DNA of 63,188 nucleotides. Source: a virus. Where the stretch lies: IMG/VR virus record IMGVR_UViG_3300045988_166537, one strand, 5' to 3'. Shown here one piece after another: positions 1 to 63,188 of this stretch (position 1 is its first letter; every line of letters starts with the position of its first letter). Under the pieces are notes generated by a model, which saw only the letters and a program-made list of their open reading frames with translations, was not told the DNA's origin and did not search any database. The translations under genes were made by a program, and so were the position numbers.

Positions 1-55
1 AAGTTTTCATAAATTTATCCACTTGCCTTTTACCTTCGTTTGAATACTTTGCGTA
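1..55. repeat. 55-nt terminal overlap, identical to 63134..63188
   Basis: Exact match of 'aagttttcataaatttatccacttgccttttaccttcgtttgaatactttgcgta' at both window ends. Confidence 0.95.
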
Positions 56-274
56 GTTGGATTCCATCTGATACCTATTCAGTCGGGATTTAAGTTCCGA
101 ATCACTCATACTCTTTACAGATTTGCTCGTATGTGCACGTCTATAATCGTCATGTATAAATGTATTACGTTCCTTTGCAGCTCTTTTTTTTCCAAATATA
201 TGTTGATACCATTTCATCCCAACTCTTCCGGAATGATAAAGTTCAGATGGGTATACTATATAATATTGTCTCAT
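1..274 (-). CDS. Hypothetical protein, 5' part of a 131-aa gene that crosses the contig junction (continues at 63133..63012)
   Basis: ATG at 274-272 follows AAAGGAGGT. The frame stays open to nt 1 and continues in frame once the 55-nt overlap is removed. The C-terminus is hydrophobic. The gene lies immediately upstream of terL. It is absent from the ORF track because it is split. Confidence 0.7.
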   Translation of the reverse strand, partial: MRQYYIVYPSELYHSGRVGMKWYQHIFGKKRAAKERNTFIHDDYRRAHTSKSVKSMSDSELKSRLNRYQMESNYAKYSNEGKRQVDKFMKT

Positions 275-287
275 CTGGTTACCTCCT

Positions 288-620
288 TTATTCGACAGCG
301 ACGTTAAGTCGCCATTCAAGTTCTGTTATTTGTCTATTGATGGATTCGGTTATTATGGAACTGGTAGGTGGATCAAAAAGTAGACGCACCTTTAAATAGA
401 TGTAGCTTTTTACAGCTTCAAGATTTGTAGAATCTGTTAGATACTCACTCCATGTCGTTGTCTTATCGCTTATGACAAAACCGTTTGGCGGGCCTACGCC
501 TATCTGATTAAGTGAAAAGAACACAGTGTTTATGTGCATTACTACATCCTTATCGAACGGATCGTAGTCCTCTGGTATACCAAGGAGCTTCTTGACGGAT
601 GTTAAGATACTATCGTCCAT
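288..620 (-). CDS. Hypothetical protein (110 aa), possible head-tail connector (gp6-like)
   Basis: Track ORF. The N-terminus 'VKKLLGIPEDYDPFDKDVVMHIN' resembles connector/adaptor proteins. It sits in the packaging cluster. The function call is weak. Confidence 0.4.
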   Translation of the reverse strand: MDDSILTSVKKLLGIPEDYDPFDKDVVMHINTVFFSLNQIGVGPPNGFVISDKTTTWSEYLTDSTNLEAVKSYIYLKVRLLFDPPTSSIITESINRQITELEWRLNVAVE

Positions 621-629
621 ATATACCTC

Positions 630-1058
630 CTATCTCTTCCACGGGCAAGTGTCATATCTTGATCTGGTAATTGGTTCAGATACAAGTAGACCCCTGTCTC
701 CGTAATGTATTGCGTTATGTGTGTTTCTTGTTACTGAAATGAGATACTCTGGATCGAGCAAAATATCAGTTGCTTCCAGAATGTCTATCTTAGAAATTGG
801 ATTCATATGATGTATAAGAATATATTTATCAATCTCATGACCTGGCATAGATAAATCGCACGCATTATCTCGAATAATTACTTTATCTCTAACACTGCGC
901 CATTCTTTTGATTTATAGAAATCCTGATTCAAATATCTATCGAATCCGAATGTGTCTTCCCCCACAATACCAGATAGCTTTAAATATTCAAATCGTTCCT
1001 CAAATGTCGGTATGGTGATTAGCTCTGAATATGTCCTAATCTTCATCGTAGTCATCAC
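630..1058 (-). CDS. HNH endonuclease (142 aa)
   Basis: 'LIHHMNPIS...NTHNAIHYG' reads as an HNH motif. The gene lies next to the terminase genes. The start is ambiguous between GTG 1058, ATG 1055 and ATG 1046. Confidence 0.7.
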   Translation of the reverse strand: MMTTMKIRTYSELITIPTFEERFEYLKLSGIVGEDTFGFDRYLNQDFYKSKEWRSVRDKVIIRDNACDLSMPGHEIDKYILIHHMNPISKIDILEATDILLDPEYLISVTRNTHNAIHYGDRGLLVSEPITRSRYDTCPWKR

Positions 1059-1383
1059 CTACTTCTCCAGAACCAGAGTAGTCCATCATGGCTGCGATAG
1101 CCTGTTTATAAAGTTCATCCTGCTCTTCTGAACTCTTAATACTATCTATCTTCGCCTGGTTCAGTTTTCCTTCTGATCGTAACTTTTCAAGTTCCAACTG
1201 ATACTTTGATGTGCCAAGTTTGAGAAAATGACATATCAATGTATCGGAAGCCGTATTATCACGTATTCTTTGTTCGGCAGTATTCATGGCTAAAGATATG
1301 ATCTGGTTTTCCCTCGCCTCGGGTGTAAGTGCAGGTCTAAAACTTTTAGGCTCTTCTGAGGTAGTTTTCTTGACCTTTGCCAT
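1036..1383 (-). CDS. Hypothetical protein (115 aa), candidate small terminase or DNA-binding protein by position
   Basis: Track ORF 1036..1455 trimmed to the ATG at 1383 ('MAKVKKTT'). It is basic and helical and is the first gene after the non-coding island at 1456-1693. Confidence 0.45.
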   Translation of the reverse strand: MAKVKKTTSEEPKSFRPALTPEARENQIISLAMNTAEQRIRDNTASDTLICHFLKLGTSKYQLELEKLRSEGKLNQAKIDSIKSSEEQDELYKQAIAAMMDYSGSGEVGDDYDED

Positions 1384-1455
1384 GCTATCACCTGCTTTCA
1401 AATATGTTGTTATACACTTAGATGGCATTTGTAAGGACTTATGGGGCCTGTTCAC

Positions 1456-1693
1456 GGATGGTTGGCGAACAAAAAATATGCAAACTTGAAAGGAGTTTTA
1501 CTATAGGGATTTGTATATAGACGGAGGAGTATCTACGTCCCACCACAGGTTATCCCATAAACCCTTGCAAATATCATCTAAGCTGTTTTTCCAAATATTC
1601 CCCCGGGGAATTTTTGAGGAGGCCGGCGATGACGGGAGGGGGTGCATTTTTACAGCCCCCCCCTATGTCTTTTCGCCCTCTATGTTGCGTTAT
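1456..1693. other. Non-coding GC-rich island; candidate cos or late-regulatory region
   Basis: No ORF is present. It contains the palindrome ATTCCCC-C-GGGGAAT (1597-1611), a C8 run (1656-1663) facing GGGAGGGGG (1634-1642), and 'ggccggcg', all within an AT-rich genome. It lies directly upstream of the packaging genes. Confidence 0.3.
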
Positions 1694-1966
1694 TTATGCT
1701 GCATTATCTTCCATTTCCACTTTTTTATATAGATTGAATGGATCTGAAGTGATTATACTGTCTATTGCACGTTCAACTTCTCTATCATATTCAACCTGAG
1801 ACATTCCATCAGAAATGTGGGTAATTCTTCCGAGATAGTTGCATGTATAATAACCTTTTTCTGTGTCAAAGTTATTCCAATCATTGAATTCAGTAATTGG
1901 ATTGAAAGGATTGTCAAAAGTTGTAATAGCAACTCGCTTGTTTGTATTTGCATTGATGCCTGCCAT
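1694..1966 (-). CDS. Hypothetical protein (90 aa)
   Basis: Track ORF. Its start codon follows immediately after the stop codon (1967-1969) of the RNAP-like gene. Confidence 0.7.
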   Translation of the reverse strand: MAGINANTNKRVAITTFDNPFNPITEFNDWNNFDTEKGYYTCNYLGRITHISDGMSQVEYDREVERAIDSIITSDPFNLYKKVEMEDNAA

Positions 1967-4900
1967 TTACTTCACTCCTTTCAAATACTTTGAAACTGTT
2001 GATGTTGAAACGCCAAGTTTGTTTGCAATTTCCTGCAATGTATAGTTAGACGCTGCGAGTGCTTTGATTCTGCTAACTTTCGCTGTACTTAGTTCAGAAG
2101 TCTGTTTTGGCATTGCTCTTTCTCTAAGCTTATCAGCATTTGCATTATTGAGAATACGAACAAGCATGTTATTAGTTATGGCACCAGCCTGAATAGCTTC
2201 CCATTCTTTGTCTGTGATGTTAATTTCTCTGTCTCTTCTTGAAGATGCACCAACATCTATACGACTGGCAACTATAGCCTGCTGAGATGCCTTCTTTATA
2301 TCGCTAACCTTGAGATCCTTATTGTTTGCTTTCTTTTCGCCAACAATAACACTGGCCTTTCTCTGTGCTGCACGCTCCCTCGGTGCATTGAGTTCGGCAG
2401 TATTAAGTTTCTCTTCCAGACTCTTTACCTCTGATGCATACTTCTTCTTAGCCTCTTTTGACATAGCTATATTTTCTATATTTGCATAGTCCAGTCGAGC
2501 TCGGTTGGCCATAGCCTTCATGCTATTAGCATAATCTGCATACAGTAGTTCCATAGGGTGTCTAGCCTTGGATACTAATGTATTAGCATCGTCTGTCTCA
2601 GCCATCTTAGTACTCTGCTGTTTTTTATAGTCCCTTGCATACTCTATGGTACCCGTCTTATCAGTATAGGTTACTTCCTTGGTCACGGGGTCTATATGCT
2701 TAACAGGGGTATACTTCTCTGCTGCTACTGGGTCGTCCTTCTTATACTTGATGGTCTCACCGGATGCGGTCTTGATACTAACCACTCCTGACTTACTCGT
2801 GGGTCGCTTAGGATAGTACAGGTCTTCAGTGGTCTTGTATATAAGTGCACCTTCAGGCTTGCTTGGGTCATACCAATCTTTGCCTTTTTGATTGATCTTT
2901 GGTGTACCTTGTCGCTTTGGTACTGACGTTTCACCCTTGCTTCTCGAAAGAATTGTAGCAGCGCCACCAGCTCTTACAAGATTCCCGTTCTCATCGTATT
3001 TAGGCTGATACTCTTTTCTAAGAGCTGAAATGTTATTGTCATGCTCGCTCTGTTTATAGTCTAGCTTATGTTTCTCAGCATCAATAACTACCATTGAATG
3101 TCTAACTGCTGCTGCAAGCTGATCTTCTCCAGCTCCCGCAAGTGTCATATCTGTAATCAGATTTGAAATTTTCCCCATCTCAGTCTGAGTGTTCTTCATG
3201 ATCCTGTACTCATGGCCATTACGATAGTAGTGCTTCTCTCCATTACTATCTACTTTGCACTCACCGCCATAAGCAACCTTAGGATCAAATCCCTCAAGCC
3301 CCTTCAAAGGCTTTGTAGATGTGATCTTAACTTTTCCACCGGCATCATGCGTTGGAATACACATAGCAGTATCACCATCAAAGTCTGCTCCAGACAATCT
3401 TTCTGCTACTTTGCTGTTAATACCTATGGCATCCTGAACATCACCGCCAAGAAGTTTCTTTGCCTCTTTATAATTGTTGTTTACAGTAAGTATAGGTATC
3501 TCAAATGTTCCACCATGCGGAAATCTGATGAGTGCTAGCTTGGTTCCTGTTTCATAGTTGGGGGCATACACTTCTGTGTCCTTCATTGTTGGAAATGGGA
3601 TAATAACATGATATCTCTGTCCCGGAAGTGCTGCCGCCTGAAGATTAACTGCTGCTGAATCACAGCCCTCCGCAAACTTCTGAAGATAGTGTTTTTTTAT
3701 GACAGGATTCGTAAGGGACATAATCTCGTCATATTCTGCTGCTTTGTCTGCCTTGGCGAGATCTAGCTGCTTTTTTGCCATCGTTACAGACTGCTTACCA
3801 AGAAACTGCGATGGTAGTGCATTTTTCCATTCAGTCCAGTCACCCTGATCAGCTCTTTTATTTATAAGCCCCAGTTTTTCTTCTCCGGTCTTAGCATCTT
3901 TGTACCAATACTGTCCACCCTGGTCAACATCTTTTATAAGAGATCCAAAAGGATTGTCTGGGTCACTCTTTATATCTTTAAGGACTTCCATCTTTGGCAC
4001 GTCTTTTGTTTTATTTGTATTAAATATAACGTCAATGCCATCTGGCATATCGTCAGAATATACTGCCATACCTTTGAGATACTTCTTACCGTCTACCATG
4101 ATACGAACCTGTGCATATTTGGAATCACCAAGGCTAAGGTCTTGGCATCCCCTACGAAGTTCTATTGTTCCGTCCTTTTCTATTCCACCATCTTCGCTAT
4201 AACGAATCATAAGCCGCTTGGAATCAAGACTTTCTGGATATGTAAATTTACGATGGAATGTTTCACCGCCATCTGTTGAAAAATAGTCGGTCAAAGGTTT
4301 GACTTTATCCAGATCATATATTTCTGAATGTGGTATATCTGGTTTAGTAAGAACTTTCTGAGTAGTCATCTGGTTTGAATTAGTCGCCTGTGGAAATCTA
4401 CCATTATATACATGGTATCCTTCTCTTTCCAGAATGGTTAATGCCTGATTCATCTTCTCCTCAGAAATATGAAGCTCACGCTCAACCCCCTTACCGACAT
4501 CAACCATACCCTTCTTATCAACCTGCTCTCTCATGAAATCAGCAGCATTCCTAGCCTGTTTCATTCGACTCTCAGAATCTGCATTGAGTAGTGATCTGAC
4601 TGTGGATTCAGATATGCCCATCTGTCTTCCAATCTCTGTAGCGCCAAGGCCATCTTCTTTGAGTGACTTGGCTCTTGATACATCGAGCATTCTTCTCTCA
4701 TCCTTACAAAGAGACTTCTCAGTTCTATACTGTGTTGTTGTCATACCAAAGGTATTTCTTATATTATCCGGAGTTTCTTCCCAGCCGTCTTTCTTGAGCG
4801 ATTCAACTCTACTCAAAAAATCATCGCCATGCTGATATGGGTTTTCTCCAGACCCCCAAGGATATCTGCCAGAACGCCTTGGCATTCCGTAATGCTCAAG

Positions 4901-4969
4901 AACCTCAGCATCTACAGGTTCTGAACCGCATCCCAAATTTGATTTTATTTCATCTGAAATTGAACTCAT
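1967..4969 (-). CDS. Single-subunit RNA polymerase with two double-psi beta-barrels (YonO-like), 1000 aa
   Basis: The beta-prime-like barrel reads 'RFPHGGTFEIP...SGADFDGDTAMCIPT' (ADFDGD encoded at 3371-3388). The beta-like barrel reads 'DGKKYLKGMAVYSDDMPDGIDVIFNTN' (4013-4093). HTH-like segments lie near aa 105-128 and aa 975-998. Confidence 0.7.
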   Translation of the reverse strand: MSSISDEIKSNLGCGSEPVDAEVLEHYGMPRRSGRYPWGSGENPYQHGDDFLSRVESLKKDGWEETPDNIRNTFGMTTTQYRTEKSLCKDERRMLDVSRAKSLKEDGLGATEIGRQMGISESTVRSLLNADSESRMKQARNAADFMREQVDKKGMVDVGKGVERELHISEEKMNQALTILEREGYHVYNGRFPQATNSNQMTTQKVLTKPDIPHSEIYDLDKVKPLTDYFSTDGGETFHRKFTYPESLDSKRLMIRYSEDGGIEKDGTIELRRGCQDLSLGDSKYAQVRIMVDGKKYLKGMAVYSDDMPDGIDVIFNTNKTKDVPKMEVLKDIKSDPDNPFGSLIKDVDQGGQYWYKDAKTGEEKLGLINKRADQGDWTEWKNALPSQFLGKQSVTMAKKQLDLAKADKAAEYDEIMSLTNPVIKKHYLQKFAEGCDSAAVNLQAAALPGQRYHVIIPFPTMKDTEVYAPNYETGTKLALIRFPHGGTFEIPILTVNNNYKEAKKLLGGDVQDAIGINSKVAERLSGADFDGDTAMCIPTHDAGGKVKITSTKPLKGLEGFDPKVAYGGECKVDSNGEKHYYRNGHEYRIMKNTQTEMGKISNLITDMTLAGAGEDQLAAAVRHSMVVIDAEKHKLDYKQSEHDNNISALRKEYQPKYDENGNLVRAGGAATILSRSKGETSVPKRQGTPKINQKGKDWYDPSKPEGALIYKTTEDLYYPKRPTSKSGVVSIKTASGETIKYKKDDPVAAEKYTPVKHIDPVTKEVTYTDKTGTIEYARDYKKQQSTKMAETDDANTLVSKARHPMELLYADYANSMKAMANRARLDYANIENIAMSKEAKKKYASEVKSLEEKLNTAELNAPRERAAQRKASVIVGEKKANNKDLKVSDIKKASQQAIVASRIDVGASSRRDREINITDKEWEAIQAGAITNNMLVRILNNANADKLRERAMPKQTSELSTAKVSRIKALAASNYTLQEIANKLGVSTSTVSKYLKGVK

Positions 4970-4972
4970 GAT

Positions 4973-5539
4973 TTAAGCAGCCTCCTTTTCTAACTTTTCA
5001 AGAAGTTTGTCGAGGTGAATTATCTTGTCCATGATCGGAGCAATCTCCTCTGCTGTTGGATTATGAACCAGCACTTCATCCTGCTTGTATAGCCGGAGTT
5101 CCATCTCAATGTCGCCAGGAGCAACATGATATTCAAGACAAAATAAAGCAGCATAAACCTCCAGCTGCTCGATATGGTCTTCGATCTTTCCAGACTTACC
5201 AGTTTTTAAATCATGAATTCGTAATACATTATTCTTGAAAGATATGGCATCCGCTGTGCCAAAAAATCTCTCAGAATAAAATAAAACAACCTCTGTACTC
5301 ATCTTGAATCCGATTGCATCATTTACATATGCATTCAGAGTCTTCTTTGTACGAGGTTGTTTAATCCCAAGGTCTATTGTTTCTTTAGCCCATGCATGGA
5401 GCCTTGTTCCAATCTGTGCCATTTTCAGGTTTCGATACACCTCAATTGCTTTGGTATCATCATACCTGAGCCACGAGCTTTTACTCGCCGAGAAAGGCGC
5501 GTGAAGGCCTTCCAGTTTCAAATGCTGATTGAAGTTCAT
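4973..5539 (-). CDS. PD-(D/E)XK (RecB/Cas4-like) nuclease (188 aa)
   Basis: 'GTADAISF...IHDLKTGKS...QLEVYAALF' fits the D / (D/E)xK / QxxxY pattern. Confidence 0.6.
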   Translation of the reverse strand: MNFNQHLKLEGLHAPFSASKSSWLRYDDTKAIEVYRNLKMAQIGTRLHAWAKETIDLGIKQPRTKKTLNAYVNDAIGFKMSTEVVLFYSERFFGTADAISFKNNVLRIHDLKTGKSGKIEDHIEQLEVYAALFCLEYHVAPGDIEMELRLYKQDEVLVHNPTAEEIAPIMDKIIHLDKLLEKLEKEAA

Positions 5540-5804
5540 CTAAAATTTCCTCCTTGTTCTCTGGGTAAATAAAAGCAGCATACGACATCTTATCCATAAG
5601 GTTTACATAGTAATCCTGATTTGGGCGATGGCTTGCTCTTTTGCTCTCTTTACCTTCCAGTGCTGCCCATTTGTCCCTATACAAAATAAGCAGGTCTGGT
5701 ATTCCCTGTCTTTCTGTGGCATCCAGATGTATCACCATACTTCCTGGAAACCGATGTTCAATTTCTTTTTTTAGATCTGCCTTGAATTTTCCTTCAGGTG
5801 TCAC
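5481..5804 (-). CDS. VRR-NUC-type nuclease (107 aa)
   Basis: Track ORF 5481..5936 trimmed to the GTG at 5804, 9 nt after AAGGAGGAA. The longer ORF would run through promoter copy 1. The motif 'GIPDLLILYRDKWAALEGK' is present. Confidence 0.6.
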   Translation of the reverse strand: MTPEGKFKADLKKEIEHRFPGSMVIHLDATERQGIPDLLILYRDKWAALEGKESKRASHRPNQDYYVNLMDKMSYAAFIYPENKEEILDELQSAFETGRPSRAFLGE

Positions 5805-5880
5805 TAAAACATTCCTCCTTTCATTTTCAGAAAGAAAAATAGAAGCACACATAAATATGGCGCTTCTTACCTCTCTCTCT

Positions 5881-5906
5881 ATAAAAGGGGATGTATTTGC
5901 CGCGAG
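5881..5906 (-). promoter_or_regulatory. Conserved promoter-like element, copy 1 (weak variant)
   Basis: Minus strand reads CTCGCG GCAAATACATCCCC TTTTAT. It lies upstream of the VRR-NUC / nuclease / RNAP-like operon. Confidence 0.5.
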
Positions 5907-5990
5907 CAAAAATAATAGGGATTGTGTCTGCTGCAAAAAAAGAAGAGCCGTTGCAAATTTAACGACTCTCCTGATTGAGATAGATTATTT

Positions 5991-6251
5991 TTACTTGTCT
6001 TCTTCATTGTCATAATTATTAATGTATTTGTTCATTTTCATAGCCTTGTTAAAGACATCGTTGTCGTAATTGCACTGTGCTTTGCACCCTTCCCGAAATC
6101 CGTCTTTATGTCCAATGTTGCATCCTATAAGCAATGATATGCTTGCACACACACCGCCGTAGATACCAACAATAATTTCTTCCTTATGCTCCTTAACGTA
6201 CTCCTTTGCTGTCTCATACTTTTTCTTAGTTTTCTCTTTAAAATTACTCAT
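5991..6251 (-). CDS. Small membrane protein (86 aa)
   Basis: Track ORF trimmed to the ATG at 6251 after AAAGGAGGA. It has one TM segment, 'IIVGIYGGVCASISLLIGC'. Confidence 0.7.
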   Translation of the reverse strand: MSNFKEKTKKKYETAKEYVKEHKEEIIVGIYGGVCASISLLIGCNIGHKDGFREGCKAQCNYDNDVFNKAMKMNKYINNYDNEEDK

Positions 6252-6292
6252 AATAAAATCCTCCTTTTGAATCATTAAAAAGTTTCTATCTC

Positions 6293-6318
6293 ATTATATA
6301 AGATGTATTTGCCGCGAA
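6293..6318 (-). promoter_or_regulatory. Conserved promoter-like element, copy 2
   Basis: Minus strand reads TTCGCG GCAAATACATCTTA TATAAT. It lies about 27 nt upstream of the SD of 5991..6251. Confidence 0.7.
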
Positions 6319-6430
6319 TTGTGCAAATACTAACCGATATGTGTCATATTGTCTCGCAACTCCTCTGTATTACCATTAAGTACTTTTGTATAATCAATAC
6401 GTAAACTTAACAGAGAGGAGGTGAAACAAT

Positions 6431-6805
6431 ATGGAGACCTTTAAATACAGAATGAAAGCTAACAATCCTTTGAACAAGCTTATCAATTTCTGCACACGAT
6501 CAAACGGTGCACAATGTTGCAAATGTTATAAGCAAGCCGCCGGTGGTAAACTTGGTAATTTAGGTAAAGCTGTAGCAAAAGAGTTAGATACAGCATACAC
6601 TAAGGGAATATTAACCGGTGCTGGGATTGCCGGTATTTTAATACTTGGAGGGCAGTATGTAGCTGTACCAGCCGCTAAGAAAGTGCATAACTACATAAAT
6701 AGTAAAGTTCATAAAGAACTTCCACCACCCGAGAAAGTCGTATATATTGAGGATTATCGTCATGATGATTCTGACAATAACAACGATAACCAACAATGCA
6801 TGTAA
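6431..6805 (+). CDS. Membrane protein (124 aa), one of only two plus-strand genes (moron-like)
   Basis: GAGAGGAGGTG SD at 6414-6424. A TM segment 'GILTGAGIAGILILGG' is present. A TATAAT at 6389-6394 lies upstream. The gene is flanked by convergent terminators. Confidence 0.7.
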   Translation: METFKYRMKANNPLNKLINFCTRSNGAQCCKCYKQAAGGKLGNLGKAVAKELDTAYTKGILTGAGIAGILILGGQYVAVPAAKKVHNYINSKVHKELPPPEKVVYIEDYRHDDSDNNNDNQQCM

Positions 6806-6899
6806 ATCATTTTGTATTTCTATAGAGAGATAATAAAACTCTCATCTTCTAAAATAGGTAAAATTATTATATTAATATTTGATAGGTTAATATCCCCAT

Positions 6900-6930
6900 G
6901 GACCCAGTACAGCTTTGTTGTATTGGGTCC
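6900..6930 (+). terminator. Hairpin downstream of 6431..6805
   Basis: Arms are GGACCCAGTAC and GTATTGGGTCC (one mismatch), followed by TTAATCTT. The U tract is weak. Confidence 0.4.
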
Positions 6931-6943
6931 TTAATCTTGCCAC

Positions 6944-6982
6944 AAAAAACAAGAGACCCAGCATATTTCTATACTGAGCCTC
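6944..6982 (-). terminator. Intrinsic terminator after 6996..7250
   Basis: Minus RNA reads GAGGCUCAG-N12-CUGGGUCUC followed by UUGUUUUUUGUG. Confidence 0.65.
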
Positions 6983-6995
6983 CCGGTCCTTGATA

Positions 6996-7250
6996 CTATT
7001 TTATTAACTTGTATTCTGATATTCTCTTATGCTCGTACAGTTCATTTAATCTAGCACATATTATGTTTAACTCGTCTTCTGTACTGTCAAATCTAAATAT
7101 TCTCATGTTGTCTTTAATTGACATCTCTGCGGTAACTGTACCGCGTTTAGCTGTCCCTAATACACCCATGATAATGCCTGAAACTTGACCATGCAAAAAA
7201 TCGCAATGCAAACAATCAACTGCAATAATGTGTTTCTGTCTTTCTTCCAT
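6996..7250 (-). CDS. Hypothetical protein (84 aa)
   Basis: Track ORF trimmed to the ATG at 7250 after GAAAGGAGA. Confidence 0.7.
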   Translation of the reverse strand: MEERQKHIIAVDCLHCDFLHGQVSGIIMGVLGTAKRGTVTAEMSIKDNMRIFRFDSTEDELNIICARLNELYEHKRISEYKLIK

Positions 7251-7284
7251 AATGAATCTCCTTTCATGTTTAACAAATAGTTTC

Positions 7285-7310
7285 ATTATAGAAGATGTAT
7301 TTTTCGCGAA
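7285..7310 (-). promoter_or_regulatory. Conserved promoter-like element, copy 3
   Basis: Minus strand reads TTCGCG AAAAATACATCTTC TATAAT, embedded in the palindrome TTTTCGCGAAAA. Confidence 0.7.
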
Positions 7311-7316
7311 AATTTG

Positions 7317-7685
7317 CTAATCAAAACGACACGATGTAATACATTCCGGATAACATTCTGCACCACAATGATTCTTGCATATGGCGGGTTTATATGCCAT
7401 CAGTTTTCTTATCTCTCCTCCAAACATGTCACCTGGATATATTTCATAGCAATCCCAACATACAAACTTATCCATATATTCGTTATAGAATAATGGAGCC
7501 CCACATTTAGGGCAGAATATAGGATATTTTTCATCTCTATCAAGATAAGCTTGACTTGTAGTTAGCTCTTCTTCATCAAACTTTGCATCACAACATGTAC
7601 ATTCATATTTCTTGATTATGGAGTTATATTCTATTTCTCCTTGATCACATTCTGTACAAACCATTCCTACAAGATATTCTTTCAT
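7317..7685 (-). CDS. Multi-zinc-ribbon protein (122 aa)
   Basis: Four CxxC pairs are visible: CTEC, CTCC, CPKC and CWDC. An AAGGAGG SD is present. Confidence 0.75.
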   Translation of the reverse strand: MKEYLVGMVCTECDQGEIEYNSIIKKYECTCCDAKFDEEELTTSQAYLDRDEKYPIFCPKCGAPLFYNEYMDKFVCWDCYEIYPGDMFGGEIRKLMAYKPAICKNHCGAECYPECITSCRFD

Positions 7686-7841
7686 AATTCAAAAACCTCC
7701 TTAACTCTTACTCCTCCGTCTACTAGTTACTAACTATACTGCAATTATACTTTGACGACTGTAAAAACTAAAGAGATTTTATAATATATTATAGCTTTGT
7801 AAAGTTCGTTTCCGAGATGATAAATTTTGCTGAAAACAGCC

Positions 7842-8126
7842 CTCTGCCCGGATGCCCACTTTTATTTCCCATTTATATATATTTATATAATATTTTTTTC
7901 ATATTAATTTAAGAAAAAAAGTGGGAAAGTGGGCAGAAACCCCGCAAACCCGCATAAATACTAGGTTTTTCGCTGCCCACTTTTGTTTTTAAAAGTGGGC
8001 AAAGTGGGCAGAAAAGTGGGCAAATGGCCACTTTTTACAAAATTTTTGGGTCTGCTACCGCCTCAAAAATGGGCAAAACACCCACAAAACCGGGCAGAAG
8101 CCCAGATATTTTTGCAAAAGTGGGCA
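7842..8126. repeat. Iteron array (AAGTGGGCA) with an AT-rich core; candidate replication origin or multi-site protein-binding locus
   Basis: Direct copies start at 7919, 7927, 7993, 8002, 8014, 8067 and 8118. Inverted copies start at 7853, 7974 and 8025. The outer inverted pair is CTCTGCCCGG (7842) / CCGGGCAGA (8090). An AT-rich stretch spans 7866-7918. The interval is non-coding. Confidence 0.6.
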
Positions 8127-8140
8127 GAGATTTTTTGCTT

Positions 8141-8587
8141 TTATTTAGAGGTTGTGTAGCAACGTATACTCATTGAACCATTATCTTTGGCGTCCCAACT
8201 GATATCAAGTTCATACCTTCCATCGGCATCGAGATATCTAGCACTACCACCATCATCAGCACATACGTATTTTTCACGATCGGTAAAAATGTTACCAGCA
8301 CTTACCTTATCATTATATGCTTTATAATCATCTTGACTTGCTGGAACGACATTAGCTGTATATCTATCGCTCCTGTCAAACATAATCGACACATTTGCAT
8401 CCGAAAACATACTATTTATATCAGGTAACATAGCAGATATTTTTGAGTCTTCACTCTCACTCTCCGTACTGACACTCGCACTACTACCATTACCATCTGA
8501 ACCAGCATTATTACTATCACCACCGCATCCAACAAGTCCAACACACATAGCTCCAACTAACAAACCTATAAATAATCTCTTTTTCAT
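8141..8587 (-). CDS. Lipoprotein (148 aa)
   Basis: The signal peptide with lipobox reads 'MKKRLFIGLLVGAMCVGLVGCGG'. A GAGGAGG SD is present. Confidence 0.8.
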   Translation of the reverse strand: MKKRLFIGLLVGAMCVGLVGCGGDSNNAGSDGNGSSASVSTESESEDSKISAMLPDINSMFSDANVSIMFDRSDRYTANVVPASQDDYKAYNDKVSAGNIFTDREKYVCADDGGSARYLDADGRYELDISWDAKDNGSMSIRCYTTSK

Positions 8588-8623
8588 AAAAATCTCCTCC
8601 TCTGAAAATATAAGACTATTATA

Positions 8624-8884
8624 CTATTCGCCTACGCTATCATCAACCTGCAAATACTCATAATCGTCAGGATCAATCCAGCACCTGACAACCTCGTATC
8701 TTCTCAGAAATAGCTTGTCACCGCGCCACAACTGTCTACGTATACTACCTCGCGCTATTCCCAAAAACCTGGCCAAATGCGCTTCACTCATGATCCCAGC
8801 ACAACTACCATTATTATGTTGATCGTATACAATATAAGCCCTCATCACTGTATGCCCATCCCTACGCAATTTCATCACCACCAT
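8624..8884 (-). CDS. HTH DNA-binding protein (about 86 aa; start uncertain)
   Basis: 'SEAHLARFLGIARGSIRRQL' is helix-turn-helix-like. Candidate starts are 8896, 8884 and 8875. Confidence 0.55.
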   Translation of the reverse strand: MVVMKLRRDGHTVMRAYIVYDQHNNGSCAGIMSEAHLARFLGIARGSIRRQLWRGDKLFLRRYEVVRCWIDPDDYEYLQVDDSVGE

Positions 8885-9068
8885 TCTTCTCTGCATATAA
8901 ACACTCGGTCCTGAATTTGCAAAAAGAGCAGGCAAGCCCTCGTGAAAGAGTCTTACACTTACTCATCAAAGCCGTCTTATCTCTATGTAACTGCAAGACC
9001 TGCCCCTGTAATTTTTTAATCTCTTCATCTCTCAAAGTCGCTTTTACAATCTTTTTCCGTATATCCAT
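8862..9068 (-). CDS. Hypothetical protein (68 aa)
   Basis: Track ORF with a coiled-coil-like N-terminus. Confidence 0.55.
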   Translation of the reverse strand: MDIRKKIVKATLRDEEIKKLQGQVLQLHRDKTALMSKCKTLSRGLACSFCKFRTECLYAEKNGGDEIA

Positions 9069-9089
9069 GTTTTTATCGCCTAACCTTTT

Positions 9090-9200
9090 CTAATAAAATA
9101 AATAAAGCGCCAATGACGTAATCATCAGCGCAAAATCAATTATCACCGCAACAGCCAGCAAAACCGATCTGGCGGTCTCACTCAGTTCCTTCTTCTCCAT
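9090..9200 (-). CDS. Small membrane peptide (36 aa)
   Basis: Track ORF 9090..9275 trimmed to the ATG at 9200 after GAGGAGGAC. It has one TM segment. Confidence 0.45.
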   Translation of the reverse strand: MEKKELSETARSVLLAVAVIIDFALMITSLALYLFY

Positions 9201-9405
9201 TTTTGTCCTCCTCTGTATCATCATAATGATCCATGAATGCTCGAAAATCTTCAATACATGAATCACATAAATCACACTCTACTGCTATGAGGTTATTTAT
9301 GTTTACTACATCTATCCCCCTAGTGATAGAGCCTTCGCAGTTCCACTTTACTCTATTTTTCTCATAGAACTTACCACACCTATCACATTTTCTCGCCATT
9401 GACAT
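9178..9405 (-). CDS. Zinc-ribbon protein (75 aa)
   Basis: 'CDRCGK...CDLCDSC' is present. The ATG at 9405 lies 9 nt after GGAGGA. Confidence 0.65.
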   Translation of the reverse strand: MSMARKCDRCGKFYEKNRVKWNCEGSITRGIDVVNINNLIAVECDLCDSCIEDFRAFMDHYDDTEEDKNGEEGTE

Positions 9406-9410
9406 AAATA

Positions 9411-9815
9411 TCATTCCTCCATTTCTATATACTCAAGTGAATCAACCACTTCCTTGCTATAGAACCAATTTGTCCAAGGACTCTCAGACCAGTATTTCTG
9501 TGAATACACAGTACCATTCCATTCCTGTACATCTTTAATAACTGTGACTCTGGATACTTTCTCATCGGTATCCTGTTCAAGAGCCTCTACCTCTTTTACT
9601 ATAGAATCATGTTTCATCTGATATTCGGCGATCGTTTTGTCAATTGCATAATGATTCGTCACTATCATAACAAGCGAAAAGATTGCACCCACACCCGACA
9701 ACGTAATAAATACAGCGCCTATAATAGACATCCAATCTATACATTCGTTGTATGCAATTACAGATAATACGATCGACGCCACCAAAACTACTACAAATAT
9801 AATTGTCCAAATCAT
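9411..9815 (-). CDS. Membrane protein (134 aa)
   Basis: Track ORF with two N-terminal TM segments and an AGGAGGA SD. Confidence 0.75.
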   Translation of the reverse strand: MIWTIIFVVVLVASIVLSVIAYNECIDWMSIIGAVFITLSGVGAIFSLVMIVTNHYAIDKTIAEYQMKHDSIVKEVEALEQDTDEKVSRVTVIKDVQEWNGTVYSQKYWSESPWTNWFYSKEVVDSLEYIEMEE

Positions 9816-9924
9816 AATTTATCCTCCTAATATGTAATATTCATTTTTCTAATAAACTCACGAATGCGATCAAAACAATGTATCGCAAGGTAAGCTATAA
9901 GCAACAGGAAAATAATTAACAGTT

Positions 9925-10569
9925 TCATATATGATCACCGCCCCCTTCCGTATCTGTAGTATTAACCTTGCACTTTATCATTGTCATTCTTTCATCAAGG
10001 GCTTTTCTCTTTGCTGCCCATTCTTCGGCAAGGCATTCGACATCCGGTGATAATCTTCCCACGGTATACATCATAGTAATTAGAAGGGCGCGACGCTCTT
10101 TATCTAGCATATATTCAGCAACCTTGAGATCGTCCTCTGTACCTGCCAATAGTTCATGAAATGGTTTTGTAATTTTATCCTCAATATCATCTATACCCTT
10201 TATCCTCTCAATACCTTCAGGATGTTTATTATTATGGGCTGCTATATATTCGGACATGTCTTTAAAATTTATATTTCGCGTCCTCTCTATAGCCTGTTTT
10301 GCCTTTAATAGTTGATCGTATGGACTATCATCAGAATTATGCCGCCACTCGATGTGAGCATACACACTTTTATGTTTCCTCAACCTCCTACTTAGCCAGA
10401 CAAAACCTTCTAATATCCCGCTCACAATCCAAATTGGAATGAAACAGGCTATTACTATTGGCCAAAATAGAATATATAAAGGGTCATACTCTTCATCCAT
10501 CATTTTTGATATAAAACAACCGATCACTGCATAAAACATTATCACTACAATACTAATTATTATCTTCAT
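9925..10569 (-). CDS. Membrane protein (214 aa)
   Basis: Track ORF with two N-terminal TM segments. Confidence 0.75.
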   Translation of the reverse strand: MKIIISIVVIMFYAVIGCFISKMMDEEYDPLYILFWPIVIACFIPIWIVSGILEGFVWLSRRLRKHKSVYAHIEWRHNSDDSPYDQLLKAKQAIERTRNINFKDMSEYIAAHNNKHPEGIERIKGIDDIEDKITKPFHELLAGTEDDLKVAEYMLDKERRALLITMMYTVGRLSPDVECLAEEWAAKRKALDERMTMIKCKVNTTDTEGGGDHI

Positions 10570-11328
10570 GAGCCGTCCTCCTTATCTTTTCACCCCACTC
10601 GGGATGTTCCTTAGCATATTCTCTGGTATCATAGACTTTCACACATTCGCCATCGATTATAGGAAAAGAGTCTGTCTGATCTGTGCCCTCTTCGGTCTCC
10701 TTTTTCTTTGAATCCGCAACAGGATAACAAAATACTCCATTCTTACGTAGCCCTTCTAACTGCTCTTTAGTCAACTTAATGCCAGCTGATTTGAGAATAT
10801 CAAACACCTGTTTGATATCACCAGTCATTTCTGGTATCGATTCTTTTACCTCGCTGGTAATCAACTCTGAATATGGCAAACTCTCAATCCACTTGCAGAA
10901 CTCTCGCCACTCATCCAGCTTATGATTCTTACGCTGCCTATAGATATTAGCCAACACCTCGTAATTCAACATAACATTACGAGTCTGGTTGTAGCTGCTT
11001 GGAAGGAGCTGTATCATCTGCCACCAAAATTTTTTACGCTGGGCTATGACATGTTTTCTTTCTGAGTCTGTTAAATCTGTTCTTTTTAATTTTTCATCAG
11101 CAGCAAGATATAATCTCCTAGCGAAATTTAACTCATAACAAACATCAAATTCAACTCTATGTTTGTAATAAGGGGCATCCTCGCCTATTAGAGCAATATC
11201 GTCACTATCTATTATGGCTAACTGCTCAGTTGAAAAATCCTCCAGTGTAAACTCCTTCTCCTGAATCTTATGCATGGTACTACAGCTGTTAGCCACAGTA
11301 CCTACCTTATATGTATCAAATTCTTTCC
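10553..11328 (-). CDS. ThyX (Thy1)-like protein, exon 2 (aa 113-370 of the spliced product)
   Basis: The frame stays open upstream of the track ORF start through 'KEFDTYKVGTVANSCSTMH'. It joins exon 1 to give '...ITAPLYWWKEFDTYKVGT...'. Confidence 0.75.
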
Positions 11329-11913
11329 CATTAATGGACTATCTTTTACCCACTAAAAATAGTGAGGACACCATTTCGGTTTTCATGAGCTTCGTTTCCT
11401 AAAACCCAGCTACGTATCAATAGTAGCCCTACTCCCCCGCCCAGAAGGCATAGGGGATAGTCTCTACAGGTTCATTTCAAACACACATGTTAAATATAAA
11501 ACTTTAATCCAAATCTAAACTATAGCCTTCAATCTCGGCTTTAATTTCAAGCTGGTACAAATATTGCCCCATAGCACTTGCTTGTGATTTCCACTGCTCC
11601 ATGGGACACTTCGGTTTAAAATCAAGCTTACCAGCCTCTCTCTTTATGATCATCGAATGGAGTTTATTATATTTATCCTTAACAAAATAATATTCTCCAA
11701 TAGCTCTACTCTTATAATCATCAGATTTTAGTAATTCAATAATCTTATCAAATGCCATAATAATTGCCTCCTTAAAATAATAAATTCTTAGTTCAAAAGT
11801 TATATGTGTGTTTGAAATGTTTCCCACGGGATTCCAATGGGCGGTTCCCCGTTAGCCATAAAATATGACCCCTGCCGATAAGCAGGAAAAGTGTTTCATT
11901 GGCAGAAAGAACT
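11329..11913 (-). ncRNA. Group I (IA-like) self-splicing intron, 585 nt
   Basis: The 5' exon ends in U (11914). The guide 5'-UUCUUUCUGCCAAU (11911-11898) pairs with the 5' exon AUUGGU (P1, with U.G) and with the 3' exon GAAAGAA (P10). An R-like GUAGAGACUAUC lies at 11467-11456 and an S-like AAGAUAGUCC at 11345-11336. The terminal G is at 11329. Confidence 0.85.
11504..11758 (-). CDS. Intron-encoded ORF (84 aa), no recognisable homing-endonuclease motif
   Basis: It has its own SD, TAAGGAGGC. The ORF is looped out by a perfect 16-bp stem (11819-11804 with 11488-11473). Confidence 0.6.
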   Translation of the reverse strand: MAFDKIIELLKSDDYKSRAIGEYYFVKDKYNKLHSMIIKREAGKLDFKPKCPMEQWKSQASAMGQYLYQLEIKAEIEGYSLDLD

Positions 11914-12250
11914 ACCAATATAAAGGCGCTGTGATTCTCACATATACAGGAATCATTCGCATATACTTCCTATGCTCTGTACCTGCATCTGAAAGCTTCT
12001 GCATGAGAGAGTGGTCGTCGTTACCCAACTCAAAGTATCCCTCAACATATTCTACGCGTTCACCTTTTAAGTCTTCTTCTGTAGGATCATCAATCTTATA
12101 CCGATTACATGGCTCGCCGATTTCTCTACGAAAATAATGCCCATGACTACTATCACTCTTCTCCCATGAATTCATAGGATTCCTCATGCCCTCTATCACA
12201 AATTCCATCTGCTCTGGACTCGCCAGAACCACGTGCTCTAAATTAATCAT
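11914..12250 (-). CDS. ThyX (Thy1)-like protein, exon 1 (aa 1-112 plus 1 nt)
   Basis: The track ORF 11912..12250 ends at a TAG created by the first intron bases. 'GTEHRKYMRMIPVYVRITAPLYW' resembles the ThyX core preceding the RHR motif. Confidence 0.75.
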
Positions 12251-12744
12251 TCTTTTTCCTCCTTACAATAATGGTCTCTAGGTAGATACACTATTTCATC
12301 ATTTCTATTTGTTACCTGAACCCAATCAATAGGCTCTTTCTCTAACCCTAATTTTCCAGAATACTTAACAAGCTCATCTTTCATTGCAATATTATCTAAG
12401 ATAGTAGCAATTGCTTTCGCTAGTTCTAAACTTTCGCCTTTCCAATATGCTGCATAAACATCATTATCTTTGTTGTATCCTTCAACTCTATACACTGCTT
12501 TCTTTTCATTGTCCGGGAATATGTAGTTTAAAAATGGATCGTCTAAAAACCTGATGTTTTCTGGATATACCGTGTGTATAGTTCCATCCTCAAGTTCAAC
12601 AATCGCTGATACTGATATTGTTTGTCTTCCATAAATCGGTGACGTATTGGTATCACACCAGCGATGAAATAATGCCTTTACTTCCTCGTCACCGGCCGTC
12701 ACATAACAGGGGCGTAAAGGTACCTCGATTTTTAATTCTGACAT
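12247..12744 (-). CDS. Hypothetical protein (165 aa)
   Basis: Track ORF trimmed to the ATG at 12744 after GGAAGGAGGAAAAAG. Confidence 0.7.
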   Translation of the reverse strand: MSELKIEVPLRPCYVTAGDEEVKALFHRWCDTNTSPIYGRQTISVSAIVELEDGTIHTVYPENIRFLDDPFLNYIFPDNEKKAVYRVEGYNKDNDVYAAYWKGESLELAKAIATILDNIAMKDELVKYSGKLGLEKEPIDWVQVTNRNDEIVYLPRDHYCKEEKE

Positions 12745-13040
12745 TTTTCTTTTTCCTCCTTCCCACACATTTGTCGAAGTAATACCTTTTGATATTCGAG
12801 TAATTCCAACCCGCATACTTTCTCCACGAACAAAACGGGATTTTCTTTGGCGGCGTATATGTCTATTAGTTTGTTAACCCTTCCATCCTTTATCTCAACG
12901 TCATACCCACTCAACTTAGCTACAATATCACTGGTTGTCTTTTTACCACGAGCAGTACATACTGGCACTCCATCTACACAAATAACGTTCACTCGTTTAC
13001 TCATATATTGTGGGACTCTGTATACTTTTATTTCACTCAT
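12732..13040 (-). CDS. Hypothetical protein (102 aa)
   Basis: Track ORF. Confidence 0.65.
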   Translation of the reverse strand: MSEIKVYRVPQYMSKRVNVICVDGVPVCTARGKKTTSDIVAKLSGYDVEIKDGRVNKLIDIYAAKENPVLFVEKVCGLELLEYQKVLLRQMCGKEEKEKCQN

Positions 13041-13362
13041 CTGCTATTCTCTCCTTTGCCGTGCGTATAATATCTGTGCATATACTTAACAATTTCTCTT
13101 CGGAACAATTGCTATCGGTTACCCCAAGCTCAAGTTGTTTCATTGAGCCAATACGAACCTTCAAAAACACACAATTGTTCGGGTAAATGCCTATAGATAT
13201 CGAGCAGTTATTCTCTTTTGCCAATCTATATAAAGCTGGTAAAATCACGCTTCCCTCTTGTTCAACCTCTCTTGGCATCTTCTTCTCGATATTATCAAGC
13301 CTATCAGATATCTTCTCAATACCTTTTAGAAGTTTCTTGTCATACTCATCATGTGTTGCCAT
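13033..13362 (-). CDS. Hypothetical protein (109 aa)
   Basis: Track ORF with an AAGGAGGAG SD. Confidence 0.7.
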   Translation of the reverse strand: MATHDEYDKKLLKGIEKISDRLDNIEKKMPREVEQEGSVILPALYRLAKENNCSISIGIYPNNCVFLKVRIGSMKQLELGVTDSNCSEEKLLSICTDIIRTAKERIADE

Positions 13363-13364
13363 AT

Positions 13365-13613
13365 CTATCTCCTCCTTATTTGATTCTGTTTTAAGAAATA
13401 TAGTAGTTCTATAAAATTATTATCGGGTTTTCCGTATTCGTGTTCGTCCAACAATATAGCTTTCTTACATTGAGGACAATGCACCCAACGACTAAGCAAG
13501 CATCCATTTTTATGATGGATGGAATATATCTGGTCCATGCCAGCCAAAAATACAACTTTACAGTCATTACACCTACAAAATCGTTTGCATCCACTATTAC
13601 CTACTTCTATCAT
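13365..13613 (-). CDS. Zinc-finger protein (82 aa)
   Basis: 'CKRFCRCNDC...CPQC' is present. Confidence 0.65.
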   Translation of the reverse strand: MIEVGNSGCKRFCRCNDCKVVFLAGMDQIYSIHHKNGCLLSRWVHCPQCKKAILLDEHEYGKPDNNFIELLYFLKQNQIRRR

Positions 13614-13999
13614 TATCCATCCTCTCTACTCACAATCTTGACCTTATGTCCAAGCTTCTCCTCTATCTCCTCAAGAGTCATTTCCTTAGGAGATGCATAT
13701 TTGACTATAGTGTCAGTTATGCTATTAGACGGATCCCACAGAGTAACATCACCATACCCCACATCAATAGTTATTCGAGGACACTCATATATAATATCTG
13801 CTGAGCTAGCTCCCCTGAATTTAAAATCCTCATAAAGAGGCAAAAGAATGTCTTTTAAAGTCACCTCATGAATATTGCCGAAGTCATCTACCTCCTCATA
13901 TACGAGACATAAACGATATTCATCGTCCCATTCTTCTGTTTCGACCTTCGTTAAAGAAGCATCCTTCAATTTTCTGTTGTTTATGTTGTTCAGTTTCAT
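13613..13999 (-). CDS. Hypothetical protein (128 aa)
   Basis: Track ORF with an AGGAGGAG SD. Confidence 0.7.
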   Translation of the reverse strand: MKLNNINNRKLKDASLTKVETEEWDDEYRLCLVYEEVDDFGNIHEVTLKDILLPLYEDFKFRGASSADIIYECPRITIDVGYGDVTLWDPSNSITDTIVKYASPKEMTLEEIEEKLGHKVKIVSREDG

Positions 14000-14013
14000 A
14001 TTTATCTCCTCCT

Positions 14014-14055
14014 AAAAATATAAAAAGAAGAGAATCCTCATTTGAAGACCCTCTT
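14014..14055 (-). terminator. Intrinsic terminator after 14067..14246
   Basis: Minus RNA reads AAGAGGGUCUUCA-AA-UGAGGAUUCUCUU followed by CUUUUUAUAUUUUU. Confidence 0.65.
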
Positions 14056-14066
14056 CTAATTTTAAG

Positions 14067-14246
14067 TTATCTCTGTGCTACATTTTTCCACTGTTCATTT
14101 ATAGTTATCATCCTGTCATCTGCACTCATAAATATTAGTGCCATTCTCATGCATTTAGCACTCTGCTTCATACTTTCAATACCACCTCTAGCTACAAGTT
14201 CACTAGACCTCTCTATAAAATGATTACTTATTAATTTTTGTAACAT
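14067..14246 (-). CDS. Hypothetical protein (59 aa), not in the ORF track
   Basis: ATG at 14246 after AAAGGAGTG and TAA at 14067. It lies between promoter copy 4 and a terminator. Confidence 0.6.
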   Translation of the reverse strand: MLQKLISNHFIERSSELVARGGIESMKQSAKCMRMALIFMSADDRMITINEQWKNVAQR

Positions 14247-14263
14247 AGTTCATCACTCCTTTC

Positions 14264-14289
14264 ACTATAGAGCATGTAGACTACGCGAA
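14264..14289 (-). promoter_or_regulatory. Conserved promoter-like element, copy 4
   Basis: Minus strand reads TTCGCG TAGTCTACATGCTC TATAGT. The hexamer lies 1 nt from the SD. Confidence 0.65.
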
Positions 14290-14311
14290 AATTTTAGAAA
14301 AATATGCACTT

Positions 14312-14596
14312 TTAGTACTCACTTGGGAATAAAATCGTCGTGACACTCCTATCCCGCTCGGTAATTATCCATATTTTGCCGTATTTTTCATCTTCATACA
14401 TCGCCAAAATACGATCATCACCATTTTTTACGGCTTTATCGTTCATTTTTGCATCATCAGGACGTATATTCCCCCAGTCGCAGGTCTCATACCGCTTGAA
14501 TGACACAAGAATAAACTTAATAAAGCCAGGATTGTGTTCCATCTTGGCGGCAACCCCGGCTGTAACTACGACCTGACCAGTCTCAAATTTATCCAT
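14312..14596 (-). CDS. Conserved phage/plasmid protein of unknown function (94 aa)
   Basis: Trimmed to the ATG at 14596 after GGGGGAGGTG. 'CDWGNI...KIWIITERDRSVTTILFPSEY' is a pattern I recognise from plasmid and phage hypothetical proteins. Confidence 0.65.
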   Translation of the reverse strand: MDKFETGQVVVTAGVAAKMEHNPGFIKFILVSFKRYETCDWGNIRPDDAKMNDKAVKNGDDRILAMYEDEKYGKIWIITERDRSVTTILFPSEY

Positions 14597-14598
14597 TT

Positions 14599-14844
14599 TT
14601 AGCACCTCCCCCATACAAACTCGCTAAGTTCTTTGTATTCGTTACCATTAAGCAAAAATAAATGTCCACTGCATATCAAATTATGTCCTCTTGTTGAATA
14701 TGAACCGTCTATACTGGTCTTCCTACCACAAATGACACAAGTATACAGATCATCGCCGTCGTATCGTCCTACTCTTCCAGTTTTTTTGAACTGTGCTACA
14801 TTTGCAGCATCAACTTCTTTGTACTTATCTATATTTTTTATCAT
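14599..14844 (-). CDS. Zinc-binding protein (81 aa)
   Basis: Trimmed to the ATG at 14844 after AGAGGAGGA. 'CVICGRK...CSGH' is present. Confidence 0.65.
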   Translation of the reverse strand: MIKNIDKYKEVDAANVAQFKKTGRVGRYDGDDLYTCVICGRKTSIDGSYSTRGHNLICSGHLFLLNGNEYKELSEFVWGRC

Positions 14845-14858
14845 GAATATTCCTCCTC

Positions 14859-15023
14859 TTATGCCCAATACCAAATATAAACAGTGTATATTGCTTTACC
14901 TGTTTTATCGATTACACACGACGAAGTATCTACCTTCTCGATACGTGTGTTAGGATCGGATATATATTTATTAACTGTTGCTTCTACTTCAGCTCTGCTA
15001 CCAGATATAATTTTAAATTTCAT
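14859..15023 (-). CDS. Hypothetical protein (54 aa), not in the ORF track
   Basis: ATG at 15023 after GAGGAGGAG and TAA at 14859. Confidence 0.5.
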   Translation of the reverse strand: MKFKIISGSRAEVEATVNKYISDPNTRIEKVDTSSCVIDKTGKAIYTVYIWYWA

Positions 15024-15025
15024 AC

Positions 15026-15265
15026 CTACAACTCCTCCTCTATAATGGTGATACTAAGATTCTCTATAACGGTCACTGCACTAACCCCATCTGGTCTATT
15101 TGCTAAGGCTCTCTCAAACTTTTCTCTATATTTTTTATGATTAAACTGGTTGACAATGCAAAAATCGTGCAATAGCTGCATCTTCTCGCTAATAAGAGCC
15201 TCTTCCGCAAGACTCCTATGCCTATGCATATCATAATTCTTTCTTTTCTTCTCTTTTGTCTGCAT
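15026..15265 (-). CDS. Hypothetical protein (79 aa)
   Basis: Track ORF with an AAGGAGGAG SD. Confidence 0.7.
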   Translation of the reverse strand: MQTKEKKRKNYDMHRHRSLAEEALISEKMQLLHDFCIVNQFNHKKYREKFERALANRPDGVSAVTVIENLSITIIEEEL

Positions 15266-15296
15266 AAAAACTCCTCCTTAAATATGCAAAACCTTG

Positions 15297-15470
15297 CTAC
15301 TTCTGTTCTTTTATGTTTTCATCTTTCTCATAATATGTAGGTTTATGAGAATCGATATTGCATGGATTAGTCAAACAAGGATTGCACGGATCCTTCCAAT
15401 CTTCTATATCCCGATGCTTACAAGTCTTACAATATTCATGAAAATATACTTCTTTATAATCTCCGATCAT
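15297..15470 (-). CDS. Cys-rich small protein (57 aa), not in the ORF track
   Basis: ATG at 15470 after GAGGAGGAA. 'CKTCKH...CNPCLTNPC' is present. It replaces the antisense track ORF 15294..15554. Confidence 0.55.
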   Translation of the reverse strand: MIGDYKEVYFHEYCKTCKHRDIEDWKDPCNPCLTNPCNIDSHKPTYYEKDENIKEQK

Positions 15471-15472
15471 CG

Positions 15473-15745
15473 CTATTCCTCCTCATATAACCGTGGTTTA
15501 CCATCACTATCAAGTAGAACTGTTATTGTATTTGAATATTGTCGGGTTGTATAAAAATACATAACCCTAGTTGTTTTATCGACTAAAACTTCATATTCGC
15601 CATATTCAGGCATTTTGCCTGATTCGACAATGTTAAACACATTTCCAATGTCTGATTCAGTTGCATCTGCCACATCAATTGTGCTACAGCCAATACAAAA
15701 CACCAACGATGCAGCGACAATCACACACATTAATATCTTCTTCAT
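15473..15745 (-). CDS. Lipoprotein (90 aa)
   Basis: Trimmed to the ATG at 15745. The lipobox signal reads 'MKKILMCVIVAASLVFCIGCST'. Confidence 0.7.
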   Translation of the reverse strand: MKKILMCVIVAASLVFCIGCSTIDVADATESDIGNVFNIVESGKMPEYGEYEVLVDKTTRVMYFYTTRQYSNTITVLLDSDGKPRLYEEE

Positions 15746-15963
15746 TCCTCTGCTCCTAACTGAAACTGAATATGCACCCAATTTATGAGTGTATCCTCAA
15801 TATGTACCCATTCATCCATCTCTCTCAGGTCACTCATGCTAAACACGTATGTAAACCGCTCTCTCCCTCGTCGGAATACAAAACGCTGACCATCTACCAA
15901 ACTGTCGTAATCCATACGTACCTCTATCCCGTATTTACGACAAAATAAGATTAATTTTCGCAT
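15742..15963 (-). CDS. Hypothetical protein (73 aa)
   Basis: Track ORF. ATGA overlap with the next gene. Confidence 0.65.
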   Translation of the reverse strand: MRKLILFCRKYGIEVRMDYDSLVDGQRFVFRRGRERFTYVFSMSDLREMDEWVHIEDTLINWVHIQFQLGAEE

Positions 15964-15964
15964 A

Positions 15965-16243
15965 TCACGCCTCCTCTAACTTGCCAAACTGTTTTTCATA
16001 TGCCTTATAGTCACGTTTAAGTAGCATATCTTGAGCTTTTTTTTCGGTCACCGCACGACCATGCCCATCAAAAACAACAAGCCAATTACCATTCTTGCTT
16101 TTATACAGTCCGGTATCGTACGTAACGCATGTAAACCCACCAAAAATCGGGTGATTTACTTCATATTCATATCTGAACTTATTCGATATAAGCTCCATCT
16201 TGTTAGTGTCATATTTCTTTTTATTTATTATGTATACTCCCAT
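15965..16243 (-). CDS. Hypothetical protein (92 aa)
   Basis: Track ORF. Confidence 0.65.
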   Translation of the reverse strand: MGVYIINKKKYDTNKMELISNKFRYEYEVNHPIFGGFTCVTYDTGLYKSKNGNWLVVFDGHGRAVTEKKAQDMLLKRDYKAYEKQFGKLEEA

Positions 16244-16245
16244 GA

Positions 16246-16470
16246 TTATTCAACTCCTTCCTCTTTAAACATGCGAACAATTATTTCCAGCACATCTTTA
16301 TCCGCCGGCGCTATACAGTATATCGTCTGATTTAATACGACATCAGATACCATCATACGATCATATACGTATGGATTTATTGCTATAATATCGGCACCAG
16401 TGTATTCATCTGAGATTTTTACCCATTTGGTGCATGACGATGCTAATTCCAAAACGTCCCTTACTGTCAT
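16246..16470 (-). CDS. Hypothetical protein (74 aa)
   Basis: Trimmed to the ATG at 16470 after AGGAAGGAGAAG. Confidence 0.6.
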   Translation of the reverse strand: MTVRDVLELASSCTKWVKISDEYTGADIIAINPYVYDRMMVSDVVLNQTIYCIAPADKDVLEIIVRMFKEEGVE

Positions 16471-16487
16471 TTCTACTCTTCTCCTTC

Positions 16488-16655
16488 CTACTCGTTGTCC
16501 AGCATCTGTTTTGTATATTTTATATTTGTTCGTAAGTCGTCGCTTGTACGAAACGACATATAGCCTGGCATAAGCGACAAGCAACCCTGCATCTCATCTA
16601 TTGCTGACATGATTGTTCGTTGGTTTATCAAAATCTGTCTTGATATTTCGTCCAT
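16488..16655 (-). CDS. Hypothetical protein (55 aa), not in the ORF track
   Basis: ATG at 16655 after AAGGGGGT and TAG at 16488. Confidence 0.5.
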   Translation of the reverse strand: MDEISRQILINQRTIMSAIDEMQGCLSLMPGYMSFRTSDDLRTNIKYTKQMLDNE

Positions 16656-16669
16656 GTCATTACCCCCTT

Positions 16670-16990
16670 CTAATCAATATAATCATCAAAAATCGTTATT
16701 GTAGGAAGATCGCCCGCATCGTCTTCATCATAGACTATGAACCCATATTTAGTTCCTTCCTGAGTCCGTATCAAACCCATAAGCTGCTCCAAAGAATTAA
16801 TATCAATGGTCCAGCGATCATCGGGCTTTTCTTTTTGCGTCTCTATAACATTCCCAGTCCGAATATCATGTATGTTCACCGGGTACTTTTTCATTCGCTT
16901 CTCCAATACACATCCTGGTATCGGTGGCTCAGCATTATCCGGAATATTATGACGATAATCGTCGCTCACCCTTGAAACTACGAATTTCAT
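16670..16990 (-). CDS. Hypothetical protein (106 aa)
   Basis: Track ORF with an AAGGAGTAAG SD. Confidence 0.7.
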   Translation of the reverse strand: MKFVVSRVSDDYRHNIPDNAEPPIPGCVLEKRMKKYPVNIHDIRTGNVIETQKEKPDDRWTIDINSLEQLMGLIRTQEGTKYGFIVYDEDDAGDLPTITIFDDYID

Positions 16991-17008
16991 AATTAACTTA
17001 CTCCTTTA

Positions 17009-17221
17009 TTACCTTTTCTTTATGAGTCCCTGTTCCATACCTACGGCAAGAATCACCAAGGCCTGTAACATATCGTAATACCACTTACTACTACCACGTG
17101 GATGAACATAGATTAGTAGTTGTCTGTATTTTACGGACTCATATGCTTTTTCTACGAACTGCCTGTCCCAATCTGATAGGGGATGTTCTAAATAACCCTC
17201 AACAAACTCTACGATAGTCAT
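17009..17221 (-). CDS. Hypothetical protein (70 aa)
   Basis: Trimmed to the ATG at 17221 after GAAAGGA. Confidence 0.6.
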   Translation of the reverse strand: MTIVEFVEGYLEHPLSDWDRQFVEKAYESVKYRQLLIYVHPRGSSKWYYDMLQALVILAVGMEQGLIKKR

Positions 17222-17235
17222 AAATATCATCCTTT

Positions 17236-17913
17236 CTACAACTTTCTACTCTTCCGTTCATCATATTCTTCTTTAGATATCTCAATCCACTTTCCCTCTT
17301 CATCGCCTTCTGGTTCTCTGAAGAATCTATCGATTTCAATTTTTTCCTGCTGACCATTCTCAGTTTTAATTGCATAAAATACTCCAACAGTATCAGAATC
17401 ACCATTCTTTTTGTCTGTTAGGAAATCCTCGCAATAAACCTTAATCGGCTTACTCGGCATATATGGCATCGTTATAGGAAACATTGCGTCAACGACACAA
17501 CTACCCAGACCCGAAGTGTATATGATACGCGGGTCATTAATGTCGACACAATACGATCTGTCATTGTCTCTGTATTTGATTGCTCCATCAGGATATACCT
17601 TCTTAAATAACGAAGGCATTCGTTTACACTGATACCATTTGAAACCGTCACTGTCATGCCATGTGCACGTATCCCAAATATCATCAGTATCCTCTATAGG
17701 TGTCAATGGCTTACCGTCTATGAGTCTGTTGAGGATACTCTGCGTCATTTTTATACTGAATCCTGAATGCCCATCTCCACATAAACTTTCAAATGCCTTT
17801 AGTGCACTCCCATAACAAGCACACCCATAATCAAACTCCCCCCTCTTTTTATCAGGGTTCTCTTTTCTACATGCAATCTCAACTTCTTTTCTTGCCCAAT
17901 CTAACATATTCAT
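17236..17913 (-). CDS. Hypothetical protein (225 aa)
   Basis: Track ORF with an AAGGAGGAG SD. Confidence 0.75.
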   Translation of the reverse strand: MNMLDWARKEVEIACRKENPDKKRGEFDYGCACYGSALKAFESLCGDGHSGFSIKMTQSILNRLIDGKPLTPIEDTDDIWDTCTWHDSDGFKWYQCKRMPSLFKKVYPDGAIKYRDNDRSYCVDINDPRIIYTSGLGSCVVDAMFPITMPYMPSKPIKVYCEDFLTDKKNGDSDTVGVFYAIKTENGQQEKIEIDRFFREPEGDEEGKWIEISKEEYDERKSRKL

Positions 17914-17930
17914 TTCTAATCTCCTCCTTG

Positions 17931-17973
17931 AAAAAATAAAAGAGCCTGAACTAAATATCAGTCCAGACCCTCT
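17931..17973 (-). terminator. Intrinsic terminator after 17978..18142
   Basis: The minus RNA stem needs G.U pairs, so it is strand-specific. It is followed by UUUUAUUUUUUC. Confidence 0.6.
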
Positions 17974-17977
17974 CGTC

Positions 17978-18142
17978 TTATTTTTTAAATTTGTTCTTGA
18001 TACGATTTACCTGTATCTTAGCTTTGTCTTTAAGCTCCGGATGCAAAGTCACAAGCCCAGTAATACCTACTACCGCTGGTACTATGACCTGTCCAATCCA
18101 AAGTCTTACTTCTCTAGCTGTTTCTCTCTGTCTGTAAGTCAT
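17978..18142 (-). CDS. Small membrane protein (54 aa), not in the ORF track
   Basis: ATG at 18142 after GAGGAGGTG. The TM segment reads 'WIGQVIVPAVVGITGLV'. TAA at 17978. Confidence 0.6.
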   Translation of the reverse strand: MTYRQRETAREVRLWIGQVIVPAVVGITGLVTLHPELKDKAKIQVNRIKNKFKK

Positions 18143-18157
18143 ATCGATCACCTCCTC

Positions 18158-18183
18158 ATTATAGAGGTTGTAAATATCGCGAC
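18158..18183 (-). promoter_or_regulatory. Conserved promoter-like element, copy 5
   Basis: Minus strand reads GTCGCG ATATTTACAACCTC TATAAT. The hexamer abuts the SD GAGGAGG. Confidence 0.65.
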
Positions 18184-18228
18184 CAAAATAAAAGAAGAGT
18201 CAATGTTTCCAAAGACCCTTCTCTGTTG

Positions 18229-18450
18229 TTAATAGAAATAATTACTTAATATAAATACCTTATACATGTCATAACAGTACTTAACCACGCTATCAACCGG
18301 ATAACCCGTACGTATCTTTTCTGTTATTTCATCAATGCTATACTCAAATTTTTTACCATCGTTTTCGATGATTATATTGAGTACGTCATCCCTGATTGCA
18401 CAAAATATACTTCCGATTATTCTCGGTTTTAGTGCCTTTTGTACTGCCAT
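18229..18450 (-). CDS. Hypothetical protein (73 aa); the start region is disrupted by a (TA)6 tract
   Basis: Track ORF with no SD of its own. The well-placed SD and ATG (18492-18477) are out of frame with it. Confidence 0.55.
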   Translation of the reverse strand: MAVQKALKPRIIGSIFCAIRDDVLNIIIENDGKKFEYSIDEITEKIRTGYPVDSVVKYCYDMYKVFILSNYFY

Positions 18451-18492
18451 ACTATATATATATATTCATAGTCTGTCATATACTTCACCTCC

Positions 18493-18518
18493 ACTATAGA
18501 GGCTGTTCTTTACGCGAA
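18493..18518 (-). promoter_or_regulatory. Conserved promoter-like element, copy 6
   Basis: Minus strand reads TTCGCG TAAAGAACAGCCTC TATAGT. It overlaps the stop codon of 18494..18814. Confidence 0.65.
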
Positions 18519-18814
18519 TTTAATAAAACTCGTCCTTCTCTTTTAAAATATATACGCATTACATAATCCCTATAAAGTCTGAGTATTATGTTAATTAAAT
18601 AATCCAAATGCATATACTCGATAGTATCTACGTCGTAATATTTGTAATACTCTGTAGTGCCATACGTTATGGTTATTTTTAAAAAGTCATCAAAAAGCTC
18701 ACATTTGATATTTCCAAACACAAAACGTGATAACTCCCTTTCAAGTACATCCTTACAATCGGACCAGTTTTTTACTGAGAAAAACATCCCCGACGACTTG
18801 TCTAATTCATCCAT
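18494..18814 (-). CDS. Hypothetical protein (106 aa)
   Basis: Trimmed to the ATG at 18814 after TAGGAGGAT. Confidence 0.65.
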   Translation of the reverse strand: MDELDKSSGMFFSVKNWSDCKDVLERELSRFVFGNIKCELFDDFLKITITYGTTEYYKYYDVDTIEYMHLDYLINIILRLYRDYVMRIYFKREGRVLLNSRKEQPL

Positions 18815-18822
18815 ATATCCTC

Positions 18823-20088
18823 CTATATATGTAACCATCTGCTTTCATTGAATTTCTTCTTATTGTTAATAGCTTTGCTGATTGCTATATCGATACTGGC
18901 CCTACTCTTCAGATGATAGTAATATAAATCAACAAACTTGGTATTCAGTCTATCAATTCGTCCTGCCGCCTGTTCCATAACCTTGTACGAGTAGTTCTGT
19001 GAGTAAAATATAATCGTATCGGTATCAACACAATTCCATCCCTCACACCCAGCCGTATACTGAACCAAATATACCCATCGCTCTGTATGCGGTATCTCCT
19101 GATGAGCATGTCCATTCCACTCAGCAAGCTCAAACCTGTCATCATCCATATATATCTCAAATATACTCTTTAGTATCTCCAGCTCATAATCAAAGTTATA
19201 AAATATAATGCATTTAGGGTGTTTTTCATACAGCTCCAACACCTTAGTCTGTCGTGTTTCATCGCTATTTACTACTTTTCTCAGCAAATAACATAACTCC
19301 GACGCATTCTCTATTGGTTTGTTCTCATATATATTCCATCTATCTTTGAATAATGACTTATACAGTTTCATGTCATACTCAGCGAAGACGTCTTCATGAT
19401 GCTGCACCGTAGATCGGTCAAATGGCATATCCACCAGCAGTCTCTCTCTGAGTCGTATAAGCCTACCAGTGTTAACATACCTATCAATCTTTGGGAACTT
19501 GGAAAACCTCGAATATATAACATGCTCATGGATAAACTCAGTCTTATTTCTATAAAAGCCATTAGCCAAAAATACAGGCAAATAATCCATCCATGTATCG
19601 CCGGGTGTGGCGGACAGTAATATCCATTCATTCGACTTTGTTATCTTCAGGAAGGCTTTTACCCAAGTCCCGTAACCAACCACTCGCTGCTCATCAAATA
19701 TAAAAAAAGCACCCTGAATATCAGAGTACTTCTTTACATTATTCCAGCTATCCACAACTATTTTGTTGCCGTTGGTTTTATTTAGTTTTGGGTTGGTTGA
19801 CATCATAAATGGGGCCATCTCATCCTCCCATTCATGAGTATCTCGTTTTCTTGCAGTGGTTATAATATATAAATCCTTAGGTCTCTTTTTCACAGGATGA
19901 TAGCCGGACTTATCAATCCGACCACCACTCTGTTGAAAAAAGTAATATAATCCAGTCCTACTCTTGCCAGAACCAGTGCCTCCACATAATATGCAACCAT
20001 TGTGCATCTTAGCGAGGGCTATCTGCTGATGAGGACGCAGAAATTCTTTGTCTTTAGTCACCGTCCACTGTGTCACCTCTTTAATCAA
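18823..20088 (-). CDS. SF2 (DEAD/SNF2-like) helicase (421 aa)
   Basis: Walker A reads 'GGTGSGKSRT', motif II 'FIFDEQR', motif III 'LSATPG', and the C-terminal arginine motif 'QAAGRIDR'. Confidence 0.75.
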   Translation of the reverse strand: MIKEVTQWTVTKDKEFLRPHQQIALAKMHNGCILCGGTGSGKSRTGLYYFFQQSGGRIDKSGYHPVKKRPKDLYIITTARKRDTHEWEDEMAPFMMSTNPKLNKTNGNKIVVDSWNNVKKYSDIQGAFFIFDEQRVVGYGTWVKAFLKITKSNEWILLSATPGDTWMDYLPVFLANGFYRNKTEFIHEHVIYSRFSKFPKIDRYVNTGRLIRLRERLLVDMPFDRSTVQHHEDVFAEYDMKLYKSLFKDRWNIYENKPIENASELCYLLRKVVNSDETRQTKVLELYEKHPKCIIFYNFDYELEILKSIFEIYMDDDRFELAEWNGHAHQEIPHTERWVYLVQYTAGCEGWNCVDTDTIIFYSQNYSYKVMEQAAGRIDRLNTKFVDLYYYHLKSRASIDIAISKAINNKKKFNESRWLHI

Positions 20089-20587
20089 GCTTATACTCTA
20101 TCATGCTTAGAATGAGCTCAACACTACTCCTTGTCCGCTCACTTAACTGCATATATTTTTTGTGGTCATCATACCACTTAAATACCCCAGCCAAATCACC
20201 AGACCGCCATGAAAATGACCACCAGTCGCAAATCATCTCGATGATATATTCGTCAGGCATGTCAAGCGCTACTATGCCTTCAGTTGGATCATCGTTTATA
20301 AGAACCCAATACTGCCAATGATGTGGATTGACGTGAATATGATGAAGCCATGCACGCCTAAACTCTTCAACTACTGCATAAGATCTATTCCCACCATAGA
20401 AGTACTTGTCATAGGCATCATATTCCTCATCCGAATACTTTGATGTATCATGATTAAGCAGATTTGCTTTCAAGTTGGGATACTTGCTTATTTTGAGCAC
20501 GTCATCGTAATTATCCAAAAGCCACGTATAAGCTTTCATAACTGCAACCTTATGCTCTTTAATATATTTGTCATACTCCTTACTCAT
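20081..20587 (-). CDS. Hypothetical protein (168 aa), His-rich 'HHIHVNPHHWQYW' motif
   Basis: Trimmed to the ATG at 20587 after GAAGGAGGTG. Confidence 0.65.
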   Translation of the reverse strand: MSKEYDKYIKEHKVAVMKAYTWLLDNYDDVLKISKYPNLKANLLNHDTSKYSDEEYDAYDKYFYGGNRSYAVVEEFRRAWLHHIHVNPHHWQYWVLINDDPTEGIVALDMPDEYIIEMICDWWSFSWRSGDLAGVFKWYDDHKKYMQLSERTRSSVELILSMIEYKLD

Positions 20588-20837
20588 GCTTGTCACCTCC
20601 TTCAACCGGGTGAGTTAGGTTACGTTTAAGGTCTATACTCATCCGCTGTAAAGTCTCTATAAACATGTCCATTTCTGCAAAACTCACAAATCCTAAATAT
20701 AAAGGTTCGCCATTAGGTGCATCCTTTGCTACGGCACCATTGTTATAGGTGAACTCACAGGTAGCAAGCTGCTTTGTCTCAGCCAAACCGACACATACGC
20801 CCGTTACTGCTGTATCAAGATTGTTTCCAGACATCAT
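20580..20837 (-). CDS. Hypothetical protein (85 aa)
   Basis: Trimmed to the ATG at 20837 after GGGGAGGAA. Confidence 0.6.
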   Translation of the reverse strand: MMSGNNLDTAVTGVCVGLAETKQLATCEFTYNNGAVAKDAPNGEPLYLGFVSFAEMDMFIETLQRMSIDLKRNLTHPVEGGDKHE

Positions 20838-20841
20838 AATC

Positions 20842-21975
20842 TTATTCCTCCCCATCCGAGTTGTTCGTTTCATCTTCCGGCGGAGTCATATACTTACCCC
20901 AAGGATATTTGCCTGATCTTATACCTTCTTTTTTCTTCTTGCAATCTGATTCAGCTTCTTCTCTCTTTCGCTTATCTGCAACACGCTTAGCAACCTTGTT
21001 GACCAGTTCTTTCCATTTCTGCCTAGTGAGCCCTGACCATATTTTATTCTGTCCCCGGCATTCATCAATCATTCCAACGATTTCCTTCTCGACCTCGTCT
21101 GAAACAGCCTGATCAGTCATCATGATGTCTTTCTTGGCATCTTTCTTATCCGCAATATAATACGTTACTGGTACATATTTCTTGAATACCTCATAGTAGT
21201 TACCCTTATTGCCGAACATCTTCTTGGCAACAGCCATAGCAAAACCTTTCTCAGGATCGTACCTATCGTTTTCCCCAGCCCTAACCATAGTTTTTGTTCC
21301 GTCCTTCCAAAGTATGACAGTTACTCGATCACTGAATATAACATCCTTTATGTTTAATCTAACATCACAATTCATAGTTTTTTCCTCCTTTATATATGCA
21401 ATAGCATTCGGGATTATTTTGCCGACAGGAATGCAATACTGTCTAAGTATTTCGTCGTTTAAATGATCTATTTCTTTCGCAAATGAAAAATCAATCAAAC
21501 CATAAGGCATGTTATCCGCCTTTTCCTGAGCTTCTTCCATCTTTGCTATATAATCTTCTGGATAGTTCACCGCTTTCGCCCCATATACAGAATTAAGTAG
21601 CATCTTTCTAGCATGCCCAAATTCTATATTCTTGAAAATAGCTGCTTCCTGTTCCACTCTATGAAATACTTCTTCCATAAACTTACTCAACAAGAAGAAC
21701 TTCTTTCCGTCTGGGGCCATCCGATGTCCAACCTCCCAATCCAACATAGCACTGGTAGGAGAATTATGATAATACAGCATATCAATTGCTCTAAGACCTC
21801 TTGTGTCGGCAACCCCGCATACAAAATTTATATTATATGGTCCAATTCGTACCCTGTTGCCAGCCCTAACAATATATAATGTTGTATCGACTGGATGCGT
21901 CATCACCCAATCCCTAGCTGCACGAATGAATCTACATCTACTCTCGCTACAGTTAATTACGACAACAATATTCAT
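20842..21975 (-). CDS. Hypothetical protein (377 aa)
   Basis: Track ORF with an AAGGAGGAG SD. It carries the conserved phage segment 'VTVILWKDGTKTMVRAGENDRYDPEKGFAMAVAKK'. Confidence 0.75.
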   Translation of the reverse strand: MNIVVVINCSESRCRFIRAARDWVMTHPVDTTLYIVRAGNRVRIGPYNINFVCGVADTRGLRAIDMLYYHNSPTSAMLDWEVGHRMAPDGKKFFLLSKFMEEVFHRVEQEAAIFKNIEFGHARKMLLNSVYGAKAVNYPEDYIAKMEEAQEKADNMPYGLIDFSFAKEIDHLNDEILRQYCIPVGKIIPNAIAYIKEEKTMNCDVRLNIKDVIFSDRVTVILWKDGTKTMVRAGENDRYDPEKGFAMAVAKKMFGNKGNYYEVFKKYVPVTYYIADKKDAKKDIMMTDQAVSDEVEKEIVGMIDECRGQNKIWSGLTRQKWKELVNKVAKRVADKRKREEAESDCKKKKEGIRSGKYPWGKYMTPPEDETNNSDGEE

Positions 21976-21990
21976 AAAAATCTCCTCCTT

Positions 21991-22031
21991 AAAATATAAA
22001 AGAGACCTAGCATATTGCTACGCTAAGTCTC
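21991..22031 (-). terminator. Intrinsic terminator after the SSB gene
   Basis: Minus RNA reads GAGACUUAGC-N10-GCUAGGUCUC followed by UUUUAUAUUUU. Confidence 0.65.
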
Positions 22032-22051
22032 GTGTGATCTATTCTTATATA

Positions 22052-22555
22052 TTACTTGAATGGCAATTCATCCTCATCGTCAGGTGCCTCTTCCTCTGCA
22101 AAACGCTGAGCAAATCTATCGATGTCCTGCTCCACATACAACCTATCAAGATATGCAGTACGACCAGTCTTGCCATTTACTGTCCAATCGTAAGGGCGAA
22201 TGTCCATATCTACCCTCTTTATTGTCATACGATCAAGAGAATATGCTTCATCCTCTGAAAGGTTTCTCCTATTTTTACCGCTTACCAGATATATGTCCGG
22301 ACCATACTCATTGAATTTAACTTTGACACGTAATGACATACGCGGATCATCGTCTGGATCAACTCCAGGTTTTATCTTTACATTCCATCCATTACTTACA
22401 AGTACATCTGCCATTTCTTTATCTGGTATAATTAACTGGAAGTTTCGGTCGCCTTCTCTATTGTAATCACCCCCCCTTCCTTCAAAATTCCTAAATATAA
22501 TTCTTGCATCGTCGATTATTAATCTCCCAGTTTTCTTTTCAATCTTTAATTCCAT
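22052..22555 (-). CDS. Single-stranded DNA-binding protein (T7 gp2.5-like / DUF2815-like), 167 aa
   Basis: It has the acidic C-terminal tail 'EEEAPDDEDELPFK', typical of SSB tails ending in an aromatic residue. It sits in the replication module. Confidence 0.55.
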   Translation of the reverse strand: MELKIEKKTGRLIIDDARIIFRNFEGRGGDYNREGDRNFQLIIPDKEMADVLVSNGWNVKIKPGVDPDDDPRMSLRVKVKFNEYGPDIYLVSGKNRRNLSEDEAYSLDRMTIKRVDMDIRPYDWTVNGKTGRTAYLDRLYVEQDIDRFAQRFAEEEAPDDEDELPFK

Positions 22556-22577
22556 TGTTTTATTCTCCTTTTTTTGT

Positions 22578-22613
22578 AAAAAATAAAGAGAGTCTAAGTT
22601 TCCCTAGACCCCC
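22578..22613 (-). terminator. Intrinsic terminator after 22620..22832
   Basis: Minus RNA reads GGGGGUCUAGG-GAAA-CUUAGACUCUC followed by UUUAUUUUUU. Confidence 0.6.
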
Positions 22614-22619
22614 TAATTG

Positions 22620-22832
22620 TTATTTCATGCCTTTTTTGACACCACGAATAAACGATGATATCCCTACGATAAGAAAATATGGCCACAGTATAACCGCCAA
22701 TATAGTCTCAACCATTCCAAACTTACCTTCATCAAAATCCGTTTGTGTTGATGCTATTATCATGACTATGATCAATATTCCTGCTACCACACATCCAATC
22801 AGTAAATACCACTGTATTAAATGTAATATCAT
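22620..22832 (-). CDS. Small membrane protein (70 aa, 2 TM)
   Basis: Track ORF with a GAGGAGGTG SD. Confidence 0.75.
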   Translation of the reverse strand: MILHLIQWYLLIGCVVAGILIIVMIIASTQTDFDEGKFGMVETILAVILWPYFLIVGISSFIRGVKKGMK

Positions 22833-22846
22833 AAAATCACCTCCTC

Positions 22847-22872
22847 ATTATAGAGGCTGTAATCTACGCGAT
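22847..22872 (-). promoter_or_regulatory. Conserved promoter-like element, copy 7
   Basis: Minus strand reads ATCGCG TAGATTACAGCCTC TATAAT. It overlaps the last codons and stop of the polymerase gene, and the hexamer abuts the SD. Confidence 0.65.
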
Positions 22873-25800
22873 ACTCTGTTTGAACGGTATATCACCAGTT
22901 ACTCCAGGTGGAATATACATAAAATCCATAGGCGGGTCAGTACATACATATGGATCATCCGAAGCAAACTGCTCAAAATCACCATACTTAGATATTTCTG
23001 CTATTGCTGCATCTACCTGTTTTCTGTAGAACGACTTGTCTATAGCGTTCTCTTTTCCGATCTGTCTCACCATCTCAGATTCAAGCCATCTATATCCAGT
23101 TGATCCCGATGCCGCATAGTTCTTGCCATTATCCACACGATATAGCACACCGCCATTCTCGCCAGTCAATATCGGTGTAAACTGACCAACCCTTCCTACA
23201 AACTGTAGGTTGTGACCCGGTTCAATATCCTCAGCAAGTTTCTTAGCCTCAGGCTCAAACATTATATCTGATATCTTACCTTTCTTATAGTCACTCTCGA
23301 GTTTATCAAGCTGCTTCTCAAGCTCACTCACGTCCGGAAGTTTTTCATTGATGTCCAAATATAAAGCTCCCTTGGATACTGAAAATGTCTCACACATGTC
23401 ATCAAATACTATTGGTTCATGGCTGAACAGAGTCTTGAATACATATGGGACTGCAAACTGCTTACCTGTAGCTGTCCATTCTCCACCATGCTCAGTATTA
23501 TCACCTGGCACATAACCATACATCCTCTGACAATCTTCTGGCGACTTGTATTTTGCAATATATACCGCATCGTTTACAAGGCACATCTTTTCATATGTAG
23601 CCTCATGCTCAAATGTGTATCCGTACCTCTTACCAAAGTCCATAACGAACTTGATAATCTCTGGTGTTGCATCTGGTATCTTGATTGAGTCTGTCTTGAT
23701 ATGAGCAACCTTGAATCCACGCTCCATAACTGCATGCTTGAGATCTATCATGAACAGTGCTCCACGCTTTGCCACTATATTATCGACATTTCTATTATCT
23801 CTGAACGGATTGTCAAAACCTGCGGCTGTCAAACCATAAACTGAATTAATAGCTGTCTTGAGTGCATTTGCCAAGTCCTTATGACTCAATTCACCGTTCT
23901 TAACTTTCTCAATATACGGTCTGAGCTTACCATCCATCATTTGGTCAACTTCATCCCATGCTTTATGTTTAATACTTACACGTCCCTCTACAATATCACG
24001 GAATGCTCTAGTGTATCTGACACCAAATAAACATTCTGCTATTATTGTATGCGGATGCATTGAAGCAATATCAAGCAATGCTACGTTGCCATACATGCCA
24101 GGAAAACCCTGAGCAAAGCCACCCTCTTTTGGGTCTTCTCCTCTGTACATTGACTTGCCAAATTCATGCGTATAGCCTGGGAAATATGGAAGTAAGCTGT
24201 CCTCTTTGAACGGTACTTCTGCATGTGGCGGATTATGTGGCGCTGCCATCATCTCCGGACATGTATCTTTTAGAAATAACAGCACATCAGGCGGAAGCTC
24301 TTTCACTGGCTGCGACAAATCCCTATACATGAATTCGCTCTGAGGTTTTCTATTCTTGCCAAATATAATTCTTGTAGTCAGAGTATTTGTTGTATCGTTA
24401 GCGGTCATCTCAGCCAAATCTGCCAGAATCTGCCTTGCTGTCCAGTCTGCCTTTAAATAATAAAATGCTGCCTCTGTGGATATAACATCGTTATCACAAT
24501 ATTCAGCAACTTTCACCCATAGTTCCTTTGGTACAGGCTTATCCCATTCTAATCCAAGCTCCTGGTGTTTGATCCTCAGTAATAACTTTCTGAGTTCATC
24601 ACTTATCTTAGATTTTGGGTCGTGAGCAACCTTTGACATCTCTATCTCGAGCTTCTTCAAACTCTTTTTATTGGTAGACGATGCAAAATCATAAATATCA
24701 GTGTACGATATGTTATACGCCTCGCCAAAGAATGCGTTATTATCATGATTTATTATCCTCTGTGATAATCTGTAGAGCTGCTCGTTGTCATATCCCATCA
24801 TAATTGCAAACAGAATATGATTATCGTATCGCCTACAGTTAAATCCGATCAGCCTATACCCAGTTATCAACTTCTCAATATCTATAGGCTTTGGATTGAT
24901 CATACGAACCATCGAATTTCCTTCACCAGCAATCTCCCAGTTCACCAAGCATAAGTTCGGAAATATCTCTATATCATAAAATGCTATAGGTTTCTCCGTG
25001 TCCTCAGTATTTTCAGAAGGTTCATCCGACTTGAACTTCATTTCTTTTACCTGCTTAATACAAAAGTCTGCATTATTTGTACTTGACATGGCAAACGCCA
25101 GCACAGCGTCGAACATATCACTTACGTCATAATGCAGACCTTGATTATAAGCATCGTCTAATATTTGTCGTATAAAACAAATACTGGGCTTAGTAGCTGG
25201 GTGTATCTCTTTATTGAGATTCCTTTTTATCAGCTGTCTAAGCCCTCGCTCGCTCTTTATTTTATCTTTTCCTACCGTGTTTTTCTCCTCCTTCAAAGGT
25301 AATCCAGAGTTAATAGTCGCTATAGGAATATCGTTACACTTGGTAAGCATACGTCTTAATGAACTATTACCCGTAAATACCTTTATTTCAATATCCTCAT
25401 CATAAATACGACTAAGCATTGAAACGTCCCCATCATAAATATAATGAAGATGTATGCCAGCTCCACTCTTACTGAGTTCTGCATATGTAGCAGGCCACTT
25501 ACTTGCCGCTTCAAGATTTCTCTCGAAGGATTTTTTACCATCATCTCCTTTTTTATCGAAGTCTATACCTATCAGATTAGTTTTGACATCTTGGACTTTC
25601 ACGTAATGCAGTTTATGAGTATCGAGCTCTTTCAGTTTAGTTTTACACTTATCCCATGATATCGTCGGAGTTTCGTTACTTGACGCATATTGCGCTGGAC
25701 AATCCGCGAGTTCATCGTCAAGTAAACTATGTTGTTCTTTAAACCTCAACCATGCAGGAATACTCGTTTCAGCAACTTCTGTCTTCTCTGTAGGTTCCTC

Positions 25801-27102
25801 ACGCTCAAAAATATCAGTTCTAAATCCAGTATAGTAACTTCTTACCCTCGCGCCGTCATCAAGTGCTATACGATCAGAATACTCTCTGAAATAGTTCTTG
25901 AGTTCTTCTTTGAAACTTCTCTGAGAATATGGATAAGGCACCTTTGCATCATCACAATACAACTTGTACATTTCCCACGCCTCTTTGAGTGTTGTACTGT
26001 CATGCTTCTTAAATACATGGTATGCACTCAATATAAAGTTGTAGAAATCATTTGACGCTCCCAGCATCGCAACTGGCACATAGTCGTCATATCTTCCTGG
26101 ATTTTCCAAATATACTTCCTTGCAATGCCAGGCAATAGCCCCAAGCTCAAACTTAACTTTTGCCATCGCCTCTTTGTATTCTTTTTGGCTGAGCTTATCC
26201 CCTGATGGAGATACATCTATCAGACGTCTTAACAAACCCGATTTACCATCGGTGATCCTTACTGGTTTGTTTGTACCCATGATAAGAAAACACTTAAAAC
26301 TGTTTGTATATGTACTTTTGAACTTCTCGTTTACCGTCATCTGCTCATGTGACACCAAACTGTTTATCTTCGTGTTATCCTCAATCCTGGATAGATCGCC
26401 GTCATGCTCTATTGCTACAAGCGGATTCGATCTGAATGCCTCCAGAGCAAATACATTCGTAGCAGAACCCAATGCCTTTGAATCAAATACCGAATAATAC
26501 CCATCAAATAACATCTGAATAATATTCAAAACTGTTGATTTACCTGTTCCGGCAGCACCATACAACACTACAAACTTCTGAATAGTCTTGCTATCGCCAG
26601 TTATGATCGAACCGATAGCCCATTCAATCTTGCGACGCTCCTCCTCAGAATATAAAGTAGATAATAGCTTATCCCATGATGAATAGTCGCCCGCCTCAAG
26701 AGGATACGGCAGTCGTTTACTTGCATAATCCTCTTTTCTGGCGGCATCATTTGAAAATATAAGTTTTTCATCCAACATATGGAACGAATCTCTGGACTGT
26801 TTCTGACAATATTTATGAAACTTATCAATCATCCCAGTATCGGCATCCCACATATACATAGGTTTTGCTAAATCTGTAAATCTGTCTCTATTCTCCTCAT
26901 AATATGTTTTTATTTCCTGATCTATGAGACGGACAACATCTTCTTCATCAGTCGACCAAAGTTTATGTTCTTCGTCCCATATAGCGTAGAAATCCTGACC
27001 GCGAATCATGAGATCCTTACTCTTCTTGATGATGAATTTAGGATATATCTCAACCTCGCCACGTTTGGGCGATCTGGTTGCGATAGTCATAAAATCTAAC
27101 AT
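22864..27102 (-). CDS. SF3 helicase - AEP primase - family B DNA polymerase fusion (1412 aa)
   Basis: The helicase part has Walker A 'GAAGTGKST', Walker B 'VAIEHDGD' and 'LIMGTN...SGLLRR'. The AEP part has 'GIDFD' and 'SKSGAGIHLHY'. The PolB part has ExoI 'FYDIEIF', ExoII 'FNCRRYDNHIL', ExoIII 'YCDNDV', motif A 'DIASMHPH', motif B 'KTAINSVYG' and motif C 'IKTDSI'. Confidence 0.8.
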   Translation of the reverse strand: MLDFMTIATRSPKRGEVEIYPKFIIKKSKDLMIRGQDFYAIWDEEHKLWSTDEEDVVRLIDQEIKTYYEENRDRFTDLAKPMYMWDADTGMIDKFHKYCQKQSRDSFHMLDEKLIFSNDAARKEDYASKRLPYPLEAGDYSSWDKLLSTLYSEEERRKIEWAIGSIITGDSKTIQKFVVLYGAAGTGKSTVLNIIQMLFDGYYSVFDSKALGSATNVFALEAFRSNPLVAIEHDGDLSRIEDNTKINSLVSHEQMTVNEKFKSTYTNSFKCFLIMGTNKPVRITDGKSGLLRRLIDVSPSGDKLSQKEYKEAMAKVKFELGAIAWHCKEVYLENPGRYDDYVPVAMLGASNDFYNFILSAYHVFKKHDSTTLKEAWEMYKLYCDDAKVPYPYSQRSFKEELKNYFREYSDRIALDDGARVRSYYTGFRTDIFEREEPTEKTEVAETSIPAWLRFKEQHSLLDDELADCPAQYASSNETPTISWDKCKTKLKELDTHKLHYVKVQDVKTNLIGIDFDKKGDDGKKSFERNLEAASKWPATYAELSKSGAGIHLHYIYDGDVSMLSRIYDEDIEIKVFTGNSSLRRMLTKCNDIPIATINSGLPLKEEKNTVGKDKIKSERGLRQLIKRNLNKEIHPATKPSICFIRQILDDAYNQGLHYDVSDMFDAVLAFAMSSTNNADFCIKQVKEMKFKSDEPSENTEDTEKPIAFYDIEIFPNLCLVNWEIAGEGNSMVRMINPKPIDIEKLITGYRLIGFNCRRYDNHILFAIMMGYDNEQLYRLSQRIINHDNNAFFGEAYNISYTDIYDFASSTNKKSLKKLEIEMSKVAHDPKSKISDELRKLLLRIKHQELGLEWDKPVPKELWVKVAEYCDNDVISTEAAFYYLKADWTARQILADLAEMTANDTTNTLTTRIIFGKNRKPQSEFMYRDLSQPVKELPPDVLLFLKDTCPEMMAAPHNPPHAEVPFKEDSLLPYFPGYTHEFGKSMYRGEDPKEGGFAQGFPGMYGNVALLDIASMHPHTIIAECLFGVRYTRAFRDIVEGRVSIKHKAWDEVDQMMDGKLRPYIEKVKNGELSHKDLANALKTAINSVYGLTAAGFDNPFRDNRNVDNIVAKRGALFMIDLKHAVMERGFKVAHIKTDSIKIPDATPEIIKFVMDFGKRYGYTFEHEATYEKMCLVNDAVYIAKYKSPEDCQRMYGYVPGDNTEHGGEWTATGKQFAVPYVFKTLFSHEPIVFDDMCETFSVSKGALYLDINEKLPDVSELEKQLDKLESDYKKGKISDIMFEPEAKKLAEDIEPGHNLQFVGRVGQFTPILTGENGGVLYRVDNGKNYAASGSTGYRWLESEMVRQIGKENAIDKSFYRKQVDAAIAEISKYGDFEQFASDDPYVCTDPPMDFMYIPPGVTGDIPFKQSIA

Positions 27103-27132
27103 ACTCACCACCCTCTCTTTTCATTATTTGAT

Positions 27133-27678
27133 TCACGATATACTATCAAGAAACCAACACATCTGTATCCATATTTCCTCACGTCTGAGATCTTCTCGGC
27201 AATTTGGAATTGTGAATAATCCGCCCTTACCATCTCGATCATATTTTCTGTCGAGAAATGTATCTGTTATCTCATGTACGAGTCGAACGTCAAAACATCT
27301 ATCATGCATTCCCTGTAATCCCAGACTGGATATCATCTGCCAGAACCACTGACCTGTACGATTTCCTATCTGTGGATTATCCATGATCGTCCGCTCACAT
27401 CTTAATGAAAGTGCAACCATCATTTCTAAGATATTACATGGCTCAGATACCAAGTCTGGCATAGACGTATCATAACCATTAGCAAACATGAATTCCTTGC
27501 GAAGATCTATACCATCACTTGCCCTATTCTCATCTCTTGCCATTACTGCATAGAATTCCTTAGAATATAAAAAAGAAAGCAGCTTATTGTAAGAGACTTC
27601 CCTACCAAACCGCTTTCCGCAGACTATATTACATAGCCATTTGAAATAATCTTCTCGAAACTTATCATCTAAATACAT
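27133..27678 (-). CDS. Hypothetical protein (181 aa)
   Basis: Trimmed to the ATG at 27678 after GAGAGGAGGAC. TAATG overlap with the upstream gene. Confidence 0.7.
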   Translation of the reverse strand: MYLDDKFREDYFKWLCNIVCGKRFGREVSYNKLLSFLYSKEFYAVMARDENRASDGIDLRKEFMFANGYDTSMPDLVSEPCNILEMMVALSLRCERTIMDNPQIGNRTGQWFWQMISSLGLQGMHDRCFDVRLVHEITDTFLDRKYDRDGKGGLFTIPNCREDLRREEIWIQMCWFLDSIS

Positions 27679-28181
27679 TAGTCCTCCTCTCCAGAGTTGC
27701 ACTGAAGTATCTGATAATCCATCTCAAGGCGATCATTTCTTACATACACTACATCTGGCTCCTCTGGATTCTCACCGAAATGATCTATGAATTCTCTGCC
27801 GACTGTGTTGGCGATGTCGTCTACATTCACTCCATATGTATCAGTCAGAATATCATCGCCATACCACATGAGTACTGTGCACTCGTTCTCTGCCTTATTA
27901 CCATACTCTTCAGGTTCGATGATGTATGGAAGAATACTGTTGTCTTTATCTTCCGCCAAATCATCATCTGCTGACTCGGTATCGTATGTATCCACAAGAC
28001 CACAGTATGTTACGTTCTCCTCAGCTAACTCAACTTCCTCTTTTTTTTTACGCTGAAATACTTCCTTCACAGATGCAATCTCGTCATCTGCTATCTTTCT
28101 GTACTTTTCTCTTGCTATAAACCAAGAAGCCACAGCACCTACCGCAACTCCTAATGAAAATGTCAATACTTTATTGTTCAT
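27678..28181 (-). CDS. Membrane-anchored hypothetical protein (167 aa)
   Basis: Track ORF with an N-terminal TM segment and a GTAGGAGGAAC SD. Confidence 0.7.
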   Translation of the reverse strand: MNNKVLTFSLGVAVGAVASWFIAREKYRKIADDEIASVKEVFQRKKKEEVELAEENVTYCGLVDTYDTESADDDLAEDKDNSILPYIIEPEEYGNKAENECTVLMWYGDDILTDTYGVNVDDIANTVGREFIDHFGENPEEPDVVYVRNDRLEMDYQILQCNSGEED

Positions 28182-28196
28182 ATGTGTTCCTCCTAC

Positions 28197-28234
28197 ATAA
28201 AAACAACCCTCAGCGTCCTATAAACAACTGAGGG
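28197..28234 (-). terminator. Intrinsic terminator after 28288..29226
   Basis: The stem is CCCTCAG-N14-CTGAGGG, followed on the minus strand by TTGTTTTTAT. Confidence 0.7.
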
Positions 28235-28287
28235 TAATCAAATATATCTCTGTACCAATCACCTGACCCGTAAGAGTCAAAACCTCT

Positions 28288-29226
28288 TCATGCACATACA
28301 TAATCGGTAATTGGCCCGTCTACATTGAAATCCAACAATACCGCCTTCTCATATCCATTAACGAATCTACGTTTAGCAGCATTGTTGACATCAAATATGC
28401 CGAAATCCACAAAATTGTCACCGATTGGATTCTTCTCATCATAAATCCAGCCAACCTCATGGCCGATCTTAGTTCCCTGGAAACCAAGCATACTGAATAC
28501 ATCATTCAGATATAAATATCCCTGTGCTTTGAGCTTTTCGTTCGCCCAGTTCTGCTGCTGTCTGAGGAACCATAACGTCTGCTCTGGGTCATCATTCCAG
28601 CCAGTATTGCCACAGTCAAATATTCTTGTATATGCCGATAGTGTATTTGGATCTACAACATCATATTCCTCGGTAACAACTGTCTGAGTACCATCTTCAT
28701 TCTGCACCACAGTCTCCATGGTATTGTGCTGGATATTGTATCTGAGTTCCTGATCCACTTCTTTTCCGAACTTCTCAACAACTCTGTTTCTATACTCCTT
28801 GAATGACTTATTTACAGTCATATAAGCAGTAGCAAGAGCTGCATTTCTCTGTCTGAGAATCCTGTTAGATGTAACTATGCTACCTATTGATAATGCGCCA
28901 AGCAATATGGATGGCCCATAGAGCTTCGTAAGCTCCCAACCAGTCTGCATATAGATAGTTGTAAGGCCCTTCTTACAGTCCTTCATCGTGTACTCTGTCT
29001 CTTCGCCGTCTTCGATAGCCTTGATATCTTCATGAACAGAATCTAGCTTATTATGAGATTCCTCCATAACATCGTCAAGTTTTCTTGTAGCCACGCATGC
29101 CCATATTGCGCTGCCTACCGTACCTACTACTCCAACGATCATGCATATCTCCGGGCTATGCTGCCTGGTCTTAAATATAGCTTTATTGGCTGCTACTGCC
29201 ATCTTTGAGAAAAATTTACTCTTCAT
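28288..29226 (-). CDS. Membrane protein, paralogue A of a three-member family (DUF6353-like), 312 aa
   Basis: It shares a two-TM hairpin, 'NRILRQRNAALATAY...EYRNRVVEKFG' and 'GHEVGW' blocks with 31457..32266 and 32432..33253. Confidence 0.7.
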   Translation of the reverse strand: MKSKFFSKMAVAANKAIFKTRQHSPEICMIVGVVGTVGSAIWACVATRKLDDVMEESHNKLDSVHEDIKAIEDGEETEYTMKDCKKGLTTIYMQTGWELTKLYGPSILLGALSIGSIVTSNRILRQRNAALATAYMTVNKSFKEYRNRVVEKFGKEVDQELRYNIQHNTMETVVQNEDGTQTVVTEEYDVVDPNTLSAYTRIFDCGNTGWNDDPEQTLWFLRQQQNWANEKLKAQGYLYLNDVFSMLGFQGTKIGHEVGWIYDEKNPIGDNFVDFGIFDVNNAAKRRFVNGYEKAVLLDFNVDGPITDYVCA

Positions 29227-29599
29227 TTGTATTGTCCTCCTTTAATACATTTCTACAAAGCATACAGCCGTGTTGTCTCAGTGCGTCAACGGCGTCATCG
29301 TATGCTTTCTTACCCTTTTCACGAGGAAAAAGTTCCTTGCCAGCCGCAATCTCCCCACCAAGTGCCGCATAACCACAAATATCAATGTAGTTATCATCCT
29401 TATATACACCACTTGAGTTTCTGGCTACCTTCATAAGGATCATCATATTAGCAACGTCTGTGCTGCTGATTTCTCTGTTAAGATATGTGCTCCAAAATGC
29501 CGCTATGTTTGCAAAGTTATCCTCCGCATTACCGTATGTACCCTGTCGTTCACCATTTATAATGGTTTTTGCCTTATCTAAAATATCATTCTTATCCAT
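29216..29599 (-). CDS. Conserved phage protein (DUF6378-like), 127 aa
   Basis: 'GERQGTYGNAEDNFANIAAFWSTYL...DVANMMILMKVAR' is a pattern I recognise from phage hypothetical proteins. Confidence 0.6.
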   Translation of the reverse strand: MDKNDILDKAKTIINGERQGTYGNAEDNFANIAAFWSTYLNREISSTDVANMMILMKVARNSSGVYKDDNYIDICGYAALGGEIAAGKELFPREKGKKAYDDAVDALRQHGCMLCRNVLKEDNTNEE

Positions 29600-29602
29600 G
29601 TT

Positions 29603-30223
29603 CTACCTCCTGAGTGCCTTTGCTCTAGGCAACTTTATGTAATATCCGTCTCTTATGCGGACCACCTCTGCGTCTCTGAGGCTTGTCCATCCATAATCGT
29701 TGTATGTATAATCGCACGTAACACCTGCCAGATCATACATATCACCTATCGATACCTGATGATACTCGTCCAGAATATCTTCCATATGCGCCAGTACATC
29801 TTCTGCTGATCCACGATGCTCAAATATCAAGTCGTCGTAGTCACTGTCAGATCTACTATCCACATATCTTCGTTCTCTTGACGAATCACTATATGACCTG
29901 TATGACACATAATCCGATCGCAAACTACCCGATTTCTTTGTATGTCCGGTCTCGCCATACAGAATCATGTCAATACCATTGGTAACAATATCCGATATAG
30001 CTTTCTTAAATGCCGGGATAAGAACCTCAAAAACAACATACGACTTTACATGCTTCACGTCATCACTAATGATTGCGTCCGTGAGTTTTCGACCCTTGTT
30101 CTCTTTTCGTACGACCTTTCCAGAAACAACTTTCTGTACTTCTTTCTTATTCGGTTCTTCAGCTTTTTTCTCTGCCTCGATTCTAGCTCTATGGGAATTA
30201 CTTGGTAATTTAACTTCAGCCAT
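29603..30223 (-). CDS. Hypothetical protein (206 aa)
   Basis: Track ORF with a TAGGAGGAG SD. Confidence 0.7.
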   Translation of the reverse strand: MAEVKLPSNSHRARIEAEKKAEEPNKKEVQKVVSGKVVRKENKGRKLTDAIISDDVKHVKSYVVFEVLIPAFKKAISDIVTNGIDMILYGETGHTKKSGSLRSDYVSYRSYSDSSRERRYVDSRSDSDYDDLIFEHRGSAEDVLAHMEDILDEYHQVSIGDMYDLAGVTCDYTYNDYGWTSLRDAEVVRIRDGYYIKLPRAKALRR

Positions 30224-30232
30224 AGTCTCCTC

Positions 30233-30430
30233 CTAACTAAACTTTAACAGCTTACCTGGCAATGTTATCTTTGTATTTGCTGTTCGGTTATTATATTTTT
30301 TAAACTGGTAACTAAGATTGCTCTTAGCTTTTGCCTCTGATGGAGCCTCAGTCTGCCCTGTCCAGTTGTTGACTATGCACCTATCAAACTCCATCACTGG
30401 ACCTCTGTATAAATATCTTGCCATAGGCAT
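30233..30430 (-). CDS. Hypothetical protein (65 aa)
   Basis: Track ORF with an AAGGAGGAC SD. Confidence 0.65.
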   Translation of the reverse strand: MPMARYLYRGPVMEFDRCIVNNWTGQTEAPSEAKAKSNLSYQFKKYNNRTANTKITLPGKLLKFS

Positions 30431-30438
30431 GTCCTCCT

Positions 30439-30987
30439 TTATAACAACGCGGTACGTGCTATACCGGGCGAACTGTTTGCTGCTATCGACGATGATATGG
30501 ACTGATATATCTTGGATATGTTACTCAAATCTGTGTTGTACTTCTCCAAAATATCATCCAGATCATTGTTGAACTTAGTCAGCACAGCCTCTTTGGCTTC
30601 CTTGCGTATTTCATTGGAAAGTCTATCCCTGTCTATCTTTGCTACCTCTGTGGCGACCCTTGTCTTTACAGCAGCACTTACATCTGAATATGACTTGTAC
30701 ACCTCATCAGATACCTGTTTGCTGATGTCAGCCTTTATCGCACCTATTGCTTCTTTTGTTGCTGACGTTACCGCCTTGACTGCGGCTTTATCAGCGGCCT
30801 TAGCAACCGCCTTATTTACAACAGTTTCAGACAGCTCTATCTCAGATGAATCAATTACCTGATCGACAGTCCTATCCAGCTTTCTTGCAAGTTTTCTCAT
30901 CTTCAGCGTAGAACCAATAGCAAAGCCTGTGCCAATAAGTCCTACTACCACACCCATCAAACTTCCCACATTTATTTCTATCTTCAT
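30439..30987 (-). CDS. Membrane-anchored helical protein (182 aa)
   Basis: Track ORF 30439..31044 trimmed to the ATG at 30987 after TAGGAGGAA. The longer form would include the terminator hairpin. Confidence 0.7.
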   Translation of the reverse strand: MKIEINVGSLMGVVVGLIGTGFAIGSTLKMRKLARKLDRTVDQVIDSSEIELSETVVNKAVAKAADKAAVKAVTSATKEAIGAIKADISKQVSDEVYKSYSDVSAAVKTRVATEVAKIDRDRLSNEIRKEAKEAVLTKFNNDLDDILEKYNTDLSNISKIYQSISSSIAANSSPGIARTALL

Positions 30988-31010
30988 GACGTTTCCTCCT
31001 AAAAATATGC

Positions 31011-31050
31011 AAAATAAAAAGGAGAACACCTTGTAATAAGGCATCCTCCT
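31011..31050 (-). terminator. Intrinsic terminator after 31076..31381
   Basis: Minus RNA reads AGGAGGAUGCCUU-AUUAC-AAGGUGUUCUCCU followed by UUUUAUUUU. Confidence 0.65.
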
Positions 31051-31075
31051 TGCTTTGACTATGTCGTAAATAACT

Positions 31076-31381
31076 CTACTTAGCCTTTTTCATGTCGACA
31101 ACTGTCTCTTCGTCCTCGTCGATTTCATCTTCTGGCTCAGGCAGTTTCTCAACCTTGTAACCCTTCTTCTCCAGATTCTTGATCCTCCTCTGAAGTATCT
31201 CATTTCTTCTTGATATAGCAAATGCGACTAATCCGCCGACTGCTGCTATTCCAAGTCCAATAACGATTCCTCCAGCTGTAGATCCGCCCTCTGTTGAATC
31301 AGTGTTATCATAGTTTGACTCGCTAACCTCGTTTACCTCATTCTCCATCTCTGTGTTCATGATTTCTTCGTTGTTCTCCAT
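31076..31381 (-). CDS. Small membrane protein (101 aa)
   Basis: It has an acidic N-terminus, one TM segment and a charged C-terminus. A TAGGAGGAT SD is present. Confidence 0.75.
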   Translation of the reverse strand: MENNEEIMNTEMENEVNEVSESNYDNTDSTEGGSTAGGIVIGLGIAAVGGLVAFAISRRNEILQRRIKNLEKKGYKVEKLPEPEDEIDEDEETVVDMKKAK

Positions 31382-31424
31382 AGTTTTATCCTCCTAAAAT
31401 ATAATTTATTTGACTTATAGTCTC

Positions 31425-31450
31425 ATAATATGACTTGTAATTTTCGCGAA
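31425..31450 (-). promoter_or_regulatory. Conserved promoter-like element, copy 8
   Basis: Minus strand reads TTCGCG AAAATTACAAGTCA TATTAT. It lies about 40 nt upstream of the ATG. Confidence 0.7.
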
Positions 31451-31456
31451 TTTGCA

Positions 31457-32266
31457 TCAGTGATACATGGAATATTCGTACCTCGGAGCTACACGATAGC
31501 CTATTCCAAGACACGGACGACCATCCTTTGCAATATCACCAGTGATATCTAGCTGAATGAGTCCATCTCTACTTACATTCCAGCCAATCTCATCACCGAT
31601 TGATGTCCTTTCCAACCCAATCTTATCGTAGAAGTCGTTCAAAGATACATAGTCACAACTATTCAGTATCTCATTCAGGTCATTTACTGCTGCGCGAAGT
31701 GTTTCTCTGTCGGATTTAAAATATCTTTGAGATATATAATCCAGACAAAGCTGCTCTCCGTCCCCCGCTACGATAACCTGTGTATTTGGCGCTGGTGCTT
31801 TCTCGATTTTATCTTTAACAACTGCCTTTGCTATCTCTTTCTCTTTTTCCTCACCAATAGTCTCGATAACCTTGTTCTTATACTCATGCAATGCTGCTTC
31901 AGACATAGAGTATGCTGTAGCTATAGCTGCATTCCGCTTAGCATTCACATTGTTGGCACATATAATACATACCACTGATGTGGTGAACGATATAGCTGTT
32001 GGAATGTAGCACTTCCACGTTGCCTGTATGATTTCTTTCTTTGTGAGCTCCACTTCTACAGGGATATCTTCGACCTCTTCCTCCATGAGCTCGTTTATCT
32101 TGGCCTCTTTTACCTCTTCGACTTTCTTATTTGCAGCTATTGTGCCTTTGATAGCAAATATAACTGCACCTGCTGCTGATGTAATCCCCAAGCCTATCAG
32201 TATTGCAGGGCTATTTTTTCCAGCTTTGTTAGCCATTTTATTTATGGCTTTCGTGAATTTATTCAT
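31457..32266 (-). CDS. Membrane protein, paralogue B (DUF6353-like), 269 aa
   Basis: Trimmed to the ATG at 32266 after GAAGGAGAA. 'NVNAKRNAAIATAY...EYKNKVIETIG' and 'GDEIGW' are present. Confidence 0.7.
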   Translation of the reverse strand: MNKFTKAINKMANKAGKNSPAILIGLGITSAAGAVIFAIKGTIAANKKVEEVKEAKINELMEEEVEDIPVEVELTKKEIIQATWKCYIPTAISFTTSVVCIICANNVNAKRNAAIATAYSMSEAALHEYKNKVIETIGEEKEKEIAKAVVKDKIEKAPAPNTQVIVAGDGEQLCLDYISQRYFKSDRETLRAAVNDLNEILNSCDYVSLNDFYDKIGLERTSIGDEIGWNVSRDGLIQLDITGDIAKDGRPCLGIGYRVAPRYEYSMYH

Positions 32267-32426
32267 CGCAATTCTCCTTCTCAATTCTATTCATGGCTTC
32301 GTTTACCTTAGCTTCAACCATCTCTTCAGTCTGCTTCTCCTGCACATGATCTGATAACATAGATATACCAAAACTTAACACTGGTACGACCATTCCTAAT
32401 ATTTTTAACCACTTATTATTCTTCAT
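32259..32426 (-). CDS. Small membrane protein (55 aa)
   Basis: Trimmed to the ATG at 32426 after CAAGGAGGT. It has one TM segment. Confidence 0.6.
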   Translation of the reverse strand: MKNNKWLKILGMVVPVLSFGISMLSDHVQEKQTEEMVEAKVNEAMNRIEKENCDE

Positions 32427-32431
32427 TCCGT

Positions 32432-33253
32432 TTACCTCCTTGCGTCTCTCGAAAAAGATTCTATTGTGTAATCGCCTGATACCGAAACATATGACGCGTC
32501 TCGCCATTCGTCCAGGGCATCTTCATCTGGCCCATACATATAATCCACCTCATATATTGGTTCGCCATTCATTATCTCCTTTGTTTTTCTATGATGAATG
32601 TCGATCCAATACATACCACTATCAATACTCCAACCAATGTCATCACCATTTGAAATTGGTGAAAGGCCTACAAACTCTAACCATTCATTAAAAGTTACGT
32701 ATCCACGCATTACATAATTACGATTGATGTGGTACTCAGCATCCATGAGTTCCCGCTCGTACATATCAAAATGCTGATTGGAAATAGGTTCATAGAAATG
32801 GAATATCTTATCTGGAGTCGTAGCGCCTATCTGATGATAATTGCAATATTCCCTGATGACGTCGCCCATTATCTCCTTATCAACATCTTCACCATATCTC
32901 TTTACAACTTCTCCGCGATACTGAGCTAAGGTTTCCCTTACCATTGTGTATGCTGCCATAAGCTGTGCCTGTCTCTGATGGTTAATGACATTTGAACCAA
33001 TGATACAAGCAATAGTTGACACTGCGATAACACCTGTTGGAACATAAACTGGTGTTGCAATAACTATTTTTTCCTTAGTTGTGAGTGGCTCGCCTTTCCG
33101 AAGTTCTTCTTTCTTCAGTTTCCTCATTGCTTTGGGTGTTTCTTTCGCTGCAAATATACCCGTAGCAATAACACCCACTGTGCCTAATACTGTAAGTATC
33201 GTGGGCGAATGTTTTCGTACAAATATCTTTGCACATGGTACTAATCCTTTCAT
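32432..33253 (-). CDS. Membrane protein, paralogue C (DUF6353-like), 273 aa
   Basis: Trimmed to the ATG at 33253 after AAAGGAGGA. 'NVINHQRQAQLMAAY...QYRGEVVKRYG' and 'GDDIGW' are present. Confidence 0.7.
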   Translation of the reverse strand: MKGLVPCAKIFVRKHSPTILTVLGTVGVIATGIFAAKETPKAMRKLKKEELRKGEPLTTKEKIVIATPVYVPTGVIAVSTIACIIGSNVINHQRQAQLMAAYTMVRETLAQYRGEVVKRYGEDVDKEIMGDVIREYCNYHQIGATTPDKIFHFYEPISNQHFDMYERELMDAEYHINRNYVMRGYVTFNEWLEFVGLSPISNGDDIGWSIDSGMYWIDIHHRKTKEIMNGEPIYEVDYMYGPDEDALDEWRDASYVSVSGDYTIESFSRDARR

Positions 33254-33280
33254 ATAAATTCCTCCTTTAAAGATGTATTT

Positions 33281-33318
33281 ATAAAAATAAAAGACCCAAT
33301 GCATTAAGCACCGAGTCC
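33281..33318 (-). terminator. Intrinsic terminator after 33326..33493
   Basis: Minus RNA reads GGACUCGGUGC-UUAAU-GCAUUGGGUCUU followed by UUAUUUUUAU. Confidence 0.6.
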
Positions 33319-33325
33319 TCTATAA

Positions 33326-33493
33326 TTATCTTCTTCTGTTTATCAATTTAACAATTAACCAGATAATAAATCCTATACATACGATCACATCGCTGAATAC
33401 CAGTATAAACATACTACCACCTACACTGACGGCAATCACTGTAACCGCTATTAAAATCAATGCAATCATTAGTAACAGTAATATTAAAAACAT
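33326..33493 (-). CDS. Hydrophobic peptide (55 aa, 2 TM)
   Basis: Trimmed to the ATG at 33493 after GAAGGAGGTG. Confidence 0.65.
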   Translation of the reverse strand: MFLILLLLMIALILIAVTVIAVSVGGSMFILVFSDVIVCIGFIIWLIVKLINRRR

Positions 33494-33509
33494 AATTGTC
33501 ACCTCCTTC

Positions 33510-33535
33510 ATTATAGAGACCGTAAAACTCGCGAA
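33510..33535 (-). promoter_or_regulatory. Conserved promoter-like element, copy 9
   Basis: Minus strand reads TTCGCG AGTTTTACGGTCTC TATAAT. The hexamer lies 2 nt from the SD. Confidence 0.65.
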
Positions 33536-33537
33536 TC

Positions 33538-33580
33538 CAAAAATAAAAGTGAGAAATCTATGATTTCATAGACCTCCCAC
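33538..33580 (-). terminator. Intrinsic terminator after 33588..33803
   Basis: Minus RNA reads GUGGGAGGUCUAUGA-AA-UCAUAGAUUUCUCAC followed by UUUUAUUUUUGG. Confidence 0.7.
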
Positions 33581-33587
33581 CTTTGTT

Positions 33588-33803
33588 CTAATGATTCCGC
33601 CATACATCTTCTCTAGCGAAAAACATCGGTATTGCTATAGCTGTCAAGAATACTGAACCTGTTCCATCTCCAGTAGCTAATATTACTATAAGACCTACTA
33701 GTAACATGCACAATGCAAATATCTTATTACGCCATGTCCGCTGTAAGTTCATAACTATACGCTCCCATAATGTCAGTTTTCGTTCTTTTGCTAAAGTCCT
33801 CAT
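33588..33803 (-). CDS. Small membrane protein (71 aa, 2 TM)
   Basis: Track ORF with an AAGGAGGAA SD. Confidence 0.75.
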   Translation of the reverse strand: MRTLAKERKLTLWERIVMNLQRTWRNKIFALCMLLVGLIVILATGDGTGSVFLTAIAIPMFFAREDVWRNH

Positions 33804-33831
33804 CTGTCATTCCTCCTTAAAATATATGTTC

Positions 33832-33857
33832 ATAAAGGGGGATGCAATTTTCGCGAA
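33832..33857 (-). promoter_or_regulatory. Conserved promoter-like element, copy 10 (weak hexamer)
   Basis: Minus strand reads TTCGCG AAAATTGCATCCCC CTTTAT. Confidence 0.55.
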
Positions 33858-34139
33858 TTATGTAAGATTCATATAAAAACGTTTATAATATGTCATTGTC
33901 TTGGTAGTTATATGAATGTATACCCTGGCACAGGGCGCAATGCCGATATACGATTCATACCCAAAATAATCAGTCAGCATAACCATGTCTCGAATAGTTA
34001 CTCTTGAATCGCCCCGCAACTTACTTTTCGCAGTAGATAAATTTACTTGCCAGATATCAGCTAGTTGTTGATATGTTAAATGCAATTTTTTCTTCATATC
34101 GAGCAGTACATCTATAAGTTTTTCTGTTTCCGTATCCAT
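33858..34139 (-). CDS. XRE-like HTH protein (93 aa)
   Basis: Trimmed to the ATG at 34139 after AGGAGGGA. 'LTYQQLADIWQVNLSTAKSKLRG' is HTH-like. Confidence 0.6.
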   Translation of the reverse strand: MDTETEKLIDVLLDMKKKLHLTYQQLADIWQVNLSTAKSKLRGDSRVTIRDMVMLTDYFGYESYIGIAPCARVYIHITTKTMTYYKRFYMNLT

Positions 34140-34140
34140 T

Positions 34141-34500
34141 TCAAATATCCCTCCTGTCAAAACAGGTCTCCCATCTTGCTCTTGGTAATGGCTTCATCCG
34201 TAATGCATGCATGATTTGCCTTACTGTCACTGTGGGATAATGTCCATCACTACGCAATCCGGCACGGTCATCAAAAAATTGCTTAAACCCTTCTGCAAGA
34301 TATATGCTATCTACCAACCAGGGATCTATCTCACCCCACCAAGTTCGCTTTGTATCAGGGTCGTATCTTTGCTGGATGACCGCCAATCCCAGATTCTCTA
34401 TCAAATATAAAGTACATCGATCATATACCGGATGATCACAAGCATATATAACCCCATACATAGATGTATAGTGTCTTGGCTTTTCATAGTGATATCTCAT
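34141..34500 (-). CDS. Hypothetical protein (119 aa)
   Basis: Track ORF with a TAGGAGGAAAAC SD. Confidence 0.7.
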   Translation of the reverse strand: MRYHYEKPRHYTSMYGVIYACDHPVYDRCTLYLIENLGLAVIQQRYDPDTKRTWWGEIDPWLVDSIYLAEGFKQFFDDRAGLRSDGHYPTVTVRQIMHALRMKPLPRARWETCFDRRDI

Positions 34501-34510
34501 GTTTTCCTCC

Positions 34511-34549
34511 TAAAATAAAAAGAAAGAGCCCTTGCTAAGAGCCCTCTCT
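34511..34549 (-). terminator. Intrinsic terminator after 34569..34952
   Basis: Minus RNA reads AGAGGGCUCUU-AGC-AAGGGCUCUUU followed by CUUUUUAUUUUA. Confidence 0.7.
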
Positions 34550-34568
34550 CATTTTGGTTCTGTCCTAA

Positions 34569-34952
34569 TTACTTTCTTTTAAAACTTGTGATTTCTCTCC
34601 ACGCCTGCTTTCCAGATTCAGTTGAAGCGATATTTCCTTCTGTCTCAAATTTGACATTTGTTATGACCCCCCAGATCAAAAGACCAGCATTAGCCAGTAT
34701 TCCAATTCCTGTCAGAGCATGTCCGATCCATCTACTGTGCTTTTCAGATTTATCTGATTCAGCTTTAAGCGCAAGCTCAGCTTCACTCTTAGCTCTATCA
34801 GCCTCAATCTTCTCAAGCTCAATGTATTTGTCGGTAAGCTCTCCAATTCCTCGAACTGCTGGATTGTAGTCTTCTGAATTCATGTCGATATCATTCAAAG
34901 CATCAATCTCTTCCAGAATCTCACCTTTTAACTTCTCCTTAACTTCCTGCAT
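34569..34952 (-). CDS. Coiled-coil membrane protein (127 aa)
   Basis: Track ORF with an AAGGAGGAT SD. The TM segment reads 'LTGIGILANAGLLIWGVI'. Confidence 0.75.
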   Translation of the reverse strand: MQEVKEKLKGEILEEIDALNDIDMNSEDYNPAVRGIGELTDKYIELEKIEADRAKSEAELALKAESDKSEKHSRWIGHALTGIGILANAGLLIWGVITNVKFETEGNIASTESGKQAWREITSFKRK

Positions 34953-34992
34953 AGTAAAATCCTCCTTAAAAATATAATTTTCCTACATTACC

Positions 34993-35018
34993 ATAATAGG
35001 ACCTGTTATTTGCGCGAA
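34993..35018 (-). promoter_or_regulatory. Conserved promoter-like element, copy 11
   Basis: Minus strand reads TTCGCG CAAATAACAGGTCC TATTAT. The TTCGCG lies within the last codons of 35006..35230. Confidence 0.7.
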
Positions 35019-35230
35019 TCGTCTCTGAGTAAAATGATACGTTTCTTGTCCAATAAAAGCTTATTTGTTGGAATCATAACATGTACTGAATATTGCTCTG
35101 GCTCATTCTCTGGGTCTGTCTGTTCCATTGAAAAACACCCATATACAGTCTTTCTGTTGCGTATATACTTTTCAATACAAGTTCCTACAATAGTCCCAAT
35201 GGCTATTACTACACAATCTAACCACCACAT
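35006..35230 (-). CDS. Small membrane protein (74 aa)
   Basis: Track ORF with a GGAAGGAGGGGG SD and an N-terminal TM segment. Confidence 0.7.
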   Translation of the reverse strand: MWWLDCVVIAIGTIVGTCIEKYIRNRKTVYGCFSMEQTDPENEPEQYSVHVMIPTNKLLLDKKRIILLRDDSRK

Positions 35231-35291
35231 ACTATCCCCCTCCTTCCTATGGTTATATAAATATATATTATTTCTCCGTCACCTGTGTACG

Positions 35292-35326
35292 GAAAATAAA
35301 AGGAAGAGCCTCTTAAGACTCCTCCT
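35292..35326 (-). terminator. Intrinsic terminator after 35313..35558
   Basis: Minus RNA reads GGAGGAGUCUU-AAGAGGCUCUUCC followed by UUUUAUUUUC. The stop codon lies inside the stem. Confidence 0.6.
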
Positions 35327-35558
35327 CTATAAATATAACTGATCCTTGAATTTTTGTTTTATACAATGTTTTTCCTAGAAGTTTTGCCATTCTATTTGCT
35401 GAAATAATTGTGGTGCAGGTTATGCAAACCTTATCAGCCCCCACGAAAGTTTCGTCCATTCCATAAATCGTAAACTTTCTGGAGTTGATGAAATCACATA
35501 TATCAACCGCAAAAATCGTATCTGCAAAAATTGTAATGTTTTTCTTTCTATTAAACAT
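35313..35558 (-). CDS. Hypothetical protein (81 aa)
   Basis: Track ORF with an AAGGAGGAG SD. Confidence 0.7.
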   Translation of the reverse strand: MFNRKKNITIFADTIFAVDICDFINSRKFTIYGMDETFVGADKVCITCTTIISANRMAKLLGKTLYKTKIQGSVIFIEEES

Positions 35559-35598
35559 AACTACTCCTCCTTAAATAAAAAATCTTAATCAATATTTC

Positions 35599-35624
35599 AT
35601 TATAGGAGTTGTTATTCTCGCGAA
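35599..35624 (-). promoter_or_regulatory. Conserved promoter-like element, copy 12
   Basis: Minus strand reads TTCGCG AGAATAACAACTCC TATAAT. It starts inside the U tract of the preceding terminator. Confidence 0.7.
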
Positions 35625-35654
35625 AATAAAAAGAGGACTCCATGTGGAATCCTC
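35622..35654 (-). terminator. Intrinsic terminator after 35662..35838
   Basis: Minus RNA reads GAGGAUUCCA-CA-UGGAGUCCUC followed by UUUUUAUUUUC. Confidence 0.7.
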
Positions 35655-35661
35655 GTCTTTT

Positions 35662-35838
35662 CTACTTACTATAAATCTTCTCTTCAAGTCCTGCTACCGT
35701 TCCCTGTAATTCTATCAATGTGTCTGTAAGTAACTCGATTAATTCGTCCTGAGCTTTAACCTTAGTCTCCAACTCACTTACTTTCCCAATTAACTTGCCT
35801 ACTTCGCATTTTAACTTGATATAATTATTCTCGTCCAT
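35662..35838 (-). CDS. Coiled-coil protein (58 aa), not in the ORF track
   Basis: ATG at 35838 after AAGGAGGAA and TAG at 35662. Heptad-like 'KVSELETKVKAQDELIELL' is present. Confidence 0.6.
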   Translation of the reverse strand: MDENNYIKLKCEVGKLIGKVSELETKVKAQDELIELLTDTLIELQGTVAGLEEKIYSK

Positions 35839-35873
35839 AATAGTTTCCTCCTTAAATGAAAGTTTATTGTTTC

Positions 35874-35899
35874 ATTATAGGAGCTGTAGATTACGCGAA
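35874..35899 (-). promoter_or_regulatory. Conserved promoter-like element, copy 13
   Basis: Minus strand reads TTCGCG TAATCTACAGCTCC TATAAT. Confidence 0.7.
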
Positions 35900-35901
35900 T
35901 A

Positions 35902-36048
35902 TTATTTGTTAGTTTTTGTGTAATGACGTTCTGCTATAGCTCGCTTCTCACCATCAAAATATGCATATCGCAATATTATCTCAGTATCGGTTTCTATGCG
36001 TCCGCCAGTTAGCTTGTCGTCAGTTGTTACATCTTTATTACACATCAT
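35902..36048 (-). CDS. Hypothetical protein (48 aa), not in the ORF track
   Basis: ATG at 36048 after GGAGGTGA and TAA at 35902. It is preceded by a canonical SigA-type promoter. Confidence 0.45.
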   Translation of the reverse strand: MMCNKDVTTDDKLTGGRIETDTEIILRYAYFDGEKRAIAERHYTKTNK

Positions 36049-36072
36049 ATAATCACCTCCTAGTGTATCGTG

Positions 36073-36100
36073 ATTATAACATCATACAGATAAAAGACAA
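36073..36100 (-). promoter_or_regulatory. Canonical sigma-70/SigA-type promoter
   Basis: Minus strand reads TTGTCT, 16 nt, then TATAAT, with a TGT immediately upstream (TGTTATAAT, an extended -10). It lacks the TTCGCG element. Confidence 0.5.
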
Positions 36101-36112
36101 GACTTGGCAACA

Positions 36113-36152
36113 GGAAAAAACAAAGGAGTTGTTAAAAATATCAACAACCCCT
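36113..36152 (-). terminator. Intrinsic terminator after 36165..36458
   Basis: Minus RNA reads AGGGGUUGUUGA-UAUUU-UUAACAACUCCU followed by UUGUUUUUUCC. Confidence 0.7.
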
Positions 36153-36164
36153 CTGCACTGCATC

Positions 36165-36458
36165 TTATAGTATTATCTCATACATACCTTTCTCGTAAGC
36201 ATTATATATTATTATTGGTGGTAGTCTCCTACCATCAAATTCAATATTCACCTCTAATCCGTCCACAGTTCTTGGTTTTATGACTGTTGTTGTCTTTCCA
36301 TCTGGATCAATAACAACCACTCCCCAATAGTCCAGACCATCTACAAAGCAAATATCGAATCTCTGATATTCGTCTACCCAATCAATGTTTAATCCGATAC
36401 CTACGTGCGTAGATTTCTGCGATACTGTTACAAATGTTGCCTTGTTTACTGCTTCCAT
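36165..36458 (-). CDS. Hypothetical protein (97 aa)
   Basis: Track ORF with an AAGGAGGAA SD. Confidence 0.7.
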   Translation of the reverse strand: MEAVNKATFVTVSQKSTHVGIGLNIDWVDEYQRFDICFVDGLDYWGVVVIDPDGKTTTVIKPRTVDGLEVNIEFDGRRLPPIIIYNAYEKGMYEIIL

Positions 36459-36484
36459 AACAATTCCTCCTTTGTTTTTTATTC

Positions 36485-36510
36485 ATATAAGAGGTTGTTA
36501 TTTTCGCGTC
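36485..36510 (-). promoter_or_regulatory. Conserved promoter-like element, copy 14 (variant)
   Basis: Minus strand reads GACGCG AAAATAACAACCTC TTATAT. The CGCG lies within the last codons of 36498..36917. Confidence 0.55.
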
Positions 36511-36917
36511 TTATTTAGTATCCAGAAGAACTTTCTGTATCTATCGTAATACGTATCTTTTGAACAAGGGATGCTCATACGGGTAACCAACGTATTGTAC
36601 GGCACCCCCTCTGTCACACCATATAAAATATAATCGGCAAGTTCATCATCCGCCTGCTCAGCCGCATCTCTTACAAGGTTCATACGTTCTGAGAAAAACG
36701 CTTTTGCCTCAGCGCACTTCGCTGTCGGATCACCATGTATATACGTTCTACCTATACTTGCGAGTGCATCTGGTCTTTGACTTAACCCGTTCAGTGAAAT
36801 ATATGCACTATGCCATATAGGATATTGCAAACAAAAATGCTTGAGTTCATAGTATCTGTGCTTCTCAATCCAATACTTACTATTTTGTGAAATATTAGCT
36901 CTTATTGTTGTACTCAT
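36498..36917 (-). CDS. Putative transcription regulator (sigma region-4 / RinA-ArpU-like), 139 aa
   Basis: Trimmed to the ATG at 36917. 'KYWIEKHRYYELKHFCLQYPIW' and the C-terminal 'YNTLVTRMSIPCSKDTYYDRYRKFFW' resemble phage late-activator families. The call is weak. Confidence 0.35.
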   Translation of the reverse strand: MSTTIRANISQNSKYWIEKHRYYELKHFCLQYPIWHSAYISLNGLSQRPDALASIGRTYIHGDPTAKCAEAKAFFSERMNLVRDAAEQADDELADYILYGVTEGVPYNTLVTRMSIPCSKDTYYDRYRKFFWILNKTRK

Positions 36918-37183
36918 ATCTTTCGTTCCCCCTTCCAAACATATCCCGTCTCTTCATACAATTTCTTTGGAGAAATATAGAAGTTGATACGTCCATGACT
37001 TATCCTTAGATCATCCAGTTCTGTTACAACTTTTCCATCTCGAGTCGCTATCCCTATTGGTAGCCACCCTTTGATAATCCCAGCACGAACCCAAGTAGCA
37101 TCTTTATGATATACTTTGGCTGCCACAGCTACTGGGACCGATCCAGCTGTGAATTCAATTATCTTTTCTTCTGTACCATCCAT
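36914..37183 (-). CDS. Small HTH DNA-binding protein (Xis/regulator-like), 89 aa
   Basis: Trimmed to the ATG at 37183 after AAAGGAGGT. 'VAVAAKVYHKDATWVRAGIIKGWLPIGIA' is HTH-like. Confidence 0.5.
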   Translation of the reverse strand: MDGTEEKIIEFTAGSVPVAVAAKVYHKDATWVRAGIIKGWLPIGIATRDGKVVTELDDLRISHGRINFYISPKKLYEETGYVWKGERKI

Positions 37184-37263
37184 CTGAGTACCTCCTTTCA
37201 CCCACAATTCTAGGCTACCAAATACCAGTTTGTTAAACGGACTCAAGTGGTAAAATTTTCCAG

Positions 37264-37587
37264 CTATTTGTCTTTTCCAAAATCTTTCTTCCATTCCTTG
37301 ATGGTCGTCTCTGTTGGATAGTCCTCAAACCCTAAAGTGTCCGGCGTGATCAGTCCTTCGACTACTCCATTGATAATCTCCGCCTCATATTGTTTGAAAG
37401 GGAAAATATCTTCGGTAATACTTCTGTGCACTTTGCCACAAACCCTACACTTGTAGCGCTTTATGTCTATATATCTGCTTTTATGCCCCTGCAACCGTAC
37501 TATACGCTTGATTTTATCGTAATATCGTAGTTCTCCCCCACATTCTGGACAAAATTTTGCTCCGTCAAGAATCATAAAATACCCCAT
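37264..37587 (-). CDS. Zinc-ribbon protein (107 aa)
   Basis: 'CPECGGEL...CRVCGK' is present. It is divergent from the integrase gene. Confidence 0.65.
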   Translation of the reverse strand: MGYFMILDGAKFCPECGGELRYYDKIKRIVRLQGHKSRYIDIKRYKCRVCGKVHRSITEDIFPFKQYEAEIINGVVEGLITPDTLGFEDYPTETTIKEWKKDFGKDK

Positions 37588-37704
37588 TTTTCTAATCTAG
37601 GATACGAAATGGAACCCTAAATTTCGGCAATTGTACTAATTGTAAGATCGTACATCTTAGTATATGCTAACACCCACAATCTTACTCAGAGAGGAGAAAT
37701 AAAA

Positions 37705-38934
37705 ATGCTTATAAAGTGTCCTGAATGCGAACTACAAGTGAGTGATAAGGCAATGAATTGTCCACATTGCGGATATCCCATAACAAGCAGTACTCCTGTT
37801 AGGAAAACTTCAAAAAAGAAACACCCGAAACTGCCAAATGGTTTTGGACAGATCTCGGAATTGAGTGACTCAAGACTTAGAAATAAATATAGAGTAATGG
37901 TTACCGTAGGACGGGATACTGTAACTATGAGATATAAGACAAAAATACTAGGCTATTACCCAACATATAACAAAGCCTATGCTGCCTTGGTGGAATATAA
38001 TAAAAATCCGTATGATCTGGATAATGATATTACCGTTGCTGAATTATATGAAAAATGGTCCACTCAGTATTTTGAAGAATTAAAAAGCCCATCGAGTGAA
38101 CGTACAATAAAAGCCGCTTGGAATTATTGTTCATCTATCTATAATATGAAAGCTCGAAATGTACGTGCAAGACATATTAAGGGATGTATGACCGATGGTA
38201 TATACGAATATCGCGGTCAGATAAGGCATGCCTCCCCCGAAACCCAAAGTCGAATTAAATCCATGTTTAATCTGATGTTTGATTATGCATTGGAATACGA
38301 GATTGCAGATAGAAATTATGCCAGAACCTTCAACATTCCTGATGATGTACAAAAGGCAAAAACAAAACAAACCTCGGGGCATATACCATTTACCCAGGAA
38401 GAAATGGATAAACTCTGGGACAACTTGTATAAGGTGCCGTACATTGATATAGTCATAATTCAATGTTATTCAGGATGGCGTCCTCAAGAATTAGGGTTAA
38501 TTAAACTCGAAAATGTAGATCTTGAAAACGGATACATGATTGGTGGCATGAAAACTGAAGCTGGTGAAAATAGAACGGTTCCAATTCATTCAAAAATAAA
38601 AGAACTTGTCGTAGCAAGATATAACCAAGCTAAGGATATGGGGAGCGAATATTTGTTAAATTGTACAGACACCGTAACGCATAGGTATTCTTGGAAATTA
38701 ACATATGATAAATATAGGCATCGGTTTGACAAGATTCGTGATCAGTTAGAACTTAATCCAGATCACAGAGCGCATGACCCAAGAAAACATTTTGTAACTA
38801 TGGCTAAAAAAGCTGAAGTAGATCAATACGCGATCAAGTACATTGTAGGGCATAAGATAAATGACATAACAGAGCGTGTATATACACAAAGAGAACCTGA
38901 GTGGTTGAAAAATGAAATAGAAAAAATAAAATAG
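37705..38934 (+). CDS. int: Tyrosine integrase with an N-terminal zinc ribbon (409 aa)
   Basis: The N-terminus reads 'CPECE...CPHCGYP'. The C-terminal catalytic region reads 'RAHDPRKHFVT...GHKINDITERVYT' (R..HxxR..Y pattern). A GAGAGGAGAAA SD is present. Confidence 0.85.
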   Translation: MLIKCPECELQVSDKAMNCPHCGYPITSSTPVRKTSKKKHPKLPNGFGQISELSDSRLRNKYRVMVTVGRDTVTMRYKTKILGYYPTYNKAYAALVEYNKNPYDLDNDITVAELYEKWSTQYFEELKSPSSERTIKAAWNYCSSIYNMKARNVRARHIKGCMTDGIYEYRGQIRHASPETQSRIKSMFNLMFDYALEYEIADRNYARTFNIPDDVQKAKTKQTSGHIPFTQEEMDKLWDNLYKVPYIDIVIIQCYSGWRPQELGLIKLENVDLENGYMIGGMKTEAGENRTVPIHSKIKELVVARYNQAKDMGSEYLLNCTDTVTHRYSWKLTYDKYRHRFDKIRDQLELNPDHRAHDPRKHFVTMAKKAEVDQYAIKYIVGHKINDITERVYTQREPEWLKNEIEKIK

Positions 38935-38947
38935 GATGCGATTTTGC

Positions 38948-39023
38948 TGTACGAATAATGTTGTAGGAACAGTGTAGGAATATTGTACGAATAGACTACT
39001 ATTTTGTACTTTTTATTCCTACA
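38948..39023. other. Candidate attP arm-type integrase-binding repeats
   Basis: TGTACGAATA occurs at 38948 and 38984. TGTAGGAA occurs at 38962 and 38973, spaced 11-14 bp. The inverted TTCCTACA lies at 39016. All sit in the non-coding gap between int and the endolysin. Confidence 0.5.
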
Positions 39024-39190
39024 CCATACCATTAAAAAGCCTTATTTTAAGCCAAATATTAGAACTTACCAGCGTTAGCAGCTTCCTCAACAGATGCTGT
39101 AAGTCCTTTATTTTCAACGATTGTAGGCGTTAATAGTATGCATATTGTAATAATACACCACTTTTTACCCCATTTTGATGCTATCGTTGA

Positions 39191-40111
39191 CTATCTAGCC
39201 ATCAATTCATTGACTCGCTTCTGGATCTTTTCCGGGTCGTATCCAGCTTTCTTGAGCTTGGTCTTGCGCTCTTCGCCGTTCCCCCATTTACCGGCAATTA
39301 CCTCTCGTGCAATCTCGTCGGTAGACTTTACATGAGAAGCCTTTACCTGCTTGTTGACTTCATTCTGCACCTTATTGTAGTCGTATCCAGCCTTAGTCAA
39401 CTTCGACTTTCTAACGTCGCCGTTCCCCCATTTGCCTGCGAGGACTTCCTTTGCTATCGTTGCAATGGACTTCTTCTTTGTGGTTGGTTTGGTTGTTGAC
39501 GAAACTGCGGTCTTAACTCCTGCATATTTCTGCCATGTCGTCTTAGATATGTATGCCTTGTTGAGGTCAAGATCGCCATTATAGCCGTCGAGTCGTCCAT
39601 GGGAAGAGTACTGCCTGATAATGCAGTTATAAGAGCCTTCATTCCAAGGAGTCTTCTGGAATCCAGTATCGTTATCATCTGCATACTGAGCTATCCAGAG
39701 TGGGTATCCAGCAGACTTAACTCTATCCATCGATGACTTCTGAATATATATGAAAGGTTTGATCCCCGTCCGCTTATGGACATAGTTGCACCATGACTCG
39801 CACCACTCTGTATCATCTCTGCCAAATCTAGGATTGTTGTCGGCTTCCCAATCAAGGGCTATGATCCCCTTACCTATGAACTTCTTTATCTTACCTAAGA
39901 AGAAATCTGCCTCCTTCTTGACGTCCCCTCCATTTGCATAGTGATACATACCCAGTAAGCGTCCAAGTTTGAGCGTCTTGTTAGCATGGTCATTGAAACA
40001 CCTATTGAAGTAGTCTGATCCCTCGGTAGCCTTGACTATTATAAAGTCACAAGCCACCTTAGAGAGGTTAATGCCATCCTGATGCGCTGATATATCTATT
40101 CCATTCATCAA
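39191..40111 (-). CDS. Endolysin: GH25 muramidase with two CW_7 (Cpl-7-type) cell-wall-binding repeats (306 aa)
   Basis: The N-terminus 'GIDISAHQDGINL...DFIIVKATEG' is GH25-like. The C-terminal duplicate reads 'IAKEVLAGKWGNGDVRKSKLTKAGYDYNKVQNEVN' / 'IAREVIAGKWGNGEERKTKLKKAGYDPEKIQKRVN'. Confidence 0.85.
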   Translation of the reverse strand: MMNGIDISAHQDGINLSKVACDFIIVKATEGSDYFNRCFNDHANKTLKLGRLLGMYHYANGGDVKKEADFFLGKIKKFIGKGIIALDWEADNNPRFGRDDTEWCESWCNYVHKRTGIKPFIYIQKSSMDRVKSAGYPLWIAQYADDNDTGFQKTPWNEGSYNCIIRQYSSHGRLDGYNGDLDLNKAYISKTTWQKYAGVKTAVSSTTKPTTKKKSIATIAKEVLAGKWGNGDVRKSKLTKAGYDYNKVQNEVNKQVKASHVKSTDEIAREVIAGKWGNGEERKTKLKKAGYDPEKIQKRVNELMAR

Positions 40112-40419
40112 AAATCACTCTCCTTTTTCCAAAAGCGCTTGAACATTTCTATGAGTTTTTCCCAACCGAACATGCAAATATAAGCAATAAGAAAAGATGC
40201 AAACAGAATAGCTACCGGGTAATACCACATGAGTGCGATATTATAATATGAAAGAACCCCAAATAAAAAGACCTCACATACAATGATGCTCGTGATGAGT
40301 ACCTGTAGTGAGGTTGGTATCTTTTTAAGGAATCCTAATTCCTTTGTAAACTGTGTGATGACTGTGATCACAGTGCATATAATCGCAACTGCGATAAGTA
40401 ATAATGAAATTTTCTCCAT
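40108..40419 (-). CDS. Putative holin (103 aa, 3 TM)
   Basis: It has three hydrophobic helices and a charged C-terminus. An ATGA overlap joins it to the endolysin start. Confidence 0.6.
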   Translation of the reverse strand: MEKISLLLIAVAIICTVITVITQFTKELGFLKKIPTSLQVLITSIIVCEVFLFGVLSYYNIALMWYYPVAILFASFLIAYICMFGWEKLIEMFKRFWKKESDF

Positions 40420-40425
40420 TTTAAT

Positions 40426-40749
40426 CTACTCCTTTCCGTGATCATTTGGCGTAATGGGGAGTTTGTCAATCTCATCCATAACCCGCTCGGCAGTACCATT
40501 ACCGCCAAGTTTTTTATAGGGCTCATATAAATAATTCTTGAGATTGTCATACTCGTCCATCGTTATATATGTAGGCGAACGTGCAAGATAACTTTTTCCT
40601 AAGTACAATATCCGGTCATGCGCCAAGCCCATCAGCATTTCTGACTGAGCGTCTTTTTTATCTGATTTTTTAAGCAAAAACGCCCATAATCCAGATGACG
40701 CCAGTACCGCAACGATGACAGGCACTATTATATGTATCAATATGCTCAT
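40426..40749 (-). CDS. Lysis-cassette membrane protein (107 aa), possible holin or antiholin
   Basis: It has a single N-terminal TM segment. It lies between the fibre genes and the holin. Confidence 0.4.
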   Translation of the reverse strand: MSILIHIIVPVIVAVLASSGLWAFLLKKSDKKDAQSEMLMGLAHDRILYLGKSYLARSPTYITMDEYDNLKNYLYEPYKKLGGNGTAERVMDEIDKLPITPNDHGKE

Positions 40750-40769
40750 ATCTTTCTATCCTTTCCGAC

Positions 40770-42230
40770 TTATGCTATTCTGATTGCCTGGATGTAACTG
40801 TTAATAGTGCGCAATGCCGCACCACTTGACTGTATTCCCTGAAGGTTGAGTTTTGTTGATGTTTTCAAGTTCGCAATATATGAGCACTGTACACTTGTTA
40901 CTCCTTTTGTTGTTCCGGCTATATTCATCTGCTGGCTCTCTCTGAAGTAGTCGGTAGATGATGTGGCAAATCGGGCACCCCTCTGTCCATTAGCGGCACT
41001 ATTAAACAGTACTGTACCATTAACAACGTATTTTCCTGCTGGCAACGTAACTGATGCGCCTGTATCTGTCCAAGTACCTGAGCTCATGGATTTTGCACCA
41101 ACGTTTTTTGTTATTACTTCACCTAAAACATTATCATTGTGGTACATCGTACCATCTCTATCAACTCGGAATGTCAGCTTACTGTTTTCATCCTGTATCC
41201 AAATAACTGGTTTACCATCTTCATCACAGAGTATTAACCCTGCTCCACCAGCGCCCATACTTAGTCCAGTTTTGCTGATTATTCGACTTGCATTTATTAC
41301 CCAATCGCCGATATTTGTGATCACATCGAACTTAGCCCCATCAGCGTTAATGTTTACTTTTTCTTCTGACTGAACCTTACCGTTATTGTCAACTGTACTG
41401 CTATATGCTGATATTCCTCTTTTGGCGAGAGCTATATAGGTCACAGGATAATTTACAGTTGTTCCGTTTATTTCAACAGAATCCCATTCCCCATATGTAT
41501 ACTGCTCACCGGTCGGTGTTATACCGTATCGCTCCCGAATTGGTGTTGCTGATTCTTCACCCATCACAAATGGGTCCCTAGATTTAACAAGAAAAAATGC
41601 CAAACCTTTTTGCATCAATGCAAGATTGGAACCTATGCATAATTCACTATACTCACTAATATCTTTCTTCAATGCACCATCGTATACCGTTTTTACAACA
41701 CCGACTCCTTGTACCAACCCTTCATCAGAAATATCCCAATTACCTATACAACCGCGTTTTGCTTTGATTGCCGCTCCCTCTATAGATCCAGTAGCCTTGA
41801 TGGTCTGTGCAAATAAGTCACTAACATCTATCTGAGCAGCCTTAATACTTCCGGTAGTAATCTTTGCGCCATCGATGGTTGTAGTGTTAGCAGTATAGAT
41901 ATTGTCAGATATGGCCTTTGCCGCATTCTGAGCATTGTTTGCTTTATTCCATGCTGACTTAGCCGCTTCGTAGCTGCTCGACTTCGATACATCTGAGTAA
42001 CTGAATGTCTTGCCATCGCTCATAATAGTCAGATCAACAAAATATAAGGTATTTGTAGAGCCATCCGTATAAGACGGCTCTGTCGTCTTCCAATTACCCC
42101 CAGGATTGATAGTTGTAGGTTTAGCCGGTGCTGTAGCTGTGGATGATTGAAGTAGATAATACCTTGTTACACTCTTGACATCCTTGACATTAAATATGGT
42201 TATTTCTGCCTTGGCTTTGATAGTAGCCAT
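40770..42230 (-). CDS. Tail fibre / receptor-binding protein (486 aa)
   Basis: It is the last structural gene. The N-terminus 'MATIKAKAEITIFNVKDV' is shared with 42243..43319. Confidence 0.6.
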   Translation of the reverse strand: MATIKAKAEITIFNVKDVKSVTRYYLLQSSTATAPAKPTTINPGGNWKTTEPSYTDGSTNTLYFVDLTIMSDGKTFSYSDVSKSSSYEAAKSAWNKANNAQNAAKAISDNIYTANTTTIDGAKITTGSIKAAQIDVSDLFAQTIKATGSIEGAAIKAKRGCIGNWDISDEGLVQGVGVVKTVYDGALKKDISEYSELCIGSNLALMQKGLAFFLVKSRDPFVMGEESATPIRERYGITPTGEQYTYGEWDSVEINGTTVNYPVTYIALAKRGISAYSSTVDNNGKVQSEEKVNINADGAKFDVITNIGDWVINASRIISKTGLSMGAGGAGLILCDEDGKPVIWIQDENSKLTFRVDRDGTMYHNDNVLGEVITKNVGAKSMSSGTWTDTGASVTLPAGKYVVNGTVLFNSAANGQRGARFATSSTDYFRESQQMNIAGTTKGVTSVQCSYIANLKTSTKLNLQGIQSSGAALRTINSYIQAIRIA

Positions 42231-42242
42231 AGAAACACCCCC

Positions 42243-43319
42243 TTACGCTTCAAGCTGACATGTGTAAGCCTGAGAGTTGTCCACAGCCCCAGCAGTAACC
42301 GTATACGTCTTTGATGTAGATACAAGTGTTGCCCCTTTATACCATTTTATTGTTCCAAGTCCAGATACAGTTCCATTATCAGCTATTGTCTGTTCGGTGC
42401 TTCCTTTAAATACATGTGCTGTAAGCACGGTAGAACCGGTATTATTTTTAAAGATAATGCCATTGCTTGATGTGATTGTTACAGTTATTGCGTCTGCTCC
42501 TGCATTACCTTGAGGTCCCCGTGGTCCTGTTGCTCCAGTATCCCCCTGTGGTCCTGTTGGACCTGTAGCTCCTTTATCGCCCTTAGCACCTGTTTCACCT
42601 TTAATTCTCGCCCATGTATATGAACTGACGGTTGCTGGGTCTGCCTGGTTATAATCAGTACATGTACCGATATACATTCCAACATCTTCACCTGAGTTTG
42701 ATGTGAATGTCTTGCCGCCATCATTTGAGTACTTTACATGGAAGTATGGGGTCTTGCCGTTTGCTCCCGCTGCACCAGGAGTACCATTTGTACCATCTTT
42801 TACTGTCTGGGTATGTGTGCCGTCTTTATCGGTGATGGTTATGGTTGTCACACCATTAGCTTTGGTAACTGATACAGTTGGGGATACCCCCTGAGGACCC
42901 TGTGGTCCGGTTGGGCCTGTAGCTCCTTTATCGCCCTTAGCACCTGTAGCTCCTGTCTTTGCTACTGCAAATGAGAACTTCTTGTTGATAGTTACACCGT
43001 CAACAACAACTGGGACAGTCGCTTCGCATGCGGTTGTCAGCTTTGCTGTCAGAGTAAACGTGATTGTAACTTTTGAAGTTCCACTGTTGCTTACCTCAGC
43101 CGTCACACCTGTTGGACATACGATTGCCTTAGCATCTACTGTAACAACGGAACACATGTTATTACCGCAATATGCTGCTGCATCTGTTGTGCATTTAGAA
43201 CCGGCCGCAGCTCCCTGCGTGTCCCCAAGAAATGTATACCCCTCGCTTGACAGCACAACGTTATATGCGTCTGACACATCAAGCACTGTAATCTGATCTG
43301 CTGCTTTTATTGTTGCCAT
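42243..43319 (-). CDS. Collagen-like tail fibre protein (358 aa)
   Basis: There are two G-X-Y tracts: 'GATGAKGDKGATGPTGPQGPQG' and 'GETGAKGDKGATGPTGPQGDTGATGPRGPQGNAG'. Confidence 0.7.
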   Translation of the reverse strand: MATIKAADQITVLDVSDAYNVVLSSEGYTFLGDTQGAAAGSKCTTDAAAYCGNNMCSVVTVDAKAIVCPTGVTAEVSNSGTSKVTITFTLTAKLTTACEATVPVVVDGVTINKKFSFAVAKTGATGAKGDKGATGPTGPQGPQGVSPTVSVTKANGVTTITITDKDGTHTQTVKDGTNGTPGAAGANGKTPYFHVKYSNDGGKTFTSNSGEDVGMYIGTCTDYNQADPATVSSYTWARIKGETGAKGDKGATGPTGPQGDTGATGPRGPQGNAGADAITVTITSSNGIIFKNNTGSTVLTAHVFKGSTEQTIADNGTVSGLGTIKWYKGATLVSTSKTYTVTAGAVDNSQAYTCQLEA

Positions 43320-43337
43320 AGATTATTTTCCTCCTCA

Positions 43338-44804
43338 TTAATCTGTTATTAATTCACACATGAAAGTCACCTTTGTATCTACATCATCCGGTGTGAGTAC
43401 AAAAGAAAAACCACCATTTTCTATTCGAGAGTCGGTGGATAATATGATTCCATATGTTTCTTCTTCAAGCCTCTGCCATTTCCACTGAATATATGCAGAG
43501 TTTCCATATACCTCGTGTAATCTGTCTATATCGGTTATCCTATCTTTTCCATGATATATGACAACCGATAACACCGTGGATACTGCATTATTCTTAAACA
43601 CGATACCTCTTGATGATTCTATTCTCAGGAGTGTGGTTATCTCATCTCTGACATTATCAACATCCTGTTTTATGTCGCTTATAACGTTTTCTATATTCTG
43701 CTTGCCAAGGGTGAATTTATCTGCCGATATAGCAAGATGGGATTCCCCCTTATTATCCACATAGAACATTATGAAATTGTCAGAATCACCAACGTTTATC
43801 TGACCATCGCTTCCGAGATATGTTCCCCGGGAGATATTACTCATACTCTCCTTTGTGCCAGAGTATAAACCGCCATCCACTATGTGCCAGCCGCCTATTG
43901 TTGCTCCAAATGCTACAAGATCGTCAACGGCTATCTTAGTTGCTGTGATAGACTTGGCTCTGATCACACCGCCATCAAGGCTATTGTAATCCGTCTGCTC
44001 TTTCTCTACTGTGTTACCATCGGTATTCAGCTTGTAATACAGGCCATCTTCTCCTTTGATAACCAGCTTATCTGCTATGACTGTACCACCCTTGATACTG
44101 TCACCAAGGATAGTTACACCAACCAATGTGCCGGTTATCTGCTGATCGCCAACCACGACATTTTCTATCAAACCGCTTTTTGCAAAGAACTGCTCCAGAG
44201 CTGCCTTACCAATATTGGCAAAATCTATCTGTGCATACTTTATATCAGCCAGTTTTGCATCAAGCTTCCCGGTTTGAAGTTCTTCTATGGTTGCATCATT
44301 AGCAGTGAGTTTCTCATGTATGCTGACATTGTCCACTTCAAGTTCCTTGATGCTAGCATTATTAGCTGTAAGTTTCTCATTTATAGTGACATTATCTGCT
44401 TTGAGATCTTTTATATCGGCTTCTGTAACTGCCAATTTACCGGATATCTCTACGTTATCAGACTTGAGATTCTCTATATCTGCATTTATTGCCTTGAGAT
44501 CGCCAATATTCGCCTTATCAGCAACAACTTCAGTAAGTGCTTTAACGTCATCGCTTCGAGCTGATGGTGAAGATATATTGCCCATTATTGTTGCTGTATG
44601 ATCCTTAACAAGAACCATTACCCGCTCAAGACTGTGCACATCTGCCATAGATGTAACCGGGGTGAGTATCTCGGAACCATCAAGTCGTACATATGGGGTA
44701 CCGTTCTGCATCACTACCGTGCCGTACATGGTCGTCCCATCCTGCGTTTTTGTATCCTTGGTTGCCTTAACAAATTTAGATACAAGATCCGCCGATAATT
44801 GCAT
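43338..44804 (-). CDS. Tail fibre / baseplate protein with a repeated coiled-coil stalk (488 aa)
   Basis: A periodicity of about 21 aa is visible in 'ADIENLKSDNVEISGKLAVTEADIKDLKADNVTINEKLTANNASIKELEVDNVSIHEKLTANDATIEEL'. Confidence 0.6.
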   Translation of the reverse strand: MQLSADLVSKFVKATKDTKTQDGTTMYGTVVMQNGTPYVRLDGSEILTPVTSMADVHSLERVMVLVKDHTATIMGNISSPSARSDDVKALTEVVADKANIGDLKAINADIENLKSDNVEISGKLAVTEADIKDLKADNVTINEKLTANNASIKELEVDNVSIHEKLTANDATIEELQTGKLDAKLADIKYAQIDFANIGKAALEQFFAKSGLIENVVVGDQQITGTLVGVTILGDSIKGGTVIADKLVIKGEDGLYYKLNTDGNTVEKEQTDYNSLDGGVIRAKSITATKIAVDDLVAFGATIGGWHIVDGGLYSGTKESMSNISRGTYLGSDGQINVGDSDNFIMFYVDNKGESHLAISADKFTLGKQNIENVISDIKQDVDNVRDEITTLLRIESSRGIVFKNNAVSTVLSVVIYHGKDRITDIDRLHEVYGNSAYIQWKWQRLEEETYGIILSTDSRIENGGFSFVLTPDDVDTKVTFMCELITD

Positions 44805-44810
44805 GACTCA

Positions 44811-45872
44811 TCACCCCCATAAACTATTTGTATATATTGCCTTTTCTGTGACAACGCATCCTGTTGTACACTTGATAGACTGACTTATGATTTTTGCTTT
44901 CTGATTGAGTATCCCTGCCCTTTCATAATTAAGCAGAACACAATCCCCAACCCGAACTGGATAATACCCATGGGAATAACTCACAGTATATTCTAGTGTA
45001 GACAGTGTTTTTAACAACTGCCTTGCATATTCGTCAATCTGTGCTTTTGTTGGATTCCCTGTAAGCGACGGATTCGTCACTCTGCGAATTATTTCCCGCC
45101 CACGATTCACTGTAGATATCGGGCTATTCGGGTCGTTGTTGACCACTCTTGTCTGATATGTGAGATTGTTTCCTGAATACAGTATCTCCACAACATTTGG
45201 TATCCCATAAAGGTCCCTGCTGATGGTTATACTTGGTAAAAGTATAGAACTGTTGCTATCGTCGAAAATAACAACCGGTTGTAATGCTGTAACCTCCTGC
45301 ACTGGCCTAAAACATATCTGTCCCAGATCGTCAAGTTCGTACTCGTACTTCGCATTACTGCTCAGATCTTTCAGGAACGTTAGCCAGTTGTCGTCCGTAT
45401 TAGAAACAAAATCCACTTCCAATTTCTTATTGTCTGTGCACTCTATCACCGGCGCCCTCGCATGTGACTTGGTTAGTGAGCACACATTGTCCATTATCGG
45501 TTCACCCTTCCGTATAGAAAAGCCAAGTGGAGGCGGATTTTCTTTCAACTCGATAAGCGGTGTATATGCATCTACAGATACGCTTTTTGCCTTACCATCA
45601 AACTCTTCTGATGGCGTCTGAACCATATGCGTCCCCAATGGAAACCGTTCACGTATCCCATTTTGAATTGTGACGAGGTATGTCCTTATGTAACATTCCC
45701 CAATACTCTCTGATAAATCAAAAGACGCTGAGCCAAGTGTATCAGCATCAGCGTCCCTCGATATTGTTGCACCCATCTTCACGTTCATAAGCCGTTCGGT
45801 ATCCCGCCATGTCGCAGGATCGACAATGTAGTATTCGTATGTCTGCTGCATTGGTTTTGTCCAATCAGGCAT
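44811..45872 (-). CDS. Tail-associated (Tal-like) baseplate protein (353 aa)
   Basis: It follows the Dit-like gene after the tape measure. The call rests on synteny. Confidence 0.5.
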   Translation of the reverse strand: MPDWTKPMQQTYEYYIVDPATWRDTERLMNVKMGATISRDADADTLGSASFDLSESIGECYIRTYLVTIQNGIRERFPLGTHMVQTPSEEFDGKAKSVSVDAYTPLIELKENPPPLGFSIRKGEPIMDNVCSLTKSHARAPVIECTDNKKLEVDFVSNTDDNWLTFLKDLSSNAKYEYELDDLGQICFRPVQEVTALQPVVIFDDSNSSILLPSITISRDLYGIPNVVEILYSGNNLTYQTRVVNNDPNSPISTVNRGREIIRRVTNPSLTGNPTKAQIDEYARQLLKTLSTLEYTVSYSHGYYPVRVGDCVLLNYERAGILNQKAKIISQSIKCTTGCVVTEKAIYTNSLWG

Positions 45873-45873
45873 A

Positions 45874-48495
45874 TCACTTACCCCCTTCGACTCGTGTTAC
45901 ACTGAACTGTACCGGTGTAGTTAACTCGCAATGTGTCTGGCTGTAGGATACAGAAATGCTTGCCCAGTAACCTGTACCGGACGGTTCTCTTACATATACG
46001 TCGTTAAGCCATCTTGTAAGCTCCCGGATCATTGAAAGCGTATCTTTATCATTGTGCGGTATGACTACATTCCAGTTCGATGTATGCCCTATCTGTGTTC
46101 CGTAATAGCTGACAGGATGCTCTCTACCAGCATATTCAAGTAACTCTGTATCTGGATTAAAGCTATCTGAGATGTCAATATTATAAGGAAGTCTGAGCAT
46201 CTTGCATGTCCATGCAGGTTCCTCCAAAGCATCCCCATCTCCACCCGAAGCATCATATGATCCCCACTGTTCATCCCACTGGATTATTACAGCAGTTTCT
46301 CCGACATCTTCTGCTACATCTGCATAACTGACTACCCCCGTGTTCTGATCTATTGCAATTATCCTATAACTTGCCGTGTCAAGAGCCGGATGCTGGTCTG
46401 GCACTGAAATACCCATTGTATTTGCTACGCCTGTTTCTATTTCTGTAAAGGTGCCGTCAAACTCTCTTCTGTACACTGATAGCAATACATCGACTGCAAG
46501 TTCTTCGTTCTCATCAACGCACCATGGACTGATAATTGCTGTGAGTGTTTCTGGGTCGATTACTATTGACGCATCTGGGGATAACTTGTTTTCTTCCCAT
46601 TCCACAGTCATTTCTATGGTATCTGTCGCAGTAAGCCCAGAATCTAATGCTACAACACAGTTGATCGTATAAGTATGACCACTTTCAAAATCTATGTTGT
46701 TAGCGCTCAGTGTAATGGCAGTTCTGTTGTCGTCATATTCTACACCGTCCTTGGATGTCTGCGGAGTTCCACTGTAATACTTATTGAATATCACATCCCC
46801 TGCATATACCGTTTTGAAGTTACCCAAGTTGTCCATTGTCTGGTATGTATCATTTGATGATATTGTCACACTCGCACTTATGAGTTTCTGTGTATCAGGC
46901 TGAGTTGTACATTCAAGTACTATTGGGAACGATGTGATCTCAGTGATTGGTTCATTATTTTTATTACTTAACGTAAGCTGTACTGTTGGCTGTGCATACA
47001 CTTTCACTTCTCTGGTTATTGACCAGTCGCCGTATTCTCCGGTAACACCTGCTGTTCGGATTGACCATTTTATCACTGTGTCTTTCGTATAGTTCTTTGT
47101 ATCTATAGTATAAACACTGTTTGTATCGTCCTTGCCAATATATTTGTCCAAGTTTATTGTCGGCTGTGATACACCATCGATACTCAAATTAAGCTGCGCA
47201 TGTGACTGGTCTGACCCATCCTCTGAATTCTGAACCCAATAAAGTAAGATCTTCTCGCCTATACCTAACACAGTCTTATTTGACCATGTTGTTGGGGCAG
47301 ATGGTTTGGTTCCTAGAGCAACTGTATATGTTCCCGTCGTCCAGTTTGATGAGCCGGCACTATTAGTTACTCTGACTCTGAAATAATACCTTGTTCCTGT
47401 TGTAAGCCCTGTTATCTCGGCATGATTTACATTTGCATCAACGGATGTAGAACTTACCGCATTAGAACTGTCAAAGTACTCTTTCTTTTCAGTGTATTCT
47501 ATTTCATATTTCTCGGCCTGTGCGACCTTGTCCCAGCTTATGTATGCTGATGTTTCTGTAAGAGCTTTTACACTCGTGATCTTTTTTATCTTACCTGGTG
47601 CAGACTTTATATCATATGTCCATTCGCCCCATTCACCGGTTATACTTGTCTTCGAGCTCACTACATTGATGGCTCTACATCTTACATCATAGCTACAGCC
47701 AGCATCCACAGTGATCGTTATTGATGCCTTGGATGCTTTTACCTCTGCTGTAACTATCTTTGCTTTTTTCTTATCTTTGAGTATATAGAATGACACTTTA
47801 TCACACTTAGAATCTGTGATGTTGTCGATGCTTGCTGTGAGCTTGTACTGGTCTATGGATACCGTAGGTGCCCCTAGAGTCTCCGGGTTGTTTACTCCCT
47901 CGACGCTTCGTATAACCGATACAGCATCCCCAGTCCAGTAACTCTTAGTTACCTGTTTTGTGGTCTTTCCAGATTTTACATTTTCCTTATACGTTTTAGA
48001 CACCGGTTTGACCACACATTTCATTCTTATGGCATTACTTGGAGGGGTGTATGTGGCGTTCTTGACTTTGACATCCGATGCACCGCCATCAAACCACACA
48101 CCATCTCCACTACTGTAATACCAATGCACACTGTAATGGTCAGTATTTGCAATGGGTATCAGTGCTTTCTTTCCATTATCAGCATTCTTGAGGTGTTTCA
48201 TAGACACCGTACTATTCAGGTTCTTTGTACCTGATTTATTCTTGCCTAACCTCGCATTGTTACCTTTTATATCGGCAACCTTCCACGTATCATTCTTCAC
48301 ATCTGAACTGACCTTAACACCATTGGTGAACTGCACGATCTCCGACTCGAGATAATCAAAAGATACAACAGAACCCACGAGAACATATTTGGACTTGGTA
48401 TAAACCTTAGGCTCTGCAAACTCCCATGTAGCAAAATATGTATTATCGGTTCCAGTCTGTTTGGTAACCTTGAGGTTTGTGACTTTCTTACCCAT
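45874..48495 (-). CDS. Distal tail protein (Dit-like C-terminus) with fibronectin type III insertions (873 aa)
   Basis: The FN3 signature reads 'SAYISWDKVAQAEKYEIEY...GLTTGTRYYFRVRVTNSAGSS'. It lies immediately downstream of the tape measure. Confidence 0.6.
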   Translation of the reverse strand: MGKKVTNLKVTKQTGTDNTYFATWEFAEPKVYTKSKYVLVGSVVSFDYLESEIVQFTNGVKVSSDVKNDTWKVADIKGNNARLGKNKSGTKNLNSTVSMKHLKNADNGKKALIPIANTDHYSVHWYYSSGDGVWFDGGASDVKVKNATYTPPSNAIRMKCVVKPVSKTYKENVKSGKTTKQVTKSYWTGDAVSVIRSVEGVNNPETLGAPTVSIDQYKLTASIDNITDSKCDKVSFYILKDKKKAKIVTAEVKASKASITITVDAGCSYDVRCRAINVVSSKTSITGEWGEWTYDIKSAPGKIKKITSVKALTETSAYISWDKVAQAEKYEIEYTEKKEYFDSSNAVSSTSVDANVNHAEITGLTTGTRYYFRVRVTNSAGSSNWTTGTYTVALGTKPSAPTTWSNKTVLGIGEKILLYWVQNSEDGSDQSHAQLNLSIDGVSQPTINLDKYIGKDDTNSVYTIDTKNYTKDTVIKWSIRTAGVTGEYGDWSITREVKVYAQPTVQLTLSNKNNEPITEITSFPIVLECTTQPDTQKLISASVTISSNDTYQTMDNLGNFKTVYAGDVIFNKYYSGTPQTSKDGVEYDDNRTAITLSANNIDFESGHTYTINCVVALDSGLTATDTIEMTVEWEENKLSPDASIVIDPETLTAIISPWCVDENEELAVDVLLSVYRREFDGTFTEIETGVANTMGISVPDQHPALDTASYRIIAIDQNTGVVSYADVAEDVGETAVIIQWDEQWGSYDASGGDGDALEEPAWTCKMLRLPYNIDISDSFNPDTELLEYAGREHPVSYYGTQIGHTSNWNVVIPHNDKDTLSMIRELTRWLNDVYVREPSGTGYWASISVSYSQTHCELTTPVQFSVTRVEGGK

Positions 48496-48497
48496 GC

Positions 48498-51400
48498 TTA
48501 TGCCCTCCTCTCCACTACAGCTGCTCGTACTAACTGTTCGACAACAGATGCGATATTGCTTCCGTCGTCATAAGTTATTCCGTTCACGTTATATGTATTT
48601 CCTGGAGTCTGATTTATGTTCTTTGCCAATCGGTCAATAGCGTCTATAACATCAGAATTTACATTTTGATTATTTCTTCGATTGGCTATCATATCTATTG
48701 TTCCTGAACCGACACCTGTAAACATCAGTGGGTTTCTGTTGAGCATACTGTTGATAGCATCCATACTGCTTGTCACATTACCCATATCAACCACTGGTGT
48801 TATTGTTGGCTCGTAATCAAGGTCGAGATTCAGCGCATCTGAAATCATTGACATTACCGTTCCGGCCTTGTCTATGACAGTATTGGATATATTACTTATA
48901 GCACTATACACAGACTGTCCACCTCGTATAACACCATTTGCCATACCTTCTGGAAGATACTGTCCAAGCCTGTCAAACACCTTTGAAGGTGAGTGAATCT
49001 GTAATACAATTCTTGCAATCTGTGGTAACCGGTTAGCCATTCTACGAACAGCCTTAACTGCTTTATCGGCATTGTCATCGATTCCCAGTGCCATACCTTC
49101 CATAAGATAACCACCAACTTTGTAGAAGTTATCTTTGTAATCGGCGACTTTATTGACACTGTCGTCTGCAACTGTTCCTGCTGCTGATGCTACTTCCCCA
49201 GATTTATTACTGATTCCTTTCTTGAATACAATCATCGCTGAACTACCAGCATTCTCCCACTTCTGCTTTCTGCCATTTACTTTGTTTATCATATTGTCAA
49301 TAAATGTGGTTATGACAGAGGAAGCCTTATCTCCTGCATCACCGAAAGCGTTCACAAAGTTATCCAGACTGATCGTACCTATATCATTGAGACTTGCTGT
49401 GAACTGAGAAAGTCCATCCGCGTCAAATGTTGTCATCTTTTCTACGAAGGAATATAGAGTACTTATTTCATCTGTCACTGTTCCTAGCTGGTCAGTATCT
49501 ACACCTGAAATATTAGCTGAATAATTGTTAAGATGTGAACCCCATGTTTCGAGAGCACTTCCAAGAGAATCAAGACAATCAAATGAATCGTCATTCAATC
49601 CAGAAATCTGTTTCTGAAGATTTACCATCATCTGTCCAGCATTGTCAGCGGCATTTACTGCATCGTCACTGATTTTTCCGCTTACACTATTAGAGAAACC
49701 AACCAACGCATTGCCAAATGATACAATGTTTTCGCCAAATGAACCTAAACTGTTACTATCTACAAACCAATCCACGATTCCACCACTTGTTGGCACGGTG
49801 TTGTTAAGTGACACCATCATGTCACCAATTCGCTTTGCATTATCGACTGCGTCTTTGTCCAGCGACCCCTTATCTGTCTTACCTGCTACTATGTTACTGA
49901 AATCAACAAGAGCACCGCCGAAGTCCTTGAGATTAGCACCAAATGTACTGAGGTTTTTCTCACCGATAAAACACTGCCATACTCCGCCTTGTGCAGGTAT
50001 CTTATCATTCAACGCGGCCATGATCTCACCGCACTTTGCAGCATTGTCTACCGCGTCTTTGTCAACTCCACCATTTTGAACTATGGTGTTTGAGAATGCG
50101 ACTATAGCATTTCCAAAAGCTGTGATACCATCAGAGAATGCACTCATGTCCTTTTCACCCATGATTTTCTGCGCCCATCCACCAGAACGCGGTATAGACT
50201 TCTGGAGTTCTGCCAGCACCTTTCCGGCATTTGCTGCTACGGTTACCGAATCGCCATCCACTTTCCCCTTTGTCGCATTTGAGAATGCCACTACAGCATC
50301 GCCATAAGCGGCTAAATCTAGGGCAAGCTGATCGTAGTCAACTCCACCCCCAAGGAACTTTGCAAGGCTATCCAACAAACTGGCTGCTGTGAGCAACAGA
50401 AGTGTCTCTGCCAGCGCCTTAGCACCTTCCATGGCTGTTGGCTCTATAGTTGAAAGTCCGTCTATGAATGGGGCAAGATTCGTTATAAAATCAGACAGAT
50501 TTGTAGCTATGTTTGGTAAATGATCGGTAGCATACTCAGCAAAAGTGCCAATTAATGCCCCAAGGAACCCGCCTATAGCATTCCCTACCATCGGCAATAT
50601 TTCAGCACCTTCTGATAGCAGCCATTTAAGCCCTGGTAATTGTGCCAATGCTCCTATTGCAGATATTACTAATGTAAGTTCAGCAATAACCACCCCTACT
50701 GCTACAACTCCAACCATTGCTGCCGGAGCTAATAATGCACAAGCCGCCAATGCCACCATCAAAGCAGTTAATAAGCCAATGCCGGCAATACCATTGATAA
50801 GGGTTTCTGTGTCTATTGTTTTCAACGCATCAATAACACTCTGGAATAATGATGCAAAGAAATTTACAACTGATGTAACCAATTCAGGAATATGCTCAGA
50901 TAGTGTATCAAGGATTTTTACAAGAAGTGATATCACTAATGAAACTATTTGCGGCGCATATTCTATCAACGTATTCAATCCAGCGACTATTAATTTGTAA
51001 AAACATTCCGCTATTGCTACGGCACAATCACCTATTCCGGCCAGTATATCAGGAATCAGCGATGTTAAACCCGAAACAAACACAGAAATAGCCCCTATCG
51101 CAGCAGTTGCTTGGGTTGCCCCTGTAACTGCCAATGTACTAATCGATGTTGCCACTAACAGTAATCCTGCGGCGCACGCTATAGCACCAACCCCGATCAA
51201 TGTCAATGACGCACCTAATAATAGTAATCCTGGTACTACTGGTGCTATAAGTAACCCAGTAACCCCAAGTACCGTAAACACACCAGCTAACATCAGAAGA
51301 CTTTTTCCTATTTCTGTGAGTTTCATATCACCAAAAGCCTTGACCACTGGGCATAAAATGGCTAGAGCTGCTGATGCCACCAATAATGCTGCTGAGCCGC

Positions 51401-54400
51401 TTAATGTACCATTCATACAATTAAGTGCAGTTGCTACTGCTGCTAATAATACAGTAATACTGATAATCCCTTTTGATAGATTATCGTCGGTTTCATCGCC
51501 CAAAGTGATAACCGCATTACTCACTATTGTTAGTGCCCCAGCAACCGCTAATAGGCCAACGCCTATTCCCAATATATTTTTGGGCATATTTTTTAGTGCT
51601 ATTGTAAGTGCTGCAAGCATTCCAGCAACACCCGCAAGTCCTTTGCCGATCTGCTCCCATTCCATATTGGAAAACTGCTTACATACATCGGCAACTATTT
51701 CCAAGCCGCCAGCTAATACTACTACCCCTAATGCACCAGCAGTCATTTTTGCACCATTGTTTGATAATTCTATTGATAATCCAACCAAAACAGCAAGTAG
51801 TGCTGATACACTGACAAGTCCTTTAGCAATTTCTTCCCAACTCATCGCACCAAAATCGCTACATACTGATGTAAGAATTTTCAAGGCCGCTGAAAGTAAT
51901 ATTATACCTACAGAGCCTTTTATCATCTTTGTCTCATTTTCGCTTAAAACCATCGACGCGGCAATAAGTCCACCTAATATAACGGTTATTCCAGTAAGCC
52001 CTCTAGCTAATTCATCCCAGCTTAAACCACTGATATTTACACATGCTGTCGAAAGTACCTTGATTGCTTCTGCTAAAAGCACTATACCAACGGACCCTTT
52101 TACCATCTTTGTATCGTTGTTTCCGAGAATAACAGAAACTGCGACTAACTCGCCAAGAAGAATGGTTACTCCACTCAACCCTTTACTTAGTTCTACCCAC
52201 GACAAAGATGACATTTTTTTCACCGCAGATGACAAAATTAATATCGCTGCGGACATTCCAACCATCAGGATCGCTGCTTTTCCGGCACCTGTATAGTCAC
52301 CATCTATTTTGTTGAATGTCCACATTGCTGCCATTAATTCCGTAGCCATAGTAGTTATGGCACCTAATGCTACAGCGAGTTTTTTAGGATTTATCAATGA
52401 CAAAACAACTATCGATGCTGTAAGAATTGCTATTGCAGACGCTATTGTAAGCAACGTCTTAGCTTTTAAGGTTTTCTGATACTCCTCAAAACATGCACGC
52501 ACAGAGTCTAAAACCGACGTTATTCCATTAAACATCTTACCTAATGATCCGAACATTCCTTTTGCGGAATTTGTCATACCAGACATATCTGATACAGCCT
52601 TCTTAACATTATTAACAAAAAGCAAAATACCAACTAATATTCCGGATATAACACTACTATCGAATATATCTAAAAAATGCTCAAAAGACGAATCAGCATC
52701 AACAAATCCGAAGGCATCCGCTAATGCAGTTCCGATTTTTTTACCAATCGATACTACTTTTTCACCTATTTTTGATCCAATATCCCAGACATTTTCGAGA
52801 AGTTTCAGAAAATCTTCAATTGTTGGAAAATGCATTTTAGTAGTAATTTTTTTTATAAATCCGCCGAATATATTTCCTATCTGAACTACCTTGTCCTTTA
52901 TCACTTCAAAAGATGGTAATTTAGCAATTTCTTTTATTCCATTGCCCAGTTTTTTCACATTAGTTATAATTTTCGCTATGTGTGGTAATACTGCGTCTAG
53001 TGCTTTTCCAACTGCATCGCTGACATTTACAGTTTCATGGAATTTTACCAAAAAATCACCGATTGTCGCAGTAACGGATAATATATCTATGTCAAAATAT
53101 TTTAATACTCCGCTGATCAACTTGAATGCGATTTTTAATCCGCCACTTGTTATATCGCTTACTATCTGAATAAGTGCAATAAAACCTTTTATAGTTCTCT
53201 TCAATTTATCAAATTTTTCATCGTTAATTACCAAATATTCTGATAAATCGCGAATACGTTCTATTAACTTATACACGACACTTTCTGTGCCGCTACCAGT
53301 CGACACAAACATTTCTGAAAAAGCCTGTTTGAATGCCTTAGCAACCTGCGTTGCACCTTTTACTGCATTCTGGAAAGACTCTATGAGAAGCTCTTTGCCA
53401 CTTGGTTTATTCAGGCTCGCTATCAGCTCACTAATCGGAGTACCTGTCTTTTCTGCCTGTGTTGCAAGATCTCGAAGTGTCTTTATCTGGTCTTTGGTAA
53501 GCCCCAATGTCTCTGCTTCTTTATCTGACAGACCTGCCATGGCCTCTGTGAGCTCATCTGCACTCAACGTGCAATCGGACCAATTATGCCCATTACGCTC
53601 CCAAACTTTATTAACCAAAGCCTGTACCTGGGCATAGTCGTAATTAGCTGCGGTGAGTGCCTTTATTCTTTCCTCACCATTACCAAAATCACCCCGAATG
53701 GTCTTTGACACAACATCGTTGAAGTATTCAACCTTATCGGTTATATCCTGTGTTGATTCAGATGCTTTGGATGTGACATTTGTAAGGCGCTTCAATGTAT
53801 CTATGATTAGGCCGCCTGACAGTTTTCCTTTTGCAAATATGTTCGCGAGTGAACCATACTTTTTCAGTAGTGCATCTACATTTATACCCTGCTCTTTAGC
53901 CACATCTTTGAGCTTTTCTGTAAATGTTTCTTCTGTTACTCCAGCTTCACCTATCTTATTCATGAGATTATCCCATTTTGAAGTTAAGTCACTGAACAGT
54001 GTTTTTGGATTGATCTTGTTTACCAATGTGTTTGCATAAGTAATCAACTTAGATACACCCTTGGATGCACTATCGACAAATGGTAATGTTATTTCCTTAA
54101 TATCGTTAATTTTTAATCTTATTGTATTGAGTAATTCAACTAATGGACCATTCTGCTTTATAAGTGGTTCATAGAAGTTTGCTCCTATTTTTGCCAGTGC
54201 CGATTTAACATTAGCAAAGGCGCCCTCTACAGTTTCATTAGCTTTCTTGGCATGCTGACCATACTCTTTGAACATTACTTCTGAGAAAGTATTAAAATCA
54301 ATCTCACCTTTTGATACTTTGTCTCGAATATCTGCTTCGGTAGTATTAAGCGCTTTAGCCAATGTTGCTGCGACATTCATACCACGACCAGAAAGCTGAA

Positions 54401-55037
54401 GTAACTGATCGCCCATCATCCTTCCCTGACCAGAAATTTGGGTATATATACGACCTATATCTTCGTAGCTACTTCCAGTCATTGCCGCCAGGCCGGATAT
54501 ACCTAACAATGCATGTTTCATGCCGTCACCAGCCCGCATACCAGAAGCCGCAAGCTGAGCTGCTACACCTGCCGCTGCATCAAGGCTATAAGCAGTTCCG
54601 GATACACCATAGTCAACATCGTCCATTATTGCTGCTACCTGTTTTGCATCATTATCCAACAATCCCATAAGCTTGAAGTTTGCCTGGTCAAGTTTCATGG
54701 CTCTGCTGAGACCGCCGCCTGATATAGCCTGCTCAACGAAGTTTTTTGCTTTGGTAACGGACGTCATGACAGTGTTTGTAAGGTTCTGCACAACCTGCAT
54801 TCCAGCTATACCCATAACTGAAAATCGCTTCCTGAGGTATTCGACATTCGATATGAGACTGTCAAATGACACGCTCTTGGCAGCGCTGTCTATAGCTTGA
54901 AAACTTTTCTCAGAACCTCTAAGCTGAAGTTTTTCTTTTAATCTATCCAATGATGTCATGGTTGTTTTGACATTAGTTTCAAAGTTTTTGTTGTCAAATT
55001 TCATCTCAACAACTTTTTCGTCGATTGTGTTACTCAT
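48498..55037 (-). CDS. Tail tape measure protein (2179 aa)
   Basis: Called on size, position and long hydrophobic/helical repeats. Trimmed to the ATG at 55037 (ATGA overlap with the upstream stop). Confidence 0.85.
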   Translation of the reverse strand: MSNTIDEKVVEMKFDNKNFETNVKTTMTSLDRLKEKLQLRGSEKSFQAIDSAAKSVSFDSLISNVEYLRKRFSVMGIAGMQVVQNLTNTVMTSVTKAKNFVEQAISGGGLSRAMKLDQANFKLMGLLDNDAKQVAAIMDDVDYGVSGTAYSLDAAAGVAAQLAASGMRAGDGMKHALLGISGLAAMTGSSYEDIGRIYTQISGQGRMMGDQLLQLSGRGMNVAATLAKALNTTEADIRDKVSKGEIDFNTFSEVMFKEYGQHAKKANETVEGAFANVKSALAKIGANFYEPLIKQNGPLVELLNTIRLKINDIKEITLPFVDSASKGVSKLITYANTLVNKINPKTLFSDLTSKWDNLMNKIGEAGVTEETFTEKLKDVAKEQGINVDALLKKYGSLANIFAKGKLSGGLIIDTLKRLTNVTSKASESTQDITDKVEYFNDVVSKTIRGDFGNGEERIKALTAANYDYAQVQALVNKVWERNGHNWSDCTLSADELTEAMAGLSDKEAETLGLTKDQIKTLRDLATQAEKTGTPISELIASLNKPSGKELLIESFQNAVKGATQVAKAFKQAFSEMFVSTGSGTESVVYKLIERIRDLSEYLVINDEKFDKLKRTIKGFIALIQIVSDITSGGLKIAFKLISGVLKYFDIDILSVTATIGDFLVKFHETVNVSDAVGKALDAVLPHIAKIITNVKKLGNGIKEIAKLPSFEVIKDKVVQIGNIFGGFIKKITTKMHFPTIEDFLKLLENVWDIGSKIGEKVVSIGKKIGTALADAFGFVDADSSFEHFLDIFDSSVISGILVGILLFVNNVKKAVSDMSGMTNSAKGMFGSLGKMFNGITSVLDSVRACFEEYQKTLKAKTLLTIASAIAILTASIVVLSLINPKKLAVALGAITTMATELMAAMWTFNKIDGDYTGAGKAAILMVGMSAAILILSSAVKKMSSLSWVELSKGLSGVTILLGELVAVSVILGNNDTKMVKGSVGIVLLAEAIKVLSTACVNISGLSWDELARGLTGITVILGGLIAASMVLSENETKMIKGSVGIILLSAALKILTSVCSDFGAMSWEEIAKGLVSVSALLAVLVGLSIELSNNGAKMTAGALGVVVLAGGLEIVADVCKQFSNMEWEQIGKGLAGVAGMLAALTIALKNMPKNILGIGVGLLAVAGALTIVSNAVITLGDETDDNLSKGIISITVLLAAVATALNCMNGTLSGSAALLVASAALAILCPVVKAFGDMKLTEIGKSLLMLAGVFTVLGVTGLLIAPVVPGLLLLGASLTLIGVGAIACAAGLLLVATSISTLAVTGATQATAAIGAISVFVSGLTSLIPDILAGIGDCAVAIAECFYKLIVAGLNTLIEYAPQIVSLVISLLVKILDTLSEHIPELVTSVVNFFASLFQSVIDALKTIDTETLINGIAGIGLLTALMVALAACALLAPAAMVGVVAVGVVIAELTLVISAIGALAQLPGLKWLLSEGAEILPMVGNAIGGFLGALIGTFAEYATDHLPNIATNLSDFITNLAPFIDGLSTIEPTAMEGAKALAETLLLLTAASLLDSLAKFLGGGVDYDQLALDLAAYGDAVVAFSNATKGKVDGDSVTVAANAGKVLAELQKSIPRSGGWAQKIMGEKDMSAFSDGITAFGNAIVAFSNTIVQNGGVDKDAVDNAAKCGEIMAALNDKIPAQGGVWQCFIGEKNLSTFGANLKDFGGALVDFSNIVAGKTDKGSLDKDAVDNAKRIGDMMVSLNNTVPTSGGIVDWFVDSNSLGSFGENIVSFGNALVGFSNSVSGKISDDAVNAADNAGQMMVNLQKQISGLNDDSFDCLDSLGSALETWGSHLNNYSANISGVDTDQLGTVTDEISTLYSFVEKMTTFDADGLSQFTASLNDIGTISLDNFVNAFGDAGDKASSVITTFIDNMINKVNGRKQKWENAGSSAMIVFKKGISNKSGEVASAAGTVADDSVNKVADYKDNFYKVGGYLMEGMALGIDDNADKAVKAVRRMANRLPQIARIVLQIHSPSKVFDRLGQYLPEGMANGVIRGGQSVYSAISNISNTVIDKAGTVMSMISDALNLDLDYEPTITPVVDMGNVTSSMDAINSMLNRNPLMFTGVGSGTIDMIANRRNNQNVNSDVIDAIDRLAKNINQTPGNTYNVNGITYDDGSNIASVVEQLVRAAVVERRA

Positions 55038-55417
55038 CCGCTTATCACATCCTTCCATGCATCATTTGCTATTTGGTCAAAAATAGGCTGGATAGCAGGA
55101 TTGATATAATCTCTTCCTTCTACCCAGCCCCCAGTACCGGTTCCGTGCCCGTATTGTAGTATCACAGCTATTGGAACCCCTTCATTCACATTTGAATTTA
55201 AAAAAGAGATTGTAGCTGTTCCGTTCTGGTTTTCTATCTTGTAATACCATGAGTTGGCGGTTTCTCCTGAGTCCACAGGTGTTGCTGAAGCCAATGCTTC
55301 TACCCCAGCTCTGCCATACTTGTTGAGCTTTCCAAGATGTATTCCTTCTTTGGCTCGTTCAAGAAAACTCGTAAGTTTTGAGAAGTCGCCTTTCTGCTTA
55401 AACTGAATAGCACTCAT
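55034..55417 (-). CDS. HK97 gp10-like protein (127 aa)
   Basis: 'GVEALASATPVDSGETANSWYYKIE' resembles the gp10-family motif. Its position just before the tape measure is unusual. Confidence 0.45.
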   Translation of the reverse strand: MSAIQFKQKGDFSKLTSFLERAKEGIHLGKLNKYGRAGVEALASATPVDSGETANSWYYKIENQNGTATISFLNSNVNEGVPIAVILQYGHGTGTGGWVEGRDYINPAIQPIFDQIANDAWKDVISG

Positions 55418-55434
55418 ACAATCCCCCTATCTGG

Positions 55435-55983
55435 TCACCCCTTCGTGTGCCATTTTCTTTTTCTTTCTGCATTCAGCTTTGCATAGTAATTCAGAGTCTC
55501 TGCTTCCGACCGTTTTTTCTGTGGTTTGTTCTCTTCCTCGAATATCTTGAGTAATGTCATTAGTCGATTGAGGTGCCATTTCTCGCATTCAATGGGAACA
55601 CCAAGACTAAACATGCAGAAATATAAATACTCTGATGTTATGAACTTGCTATTATGTTTTTTGGTCGTAGTCATTTCATTGAATGTTGTTGCGGTCATGG
55701 GGTCATTAATATAAGAAGAGATTTCTTCTATATTTCGCTGAGATAAAGCGAGAAACACTGAATCTTTCACATTTTTTGTGATTGTCATGCATTTGAAATA
55801 GTCAAGTATTTCTGTTGCCGAGTGCTGAAGTTTTGGGTCGAGATACGCTTTGTGATGCTTCTTTTCCCATTTTGAAAGTGACACCAAGGAGTGCTCCATC
55901 TGTATCGTGGTTTCTGGAATCCACAAAAACTGATTTGTATTCTCATTGAATACTTCAGTTTTTGGTACGGTAATCTGAAGCAC
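55435..55983 (-). CDS. Tail assembly chaperone-region protein (182 aa)
   Basis: GTG start at 55983 after GAGGGGTGA. It lies between the tail tube and the tape measure. Confidence 0.5.
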   Translation of the reverse strand: MLQITVPKTEVFNENTNQFLWIPETTIQMEHSLVSLSKWEKKHHKAYLDPKLQHSATEILDYFKCMTITKNVKDSVFLALSQRNIEEISSYINDPMTATTFNEMTTTKKHNSKFITSEYLYFCMFSLGVPIECEKWHLNRLMTLLKIFEEENKPQKKRSEAETLNYYAKLNAERKRKWHTKG

Positions 55984-56000
55984 TCTGGATCACCCCTCTA

Positions 56001-56432
56001 TTACATGCTTGCTAATACGTTTGCCGTATTATTCGTAGCTGTTTTTTTCATTTCCTCTGACACCTTTTTAGGCATGATACCGTTTATAAAAGCTGCCCCT
56101 GCCTCGTCATTAGTAGCCAGCTCCATAAAAAGCTGATCGTACATTGGTGTCGCAATAAAATTAAGATAAAGCGGATTTCCTTTCTCATCTGTCTTACGGA
56201 ATGACTTACCATCTGGGGCAAGCTCGCCATATGATTTGCAGATAACCTCCTTGAACACCTTGATAATCTCGGTGGTGTCCTTTGCATCTACAATCTTCTG
56301 AAGGAGCTTATCTAAACCACCCTTTTCTGAAAGTGTCATCTCTGTAAGCTCTGCTTCGCTTAGGTGGAAGTATTCATCCTGCTTGATCTTGTTTCCTTCG
56401 TAATCTTCATATTCAAATGTCTTCTTTAACAT
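56001..56432 (-). CDS. Tail assembly chaperone (143 aa)
   Basis: It lies immediately after the major tail gene and is acidic. The call rests on synteny. Confidence 0.5.
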   Translation of the reverse strand: MLKKTFEYEDYEGNKIKQDEYFHLSEAELTEMTLSEKGGLDKLLQKIVDAKDTTEIIKVFKEVICKSYGELAPDGKSFRKTDEKGNPLYLNFIATPMYDQLFMELATNDEAGAAFINGIMPKKVSEEMKKTATNNTANVLASM

Positions 56433-56517
56433 ATTGTTTCCTCCTTAATAAAAAGTCCCCAACACATCTGATCTGACATGCTGGGGGCTACAAAAATTCA
56501 TTATTGCAGACAGAACA

Positions 56518-57189
56518 CTATGCTGCCTGTGCTTCTGTGATGATCTGTGCGATCTCGTCTGGAAGTGGGAGTCTTGGATCTGTGGTCGCATCGCCGTAAA
56601 GAACCTTCTCGATAGCTGCCATAGCTGCCTCTCCAACATCAACACTTGAGATCTCAAGGTATGCTGTAGACTTACTGCCCGTTACAGCAACTGGTGTTGT
56701 TGAAAGCTCATATGACATTGTAGATGCCTCTGGGCTCTCGTTTGTTGATGAGTGAGTCTTGGATGATGGCTTTGCCACTGCTCCATAGATAATATGGATC
56801 TTGTATCCATATTCATCCTTCTTGGTATCGTTTCCCAGGATTGTCTGGTAAGTCATACCAAATGTCTTTCTGTCCTGCTGACGGATTGTTACACCCTTTG
56901 CAATTGTTTTCTTACCATCACAGGCATCAAACTCATCTGGTGTGGTATAACACTCAACTGTAGCTCCGAAGTCCTCTGCTGAATACAGTGAAAGATACTT
57001 CTGATTATCTGCATAGATCTTAGTCTCTTCTCCGCCTGATGGGTTCTCAGCTACTGAAGAAAGACCATTCCATGCTACTCCATTTGGGTATGCACCAGTT
57101 TCATCCTGAAGGTATAATCCACCCTTGGATACGCCTGTCTCATAAAACTTCTGTCCCATTGCATCCCAAACCATTGCTTTATTTGCCAT
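56518..57189 (-). CDS. Major tail (tube) protein (223 aa)
   Basis: Track ORF trimmed to the ATG at 57189 after AAAGGAGAT. 'GVSKGGLYL...GVAWNGLSSVAENPSGGE...YTTPDEFDACDG' matches the siphovirus tail-tube pattern. Confidence 0.7.
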   Translation of the reverse strand: MANKAMVWDAMGQKFYETGVSKGGLYLQDETGAYPNGVAWNGLSSVAENPSGGEETKIYADNQKYLSLYSAEDFGATVECYTTPDEFDACDGKKTIAKGVTIRQQDRKTFGMTYQTILGNDTKKDEYGYKIHIIYGAVAKPSSKTHSSTNESPEASTMSYELSTTPVAVTGSKSTAYLEISSVDVGEAAMAAIEKVLYGDATTDPRLPLPDEIAQIITEAQAA

Positions 57190-57205
57190 AGTTTTATCTC
57201 CTTTT

Positions 57206-57508
57206 CTAACAATATAGTGTGAATACGTTGTGATGAAGGTTAGACGCCCGATAATGCCTGTCATGGGTGCAGTAAGGCACCTCAAGCAGTTTTTCTACCA
57301 CCGGAATATCTGGATCTTTGGAAATCACAACTATTTCATAGCAATAAAAAACGGAGTAATTTGAGTTGTCAGCTCTTTTACTCCGTATGTTTGTTCTTTG
57401 ATATCTAATTGCAGGATATGACATTTTTAACGTCTCAGGGGGTTCGTAATACACGTTCGTACTGCCCAATAACTCAACGAGTAGGGCGTGCAGTTCAAGT
57501 CTGCTCAT
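57206..57508 (-). CDS. Head-tail joining / tail completion protein (100 aa)
   Basis: Called on position. 'VYYEPPETLKMSYPAIRY' is DUF3168-like. Confidence 0.45.
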   Translation of the reverse strand: MSRLELHALLVELLGSTNVYYEPPETLKMSYPAIRYQRTNIRSKRADNSNYSVFYCYEIVVISKDPDIPVVEKLLEVPYCTHDRHYRASNLHHNVFTLYC

Positions 57509-57827
57509 CTTCTGTATACACCTCCCCGATTGTCAAAAAAAGTCTAGGGTACTGAGAAGCATCAATCTTATCGACCTGCCACTTAGTACCCATATACTCT
57601 GCATATATGATGTTTGAGCAATTCTCAATGAGGCGTGGATCTGTCAGTATAGACAGGGTGACATCATACTTAATGTTCCTGTTAATACTCTCTCCAGATG
57701 ACTGCCTTCGATAATAATTATTCATAGCATCGCCATAATAATTACGGGCATATATCTTTTCTTCCCAGTACCCGGGTTTAGTCTCAACAGTTTTTGAATA
57801 CCCTATTTCACCATACCATTTAGCCAT
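57495..57827 (-). CDS. Head-tail joining protein (110 aa)
   Basis: It lies between the capsid and tail genes. Confidence 0.4.
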   Translation of the reverse strand: MAKWYGEIGYSKTVETKPGYWEEKIYARNYYGDAMNNYYRRQSSGESINRNIKYDVTLSILTDPRLIENCSNIIYAEYMGTKWQVDKIDASQYPRLFLTIGEVYTEDEQT

Positions 57828-57849
57828 TTTGAATTTCTCCTTATCTGAT

Positions 57850-58137
57850 CTACTCAGACTTAACTGTTGCCAGCTTAGCTGTGGTAGATGTAGTTGAATC
57901 TGTAGTTACATACGTAACTGTAGCAACATTTTTCTTAACCTCGCATGATACAGGGAGATACTGAATGCCTGTGGCATCAACAATAACCATTCCCTTGATG
58001 AATGCGTCCTGAAGATCTGTTGCATTGATCTTCTCAGTACAGTCTGCATCTGCATATGCAAATGTGTCAGCCGCCTTTGTATAAACTTTTCGTGCGGCTA
58101 CATTTGTATCTGTGGAATTCATGAAAATCTTATCCAT
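57850..58137 (-). CDS. Hypothetical head protein (95 aa)
   Basis: It lies immediately downstream of the capsid gene. Confidence 0.4.
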   Translation of the reverse strand: MDKIFMNSTDTNVAARKVYTKAADTFAYADADCTEKINATDLQDAFIKGMVIVDATGIQYLPVSCEVKKNVATVTYVTTDSTTSTTAKLATVKSE

Positions 58138-58160
58138 TTCTGTATTCTCCTTTCATCGAC

Positions 58161-59978
58161 TTAGGCTACTGGCTCCTCGAGAGCGATAGCTGAGTATGGC
58201 TTTGTGAGGGCTCCTGATATACGTGTCTCAAGCAGGTACTTGTATCTGTTGAAGTCAATATCGAAATCATCAAACTTTGTAACCTCGCCGCCCTTTGTAG
58301 CACCAAATGTGTAATCTGTAAGATTTACAAAGATGCCAAGGAGCTTATGCTTCTTAGACTTATCATCAACTCTAGTGAGTCCCTCAAACTGCTCTACGGT
58401 ATGGATCTCGTTTACGTTGAGTGCTGCTGCAAGATCGGCCTTTGAACTGTAGATTCTTCTACCATTCAGATCTCTTGCAAGGAGCATTACGTTGAGTGCA
58501 TGTGGTGTGCAGTAGTAATCTGGTGTACCGGATCCCTTGAACTGCTCTCTTGAGTACAGGGCAGCCTCGATAAGTGCCTCAGCGTAAATATAATTCTCAC
58601 TGAAGTTAGCACCTGTGTTTGTACCCTGGAGCTTAGTCTTAGCGGCTGCAAAATCAACATCCTTCTTGATACAGTACAGCTCGTCATCATGCCAAATCGA
58701 TCTGATATGATCTTCATGGATCTTATCAGGATCACCGTCATCTCTGCCGTCACCGACAAGTGCTGCCAGAGCAAGAGTCTCGTCAAGAGAATGTCTCATA
58801 AGATTCCACTGATACGAAACTACATCGAAATCTGTGATGTCAGCTATGTCATCTCTCTGAAGCTCGTCCTTGATGTACACTGTCTGTGGATCTGTTGTTC
58901 TGCTAAGCAACTTAATCTGATTACCATCTGTCTTGTAGTCACCCTTCTTCTGATAACCCTGTGAAAGGGCCTTCTGTCTTGCATCAGCGTTTCTTGTCCT
59001 GATTCTGGTAAAAGGCGCCTTATGAATCTTGCTCATTACAGCGCCAATCCATGTCTGATCTCTCTCAAGAGTATCTGGCTCACCCTTCTTAATAAGTTCA
59101 AACTCTGGAAAGAGCTGCTCGACATCCTCATCTGCGAAAGCTCCATGTGCAAGAGTATCCTTGTGCTCTGCAACATAGTCTTTAAGTGCCTGTCTGAATG
59201 ATCCAACATTACTCTGCTTTGCAGCCTTGATAATTGCTACCTCGTCTGAATGAGTAAGCGCTGTTCCCTCAGACATCTCTGCCTGATCGAATACGTTATG
59301 CTTGATTGTTCCCATTTCTCCATCTCCTTCTTTATTATCTTTTTTTGCCTGAGAAACTGCTGTTCCAACTAAGAAATCAACAACTTTCTTCTGCTCTTCA
59401 TTTAATGTGTTATAAACATCCTCTACAGTCTTGTCGTCATCAGACTTACCTTCTGACTGCTCTGGCGTCTTTGTGTCCTTGTTATCCTCCACTGTTTTCT
59501 CCTTTTCTGTCTTGTCGTCTGAGTGATAGAGCACTAAACCTGCAACATCGTAATTTGCAACGAACGCATCGTCTTCTCCATCACCATGTGCTATTGCCCA
59601 ATCGATAGTTGCCCCCGGATTAGCCCCTGCTAATACCAGGCTCAATTCCCTGATGATTCCGTGAACCACATTAGATCCTGCATGTTTCAACTTGTTCGCG
59701 TATATAGACAGAGACCTTACATCCCCATGCTTAACTAATTCCTTTGCGCGCTGTCCTTCCTCGGTGTTATTGAAGACACCGTACGCATACACACCATCTT
59801 CTCGGTTTTCGAGTACGGCATGTCCTAATACAGAATTCACCGAATCATGATCATGGTTCCAGACAATAGGAACTGTCACACCATCCTGATCTTTAAACGC
59901 GTCTTTCTTTATGGTTCGACCATCACTACACACAAGATCATTTCGTGTAGCCCAACCACCAAAATCGTATTTACCCAT
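58161..59978 (-). CDS. Prohead protease (HK97 / S78-like) fused to an HK97-fold major capsid protein (605 aa)
   Basis: The N-terminus 'VPIVWNHDHDSVNSVLGHA...LSIYA...IRELSLVLAGANPGA' is protease-like. An acidic linker is followed by a roughly 330-aa capsid-like C-terminus. The gene follows the portal gene. Confidence 0.7.
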   Translation of the reverse strand: MGKYDFGGWATRNDLVCSDGRTIKKDAFKDQDGVTVPIVWNHDHDSVNSVLGHAVLENREDGVYAYGVFNNTEEGQRAKELVKHGDVRSLSIYANKLKHAGSNVVHGIIRELSLVLAGANPGATIDWAIAHGDGEDDAFVANYDVAGLVLYHSDDKTEKEKTVEDNKDTKTPEQSEGKSDDDKTVEDVYNTLNEEQKKVVDFLVGTAVSQAKKDNKEGDGEMGTIKHNVFDQAEMSEGTALTHSDEVAIIKAAKQSNVGSFRQALKDYVAEHKDTLAHGAFADEDVEQLFPEFELIKKGEPDTLERDQTWIGAVMSKIHKAPFTRIRTRNADARQKALSQGYQKKGDYKTDGNQIKLLSRTTDPQTVYIKDELQRDDIADITDFDVVSYQWNLMRHSLDETLALAALVGDGRDDGDPDKIHEDHIRSIWHDDELYCIKKDVDFAAAKTKLQGTNTGANFSENYIYAEALIEAALYSREQFKGSGTPDYYCTPHALNVMLLARDLNGRRIYSSKADLAAALNVNEIHTVEQFEGLTRVDDKSKKHKLLGIFVNLTDYTFGATKGGEVTKFDDFDIDFNRYKYLLETRISGALTKPYSAIALEEPVA

Positions 59979-61218
59979 TTTGATTTTCTCCTTCCTGTGT
60001 TGTTTTATTTGTATAATCCTGTGGGGTACTCTCGTTTGGCTGTGCGATATTGCTATTGATAAGCTGATCAGCCTTTGGATCTGGAGAAGGCATCATGCCG
60101 ATGATCTGACGTATCTCATTTGACGTCATTATTTCGTTTCTTGTGAACTTGTCCGCTATTTCTGCAATATTGCTGACTGGGACTAACTTGAATGGGTCTT
60201 TGAAATACGTGATCGACTGCCCCTGTGTTATGGCAGTCTTTGTTAAGAACTTTCGTTTGAACTCATCTGCGATTGCTGATGCGATTGGTTCTATAGTTCT
60301 GCTGTTGTAGTTCAGCATGGTCTTCTCGTCTGCTGTACCATCGAGAATACTCTGAGTAATACCTAGCTGTGCATAAAGCTGTTCCTGAAGAGTCTCTATC
60401 TGCTTCAAAAGATTGTTTTCAAGAGATCTATTAAGCTGCGTTATCTTTTCGGTGCCGTCTGCATAGGCAATTCCATACTTAGATCCAGACAGCTGATCTT
60501 CGATTTCCTGACGTCTCTGATTCGCTTCTTTCCTCTTCTGTTCGGTTTTTATGATGTATGGTAACTGGATTATAAGATCGAGTTTTCCAGATGCCGTCTG
60601 TTCATCAGTTATGTCCAAAAGGCTTAACTTACGAGCAAGACGCTGATAGACTGAGTTATACTCGTTGATTACCGCGTACATCGGATTTTCTATAATCGCA
60701 ACGTTACGCTTAGGAAGGATAATATCCTCTTTTCTACCGGTTCGTTCATTATAGAGTCGAATCTTAACTTTATATGGAAACCATTCTGTGATCTTACCGA
60801 CTCGCATTGATGTGATATCATATGAATCGGTATCAGTCGGATCATAGAGTGTGTCCACAGGAACGACCGCTGCAACCCCTTCATCAAACATCGTGAGAAC
60901 CGTATCTCTTATAAAAGAACGACTTGTCTGATCGATATTTGCCTCAAGGGTAAGGCATGTATTTAGCCCAGTATTCTTTTCAGATTCGAACCGGCCATTA
61001 TCATCCAACTGACAATGTTTGAACCCTATCTGTTCAACATCTATTGCAATCCGGTTGAATATCGAGGTTATTATTGATCGTTCATTCCCTCGAGTTAATC
61101 GCACACGATCAGGTCGTGACGAATAACTGGCCCCCGCCGAATATCCAGATGTTGGGTCTTTATTCATAAATGCATTCCAGCCATTTTTTACCCTTTCGGG
61201 TAATCTGTATGTTGCCAT
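59971..61218 (-). CDS. Portal protein (415 aa)
   Basis: It lies between TerL and the protease-capsid gene and the size fits. The call rests on synteny. Confidence 0.6.
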   Translation of the reverse strand: MATYRLPERVKNGWNAFMNKDPTSGYSAGASYSSRPDRVRLTRGNERSIITSIFNRIAIDVEQIGFKHCQLDDNGRFESEKNTGLNTCLTLEANIDQTSRSFIRDTVLTMFDEGVAAVVPVDTLYDPTDTDSYDITSMRVGKITEWFPYKVKIRLYNERTGRKEDIILPKRNVAIIENPMYAVINEYNSVYQRLARKLSLLDITDEQTASGKLDLIIQLPYIIKTEQKRKEANQRRQEIEDQLSGSKYGIAYADGTEKITQLNRSLENNLLKQIETLQEQLYAQLGITQSILDGTADEKTMLNYNSRTIEPIASAIADEFKRKFLTKTAITQGQSITYFKDPFKLVPVSNIAEIADKFTRNEIMTSNEIRQIIGMMPSPDPKADQLINSNIAQPNESTPQDYTNKTTQEGENQNG

Positions 61219-61229
61219 TCATGTCCTCC

Positions 61230-62999
61230 TTAATCAAAAGCTTCACGATTAAGCTTATATGCAACATAGGCATCCATCATGGCCGCAACTGCATCTATCT
61301 TCTGCTCATATCGTTTCTTCAATAATTTTCTATTACCATTTGTATCCTCGAGGGTTATGCAATTACCCATGGCAAATGTCATAAGTTCCTCATCAAACAA
61401 AAGAAGTCTGTCCTCAGCCAATTTCTTCAACTCGCCAAGAGGTACAGACTCAGTCTTTGCTCCCTGTATTACTTTTTCTATTCCGAACGGACCATTTTCA
61501 CGTTCCCATCTTTCTACAAAATCCCTTGCATTATATGGGTCAAAACCGAACGCTCTTACATCGTAGGAACACTGACAAATGTAACCGTCCAAGTCATCGT
61601 ATACTTGCATCATGTCTAGTACCGTGCCTGGCATTACCATTAGACTGCCTTCCTTTATAAAAGTTTCATATTTCTGACGCATAGCCGCAGGGAGTTTGAA
61701 TAATGTCTTTTCAGTTATATAGTTCCTGGTTTTTATACCAAAAGCCCCTGTTGATAATGGGAATAAAAATGTGAAAGCACAGAAATCATCACCTTGTGAT
61801 AGATCTGCACCCATAGAACAAGGCATCTCCCAGAAATCTCTTTTACGATGTGGAAGTGTCTCATCATAGGTAAAGTAATATGTGTATCCTTCCATAGGGA
61901 TACCGAAACGTTTTGCCAAAATATCATTACGTGTTGCTGGGGCTTTTTCAGCTCTCTCAACATCATCCTGGTATGTATCATATGTAACTGTCTTACCAAG
62001 ATTAGGATTAGCTTTGAGCCACATCTCTGGCTTTGCTACTTCTTCGATGGAGTCGAGTTTATACCACCAGATTGATGTATGTGGTGCACTATACTCGCCC
62101 TTGAGAATCGACATCAATTCCATTTTGATTGTGTCACCGCTGCCGTTACGGACTGTTCCCTCTGAACTAATTGCCACTATGAGATAATCGTTATTGCTCG
62201 TGCTTGCGTCACCCTGTTCTTTAGCAGCTCCCTGTTCAATAGAACCAATAACGTCTTCACGTACATCACCAGACAACCACTCATCTATAGTTGCCACTTT
62301 GATTCTCATTCCCTGAAGAGCATCGATACTCATTGGCCTAATCTCAAGAATCGATCCGGTCAAGAAATTCTGAATACCTTTCTTGGTGCTTGCCAGCTTA
62401 ACTCTACGAGCTTTTGAACCGGTTGTATTCTGTAATGATCCTTCTGTAAGGAATTTATACAATGGTCCTCTAGCCCTAGCTATTGCAGTTCTGAAAGGTG
62501 ACATGACCTCTTCAGCCTGAGCCATTCTTGGCGCAACCGTGACCTGATGTGTCGTTGATTTATCGACATTGAGAAAATAATTCTGGATGCATGATGCATA
62601 CATAGATTTAGCTGCACCTCTGGCAACTATGAGATACTGCTTTCGGACAAGTCGTTTCTTTATGCGTTTCTTTACATACCTGCCGCCATGATTATCTTTA
62701 CCTGGAACATATATACTACGCTCGACAAAGTAGTACCAACCAAATATCTGCTCTGCCCAAAGCTTAAAAGTGAACAGCAAGTGTAGATCCTCACCATTGG
62801 TGAGTGTCAATTCGTTCTCGCAGTAATGTACGAAACCGTTTATGGCCTGGTCGTCATAATAAACTCCAGGATTAGCTATGAGTGCGTCGATTCGGTTCAT
62901 TTCCATCTCTATCTCTTTGCAGACAGGAATTTTACCGGCTATGACATCATCTCGGAACTGACCATAATAAATAGGCGTCGCGGTGTTCGATAAACTCAT
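61230..62999 (-). CDS. terL: Terminase large subunit (589 aa)
   Basis: The Walker A-like motif reads 'IVARGAAKSMY'. Size and position fit, and the C-terminal region is nuclease-like. Confidence 0.8.
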   Translation of the reverse strand: MSLSNTATPIYYGQFRDDVIAGKIPVCKEIEMEMNRIDALIANPGVYYDDQAINGFVHYCENELTLTNGEDLHLLFTFKLWAEQIFGWYYFVERSIYVPGKDNHGGRYVKKRIKKRLVRKQYLIVARGAAKSMYASCIQNYFLNVDKSTTHQVTVAPRMAQAEEVMSPFRTAIARARGPLYKFLTEGSLQNTTGSKARRVKLASTKKGIQNFLTGSILEIRPMSIDALQGMRIKVATIDEWLSGDVREDVIGSIEQGAAKEQGDASTSNNDYLIVAISSEGTVRNGSGDTIKMELMSILKGEYSAPHTSIWWYKLDSIEEVAKPEMWLKANPNLGKTVTYDTYQDDVERAEKAPATRNDILAKRFGIPMEGYTYYFTYDETLPHRKRDFWEMPCSMGADLSQGDDFCAFTFLFPLSTGAFGIKTRNYITEKTLFKLPAAMRQKYETFIKEGSLMVMPGTVLDMMQVYDDLDGYICQCSYDVRAFGFDPYNARDFVERWERENGPFGIEKVIQGAKTESVPLGELKKLAEDRLLLFDEELMTFAMGNCITLEDTNGNRKLLKKRYEQKIDAVAAMMDAYVAYKLNREAFD

Positions 63000-63011
63000 G
63001 ACATCACCTAC

Positions 63012-63188
63012 TTATATAGTAGCGAACTTGACTTTTCCAGCTTTATCTATTATATGAGTAGTTAGCTTACCTATCTTGTCTGCATTCTGAGCAATGGTAA
63101 GGACTGCTCCTGTTACTGTTGTCGCTGTTGCTAAAGTTTTCATAAATTTATCCACTTGCCTTTTACCTTCGTTTGAATACTTTGCGTA
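63012..63188 (-). CDS. 3' part of the junction-spanning 131-aa gene (see 1..274)
   Basis: TAA at 63012-63014. Positions 63134-63188 duplicate 1-55 and the frame is continuous. Confidence 0.7.
   Translation of the reverse strand, partial: YAKYSNEGKRQVDKFMKTLATATTVTGAVLTIAQNADKIGKLTTHIIDKAGKVKFATI
63134..63188. repeat. 55-nt terminal overlap, identical to 1..55
   Basis: Exact match with the window start. Confidence 0.95.

Follow-up and report, generated by a model that had tools for sequence, protein, structure and literature searches.

A 1412-residue helicase, primase and family-B polymerase fusion from a gut-type temperate phage, a predicted orthologue of the GP55 replicase of Lactococcus phage 1706

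The window (the whole 63 188-nucleotide stretch of viral DNA that was analysed) encodes a 1412-residue protein that, as judged from its sequence, is orthologous to Lactococcus phage 1706 GP55 and, like that type member, belongs to the HelPrimPolB or 'four-in-one replicase' family. With a probability of about 0.93 it is taken to be the phage's replicative enzyme, with helicase, primer-making and proofreading-polymerase modules on one chain.

Relationship to GP55

Over the 1393 positions aligned with GP55 (YP_001828703.1, locus L001), BLASTP found 37% identity and 53% positives (E = 0); the alignment is collinear and pairs residues 19–1375 of the 1412-residue protein with residues 22–1298 of GP55. 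The residues mutated by Zhang et al. (2025) are all kept (K188, D516, Y658, F670, D710, E712 and D1011). Both proteins have the module order SF3 helicase, PriS-like archaeo-eukaryotic primase (AEP), α-helical domain (aHD) and PolB with exonuclease, and in both phages genes for an ssDNA-binding protein and an SF2 helicase lie downstream. The present protein is 95 residues longer than GP55, has clade-specific insertions in the PolB module (residues 822–843, 933–973 and 1256–1293) and a further insertion at residues 1186–1200, and ends in an acidic ...DIPF-type tail that GP55 lacks; its source is a temperate phage of gut type, that of GP55 a virulent dairy phage. By homology to GP55, to which it is only 37% identical, it would be expected to have helicase, RNA-primase, DNA polymerase and 3'-5' exonuclease activities.

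An earlier note on this DNA had taken the arrangement to be undescribed, a view that has to be withdrawn. An SF3 helicase, an AEP primase and a PolB were reported on one polypeptide in gp55 of phage 1706 (Kazlauskas et al., 2016; PMC4889955), the group was given the name HelPrimPolB (Kazlauskas et al., 2020; PMC7544198) and GP55 was characterized as a 'four-in-one replicase' with helicase, primase, polymerase and exonuclease activities and more than 1000 homologues, mainly in human-associated phages (Zhang et al., NAR 2025; PMC12205980). Since the arrangement was predicted in 2016, named in 2020 and biochemically tested in 2025, the protein is one more, unremarkable member of an established family. 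GP55 is dimeric in solution and has separate primase and polymerase active sites, primer hand-off being possible in trans (Zhang et al., 2025; PMC12205980).

Coding sequence and motifs

The uninterrupted minus-strand reading frame given by the open-reading-frame list and translation spans 22864..27111 and, initiated at GTG, has 1415 codons for amino acids. The true start is the ATG at 27102, because M-[LIV]-D-F is how the homologues start and the ATG is preceded, at a distance of 5 nt, by a purine-rich GAGAGGGTGG; GTG 27111 lies inside this Shine–Dalgarno-like element and was rejected as a start. The intact frame agrees with the earlier placing of helicase, primase and family-B polymerase on one chain, and every motif that had been quoted was found exactly once, in the order listed (Table 1). 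The catalytic residues of these motifs are invariant in an alignment of ten sequences from gut, lactococcal and actinobacterial phages.

Table 1. Features of the replicase and of selected genes in the window (residue numbers refer to the 1412-residue protein)
Feature	Nucleotides	Strand	Residues	Evidence or remarks
SF2 (DEAD/Helicase_C-like) helicase	18823..20088	(-)		phrog_62 2.6e-59; synteny with 1706, FP_oengus and L009
ssDNA-binding/annealing protein (PF24083)	22052..22555	(-)		Pfam 1.2e-43, phrog_4787; ends ...DDEDELPFK; downstream of replicase
Four-in-one replicase CDS (predicted), complete	22864..27102	(-)	1412 aa	Stop TAG 22864-22866; ORF list, translation, phrog_4210, GP55 match
PolB C-terminal extension	22867..23382	(-)	1241-1412	Alignment, AF2, tail statistics
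PolB polymerase half	23383..24402	(-)	~901-1240	Profile and Foldseek
PolB N-terminal/3'-5' exonuclease half	24403..25005	(-)	~700-900	Invariant columns, Foldseek PolB matches
aHD, primase accessory module	25030..25260	(-)	~615-691	AF2 secondary structure
PriS-like AEP primase catalytic domain	25288..25740	(-)	~455-605	pLDDT 83-92
Flexible helicase-primase linker	25756..25803	(-)	434-449	pLDDT <50 in AF2; length and sequence variable in alignment
Helicase module	25789..27102	(-)	1-438	Equivalent to GP55 1-439; PHROG, profile and Foldseek evidence
SF3 ATPase core	26203..26685	(-)	140-300	Pfam DUF5906 1e-12, above cutoff
Shine-Dalgarno-like GAGAGGGTGG	27108..27117	(-)		5 nt upstream of ATG 27102; read from sequence
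Integrase	37705..38934
GAAGTGKST			182-190
LVAIEHDGD			228-236
FLIMGTN			272-278
SGLLRRL			288-294
GIDFD			512-516
SKSGAGIHLHY			544-554
FYDIEIF			708-714
GFNCRRYDNHIL (ExoII)			753-764
YCDNDVIS			868-875
LDIASMHPH			1010-1018
KTAINSVYG			1082-1090
HIKTDSI			1134-1140

Helicase module

The predicted fold identifies the N-terminal module as an SF3/D5-like helicase, composed of an N-terminal β/α domain (residues 1–135), the SF3 P-loop core and, C-terminally, a helical/winged-helix-like part. Primase-helicase PHROGs align to residues 21–447, and a profile match to the SaPI5 primase-helicase (7ola) was obtained at 1.6e-8. Foldseek matched the AF2 model to D5/E5, the ASFV PrimPol and the NrS-1 CTR with a probability of 1.00, the model of the N-terminal half being of moderate quality (pLDDT 73.7, pTM 0.41, with the ATPase core partly below 50). 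The columns containing Walker A G182–T190 (with K188), Walker B D234/D236, sensor-1 N278 and the arginine finger R292/R293 are invariant. A dimeric state, as in GP55, is unusual for an SF3 helicase. K188 is aligned with K189 of GP55, and the K189A variant of the latter loses helicase activity (Zhang et al., 2025; PMC12205980).

Primase domain and aHD

The 1412-residue sequence alone gave no above-threshold Pfam match to AEP or PolB families (best Prim-Pol E = 0.098, AEP-TOTE 0.013) and the AEP PHROG matches of the primase region are weak. Among 34 diverse family members, Prim-Pol was matched by 26, below threshold and at best with 2e-5, AEP-TOTE by 17 and any other family by two at most. In the family profile, DxD and SxSGxGxH line up with the AEP domain of SaPI5 (7ola residues 95–157). 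The domain contains motif I (D514-x-D516) and motif II (S544..G547-x-G549-x-H551), as well as E572 on a third strand; all seven of these residues are invariant across phyla-spanning homologues. The assignment as an AEP is supported by the recurrent sub-threshold matches, by motif conservation and by published analysis.

The aHD, the fourth functional module and one essential for priming in GP55, had been overlooked by the earlier reader; it consists of four helices (618–629, 637–653, 661–672 and 678–687; pLDDT ~82–91 in the AF2 model).

Alternatively, the AEP-like segment might be a degenerate, non-catalytic spacer, in which case priming would fall to the host primase, to transcripts of the YonO-like RNA polymerase that the phage encodes, or to a primer-independent or protein-primed PolB. 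The presence of that RNA polymerase, the lack of a canonical PriL, HBD or PriCT accessory domain and the sub-threshold scores of the single sequence would be in keeping with such a spacer, but the invariant motif residues and the preference of the family for Prim-Pol and AEP-TOTE over any other family argue for a catalytic domain. D516 is aligned with D509 of GP55, and the primase-dead D509A variant makes neither RNA primers nor de novo DNA; Y658 and F670 are aligned with the essential aHD residues Y655 and F667, mutation of which abolishes priming (Zhang et al., 2025; PMC12205980). The spacer explanation is consequently considered very improbable, and the segment is read here as a primase.

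Family-B polymerase module

By fold and profile, the C-terminal module is a family-B polymerase: among profile matches were E. coli Pol II, at 5.9e-7, and archaeal PolBs, and Foldseek matched the AF2 model (pLDDT 83.3) to Pol α, 9N/KOD and Pol II with a probability of 1.00. The Foldseek ranking tops out with Pol α, archaeal PolB and Pol II and is not a phylogeny; HelPrimPolB polymerases have been placed in the EpsilonN-like clade of family B (Kazlauskas et al., 2020; PMC7544198). The exonuclease residues are ExoI D710/E712, ExoII N755..Y759-D760 and ExoIII Y868..D872, of which D710/E712 are aligned with D712/E714 of GP55, needed there for exonuclease activity (Zhang et al., 2025; PMC12205980). 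In the polymerase half, motif A (D1011..S1014) and motif B (K1082..N1086..Y1089-G1090) are accompanied by a divergent motif C (K1136-T-D1138-S), a divergence from the canonical DTDS that has been recorded for the HelPrimPolB group (PMC7544198). D1011 is aligned with D949 of GP55, the D949A variant of which is polymerase-dead (PMC12205980). The C-terminal extension contains a clade-specific charged helical insert (residues 1256–1293) followed by the acidic tail ...DDPYVCTDPPMDFMYIPPGVTGDIPFKQSIA.

A protein-primed or primer-independent PolB (φ29-like or piPolB) was rejected on genome repeats and structural matches: the genome yielded no inverted repeats, the sole terminal repeat being a 55-nt direct assembly overlap, and RNA/DNA-primed PolBs head the structural matches. 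De novo synthesis by GP55 requires the AEP domain (PMC12205980).

The domain search thus upheld all three assignments (DUF5906, Prim-Pol and PolB fold/profile matches), and the order SF3 helicase, AEP primase and proofreading PolB proposed in the earlier note is sustained by the domain and fold tests together with the published biochemistry of GP55 (PMC12205980).

Integrity of the fusion

A single reading frame of this kind could arise by an assembly or frameshift artefact joining separate helicase-primase and polymerase genes, and the metagenome-style assembly with its 55-nt terminal overlap gives some reason to consider this. phrog_4210 covers the protein over its full length (E = 0). Of 341 matching phage records, 252 keep the collinear fusion; they come from phages of Arthrobacter, Gordonia, Streptomyces, Lactococcus and Faecalibacterium and are mostly genomes of cultured phages, with at least five host genera represented. 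The AEP and aHD module is present in 426 clusters (50% identity); in 108 of the best-scoring 150 of these the protein has at least 1200 residues, with AEP and aHD at residues ~440–700. Since the same collinear protein recurs in the 252 records and in these long cluster representatives, the fusion is judged from sequence comparison to be genuine. The alignment is, moreover, unbroken across the helicase-primase and primase-polymerase junctions, a 99%-identical cluster comprises 540 member sequences and full-length recombinant GP55 is active (PMC12205980), so that an artefact is effectively refuted.

About ten of the 150 best family representatives stop at one internal point (window protein residues ~915–937), which might be counted in favour of an artefact, but this point falls between the exonuclease and polymerase halves, inside PolB and away from the domain junctions. 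It coincides with the site of the 41-residue insertion in the gut-phage clade and is suggestive of a place of recurrent splitting or mobile-element insertion. Some lineages may therefore have split forms of the protein.

Genome context and role in replication

The source is a complete, circularly assembled temperate siphophage of ~63.1 kb from a gut-type metagenome. A 70-residue reading frame (22620..22832) separates the replicase from the gene for the ssDNA-binding protein, a conserved partner that corresponds to GP66 in phage 1706; the SF2 helicase, GP67 in phage 1706, is likewise a conserved member of the replicase module. The gene order of 1706 is also found in FP_oengus and L009.

In the proposed mechanism the SF3 helicase module would hydrolyse NTP to unwind DNA, providing strand-displacement capacity, while the AEP with the four-helix aHD would lay down short RNA primers on the single-stranded template; these would be extended with dNTPs by the C-terminal polymerase (residues ~692–1412) and proofread by its 3'-5' exonuclease. 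Together with the ssDNA-binding protein encoded close downstream, the enzyme would need little else for genome copying. The earlier suggestion of a near-complete replisome in a single protein accords with the domain and fold tests and with the biochemistry of the homologue GP55.

An accessory enzyme of repair, recombination or anti-defence, with the genome replicated by host Pol III/DnaB/DnaG, would be compatible with a temperate, integrase-bearing phage in which the genes scanned included neither a clamp nor a clamp loader. This is regarded as still more improbable than a non-catalytic primase segment: no second DNA polymerase or primase was found in the parts of the genome scanned, the protein is universally kept in the phage lineage within a conserved module with the ssDNA-binding protein and helicase, and GP55 alone fully copies ssM13 DNA within 0.2 min in vitro (Zhang et al., 2025; PMC12205980).

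Comparison with other systems

Full-length homologues include the 'helicase/polymerase' of Faecalibacterium phage FP_oengus (AUV56521.1; 56–61% identity), which lacks the insert at residues 822–843 and the PF tail, and the 'DNA primase/polymerase' proteins of actinobacteriophages (Arthrobacter, Gordonia, Streptomyces cluster BI and others; 42–53% identity). These phages belong to the same supergroup as the window phage and have the YonO-like RNA polymerase in common with it; the annotations of their proteins leave out at least one module.

In the canonical AEP-SF3 primase-helicases (poxvirus D5/E5, ASFV C962R PrimPol, NrS-1 PrimPol-helicase and SaPI5 Rep) homology extends to the SF3 module, at the level of fold, and to the catalytic motifs of the AEP, but the AEP is N-terminal to the helicase, the reverse of the order here, and the chain includes no replicative polymerase. 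Their accessory domains are of the Zn, PriCT or HBD kind in place of an aHD, and they assemble as hexamers. Membership of the canonical AEP-D5N-SF3 group (D5/E5, P4-α-like) was rejected on the order of helicase (1–438) and AEP (455–605).

Pas55 of Actinoplanes phage φAsp2 likewise fuses helicase, primase and polymerase in this order on one chain, as SF3 helicase, DnaG primase and PolA (PMC4889955); its DnaG/TOPRIM primase and family-A polymerase are, however, non-homologous to the corresponding modules of the present protein. The stand-alone PolB of an Efquatrovirus (Enterococcus phage φSHEF2) is a distant relative of the PolB module (~23% identity over residues 681–1121) and represents the unfused state, with PolB and Prim-Pol genes separate, ~5.5 kb apart, and no SF3 helicase fused to PolB.

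C-terminal tails

The acidic DIPF-type tail goes unmentioned in Zhang et al. (2025; PMC12205980). In replicases of the gut-phage clade the C-terminal tail is acidic and its tip is hydrophobic-Pro-Phe (...GVTGDIPFKQSIA), and the phage's own PF24083 ssDNA-binding protein has a like ending (...DDEDELPFK). In sequence both tails resemble the C-terminal tip of bacterial SSB, which is DDDIPF. In T7, gp4 and gp2.5 have acidic tails terminating in Phe that act on gp5/thioredoxin. We tentatively suggest that the tails of the replicase and the ssDNA-binding protein might vie for a single docking site, located either on the replicase or on SSB-interacting proteins of the host; if so, tail competition would coordinate hand-off at the fork, as in T7.

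Replicase gene and family assignment

The replicase was read from an unbroken minus-strand ORF (window 22864..27111 in the ORF list), in which an ATG at 27102 opens the 1412-aa translation. A GTG at 27111 sits within the purine-rich GAGAGGGTGG (27108–27117), 5 nt upstream of this ATG. The coordinates of the earlier note (22864–27102) are correct because the homologues all begin M-[LIV]-D-F, and the motifs quoted there are each present once only and in the order claimed. The helicase–primase–PolB arrangement, which the same note had not recognised as described, was in fact predicted in 2016 (PMC4889955), named in 2020 (PMC7544198) and demonstrated biochemically in 2025 (PMC12205980), and its discovery value here is small. 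In the words of Kazlauskas et al. (2016; PMC4889955), it is an 'ultimate testament' to how helicase, primase and polymerase functions are coupled. Kazlauskas et al. (2020; PMC7544198) named the group HelPrimPolB (EpsilonN-like PolB clade) and noted its divergent MotifC and KxY motifs.

GP55, the replicase of Lactococcus phage 1706, was purified by Zhang et al. (NAR 2025, 'A four-in-one replicase...'; PMC12205980). It has DNA polymerase activity (abolished by D949A), 3'-5' exonuclease activity (abolished by D712A/E714A), UTP/dTTP-dependent helicase and strand-displacement activity (abolished by K189A) and RNA-primase activity (abolished by D509A) with a preference for GTP initiation at 5'-CCAAC-3'. 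A new α-helical domain (aHD) following the primase domain of archaeo-eukaryotic type (AEP) was essential for priming (Y655, F667), primase and polymerase cooperated in trans, the protein was a dimer and more than 1000 homologues were reported, mainly from human-associated phages (PMC12205980).

The window replicase and GP55 align collinearly over 1393 positions (37% identity, E = 0). All residues mutated in the GP55 study are kept (K188, D514/D516, Y658, F670, D710/E712 and D1011) and are invariant or nearly so in ten phyla-spanning homologues; the GP55 truncation boundaries 439/440 and 688/689 fall at replicase aa 438/440 and 691/692. Homologues of the ssDNA-binding protein and SF2 helicase encoded downstream of the replicase are likewise found downstream in Faecalibacterium phage FP_oengus and in the related locus L009. 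Judged by sequence and predicted fold, at which levels all defining features were found, the replicase is a new member of the HelPrimPolB/GP55 family. It provides a complete and well-delimited gut-phage example with boundaries and catalytic residues mapped onto GP55, in an enzyme class of practical interest for isothermal DNA amplification without primers.

By homology with GP55, for which the four-module mechanism was shown, the helicase module would open duplex DNA and support strand displacement, the AEP and aHD would supply the exposed strand with short RNA primers, and the PolB module would extend and proofread them, with primers able to move between subunits. A dimer is an unusual state for an SF3 helicase. 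PDB searches returned no experimental structure of any member of the replicase family.

Integrity of the fusion

Of 50,697 phage records searched by tblastn, 341 gave a match, and in 252 of these a single contiguous match covered at least 80% of the replicase. The 252 records are mainly cultured-phage genomes (Arthrobacter, Gordonia, Streptomyces, Curtobacterium, Rhodococcus, Lactococcus and Faecalibacterium phages) in which the gene is annotated as 'DNA primase/polymerase', 'DNA polymerase' or 'helicase/polymerase'. From a metagenome protein collection at least 8000 candidates were obtained at E ≤ 1e-5 (8000 were scored and all passed); the best 120 were full-length proteins with 66–71% identity to the replicase, and one 99%-identical cluster held 540 member sequences. 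When the AEP+aHD segment alone (aa 440–700) was searched against 1.84 billion 50%-identity representatives, 426 clusters were recovered (223 at E ≤ 1e-30); in 108 of the best 150 of these the protein is at least 1200 aa long, with the segment at residues ~440–700. A ten-sequence alignment runs on unbroken through both domain junctions. The collinear phage records, the metagenome clusters and the continuous alignment therefore exclude, for practical purposes, an assembly or frameshift artefact, and the fusion in one polypeptide stands as first read. A megablast search of the 10-kb replicase neighbourhood against phages gave essentially nothing (a single 143-nt match); no cultured phage is closely related at the DNA level.

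Efquatrovirus phages such as phiSHEF2 encode a stand-alone 763-aa PolB with ~23% identity to replicase aa 681–1121, and the Prim-Pol of phiSHEF2 is a separate gene ~5.5 kb from the PolB; these proteins are distant relatives in the unfused state. Within the replicase family, no break was seen to recur at either domain junction. Approximately ten 50%-cluster representatives (P0138, P0152, P0156, P0201, P0205, P0208, P0239, P0261 and others) start at aa 1–15 and all end at window aa 915–937, between the exonuclease and polymerase halves, several with similar ends (...VGR/...PGR). The end point coincides with a 41-aa insertion in the clade of the window (aa 933–973; window 24184–24306), and aa ~915–937 may mark a point inside PolB at which the gene is repeatedly split or invaded by a mobile element.

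Streptomyces phage Bing (L007), which gave two BLAST pieces as if from a split gene, proved to carry a full-length replicase gene (gp64) and, upstream of it, a small 'AAA-ATPase' gene (gp60, 151 aa, 283–738). The gp60 product matches part of the replicase N-terminal region and may be a partial duplication of the replicase.

Domain assignments

The helicase, primase and PolB assignments of the earlier note were confirmed by Pfam, profile, fold and motif evidence. Scanned as a single sequence, the replicase gave DUF5906, a D5/SF3-type P-loop family, as its sole Pfam match above the cutoff, with no AEP or PolB family above threshold; for this reason a scan of diverse segments, profiles and folds were used. 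Primase–helicase PHROGs aligned aa 21–447. A single-sequence PDB search returned the SaPI5 helicase only, and the family profile (ten sequences) matched the SaPI5 primase–helicase 7ola (1.6e-8) and the NrS-1 helicase region. The AlphaFold model of aa 1–700 (pLDDT 73.7) matched poxvirus D5/E5, ASFV PrimPol and the NrS-1 CTR at probability 1.00 in Foldseek. Walker A (K188), Walker B (D234/D236), N278 and R292/R293 do not vary in the ten-sequence alignment.

The AEP primase was the least secure of the assignments. Matches of the window sequence alone to AEP-TOTE (0.013) and Prim-Pol (0.098) were below threshold, and the ten-sequence profile gained PolBs only, with no AEP match in the PDB. When 34 diverse AEP segments (pairwise identity <62%) were scanned against Pfam, Prim-Pol was matched by 26 (best 2e-5) and AEP-TOTE by 17, and no other family by more than two. 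An AEP-only profile matched the SaPI5 AEP domain marginally (E = 0.034) with the motifs correctly placed, DxD and SxSGxGxH aligning with its residues 95–157. D514, D516, S544, G547, G549, H551 and E572 are without variation in the ten-sequence alignment. The AEP region is modelled as a β-rich core (pLDDT 83–92) with the DxD motif at a strand end, followed by the four helices of the aHD (aa 618–687); the Foldseek matches of the aa 1–700 model are mostly helicase and carry no independent comparison of the AEP fold.

For PolB, the family profile matched E. coli Pol II (5.9e-7) and archaeal PolBs, and the model of aa 690–1412 (pLDDT 83.3, pTM 0.72) matched Pol alpha, 9N/KOD, Pol II and the ASFV polymerase at probability 1.00. 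The alignment shows no variation in Exo I–III or in motifs A–C, and motif C of the replicase reads K-T-D-S instead of the canonical D-T-D-S. Clade-specific insertions are present at aa 822–843, 933–973 and 1256–1293. Protein-primed replication was rejected because no inverted terminal repeats were found in the window.

Acidic C-terminal tail

The replicase ends in GVTGDIPFKQSIA (...GDIPFKQSIA; window 22867–22920). An acidic [ILVM]-P-F motif lies within nine residues of the C-terminus in 95 of 120 close relatives. Among the 108 full-length 50%-cluster representatives, 23 have the motif in their last nine residues, where its internal frequency predicts 0.28 (~80-fold enrichment), and 13 end exactly in xPF. 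The net charge over the ten residues ahead of the motif is ~−3. The PF24083 ssDNA-binding protein of the phage ends in ...DDEDELPFK (window 22055–22080) and that of FP_oengus in ...PEVPF. The tip of bacterial SSB is DDDIPF, and the tails of T7 gp4 and gp2.5 are acidic and Phe-terminated. The replicase tail resembles both by analogy, and the tail of the PF24083 protein likewise has a hydrophobic-Pro-Phe tip similar to that of SSB; the function of the replicase tail here is a matter of speculation. The SSB-tip-like tail and the PolB insertions, both clade-specific, offer leads on the coupling of a single-chain replisome to ssDNA-binding proteins. GP55, unlike the window replicase, lacks an acidic hydrophobic-Pro-Phe tail, and Zhang et al. 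(2025; PMC12205980) make no mention of one.

Phage genome

The window carries an exact direct repeat at its two ends, as would be left by circular closure of a k-mer assembly, so that it is the complete genome (~63,133 bp) of a phage. Koert et al. (bioRxiv 842583) described the actinophage/Lactococcus 1706/Faecalibacterium FP_oengus supergroup to which this genome belongs. The minus strand bears nearly all genes, GC skew is below zero in all 2-kb bins (cumulative −6.0) and no tRNA genes were found in the window. Genes for terminase, portal, a head maturation protease-like head protein, tail fibres and endolysin were identified; further features are listed in the table.

Features of the phage genome
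Feature	Window position	Strand	Description
Direct repeat	1–55 and 63134–63188		55 nt
YonO-like RNA polymerase (putative)	1967..4969	−	1000 aa; full-length match to phrog_4291 ('RNA-dependent RNA polymerase')
PD-(D/E)XK/DUF2800-like nuclease	4973..5539	−	Directly upstream of YonO-like gene
Tad3-domain protein	17236..17913	−	225 aa; N-terminal Tad3, type I Thoeris inhibitor (PF25185, 1.2e-32)
SF2 helicase	18823..20088		Downstream of replicase; counterpart GP67 in phage 1706
PF24083 ssDNA-binding protein	22052..22555		Downstream of replicase; counterpart GP66 in phage 1706
Replicase	22864..27102	−	1412 aa
DUF6353/phrog_2152 paralogues (three)	28288..29226, 31457..32284, 32432..33304	−	Upstream of replicase
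Tyrosine integrase	37705..38934	+	phrog_1, 3.8e-39; among very few plus-strand genes
Tail-fibre protein	42243..43319	−	Collagen-like Gly-X-Y repeats at 42508–42963
2186-aa ORF			Probably tape measure, from size and position only

The tyrosine integrase implies a temperate lifestyle, and related copies on 145-kb and 305-kb contigs (P0099 and P0081) are consistent with prophages. The Tad3-like gene is a probable anti-defence (anti-Thoeris) gene by its domain match; L009 also has a Tad3 gene and likewise three DUF6353/phrog_2152 copies.

The 1000-aa protein was reported earlier as a putative YonO-like RNA polymerase of the phage supergroup (bioRxiv 10.1101/842583). It contains ADFDGD (3371–3388), the metal-binding motif universal to two-barrel RNA polymerases, and has sigma-region-4/HTH matches at both ends (aa ~106–128 and ~959–998). 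The phage records of its gene are almost exactly those of the replicase (251 versus 341), with equal record counts for both genes in Arthrobacter (95), in Gordonia (55) and in Streptomyces (54). In related Streptomyces phages a 'Cas4 family exonuclease' adjoins the RNA polymerase gene. The Gly-X-Y repeats of the tail-fibre ORF appear as a 9-nt periodic direct-repeat family.

Follow-up and report, generated by a model that had tools for sequence, protein, structure and literature searches.

A repeated promoter-like element and terminator-closed small-gene cassettes in a relative of Faecalibacterium phage FP_oengus

The late genes of phage SPbeta are transcribed by YonO, which lacks the flap domain used by cellular RNA polymerases in hairpin-dependent termination (PMC5467207). 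The window considered here, the whole stretch of 63,188 nucleotides that was analysed, is in our reading of its gene order a closed genome, that of a temperate siphophage with a gut Clostridia host. It is kin to Faecalibacterium phage FP_oengus, and its temperate lifestyle is evident from the phage having been found integrated within contigs of 200-725 kb. On its minus strand, an operon at 1967-5804 encodes an endonuclease (5804-5481), an exonuclease (5539-4973) and a 1000-aa RNA polymerase (4969-1967; phrog_4291, E=0), which has Sigma70_r4/HTH matches at both ends, at residues about 100-130 and 959-997, and an invariant GADFDGD motif. The best Foldseek match of the polymerase was QDE-1 (E=3e-6), with RDR2 matched as well, followed by Pol II and archaeal RNAP; the AlphaFold model is of moderate confidence (pLDDT 72.7), with low global TM-scores against QDE-1 (0.24-0.30). 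The polymerase is a predicted single-subunit, two-barrel enzyme of QDE-1/YonO-like fold, a reading of its identity also reached in a preprint (10.1101/842583).

The repeated element and its distribution

A weight matrix finds 14 copies of TTCGCG-N14-TATAATG on the minus strand of the window and none on the plus strand; they start at 36510, 35899, 35624, 35018, 33857, 33535, 31450, 22872, 18518, 18183, 14289, 7310, 6318 and 5906. The strict pattern TTCGCG-N(10-18)-TAWWATG has 7 matches against 0.07 expected, a number reached in none of 100 shuffles, which confirms the repeat as genuine and much more frequent than chance would allow. Sigma-70-like matches were not enriched (32 against 32.3 +/- 6.0; 31 against 30.5 +/- 5.7). 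The element is contiguous over about 27 bp and consists of (T)TCGCG, an A/T-rich block ending in TACA, four bases, CTATAAT and then G or A. Its spacer is a constant 14 nt, its upstream hexamer is unlike TTGACA, and its 3' block is a perfect TATAAT at most sites of the window and also in Arthrobacter phage Mudcat. Given this perfect hexamer in both phages, the host sigma-A holoenzyme might bind there too, which counts against reading by the phage polymerase. Copies are absent from the late region between 63 and 39 kb, and the first copy is preceded upstream by three motif-less genes of unknown function (37587 to 36498).

Conservation extends over all 27 nt of the element, including the spacer, among polymerase-sharing phages of Clostridia, Lactococcus, Arthrobacter and Streptomyces. 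Homologous motifs occur, on the coding strand only, in FP_oengus (CGCGAAA, 13 coding-strand occurrences against none on the other strand; site form CGCGAAAAAT.CAGC.TCCTTTATGG), Mudcat (tCGCGTAAATTACAnGGGCTATAATG, 6-7 sites), Streptomyces phage Scap1 (60% GC; TCGCAAGTTTTACA-N5-TATAGT-GAGACCCC, at least 6 sites) and Lactococcus phage 1706 (CACAtGTTTTACATAnnCTATAGTAG, 11 sites), all four of which encode the same GADFDGD polymerase of 1000 aa, QDE-1-like in fold and with an HTH domain at either end. In 80 metagenomic IMG/VR loci with the polymerase, motif matches number 104 on the coding strand against 0 on the other, and in prophage loci 46 against 0; among loci retrieved by the motif alone, 81 of 120 encode proteins of the same phage family. 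MT835495, the nearest relative in GenBank (63% polymerase identity), has only two copies, both beside the polymerase operon, and this small number is a point against promoter reading by the phage polymerase.

Small-gene cassettes and their exchange

As the original prediction had claimed, inspection of each site shows that 13 of the 14 copies each drive one short ORF (54-127 aa) closed by a strong, strand-specific hairpin and T tract. At 12 sites a leader of 14-43 nt with a GGAGG ribosome-binding site (RBS) precedes the ORF, and a hairpin of -15 to -22 kcal/mol, followed by a T tract, begins between 15 nt before and 24 nt after its stop. At least one transmembrane segment is predicted in 7 of the cassette ORFs. 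All features below lie on the minus strand. Copy 1 (36484-36510), the variant GACGCG-N14-TTATATG with a weight-matrix score of 30.8, precedes a 97-aa ORF (36165-36458) and a hairpin with T tract at 36119-36156 (-21.2 kcal/mol against -8.6 for the complement). Copy 2 (35873-35899; score 45.1) is followed by a 58-aa ORF (35662-35838) and a terminator (35632-35654; -15.0 kcal/mol) that forms a composite with copy 3 directly after it (35598-35624). The 81-aa ORF of copy 3 (35313-35558) is present in the window only, its place being taken in relatives by a suppressor tRNA, and the terminator overlapping its end (35299-35328; -16.6 kcal/mol) strands a 74-aa ORF at 35230-35006. Copy 4 (34992-35018) drives a 127-aa ORF with one transmembrane segment (34569-34952), closed at 34519-34550 (-17.1 kcal/mol against -4.9 for the complement), and the 119-aa gene 34500 starts 18 nt on. 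Copy 5 (33831-33857; score 37.0), which has the FP_oengus-type 3' half CCCTTTATG, drives a 71-aa ORF with one transmembrane segment (33588-33803), whose terminator (33544-33584; -22.4 kcal/mol) is directly followed by copy 6 (33509-33535). The ORF of copy 6 (55 aa, two transmembrane segments; 33326-33493) ends before a terminator at 33287-33323 (-19.9 kcal/mol against -4.5), 33 nt ahead of the DUF6353 gene 33253. Copy 7 (31424-31450) is followed by a 101-aa ORF with one transmembrane segment (31076-31381), a terminator (31018-31051; -17.7 kcal/mol) and, 30 nt on, gene 30987.

The remaining cassettes are built alike. That at 22586-22872 comprises promoter 22846-22872, a 70-aa ORF with two transmembrane segments (22832-22620) and terminator 22614-22586, and the ssDNA-binding/annealing gene starts at 22555. 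The cassette at 18191-18518 (promoter 18492-18518, 73-aa ORF 18450-18229, terminator about 18224-18191) is peculiar in that its RBS and ATG belong to a 16-codon mini-ORF, separated from the 73-aa ORF by an (AT)6 run. A Tad3-like gene starts at 17913 after the cassette at 17937-18183 (promoter 18157-18183, 54-aa ORF with one transmembrane segment 18142-17978, terminator 17974-17937), and gene 13999 follows that at 14021-14289 (promoter 14263-14289, 59-aa ORF 14246-14067, terminator 14061-14021). The last two lie at 6949-7310 (promoter 7284-7310, 84-aa ORF 7250-6996, terminator 6985-6949) and 5940-6318 (promoter 6292-6318, 86-aa ORF with one transmembrane segment 6251-5991, terminator 5972-5940). 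A terminator follows 10 of 10 motif-driven ORFs in the window against 6 of 67 other ORFs, 26 of 51 against 80 of 1317 in the IMG/VR loci, and 6 of 9 against 6 of 55 in FP_oengus; the first ORF behind the motif has a median length of about 75 aa. The cassette picture stands with one small correction, a good sigma-A-type promoter (TTGTCT, 16 nt, TGtTATAAT; extended -10) at 36073-36100 before a 48-aa ORF (36048-35902). It is kept in the related prophage L209, and its RBS lies 12 nt past the -10, a canonical geometry that provides an internal contrast to the motif.

Comparison with related prophages reveals modular changes: one deletion in L212, one ORF swap, one cassette exchanged for a tRNA, and one ORF with presence-absence variation. 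At copy 1, homology breaks 2 nt beyond the motif end, and the 97-aa ORF is replaced by an unrelated 96-aa ORF in L209 and is absent from L212, where the crossover of the deletion lies inside two motif copies, copy 2 being the partner of copy 1. At copy 3, homology ends at 35595, 3 nt beyond the motif, and resumes at 35307. Breakpoints of insertion and deletion thus coincide with the motif and the terminators or lie close to them; the cassettes are exchangeable modules, with the promoter and terminator repeats as their recombination joints.

Terminators, core genes and the polymerase operon

The minus strand has 20 hairpin-plus-T sites, the plus strand 1. Because of G.U pairs, the hairpins fold in the minus-strand RNA (about -14 to -22 kcal/mol) and less in its complement (about -4 to -10), a strand specificity already noted in the original prediction; between 28 and 38 kb, 19 terminator-like sites compare with 4.4 +/- 2.2 in shuffled sequence. 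Further terminators lie at 28205-28234 (minus strand; -16.3 kcal/mol), before 28181 and the DNA polymerase-primase operon, and at 22002-22031 (minus strand; -18.3 kcal/mol), before gene 21975. The larger genes said to be stranded behind terminators all proved to be so: 34500, 33253, 30987, 22555, 17913 and 13999 start 18-33 nt after a terminator, the intergenic sequences before 28181 and 21975 are comparably short, the gap has room for an RBS only, and no motif lies between terminator and gene at any of the eight. Of the 35.6-kb early/middle region, no more than about 3.1 kb, made up of the cassette ORFs, is directly behind a promoter copy, which supports the claim that transcription of nearly all early/middle genes must pass at least one terminator-like hairpin. 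We infer the polymerase that responds to these terminators, and a temporal switch through regulated, putative read-through is possible.

Copy 14 (CTCGCG-N14-TTTTATAG) is the exception among the elements. It drives no ORF directly, and is followed within a few nt by a leader hairpin and T tract, the two forming an attenuator-like leader (5834-5906, minus strand) before the endonuclease-exonuclease-RNAP operon. Many of the 80 related loci have an equivalent site about 940 nt ahead of the polymerase start, and the leader terminator is conserved, beginning on the last base of the promoter or a few nt from it; it can therefore act only on whichever polymerase uses that promoter. Contrary to the suggestion that the RNAP operon is made freely early, this conserved arrangement suggests that it is not. 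No convincing host promoter was found ahead of the polymerase operon, a point against promoter reading by the phage polymerase, since in a temperate phage induction needs host RNAP for the first polymerase molecules.

Which polymerase reads the elements

The first feature past TATAAT, be it an RBS, the 5' end of a tRNA or a leader hairpin, begins after 0-3 nt, so transcription must start there; together with the 14-nt spacer, this is not a sigma-70-family geometry. RBS onset is 1-3 nt after TATAATG at 33535 (3 nt), 22872 (2 nt), 18518, 18183 and 14289, and equally close at 15 of 48 related sites; in a near-identical prophage the first tRNA base is the G directly after TATAAT, and the 5' arm of the leader hairpin begins on that G in 36 of 59 sites. 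Co-occurrence with the polymerase and this geometry suggest that the elements are more likely the phage polymerase's own promoters than the host's.

Under the original prediction, a terminator-sensitive polymerase makes only the small proteins and the polymerase operon early on, and an insensitive or antiterminated one, possibly the phage enzyme, later reads the whole strand; spelled out, this would make the elements host-type early promoters, read through sigma-A by host RNAP, and the late enzyme the phage polymerase. Such a scheme would suit the perfect TATAAT at most sites, the late region devoid of copies, a lytic programme that in a temperate phage must be started by host RNAP, and YonO as the flap-less transcriber of SPbeta late genes (PMC5467207). 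We consider it quite unlikely, and host sigma-A identity of the elements was rejected: neither the 14-nt spacer nor the upstream hexamer fits, features 0-3 nt past the hexamer are too close for transcription to begin 6-8 nt downstream, the FP_oengus version CCTTTATGG lacks the essential A (position 2) and T (position 6) and hence a usable -10 element, the same element with its spacer sequence recurs in phages of Arthrobacter, Streptomyces, Lactococcus and Clostridia, and a leader terminator precedes the polymerase operon itself. The role of late read-through polymerase proposed for the YonO-like enzyme gives way, for the same reasons, to that of an enzyme more likely reading these elements. 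It is very unlikely that a phage factor, either a sigma-like protein or an activator on the CGCG...TACA block, redirects host core RNAP in the manner of T4 MotA/AsiA sigma appropriation at middle promoters. The conserved block, with its centre near -25 to -30, and the -10-like hexamer do resemble T4 middle promoters, and the three motif-less genes at 37587-36498 could supply a factor; yet the start-site constraint speaks against any sigma-70-family -10 reading, no sigma-like or MotA-like protein was detected among the early genes tested, and the same factor would have to suit hosts of two phyla.

An alternative that accepts phage-polymerase promoters holds that the hairpins do not terminate that enzyme, and either insulate lytic genes from host RNAP in the lysogen or stabilise or process transcript ends, in which case the core genes would not really be stranded. 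Terminal stem-loops, 5' or 3', are known stabilisers of Firmicutes mRNA, and prophage life requires that stray host transcription be blocked. Moreover, since YonO has no flap domain (PMC5467207), a YonO relative might ignore these hairpins. This alternative is nonetheless unlikely in our judgement: T tracts consistently follow the stems, whereas plain stabilisers need none; the leader hairpin at or a few nt from the promoter's last base is met only by the polymerase using that promoter; and the same cassette design is found in phage 1706, described as virulent, with no lysogen to insulate.

Phage-polymerase promoters, small-gene cassettes and core genes expressed through terminator read-through together make the best explanation overall, one that we hold to be reasonably probable. 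The 14 elements would form the phage's own promoter class, read by the phage RNA polymerase, whose terminal helix-turn-helix domains could contact the upstream half. Each of thirteen promoters would drive a single small accessory gene, often coding for a membrane protein (tRNAs and non-coding RNAs being possible payloads in relatives), and a hairpin-plus-U terminator would close every small gene. The core genes (DUF6353 proteins, DNA polymerase-primase, annealing protein, helicase and polymerase operon) would be expressed by transcripts passing the terminators, giving small early proteins at high output and core genes at a lower, possibly time-regulated one, while the promoter and immediate leader terminator at the polymerase operon probably set or autoregulate polymerase dose. 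We infer the enzyme that reads the promoter, partial termination and any timing. With transcription starting at the purine directly after TATAAT, as it would here, the motif of the window resembles a T7-type promoter.

The element, its cassettes and their genomic setting

Nearly all genes of the window lie on the minus strand. Those for terminase, portal, capsid protease, tape measure, tail proteins and endolysin occupy 63 to 39 kb (-); they are followed by the integrase gene (37705-38934, +), a run of small genes with three DUF6353 genes (37.6 to 28.3 kb, -), the genes for DNA polymerase-primase, a ssDNA-annealing protein and helicase (28.2 to 18.8 kb, -), further small genes (-) and the endonuclease-exonuclease-polymerase operon (5.8 to 2.0 kb, -), which encodes a 1000-aa YonO/QDE-1-like RNA polymerase. 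The assembly is closed and circular, as the window ends overlap by ~55 nt (1-55 and 63134-63188). Its gene order is that of Faecalibacterium phage FP_oengus. The same phage, at 93-98% identity, lies integrated next to host sequence with bacterial genes in contigs of 200-725 kb from gut metagenomes and is therefore temperate; it is of siphovirus type. Related polymerases are encoded mostly in genomes of Lachnospiraceae and other Clostridia. Neither Rfam at the gathering threshold nor ARAGORN returned a match in the window, the latter with respect to tRNA.

The repeated 27-nt element, TTCGCG-N14-TATAATG, proved to be real: the strict pattern TTCGCG-N(10-18)-TAWWATG has 7 matches against 0.07 expected. 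Allowing one mismatch and then applying a weight matrix gave 14 minus-strand sites (36510 to 5906), each with a spacer of exactly 14 nt, and no plus-strand site. Information content is spread over the whole of these 14 co-oriented copies, including the spacer, whose sequence is itself conserved (AAATTACA). The original prediction of cassettes, each made of a promoter copy, one short ORF and a terminator, was borne out site by site: a leader of 14-43 nt with GGAGG is followed by an ORF of 54-127 aa, a hairpin (dG -15 to -22 kcal/mol) whose start is no more than ~24 nt from the stop codon, and a T tract. Seven of the cassette ORFs have predicted transmembrane segments, in keeping with the membrane proteins noted earlier. 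Site 18518 also heads a cassette, in which a 16-codon mini-ORF takes up the ribosome-binding site and ATG. An (AT)6A run at 18453-18465 splits this mini-ORF, with its strong ribosome-binding site, from a 73-aa ORF that has none; loss of one AT unit would fuse both frames, and the run may act as a switch prone to slippage or mark a frameshift of recent date.

Terminators and promoters form composites at 35654/35624, 33584/33535, 18224/18183 and 5972/5906, and a copy of the element directly precedes only ~3.1 kb of the 35.6-kb early/middle region. The larger genes that had been described as stranded behind terminators do start a few tens of nt past them (18-33 nt in the six measured), preceded only by a ribosome-binding site. 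One of them, 17236-17913 (-), directly behind the terminator of the 18183 cassette, matches Pfam Tad3 (Type I Thoeris inhibitor, E=1e-32) and is likely to be an anti-defence gene.

Several other features of these genomes were recorded. Apart from the integrase gene, the sole plus-strand gene lies at 6431-6930, between two minus-strand cassettes; it encodes a 124-aa product (6431-6805) with one hydrophobic segment, ends in the one strong terminator of the plus strand (6900-6930), and may be expressed in the lysogen. At 7850-8130, within a 455-nt non-coding gap, several copies of TGCCCACTTT / AAGTGGGCA occur in both orientations (five exact on the minus strand, further ones degenerate). They resemble an array of iterons and could serve as a replication origin or for protein binding. 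The region 1384-1693, directly past the polymerase operon, is non-coding, G+C-rich and palindrome-rich (GGGGGGGGCTGTAAAAATGCACCCCCTCCC, TTCCCCGGGGGAA), and the cos ends of relatives fall at the equivalent place. The octamer TGATATTT occurs 33 times on the FP_oengus coding strand, often within genes, against none on the other; [TG][TG]ATATTT is similarly strand-biased in the window (49 versus 10), and a Chi-like or polarity signal is conceivable. The sequence TCAAAATGG, present in all the phages, was considered as a promoter and rejected, being a translation-start context (spacer plus ATG-G). The translation-start context AAAA-TCAAA-ATG-G, found at many late-gene starts (59983, 57832 and others in the window) in three related phages, is a common spacer preference between ribosome-binding site and ATG, without a promoter role.

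The phage polymerase and the spread of the element

The product of 4969-1967 (-), 1000 aa long, is a match to phrog_4291, with Sigma70_r4/HTH similarity around residues 100-130 and 959-997. Its SGADFDGDT sequence, a DxDGD metal-binding loop, is invariant in five distant and 33 close homologues. Searches of PDB sequences, with the polymerase alone and with a five-sequence profile, gave HTH matches only and no polymerase, so that a fold search was needed. With the AlphaFold model (pLDDT 72.7), Foldseek ranked QDE-1 first (E=3e-6, probability 1.0), followed by plant RDR2 (E ~1e-3) and then Pol II/III and archaeal RNAP, with global TM-scores of only 0.24-0.30. The fold search thus points to a double-psi beta-barrel catalytic fold, and the enzyme appears to belong to the QDE-1/YonO-like two-barrel polymerase family, with predicted DNA-dependent RNA synthesis. 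In a preprint it had already been interpreted as a YonO/RdRP-like polymerase that carries HTH domains at its two ends and is common to an actinobacteriophage supercluster and to Lactococcus and Faecalibacterium phages; promoters and terminators were not mentioned (10.1101/842583). More than 8000 homologues were scored here, 251 cultured-phage records match, and the polymerase is encoded on more than 500 IMG/VR contigs. In Lactococcus phage 1706, the depositors labelled the homologue, orf75 (3083-6172 of locus L007; EU081845), a 'structural protein', a label copied by similarity to the ReqiPoco6 homologue (1477-4197 of locus L004). If it came from virion proteomics, the polymerase would be packaged; going by the depositors' label, delivery in the virion at infection is possible.

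Homologous elements were present, on the coding strand only, in four phages whose polymerases are 40-49% identical in alignment (41% by tblastn for Scap1). FP_oengus has 13 copies of CGCGAAA, every one of them on the coding strand; the element reads tCGCGTAAATTACAnGGGCTATAATG in Arthrobacter phage Mudcat, CACAtGTTTTACATAnnCTATAGTAG in phage 1706 (11 sites) and TCGCAAGTTTTACA-N5-TATAGT-GAGACCCC in Streptomyces phage Scap1 (60% GC). In 80 IMG/VR loci picked solely for encoding the polymerase, a loose pattern gave 104 matches on the polymerase strand versus 0 on the other, and 56 prophage loci gave 46 versus 0. In the reverse test, a pattern search of IMG/VR, at least 120 stretches were returned, 81 of them carrying proteins of this phage family. 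The element and the polymerase gene co-occur and co-vary in five phage lineages from two phyla, and the upstream half of the element is met as CGCG, CACA or CGCA. Hosts this different have no common promoter specificity; what the phages have in common is the polymerase, which the element tracks across phyla. The closest GenBank relative, MT835495, has two copies only (607 and 1195, none elsewhere in 69.8 kb), both just upstream of the polymerase operon with a leader hairpin behind them; no alternative motif was found in this genome.

Start site, termination and competing explanations

Three independent constraints on the start site speak against a reading of the elements as host-type promoters. 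At five window sites the ribosome-binding site lies 1-3 nt past TATAATG (site 22872 reads TATAATGAGGAGGTGATTTTATG), with the same closeness at 15 of 48 related sites; a transcript begun 6-8 nt past a -10 would lack it. In the near-identical prophages a tRNA takes the place of an 81-aa cassette, and its 5' end, as placed by ARAGORN, falls on the G immediately past TATAAT; in FP_oengus a tRNA starts one base later than that G. Finally, a leader hairpin stands behind 59 of 152 unique sites, and in 36 of these 59 its 5' arm starts on that same G. These features thus occupy positions 0-3 nt from the block, where sigma-70 or sigma-A would start 6-8 nt downstream. Nor is there a TTGACA-like -35 at 16-18 nt: TTCGCG stands upstream instead, always at 14 nt, and the 17-nt position is unconserved. 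The 3' block is of TATAAT type (TATAAT or TATAGT) in the window, Mudcat and phage 1706, but the -10 pattern (A at position 2 with T at position 6) is absent from FP_oengus, whose block CCTTTATGG offers no usable -10, and from window sites 33857 and 5906 (CTTTAT, TTTTAT). In contrast, the sole good sigma-A-like promoter of the region (36100-36073, extended -10) has its ribosome-binding site 12 nt downstream. Scans with the sigma-70 consensus gave no enrichment in any region scanned. Judged by these positions, the elements are something other than host-type promoters.

The minus strand has 20 hairpin-plus-T sites and the plus strand one (dG -14 to -22 kcal/mol), and a terminator scan gave 19 compared with 4.4 +/- 2.2 in shuffles. 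As had been pointed out, the stems use G.U pairs, which favour folding of the minus-strand RNA by a wide margin. With a G+C-containing hairpin and a direct U tract, on the transcribed strand and downstream of a stop codon, they have the form of putative intrinsic terminators. They follow 10 of 10 ORFs behind an element but only 6 of 67 other ORFs in the window, 6/9 versus 6/55 in FP_oengus, and 26/51 versus 80/1317 in the IMG/VR loci; the first ORF past the element has a median length of ~75 aa. The same terminator-promoter composites occur in phage 1706, which is described as virulent; the cassette design would accordingly not be a lysogeny device. Processing of the hairpins by an RNase III-type enzyme was set aside, as T tracts are consistently present.

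The polymerase operon, too, lies behind a putative terminator. Site 5906 and, in many related loci, its counterparts stand ~940 nt before the polymerase start and share the consensus CGCGAAAAAAACATGCCCTTTTATGA. Directly 3' of this promoter stands a hairpin (5875-5834 in the window), GAAGAGAGAAG-loop-CTTCTCTTTT, plus a T tract, in which the stem sequence varies and pairing is kept. With a stem that begins on the last base of the promoter or only a few nt from it, the leader hairpin can be met only by a polymerase using this promoter, and this is our chief argument for the phage enzyme as the target of the terminators.

We consider it probable, on sequence evidence, that three processes act jointly: the phage polymerase would initiate at the purine past TATAAT at all 14 sites; the terminators would stop most transcripts past the small gene, with read-through feeding the core genes; and the leader terminator would limit or autoregulate the polymerase dose. 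On induction, the first polymerase molecules would require host transcription, and no clear host promoter was found near the polymerase operon. The original prediction had a terminator-sensitive polymerase at work early and an antiterminated or terminator-insensitive one, possibly the YonO-like enzyme, reading the whole minus strand later. With host-type promoters as the early elements, this two-polymerase model is quite improbable in view of the start-site constraints and of the leader terminator before the polymerase operon. We judge a host core RNAP redirected by a phage specificity factor very improbable; ten early proteins were screened, and none of them resembled sigma or MotA. The hairpins might instead insulate or stabilize transcripts rather than terminate the phage enzyme. 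The leader stem argues for termination, and we regard this alternative as unlikely.

Beyond initiation by the phage polymerase with partial termination, a wider reading can be offered only tentatively. An HTH-fused single-subunit two-barrel polymerase, possibly delivered in the virion, and its cognate 27-bp promoter might form a self-contained system, in which the promoter and leader terminator before the polymerase operon would be a self-amplifying attenuated loop, serving as a timing or lysis-lysogeny switch, and the promoter-terminator repeats would be recombination joints for accessory genes. Being independent of host sigma factors, such a system could account for the presence of a single phage lineage in both Actinobacteria and Firmicutes. 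The candidate promoter itself would also offer a mechanistic reason for the cross-phylum spread of the supercluster, and for a GC content different from that of the hosts, both noted before (10.1101/842583).

Cassettes as modules and comparison with known systems

Comparison of the window with the near-identical prophages indicates how the cassettes vary. Homology breaks at 36482, 2 nt beyond promoter copy 1; in one prophage (L212), the 5' half of copy 1 is joined to the 3' half of copy 2, with two cassettes deleted. A 97-aa ORF is swapped for an unrelated 96-aa ORF, and the 182-aa gene at 30987 varies in presence. An 81-aa ORF with its terminator (35595 to 35307) is an insertion between promoter copy 3 and a 74-aa ORF, which shows how a gene becomes stranded. 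Breakpoints fall at 36482, 35887-35899, 35595 and 35307, and by this comparison of sequences the cassettes are modules. At the place of window 35595-35307, relatives have a predicted suppressor tRNA for UAA (anticodon TTA; 7135-7209 in the near-identical prophage L209), with promoter copy 3 immediately before it as its promoter.

A similar arrangement is known from PeSL of T4-type phages, where a repeated terminator stem-loop plus early promoter flanks small variable ORFs, and where the breakpoints of insertions, deletions and replacements between close relatives lie in or near the motif (PMC2839356, PMC4122927). The window shares the repeated composites, the variable ORFs and the breakpoints at repeats. 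Yet PeSL carries host sigma-70 early promoters in lytic T4-type myoviruses, whereas here a siphovirus-type temperate phage has an element of non-sigma geometry that tracks a phage polymerase, with core replication genes downstream of the cassettes. The idea of regulatory repeats as recombination joints is thereby extended from T4-type to temperate gut phages. Morons of lambdoid phages, described by Hendrix and colleagues, reportedly consist of a promoter, one accessory ORF and an intrinsic terminator between core genes. The cassettes have the same layout between core genes, vary among close relatives and are somewhat more A+T-rich (36.3% GC in their ORFs versus 40.5% in larger genes). However, morons rely on host promoters, and their defining trait is expression from the prophage, while the cassettes lie in the early lytic region, have one phage-specific promoter in common and occur also in phage 1706. 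The host-takeover module of SPO1 (Stewart and colleagues, 1998) is said to hold dense, very small genes with strong promoters, ribosome-binding sites and terminators. It resembles the window in this dense run of tiny genes at the start of the infection programme, but has host sigma-A early promoters and no interleaved replication genes.

Promoter sets of phage polymerases include those of T7/T3/SP6, the N4 early promoters with their terminators, and the TATG promoters of the phiKZ non-virion RNAP. They share with the window many co-oriented copies of a contiguous element, an A/T-rich melting block and, as predicted for the window, a purine start at the end of the element and leaky hairpin-U terminators that shape expression ratios. 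By its sequence the present element would be T7-like, as a contiguous element of ~20-27 bp abutting the inferred start in many co-oriented copies; unlike the T7-type sets, it would serve an enzyme of the QDE-1/YonO-like two-barrel family fused to HTH domains. The searchable literature yielded no description of a promoter for this enzyme.

YonO of the Bacillus prophage SPbeta is likewise a single-chain two-barrel RNA polymerase with a DxDGD-type loop in a temperate Firmicute phage, and its start site, ahead of an unannotated non-coding RNA, is a further likeness (PMC5467207). YonO serves one late operon, for which one start has been mapped, and the paper leaves to be determined what its promoter sequence is and whether extra factors are needed (PMC5467207); the element of the window, in contrast, lies in the early/middle region and is absent from late genes. 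The distance of the window polymerase from Bacillus phage sequences is such that none stood among the tblastn matches listed by organism. Promoter recognition by YonO-like single-chain polymerases has been open since 2017, and for a large sister family there is now a concrete candidate consensus, for which a start site is predicted, natural variants come from four host groups, and matching terminators are at hand. If it works in Gram-positive bacteria, such a compact orthogonal set of polymerase, promoter and terminator would be a useful tool. By analogy with the known systems, the architecture would work like PeSL cassettes and morons, and its promoter logic would be that of a T7-type phage polymerase.
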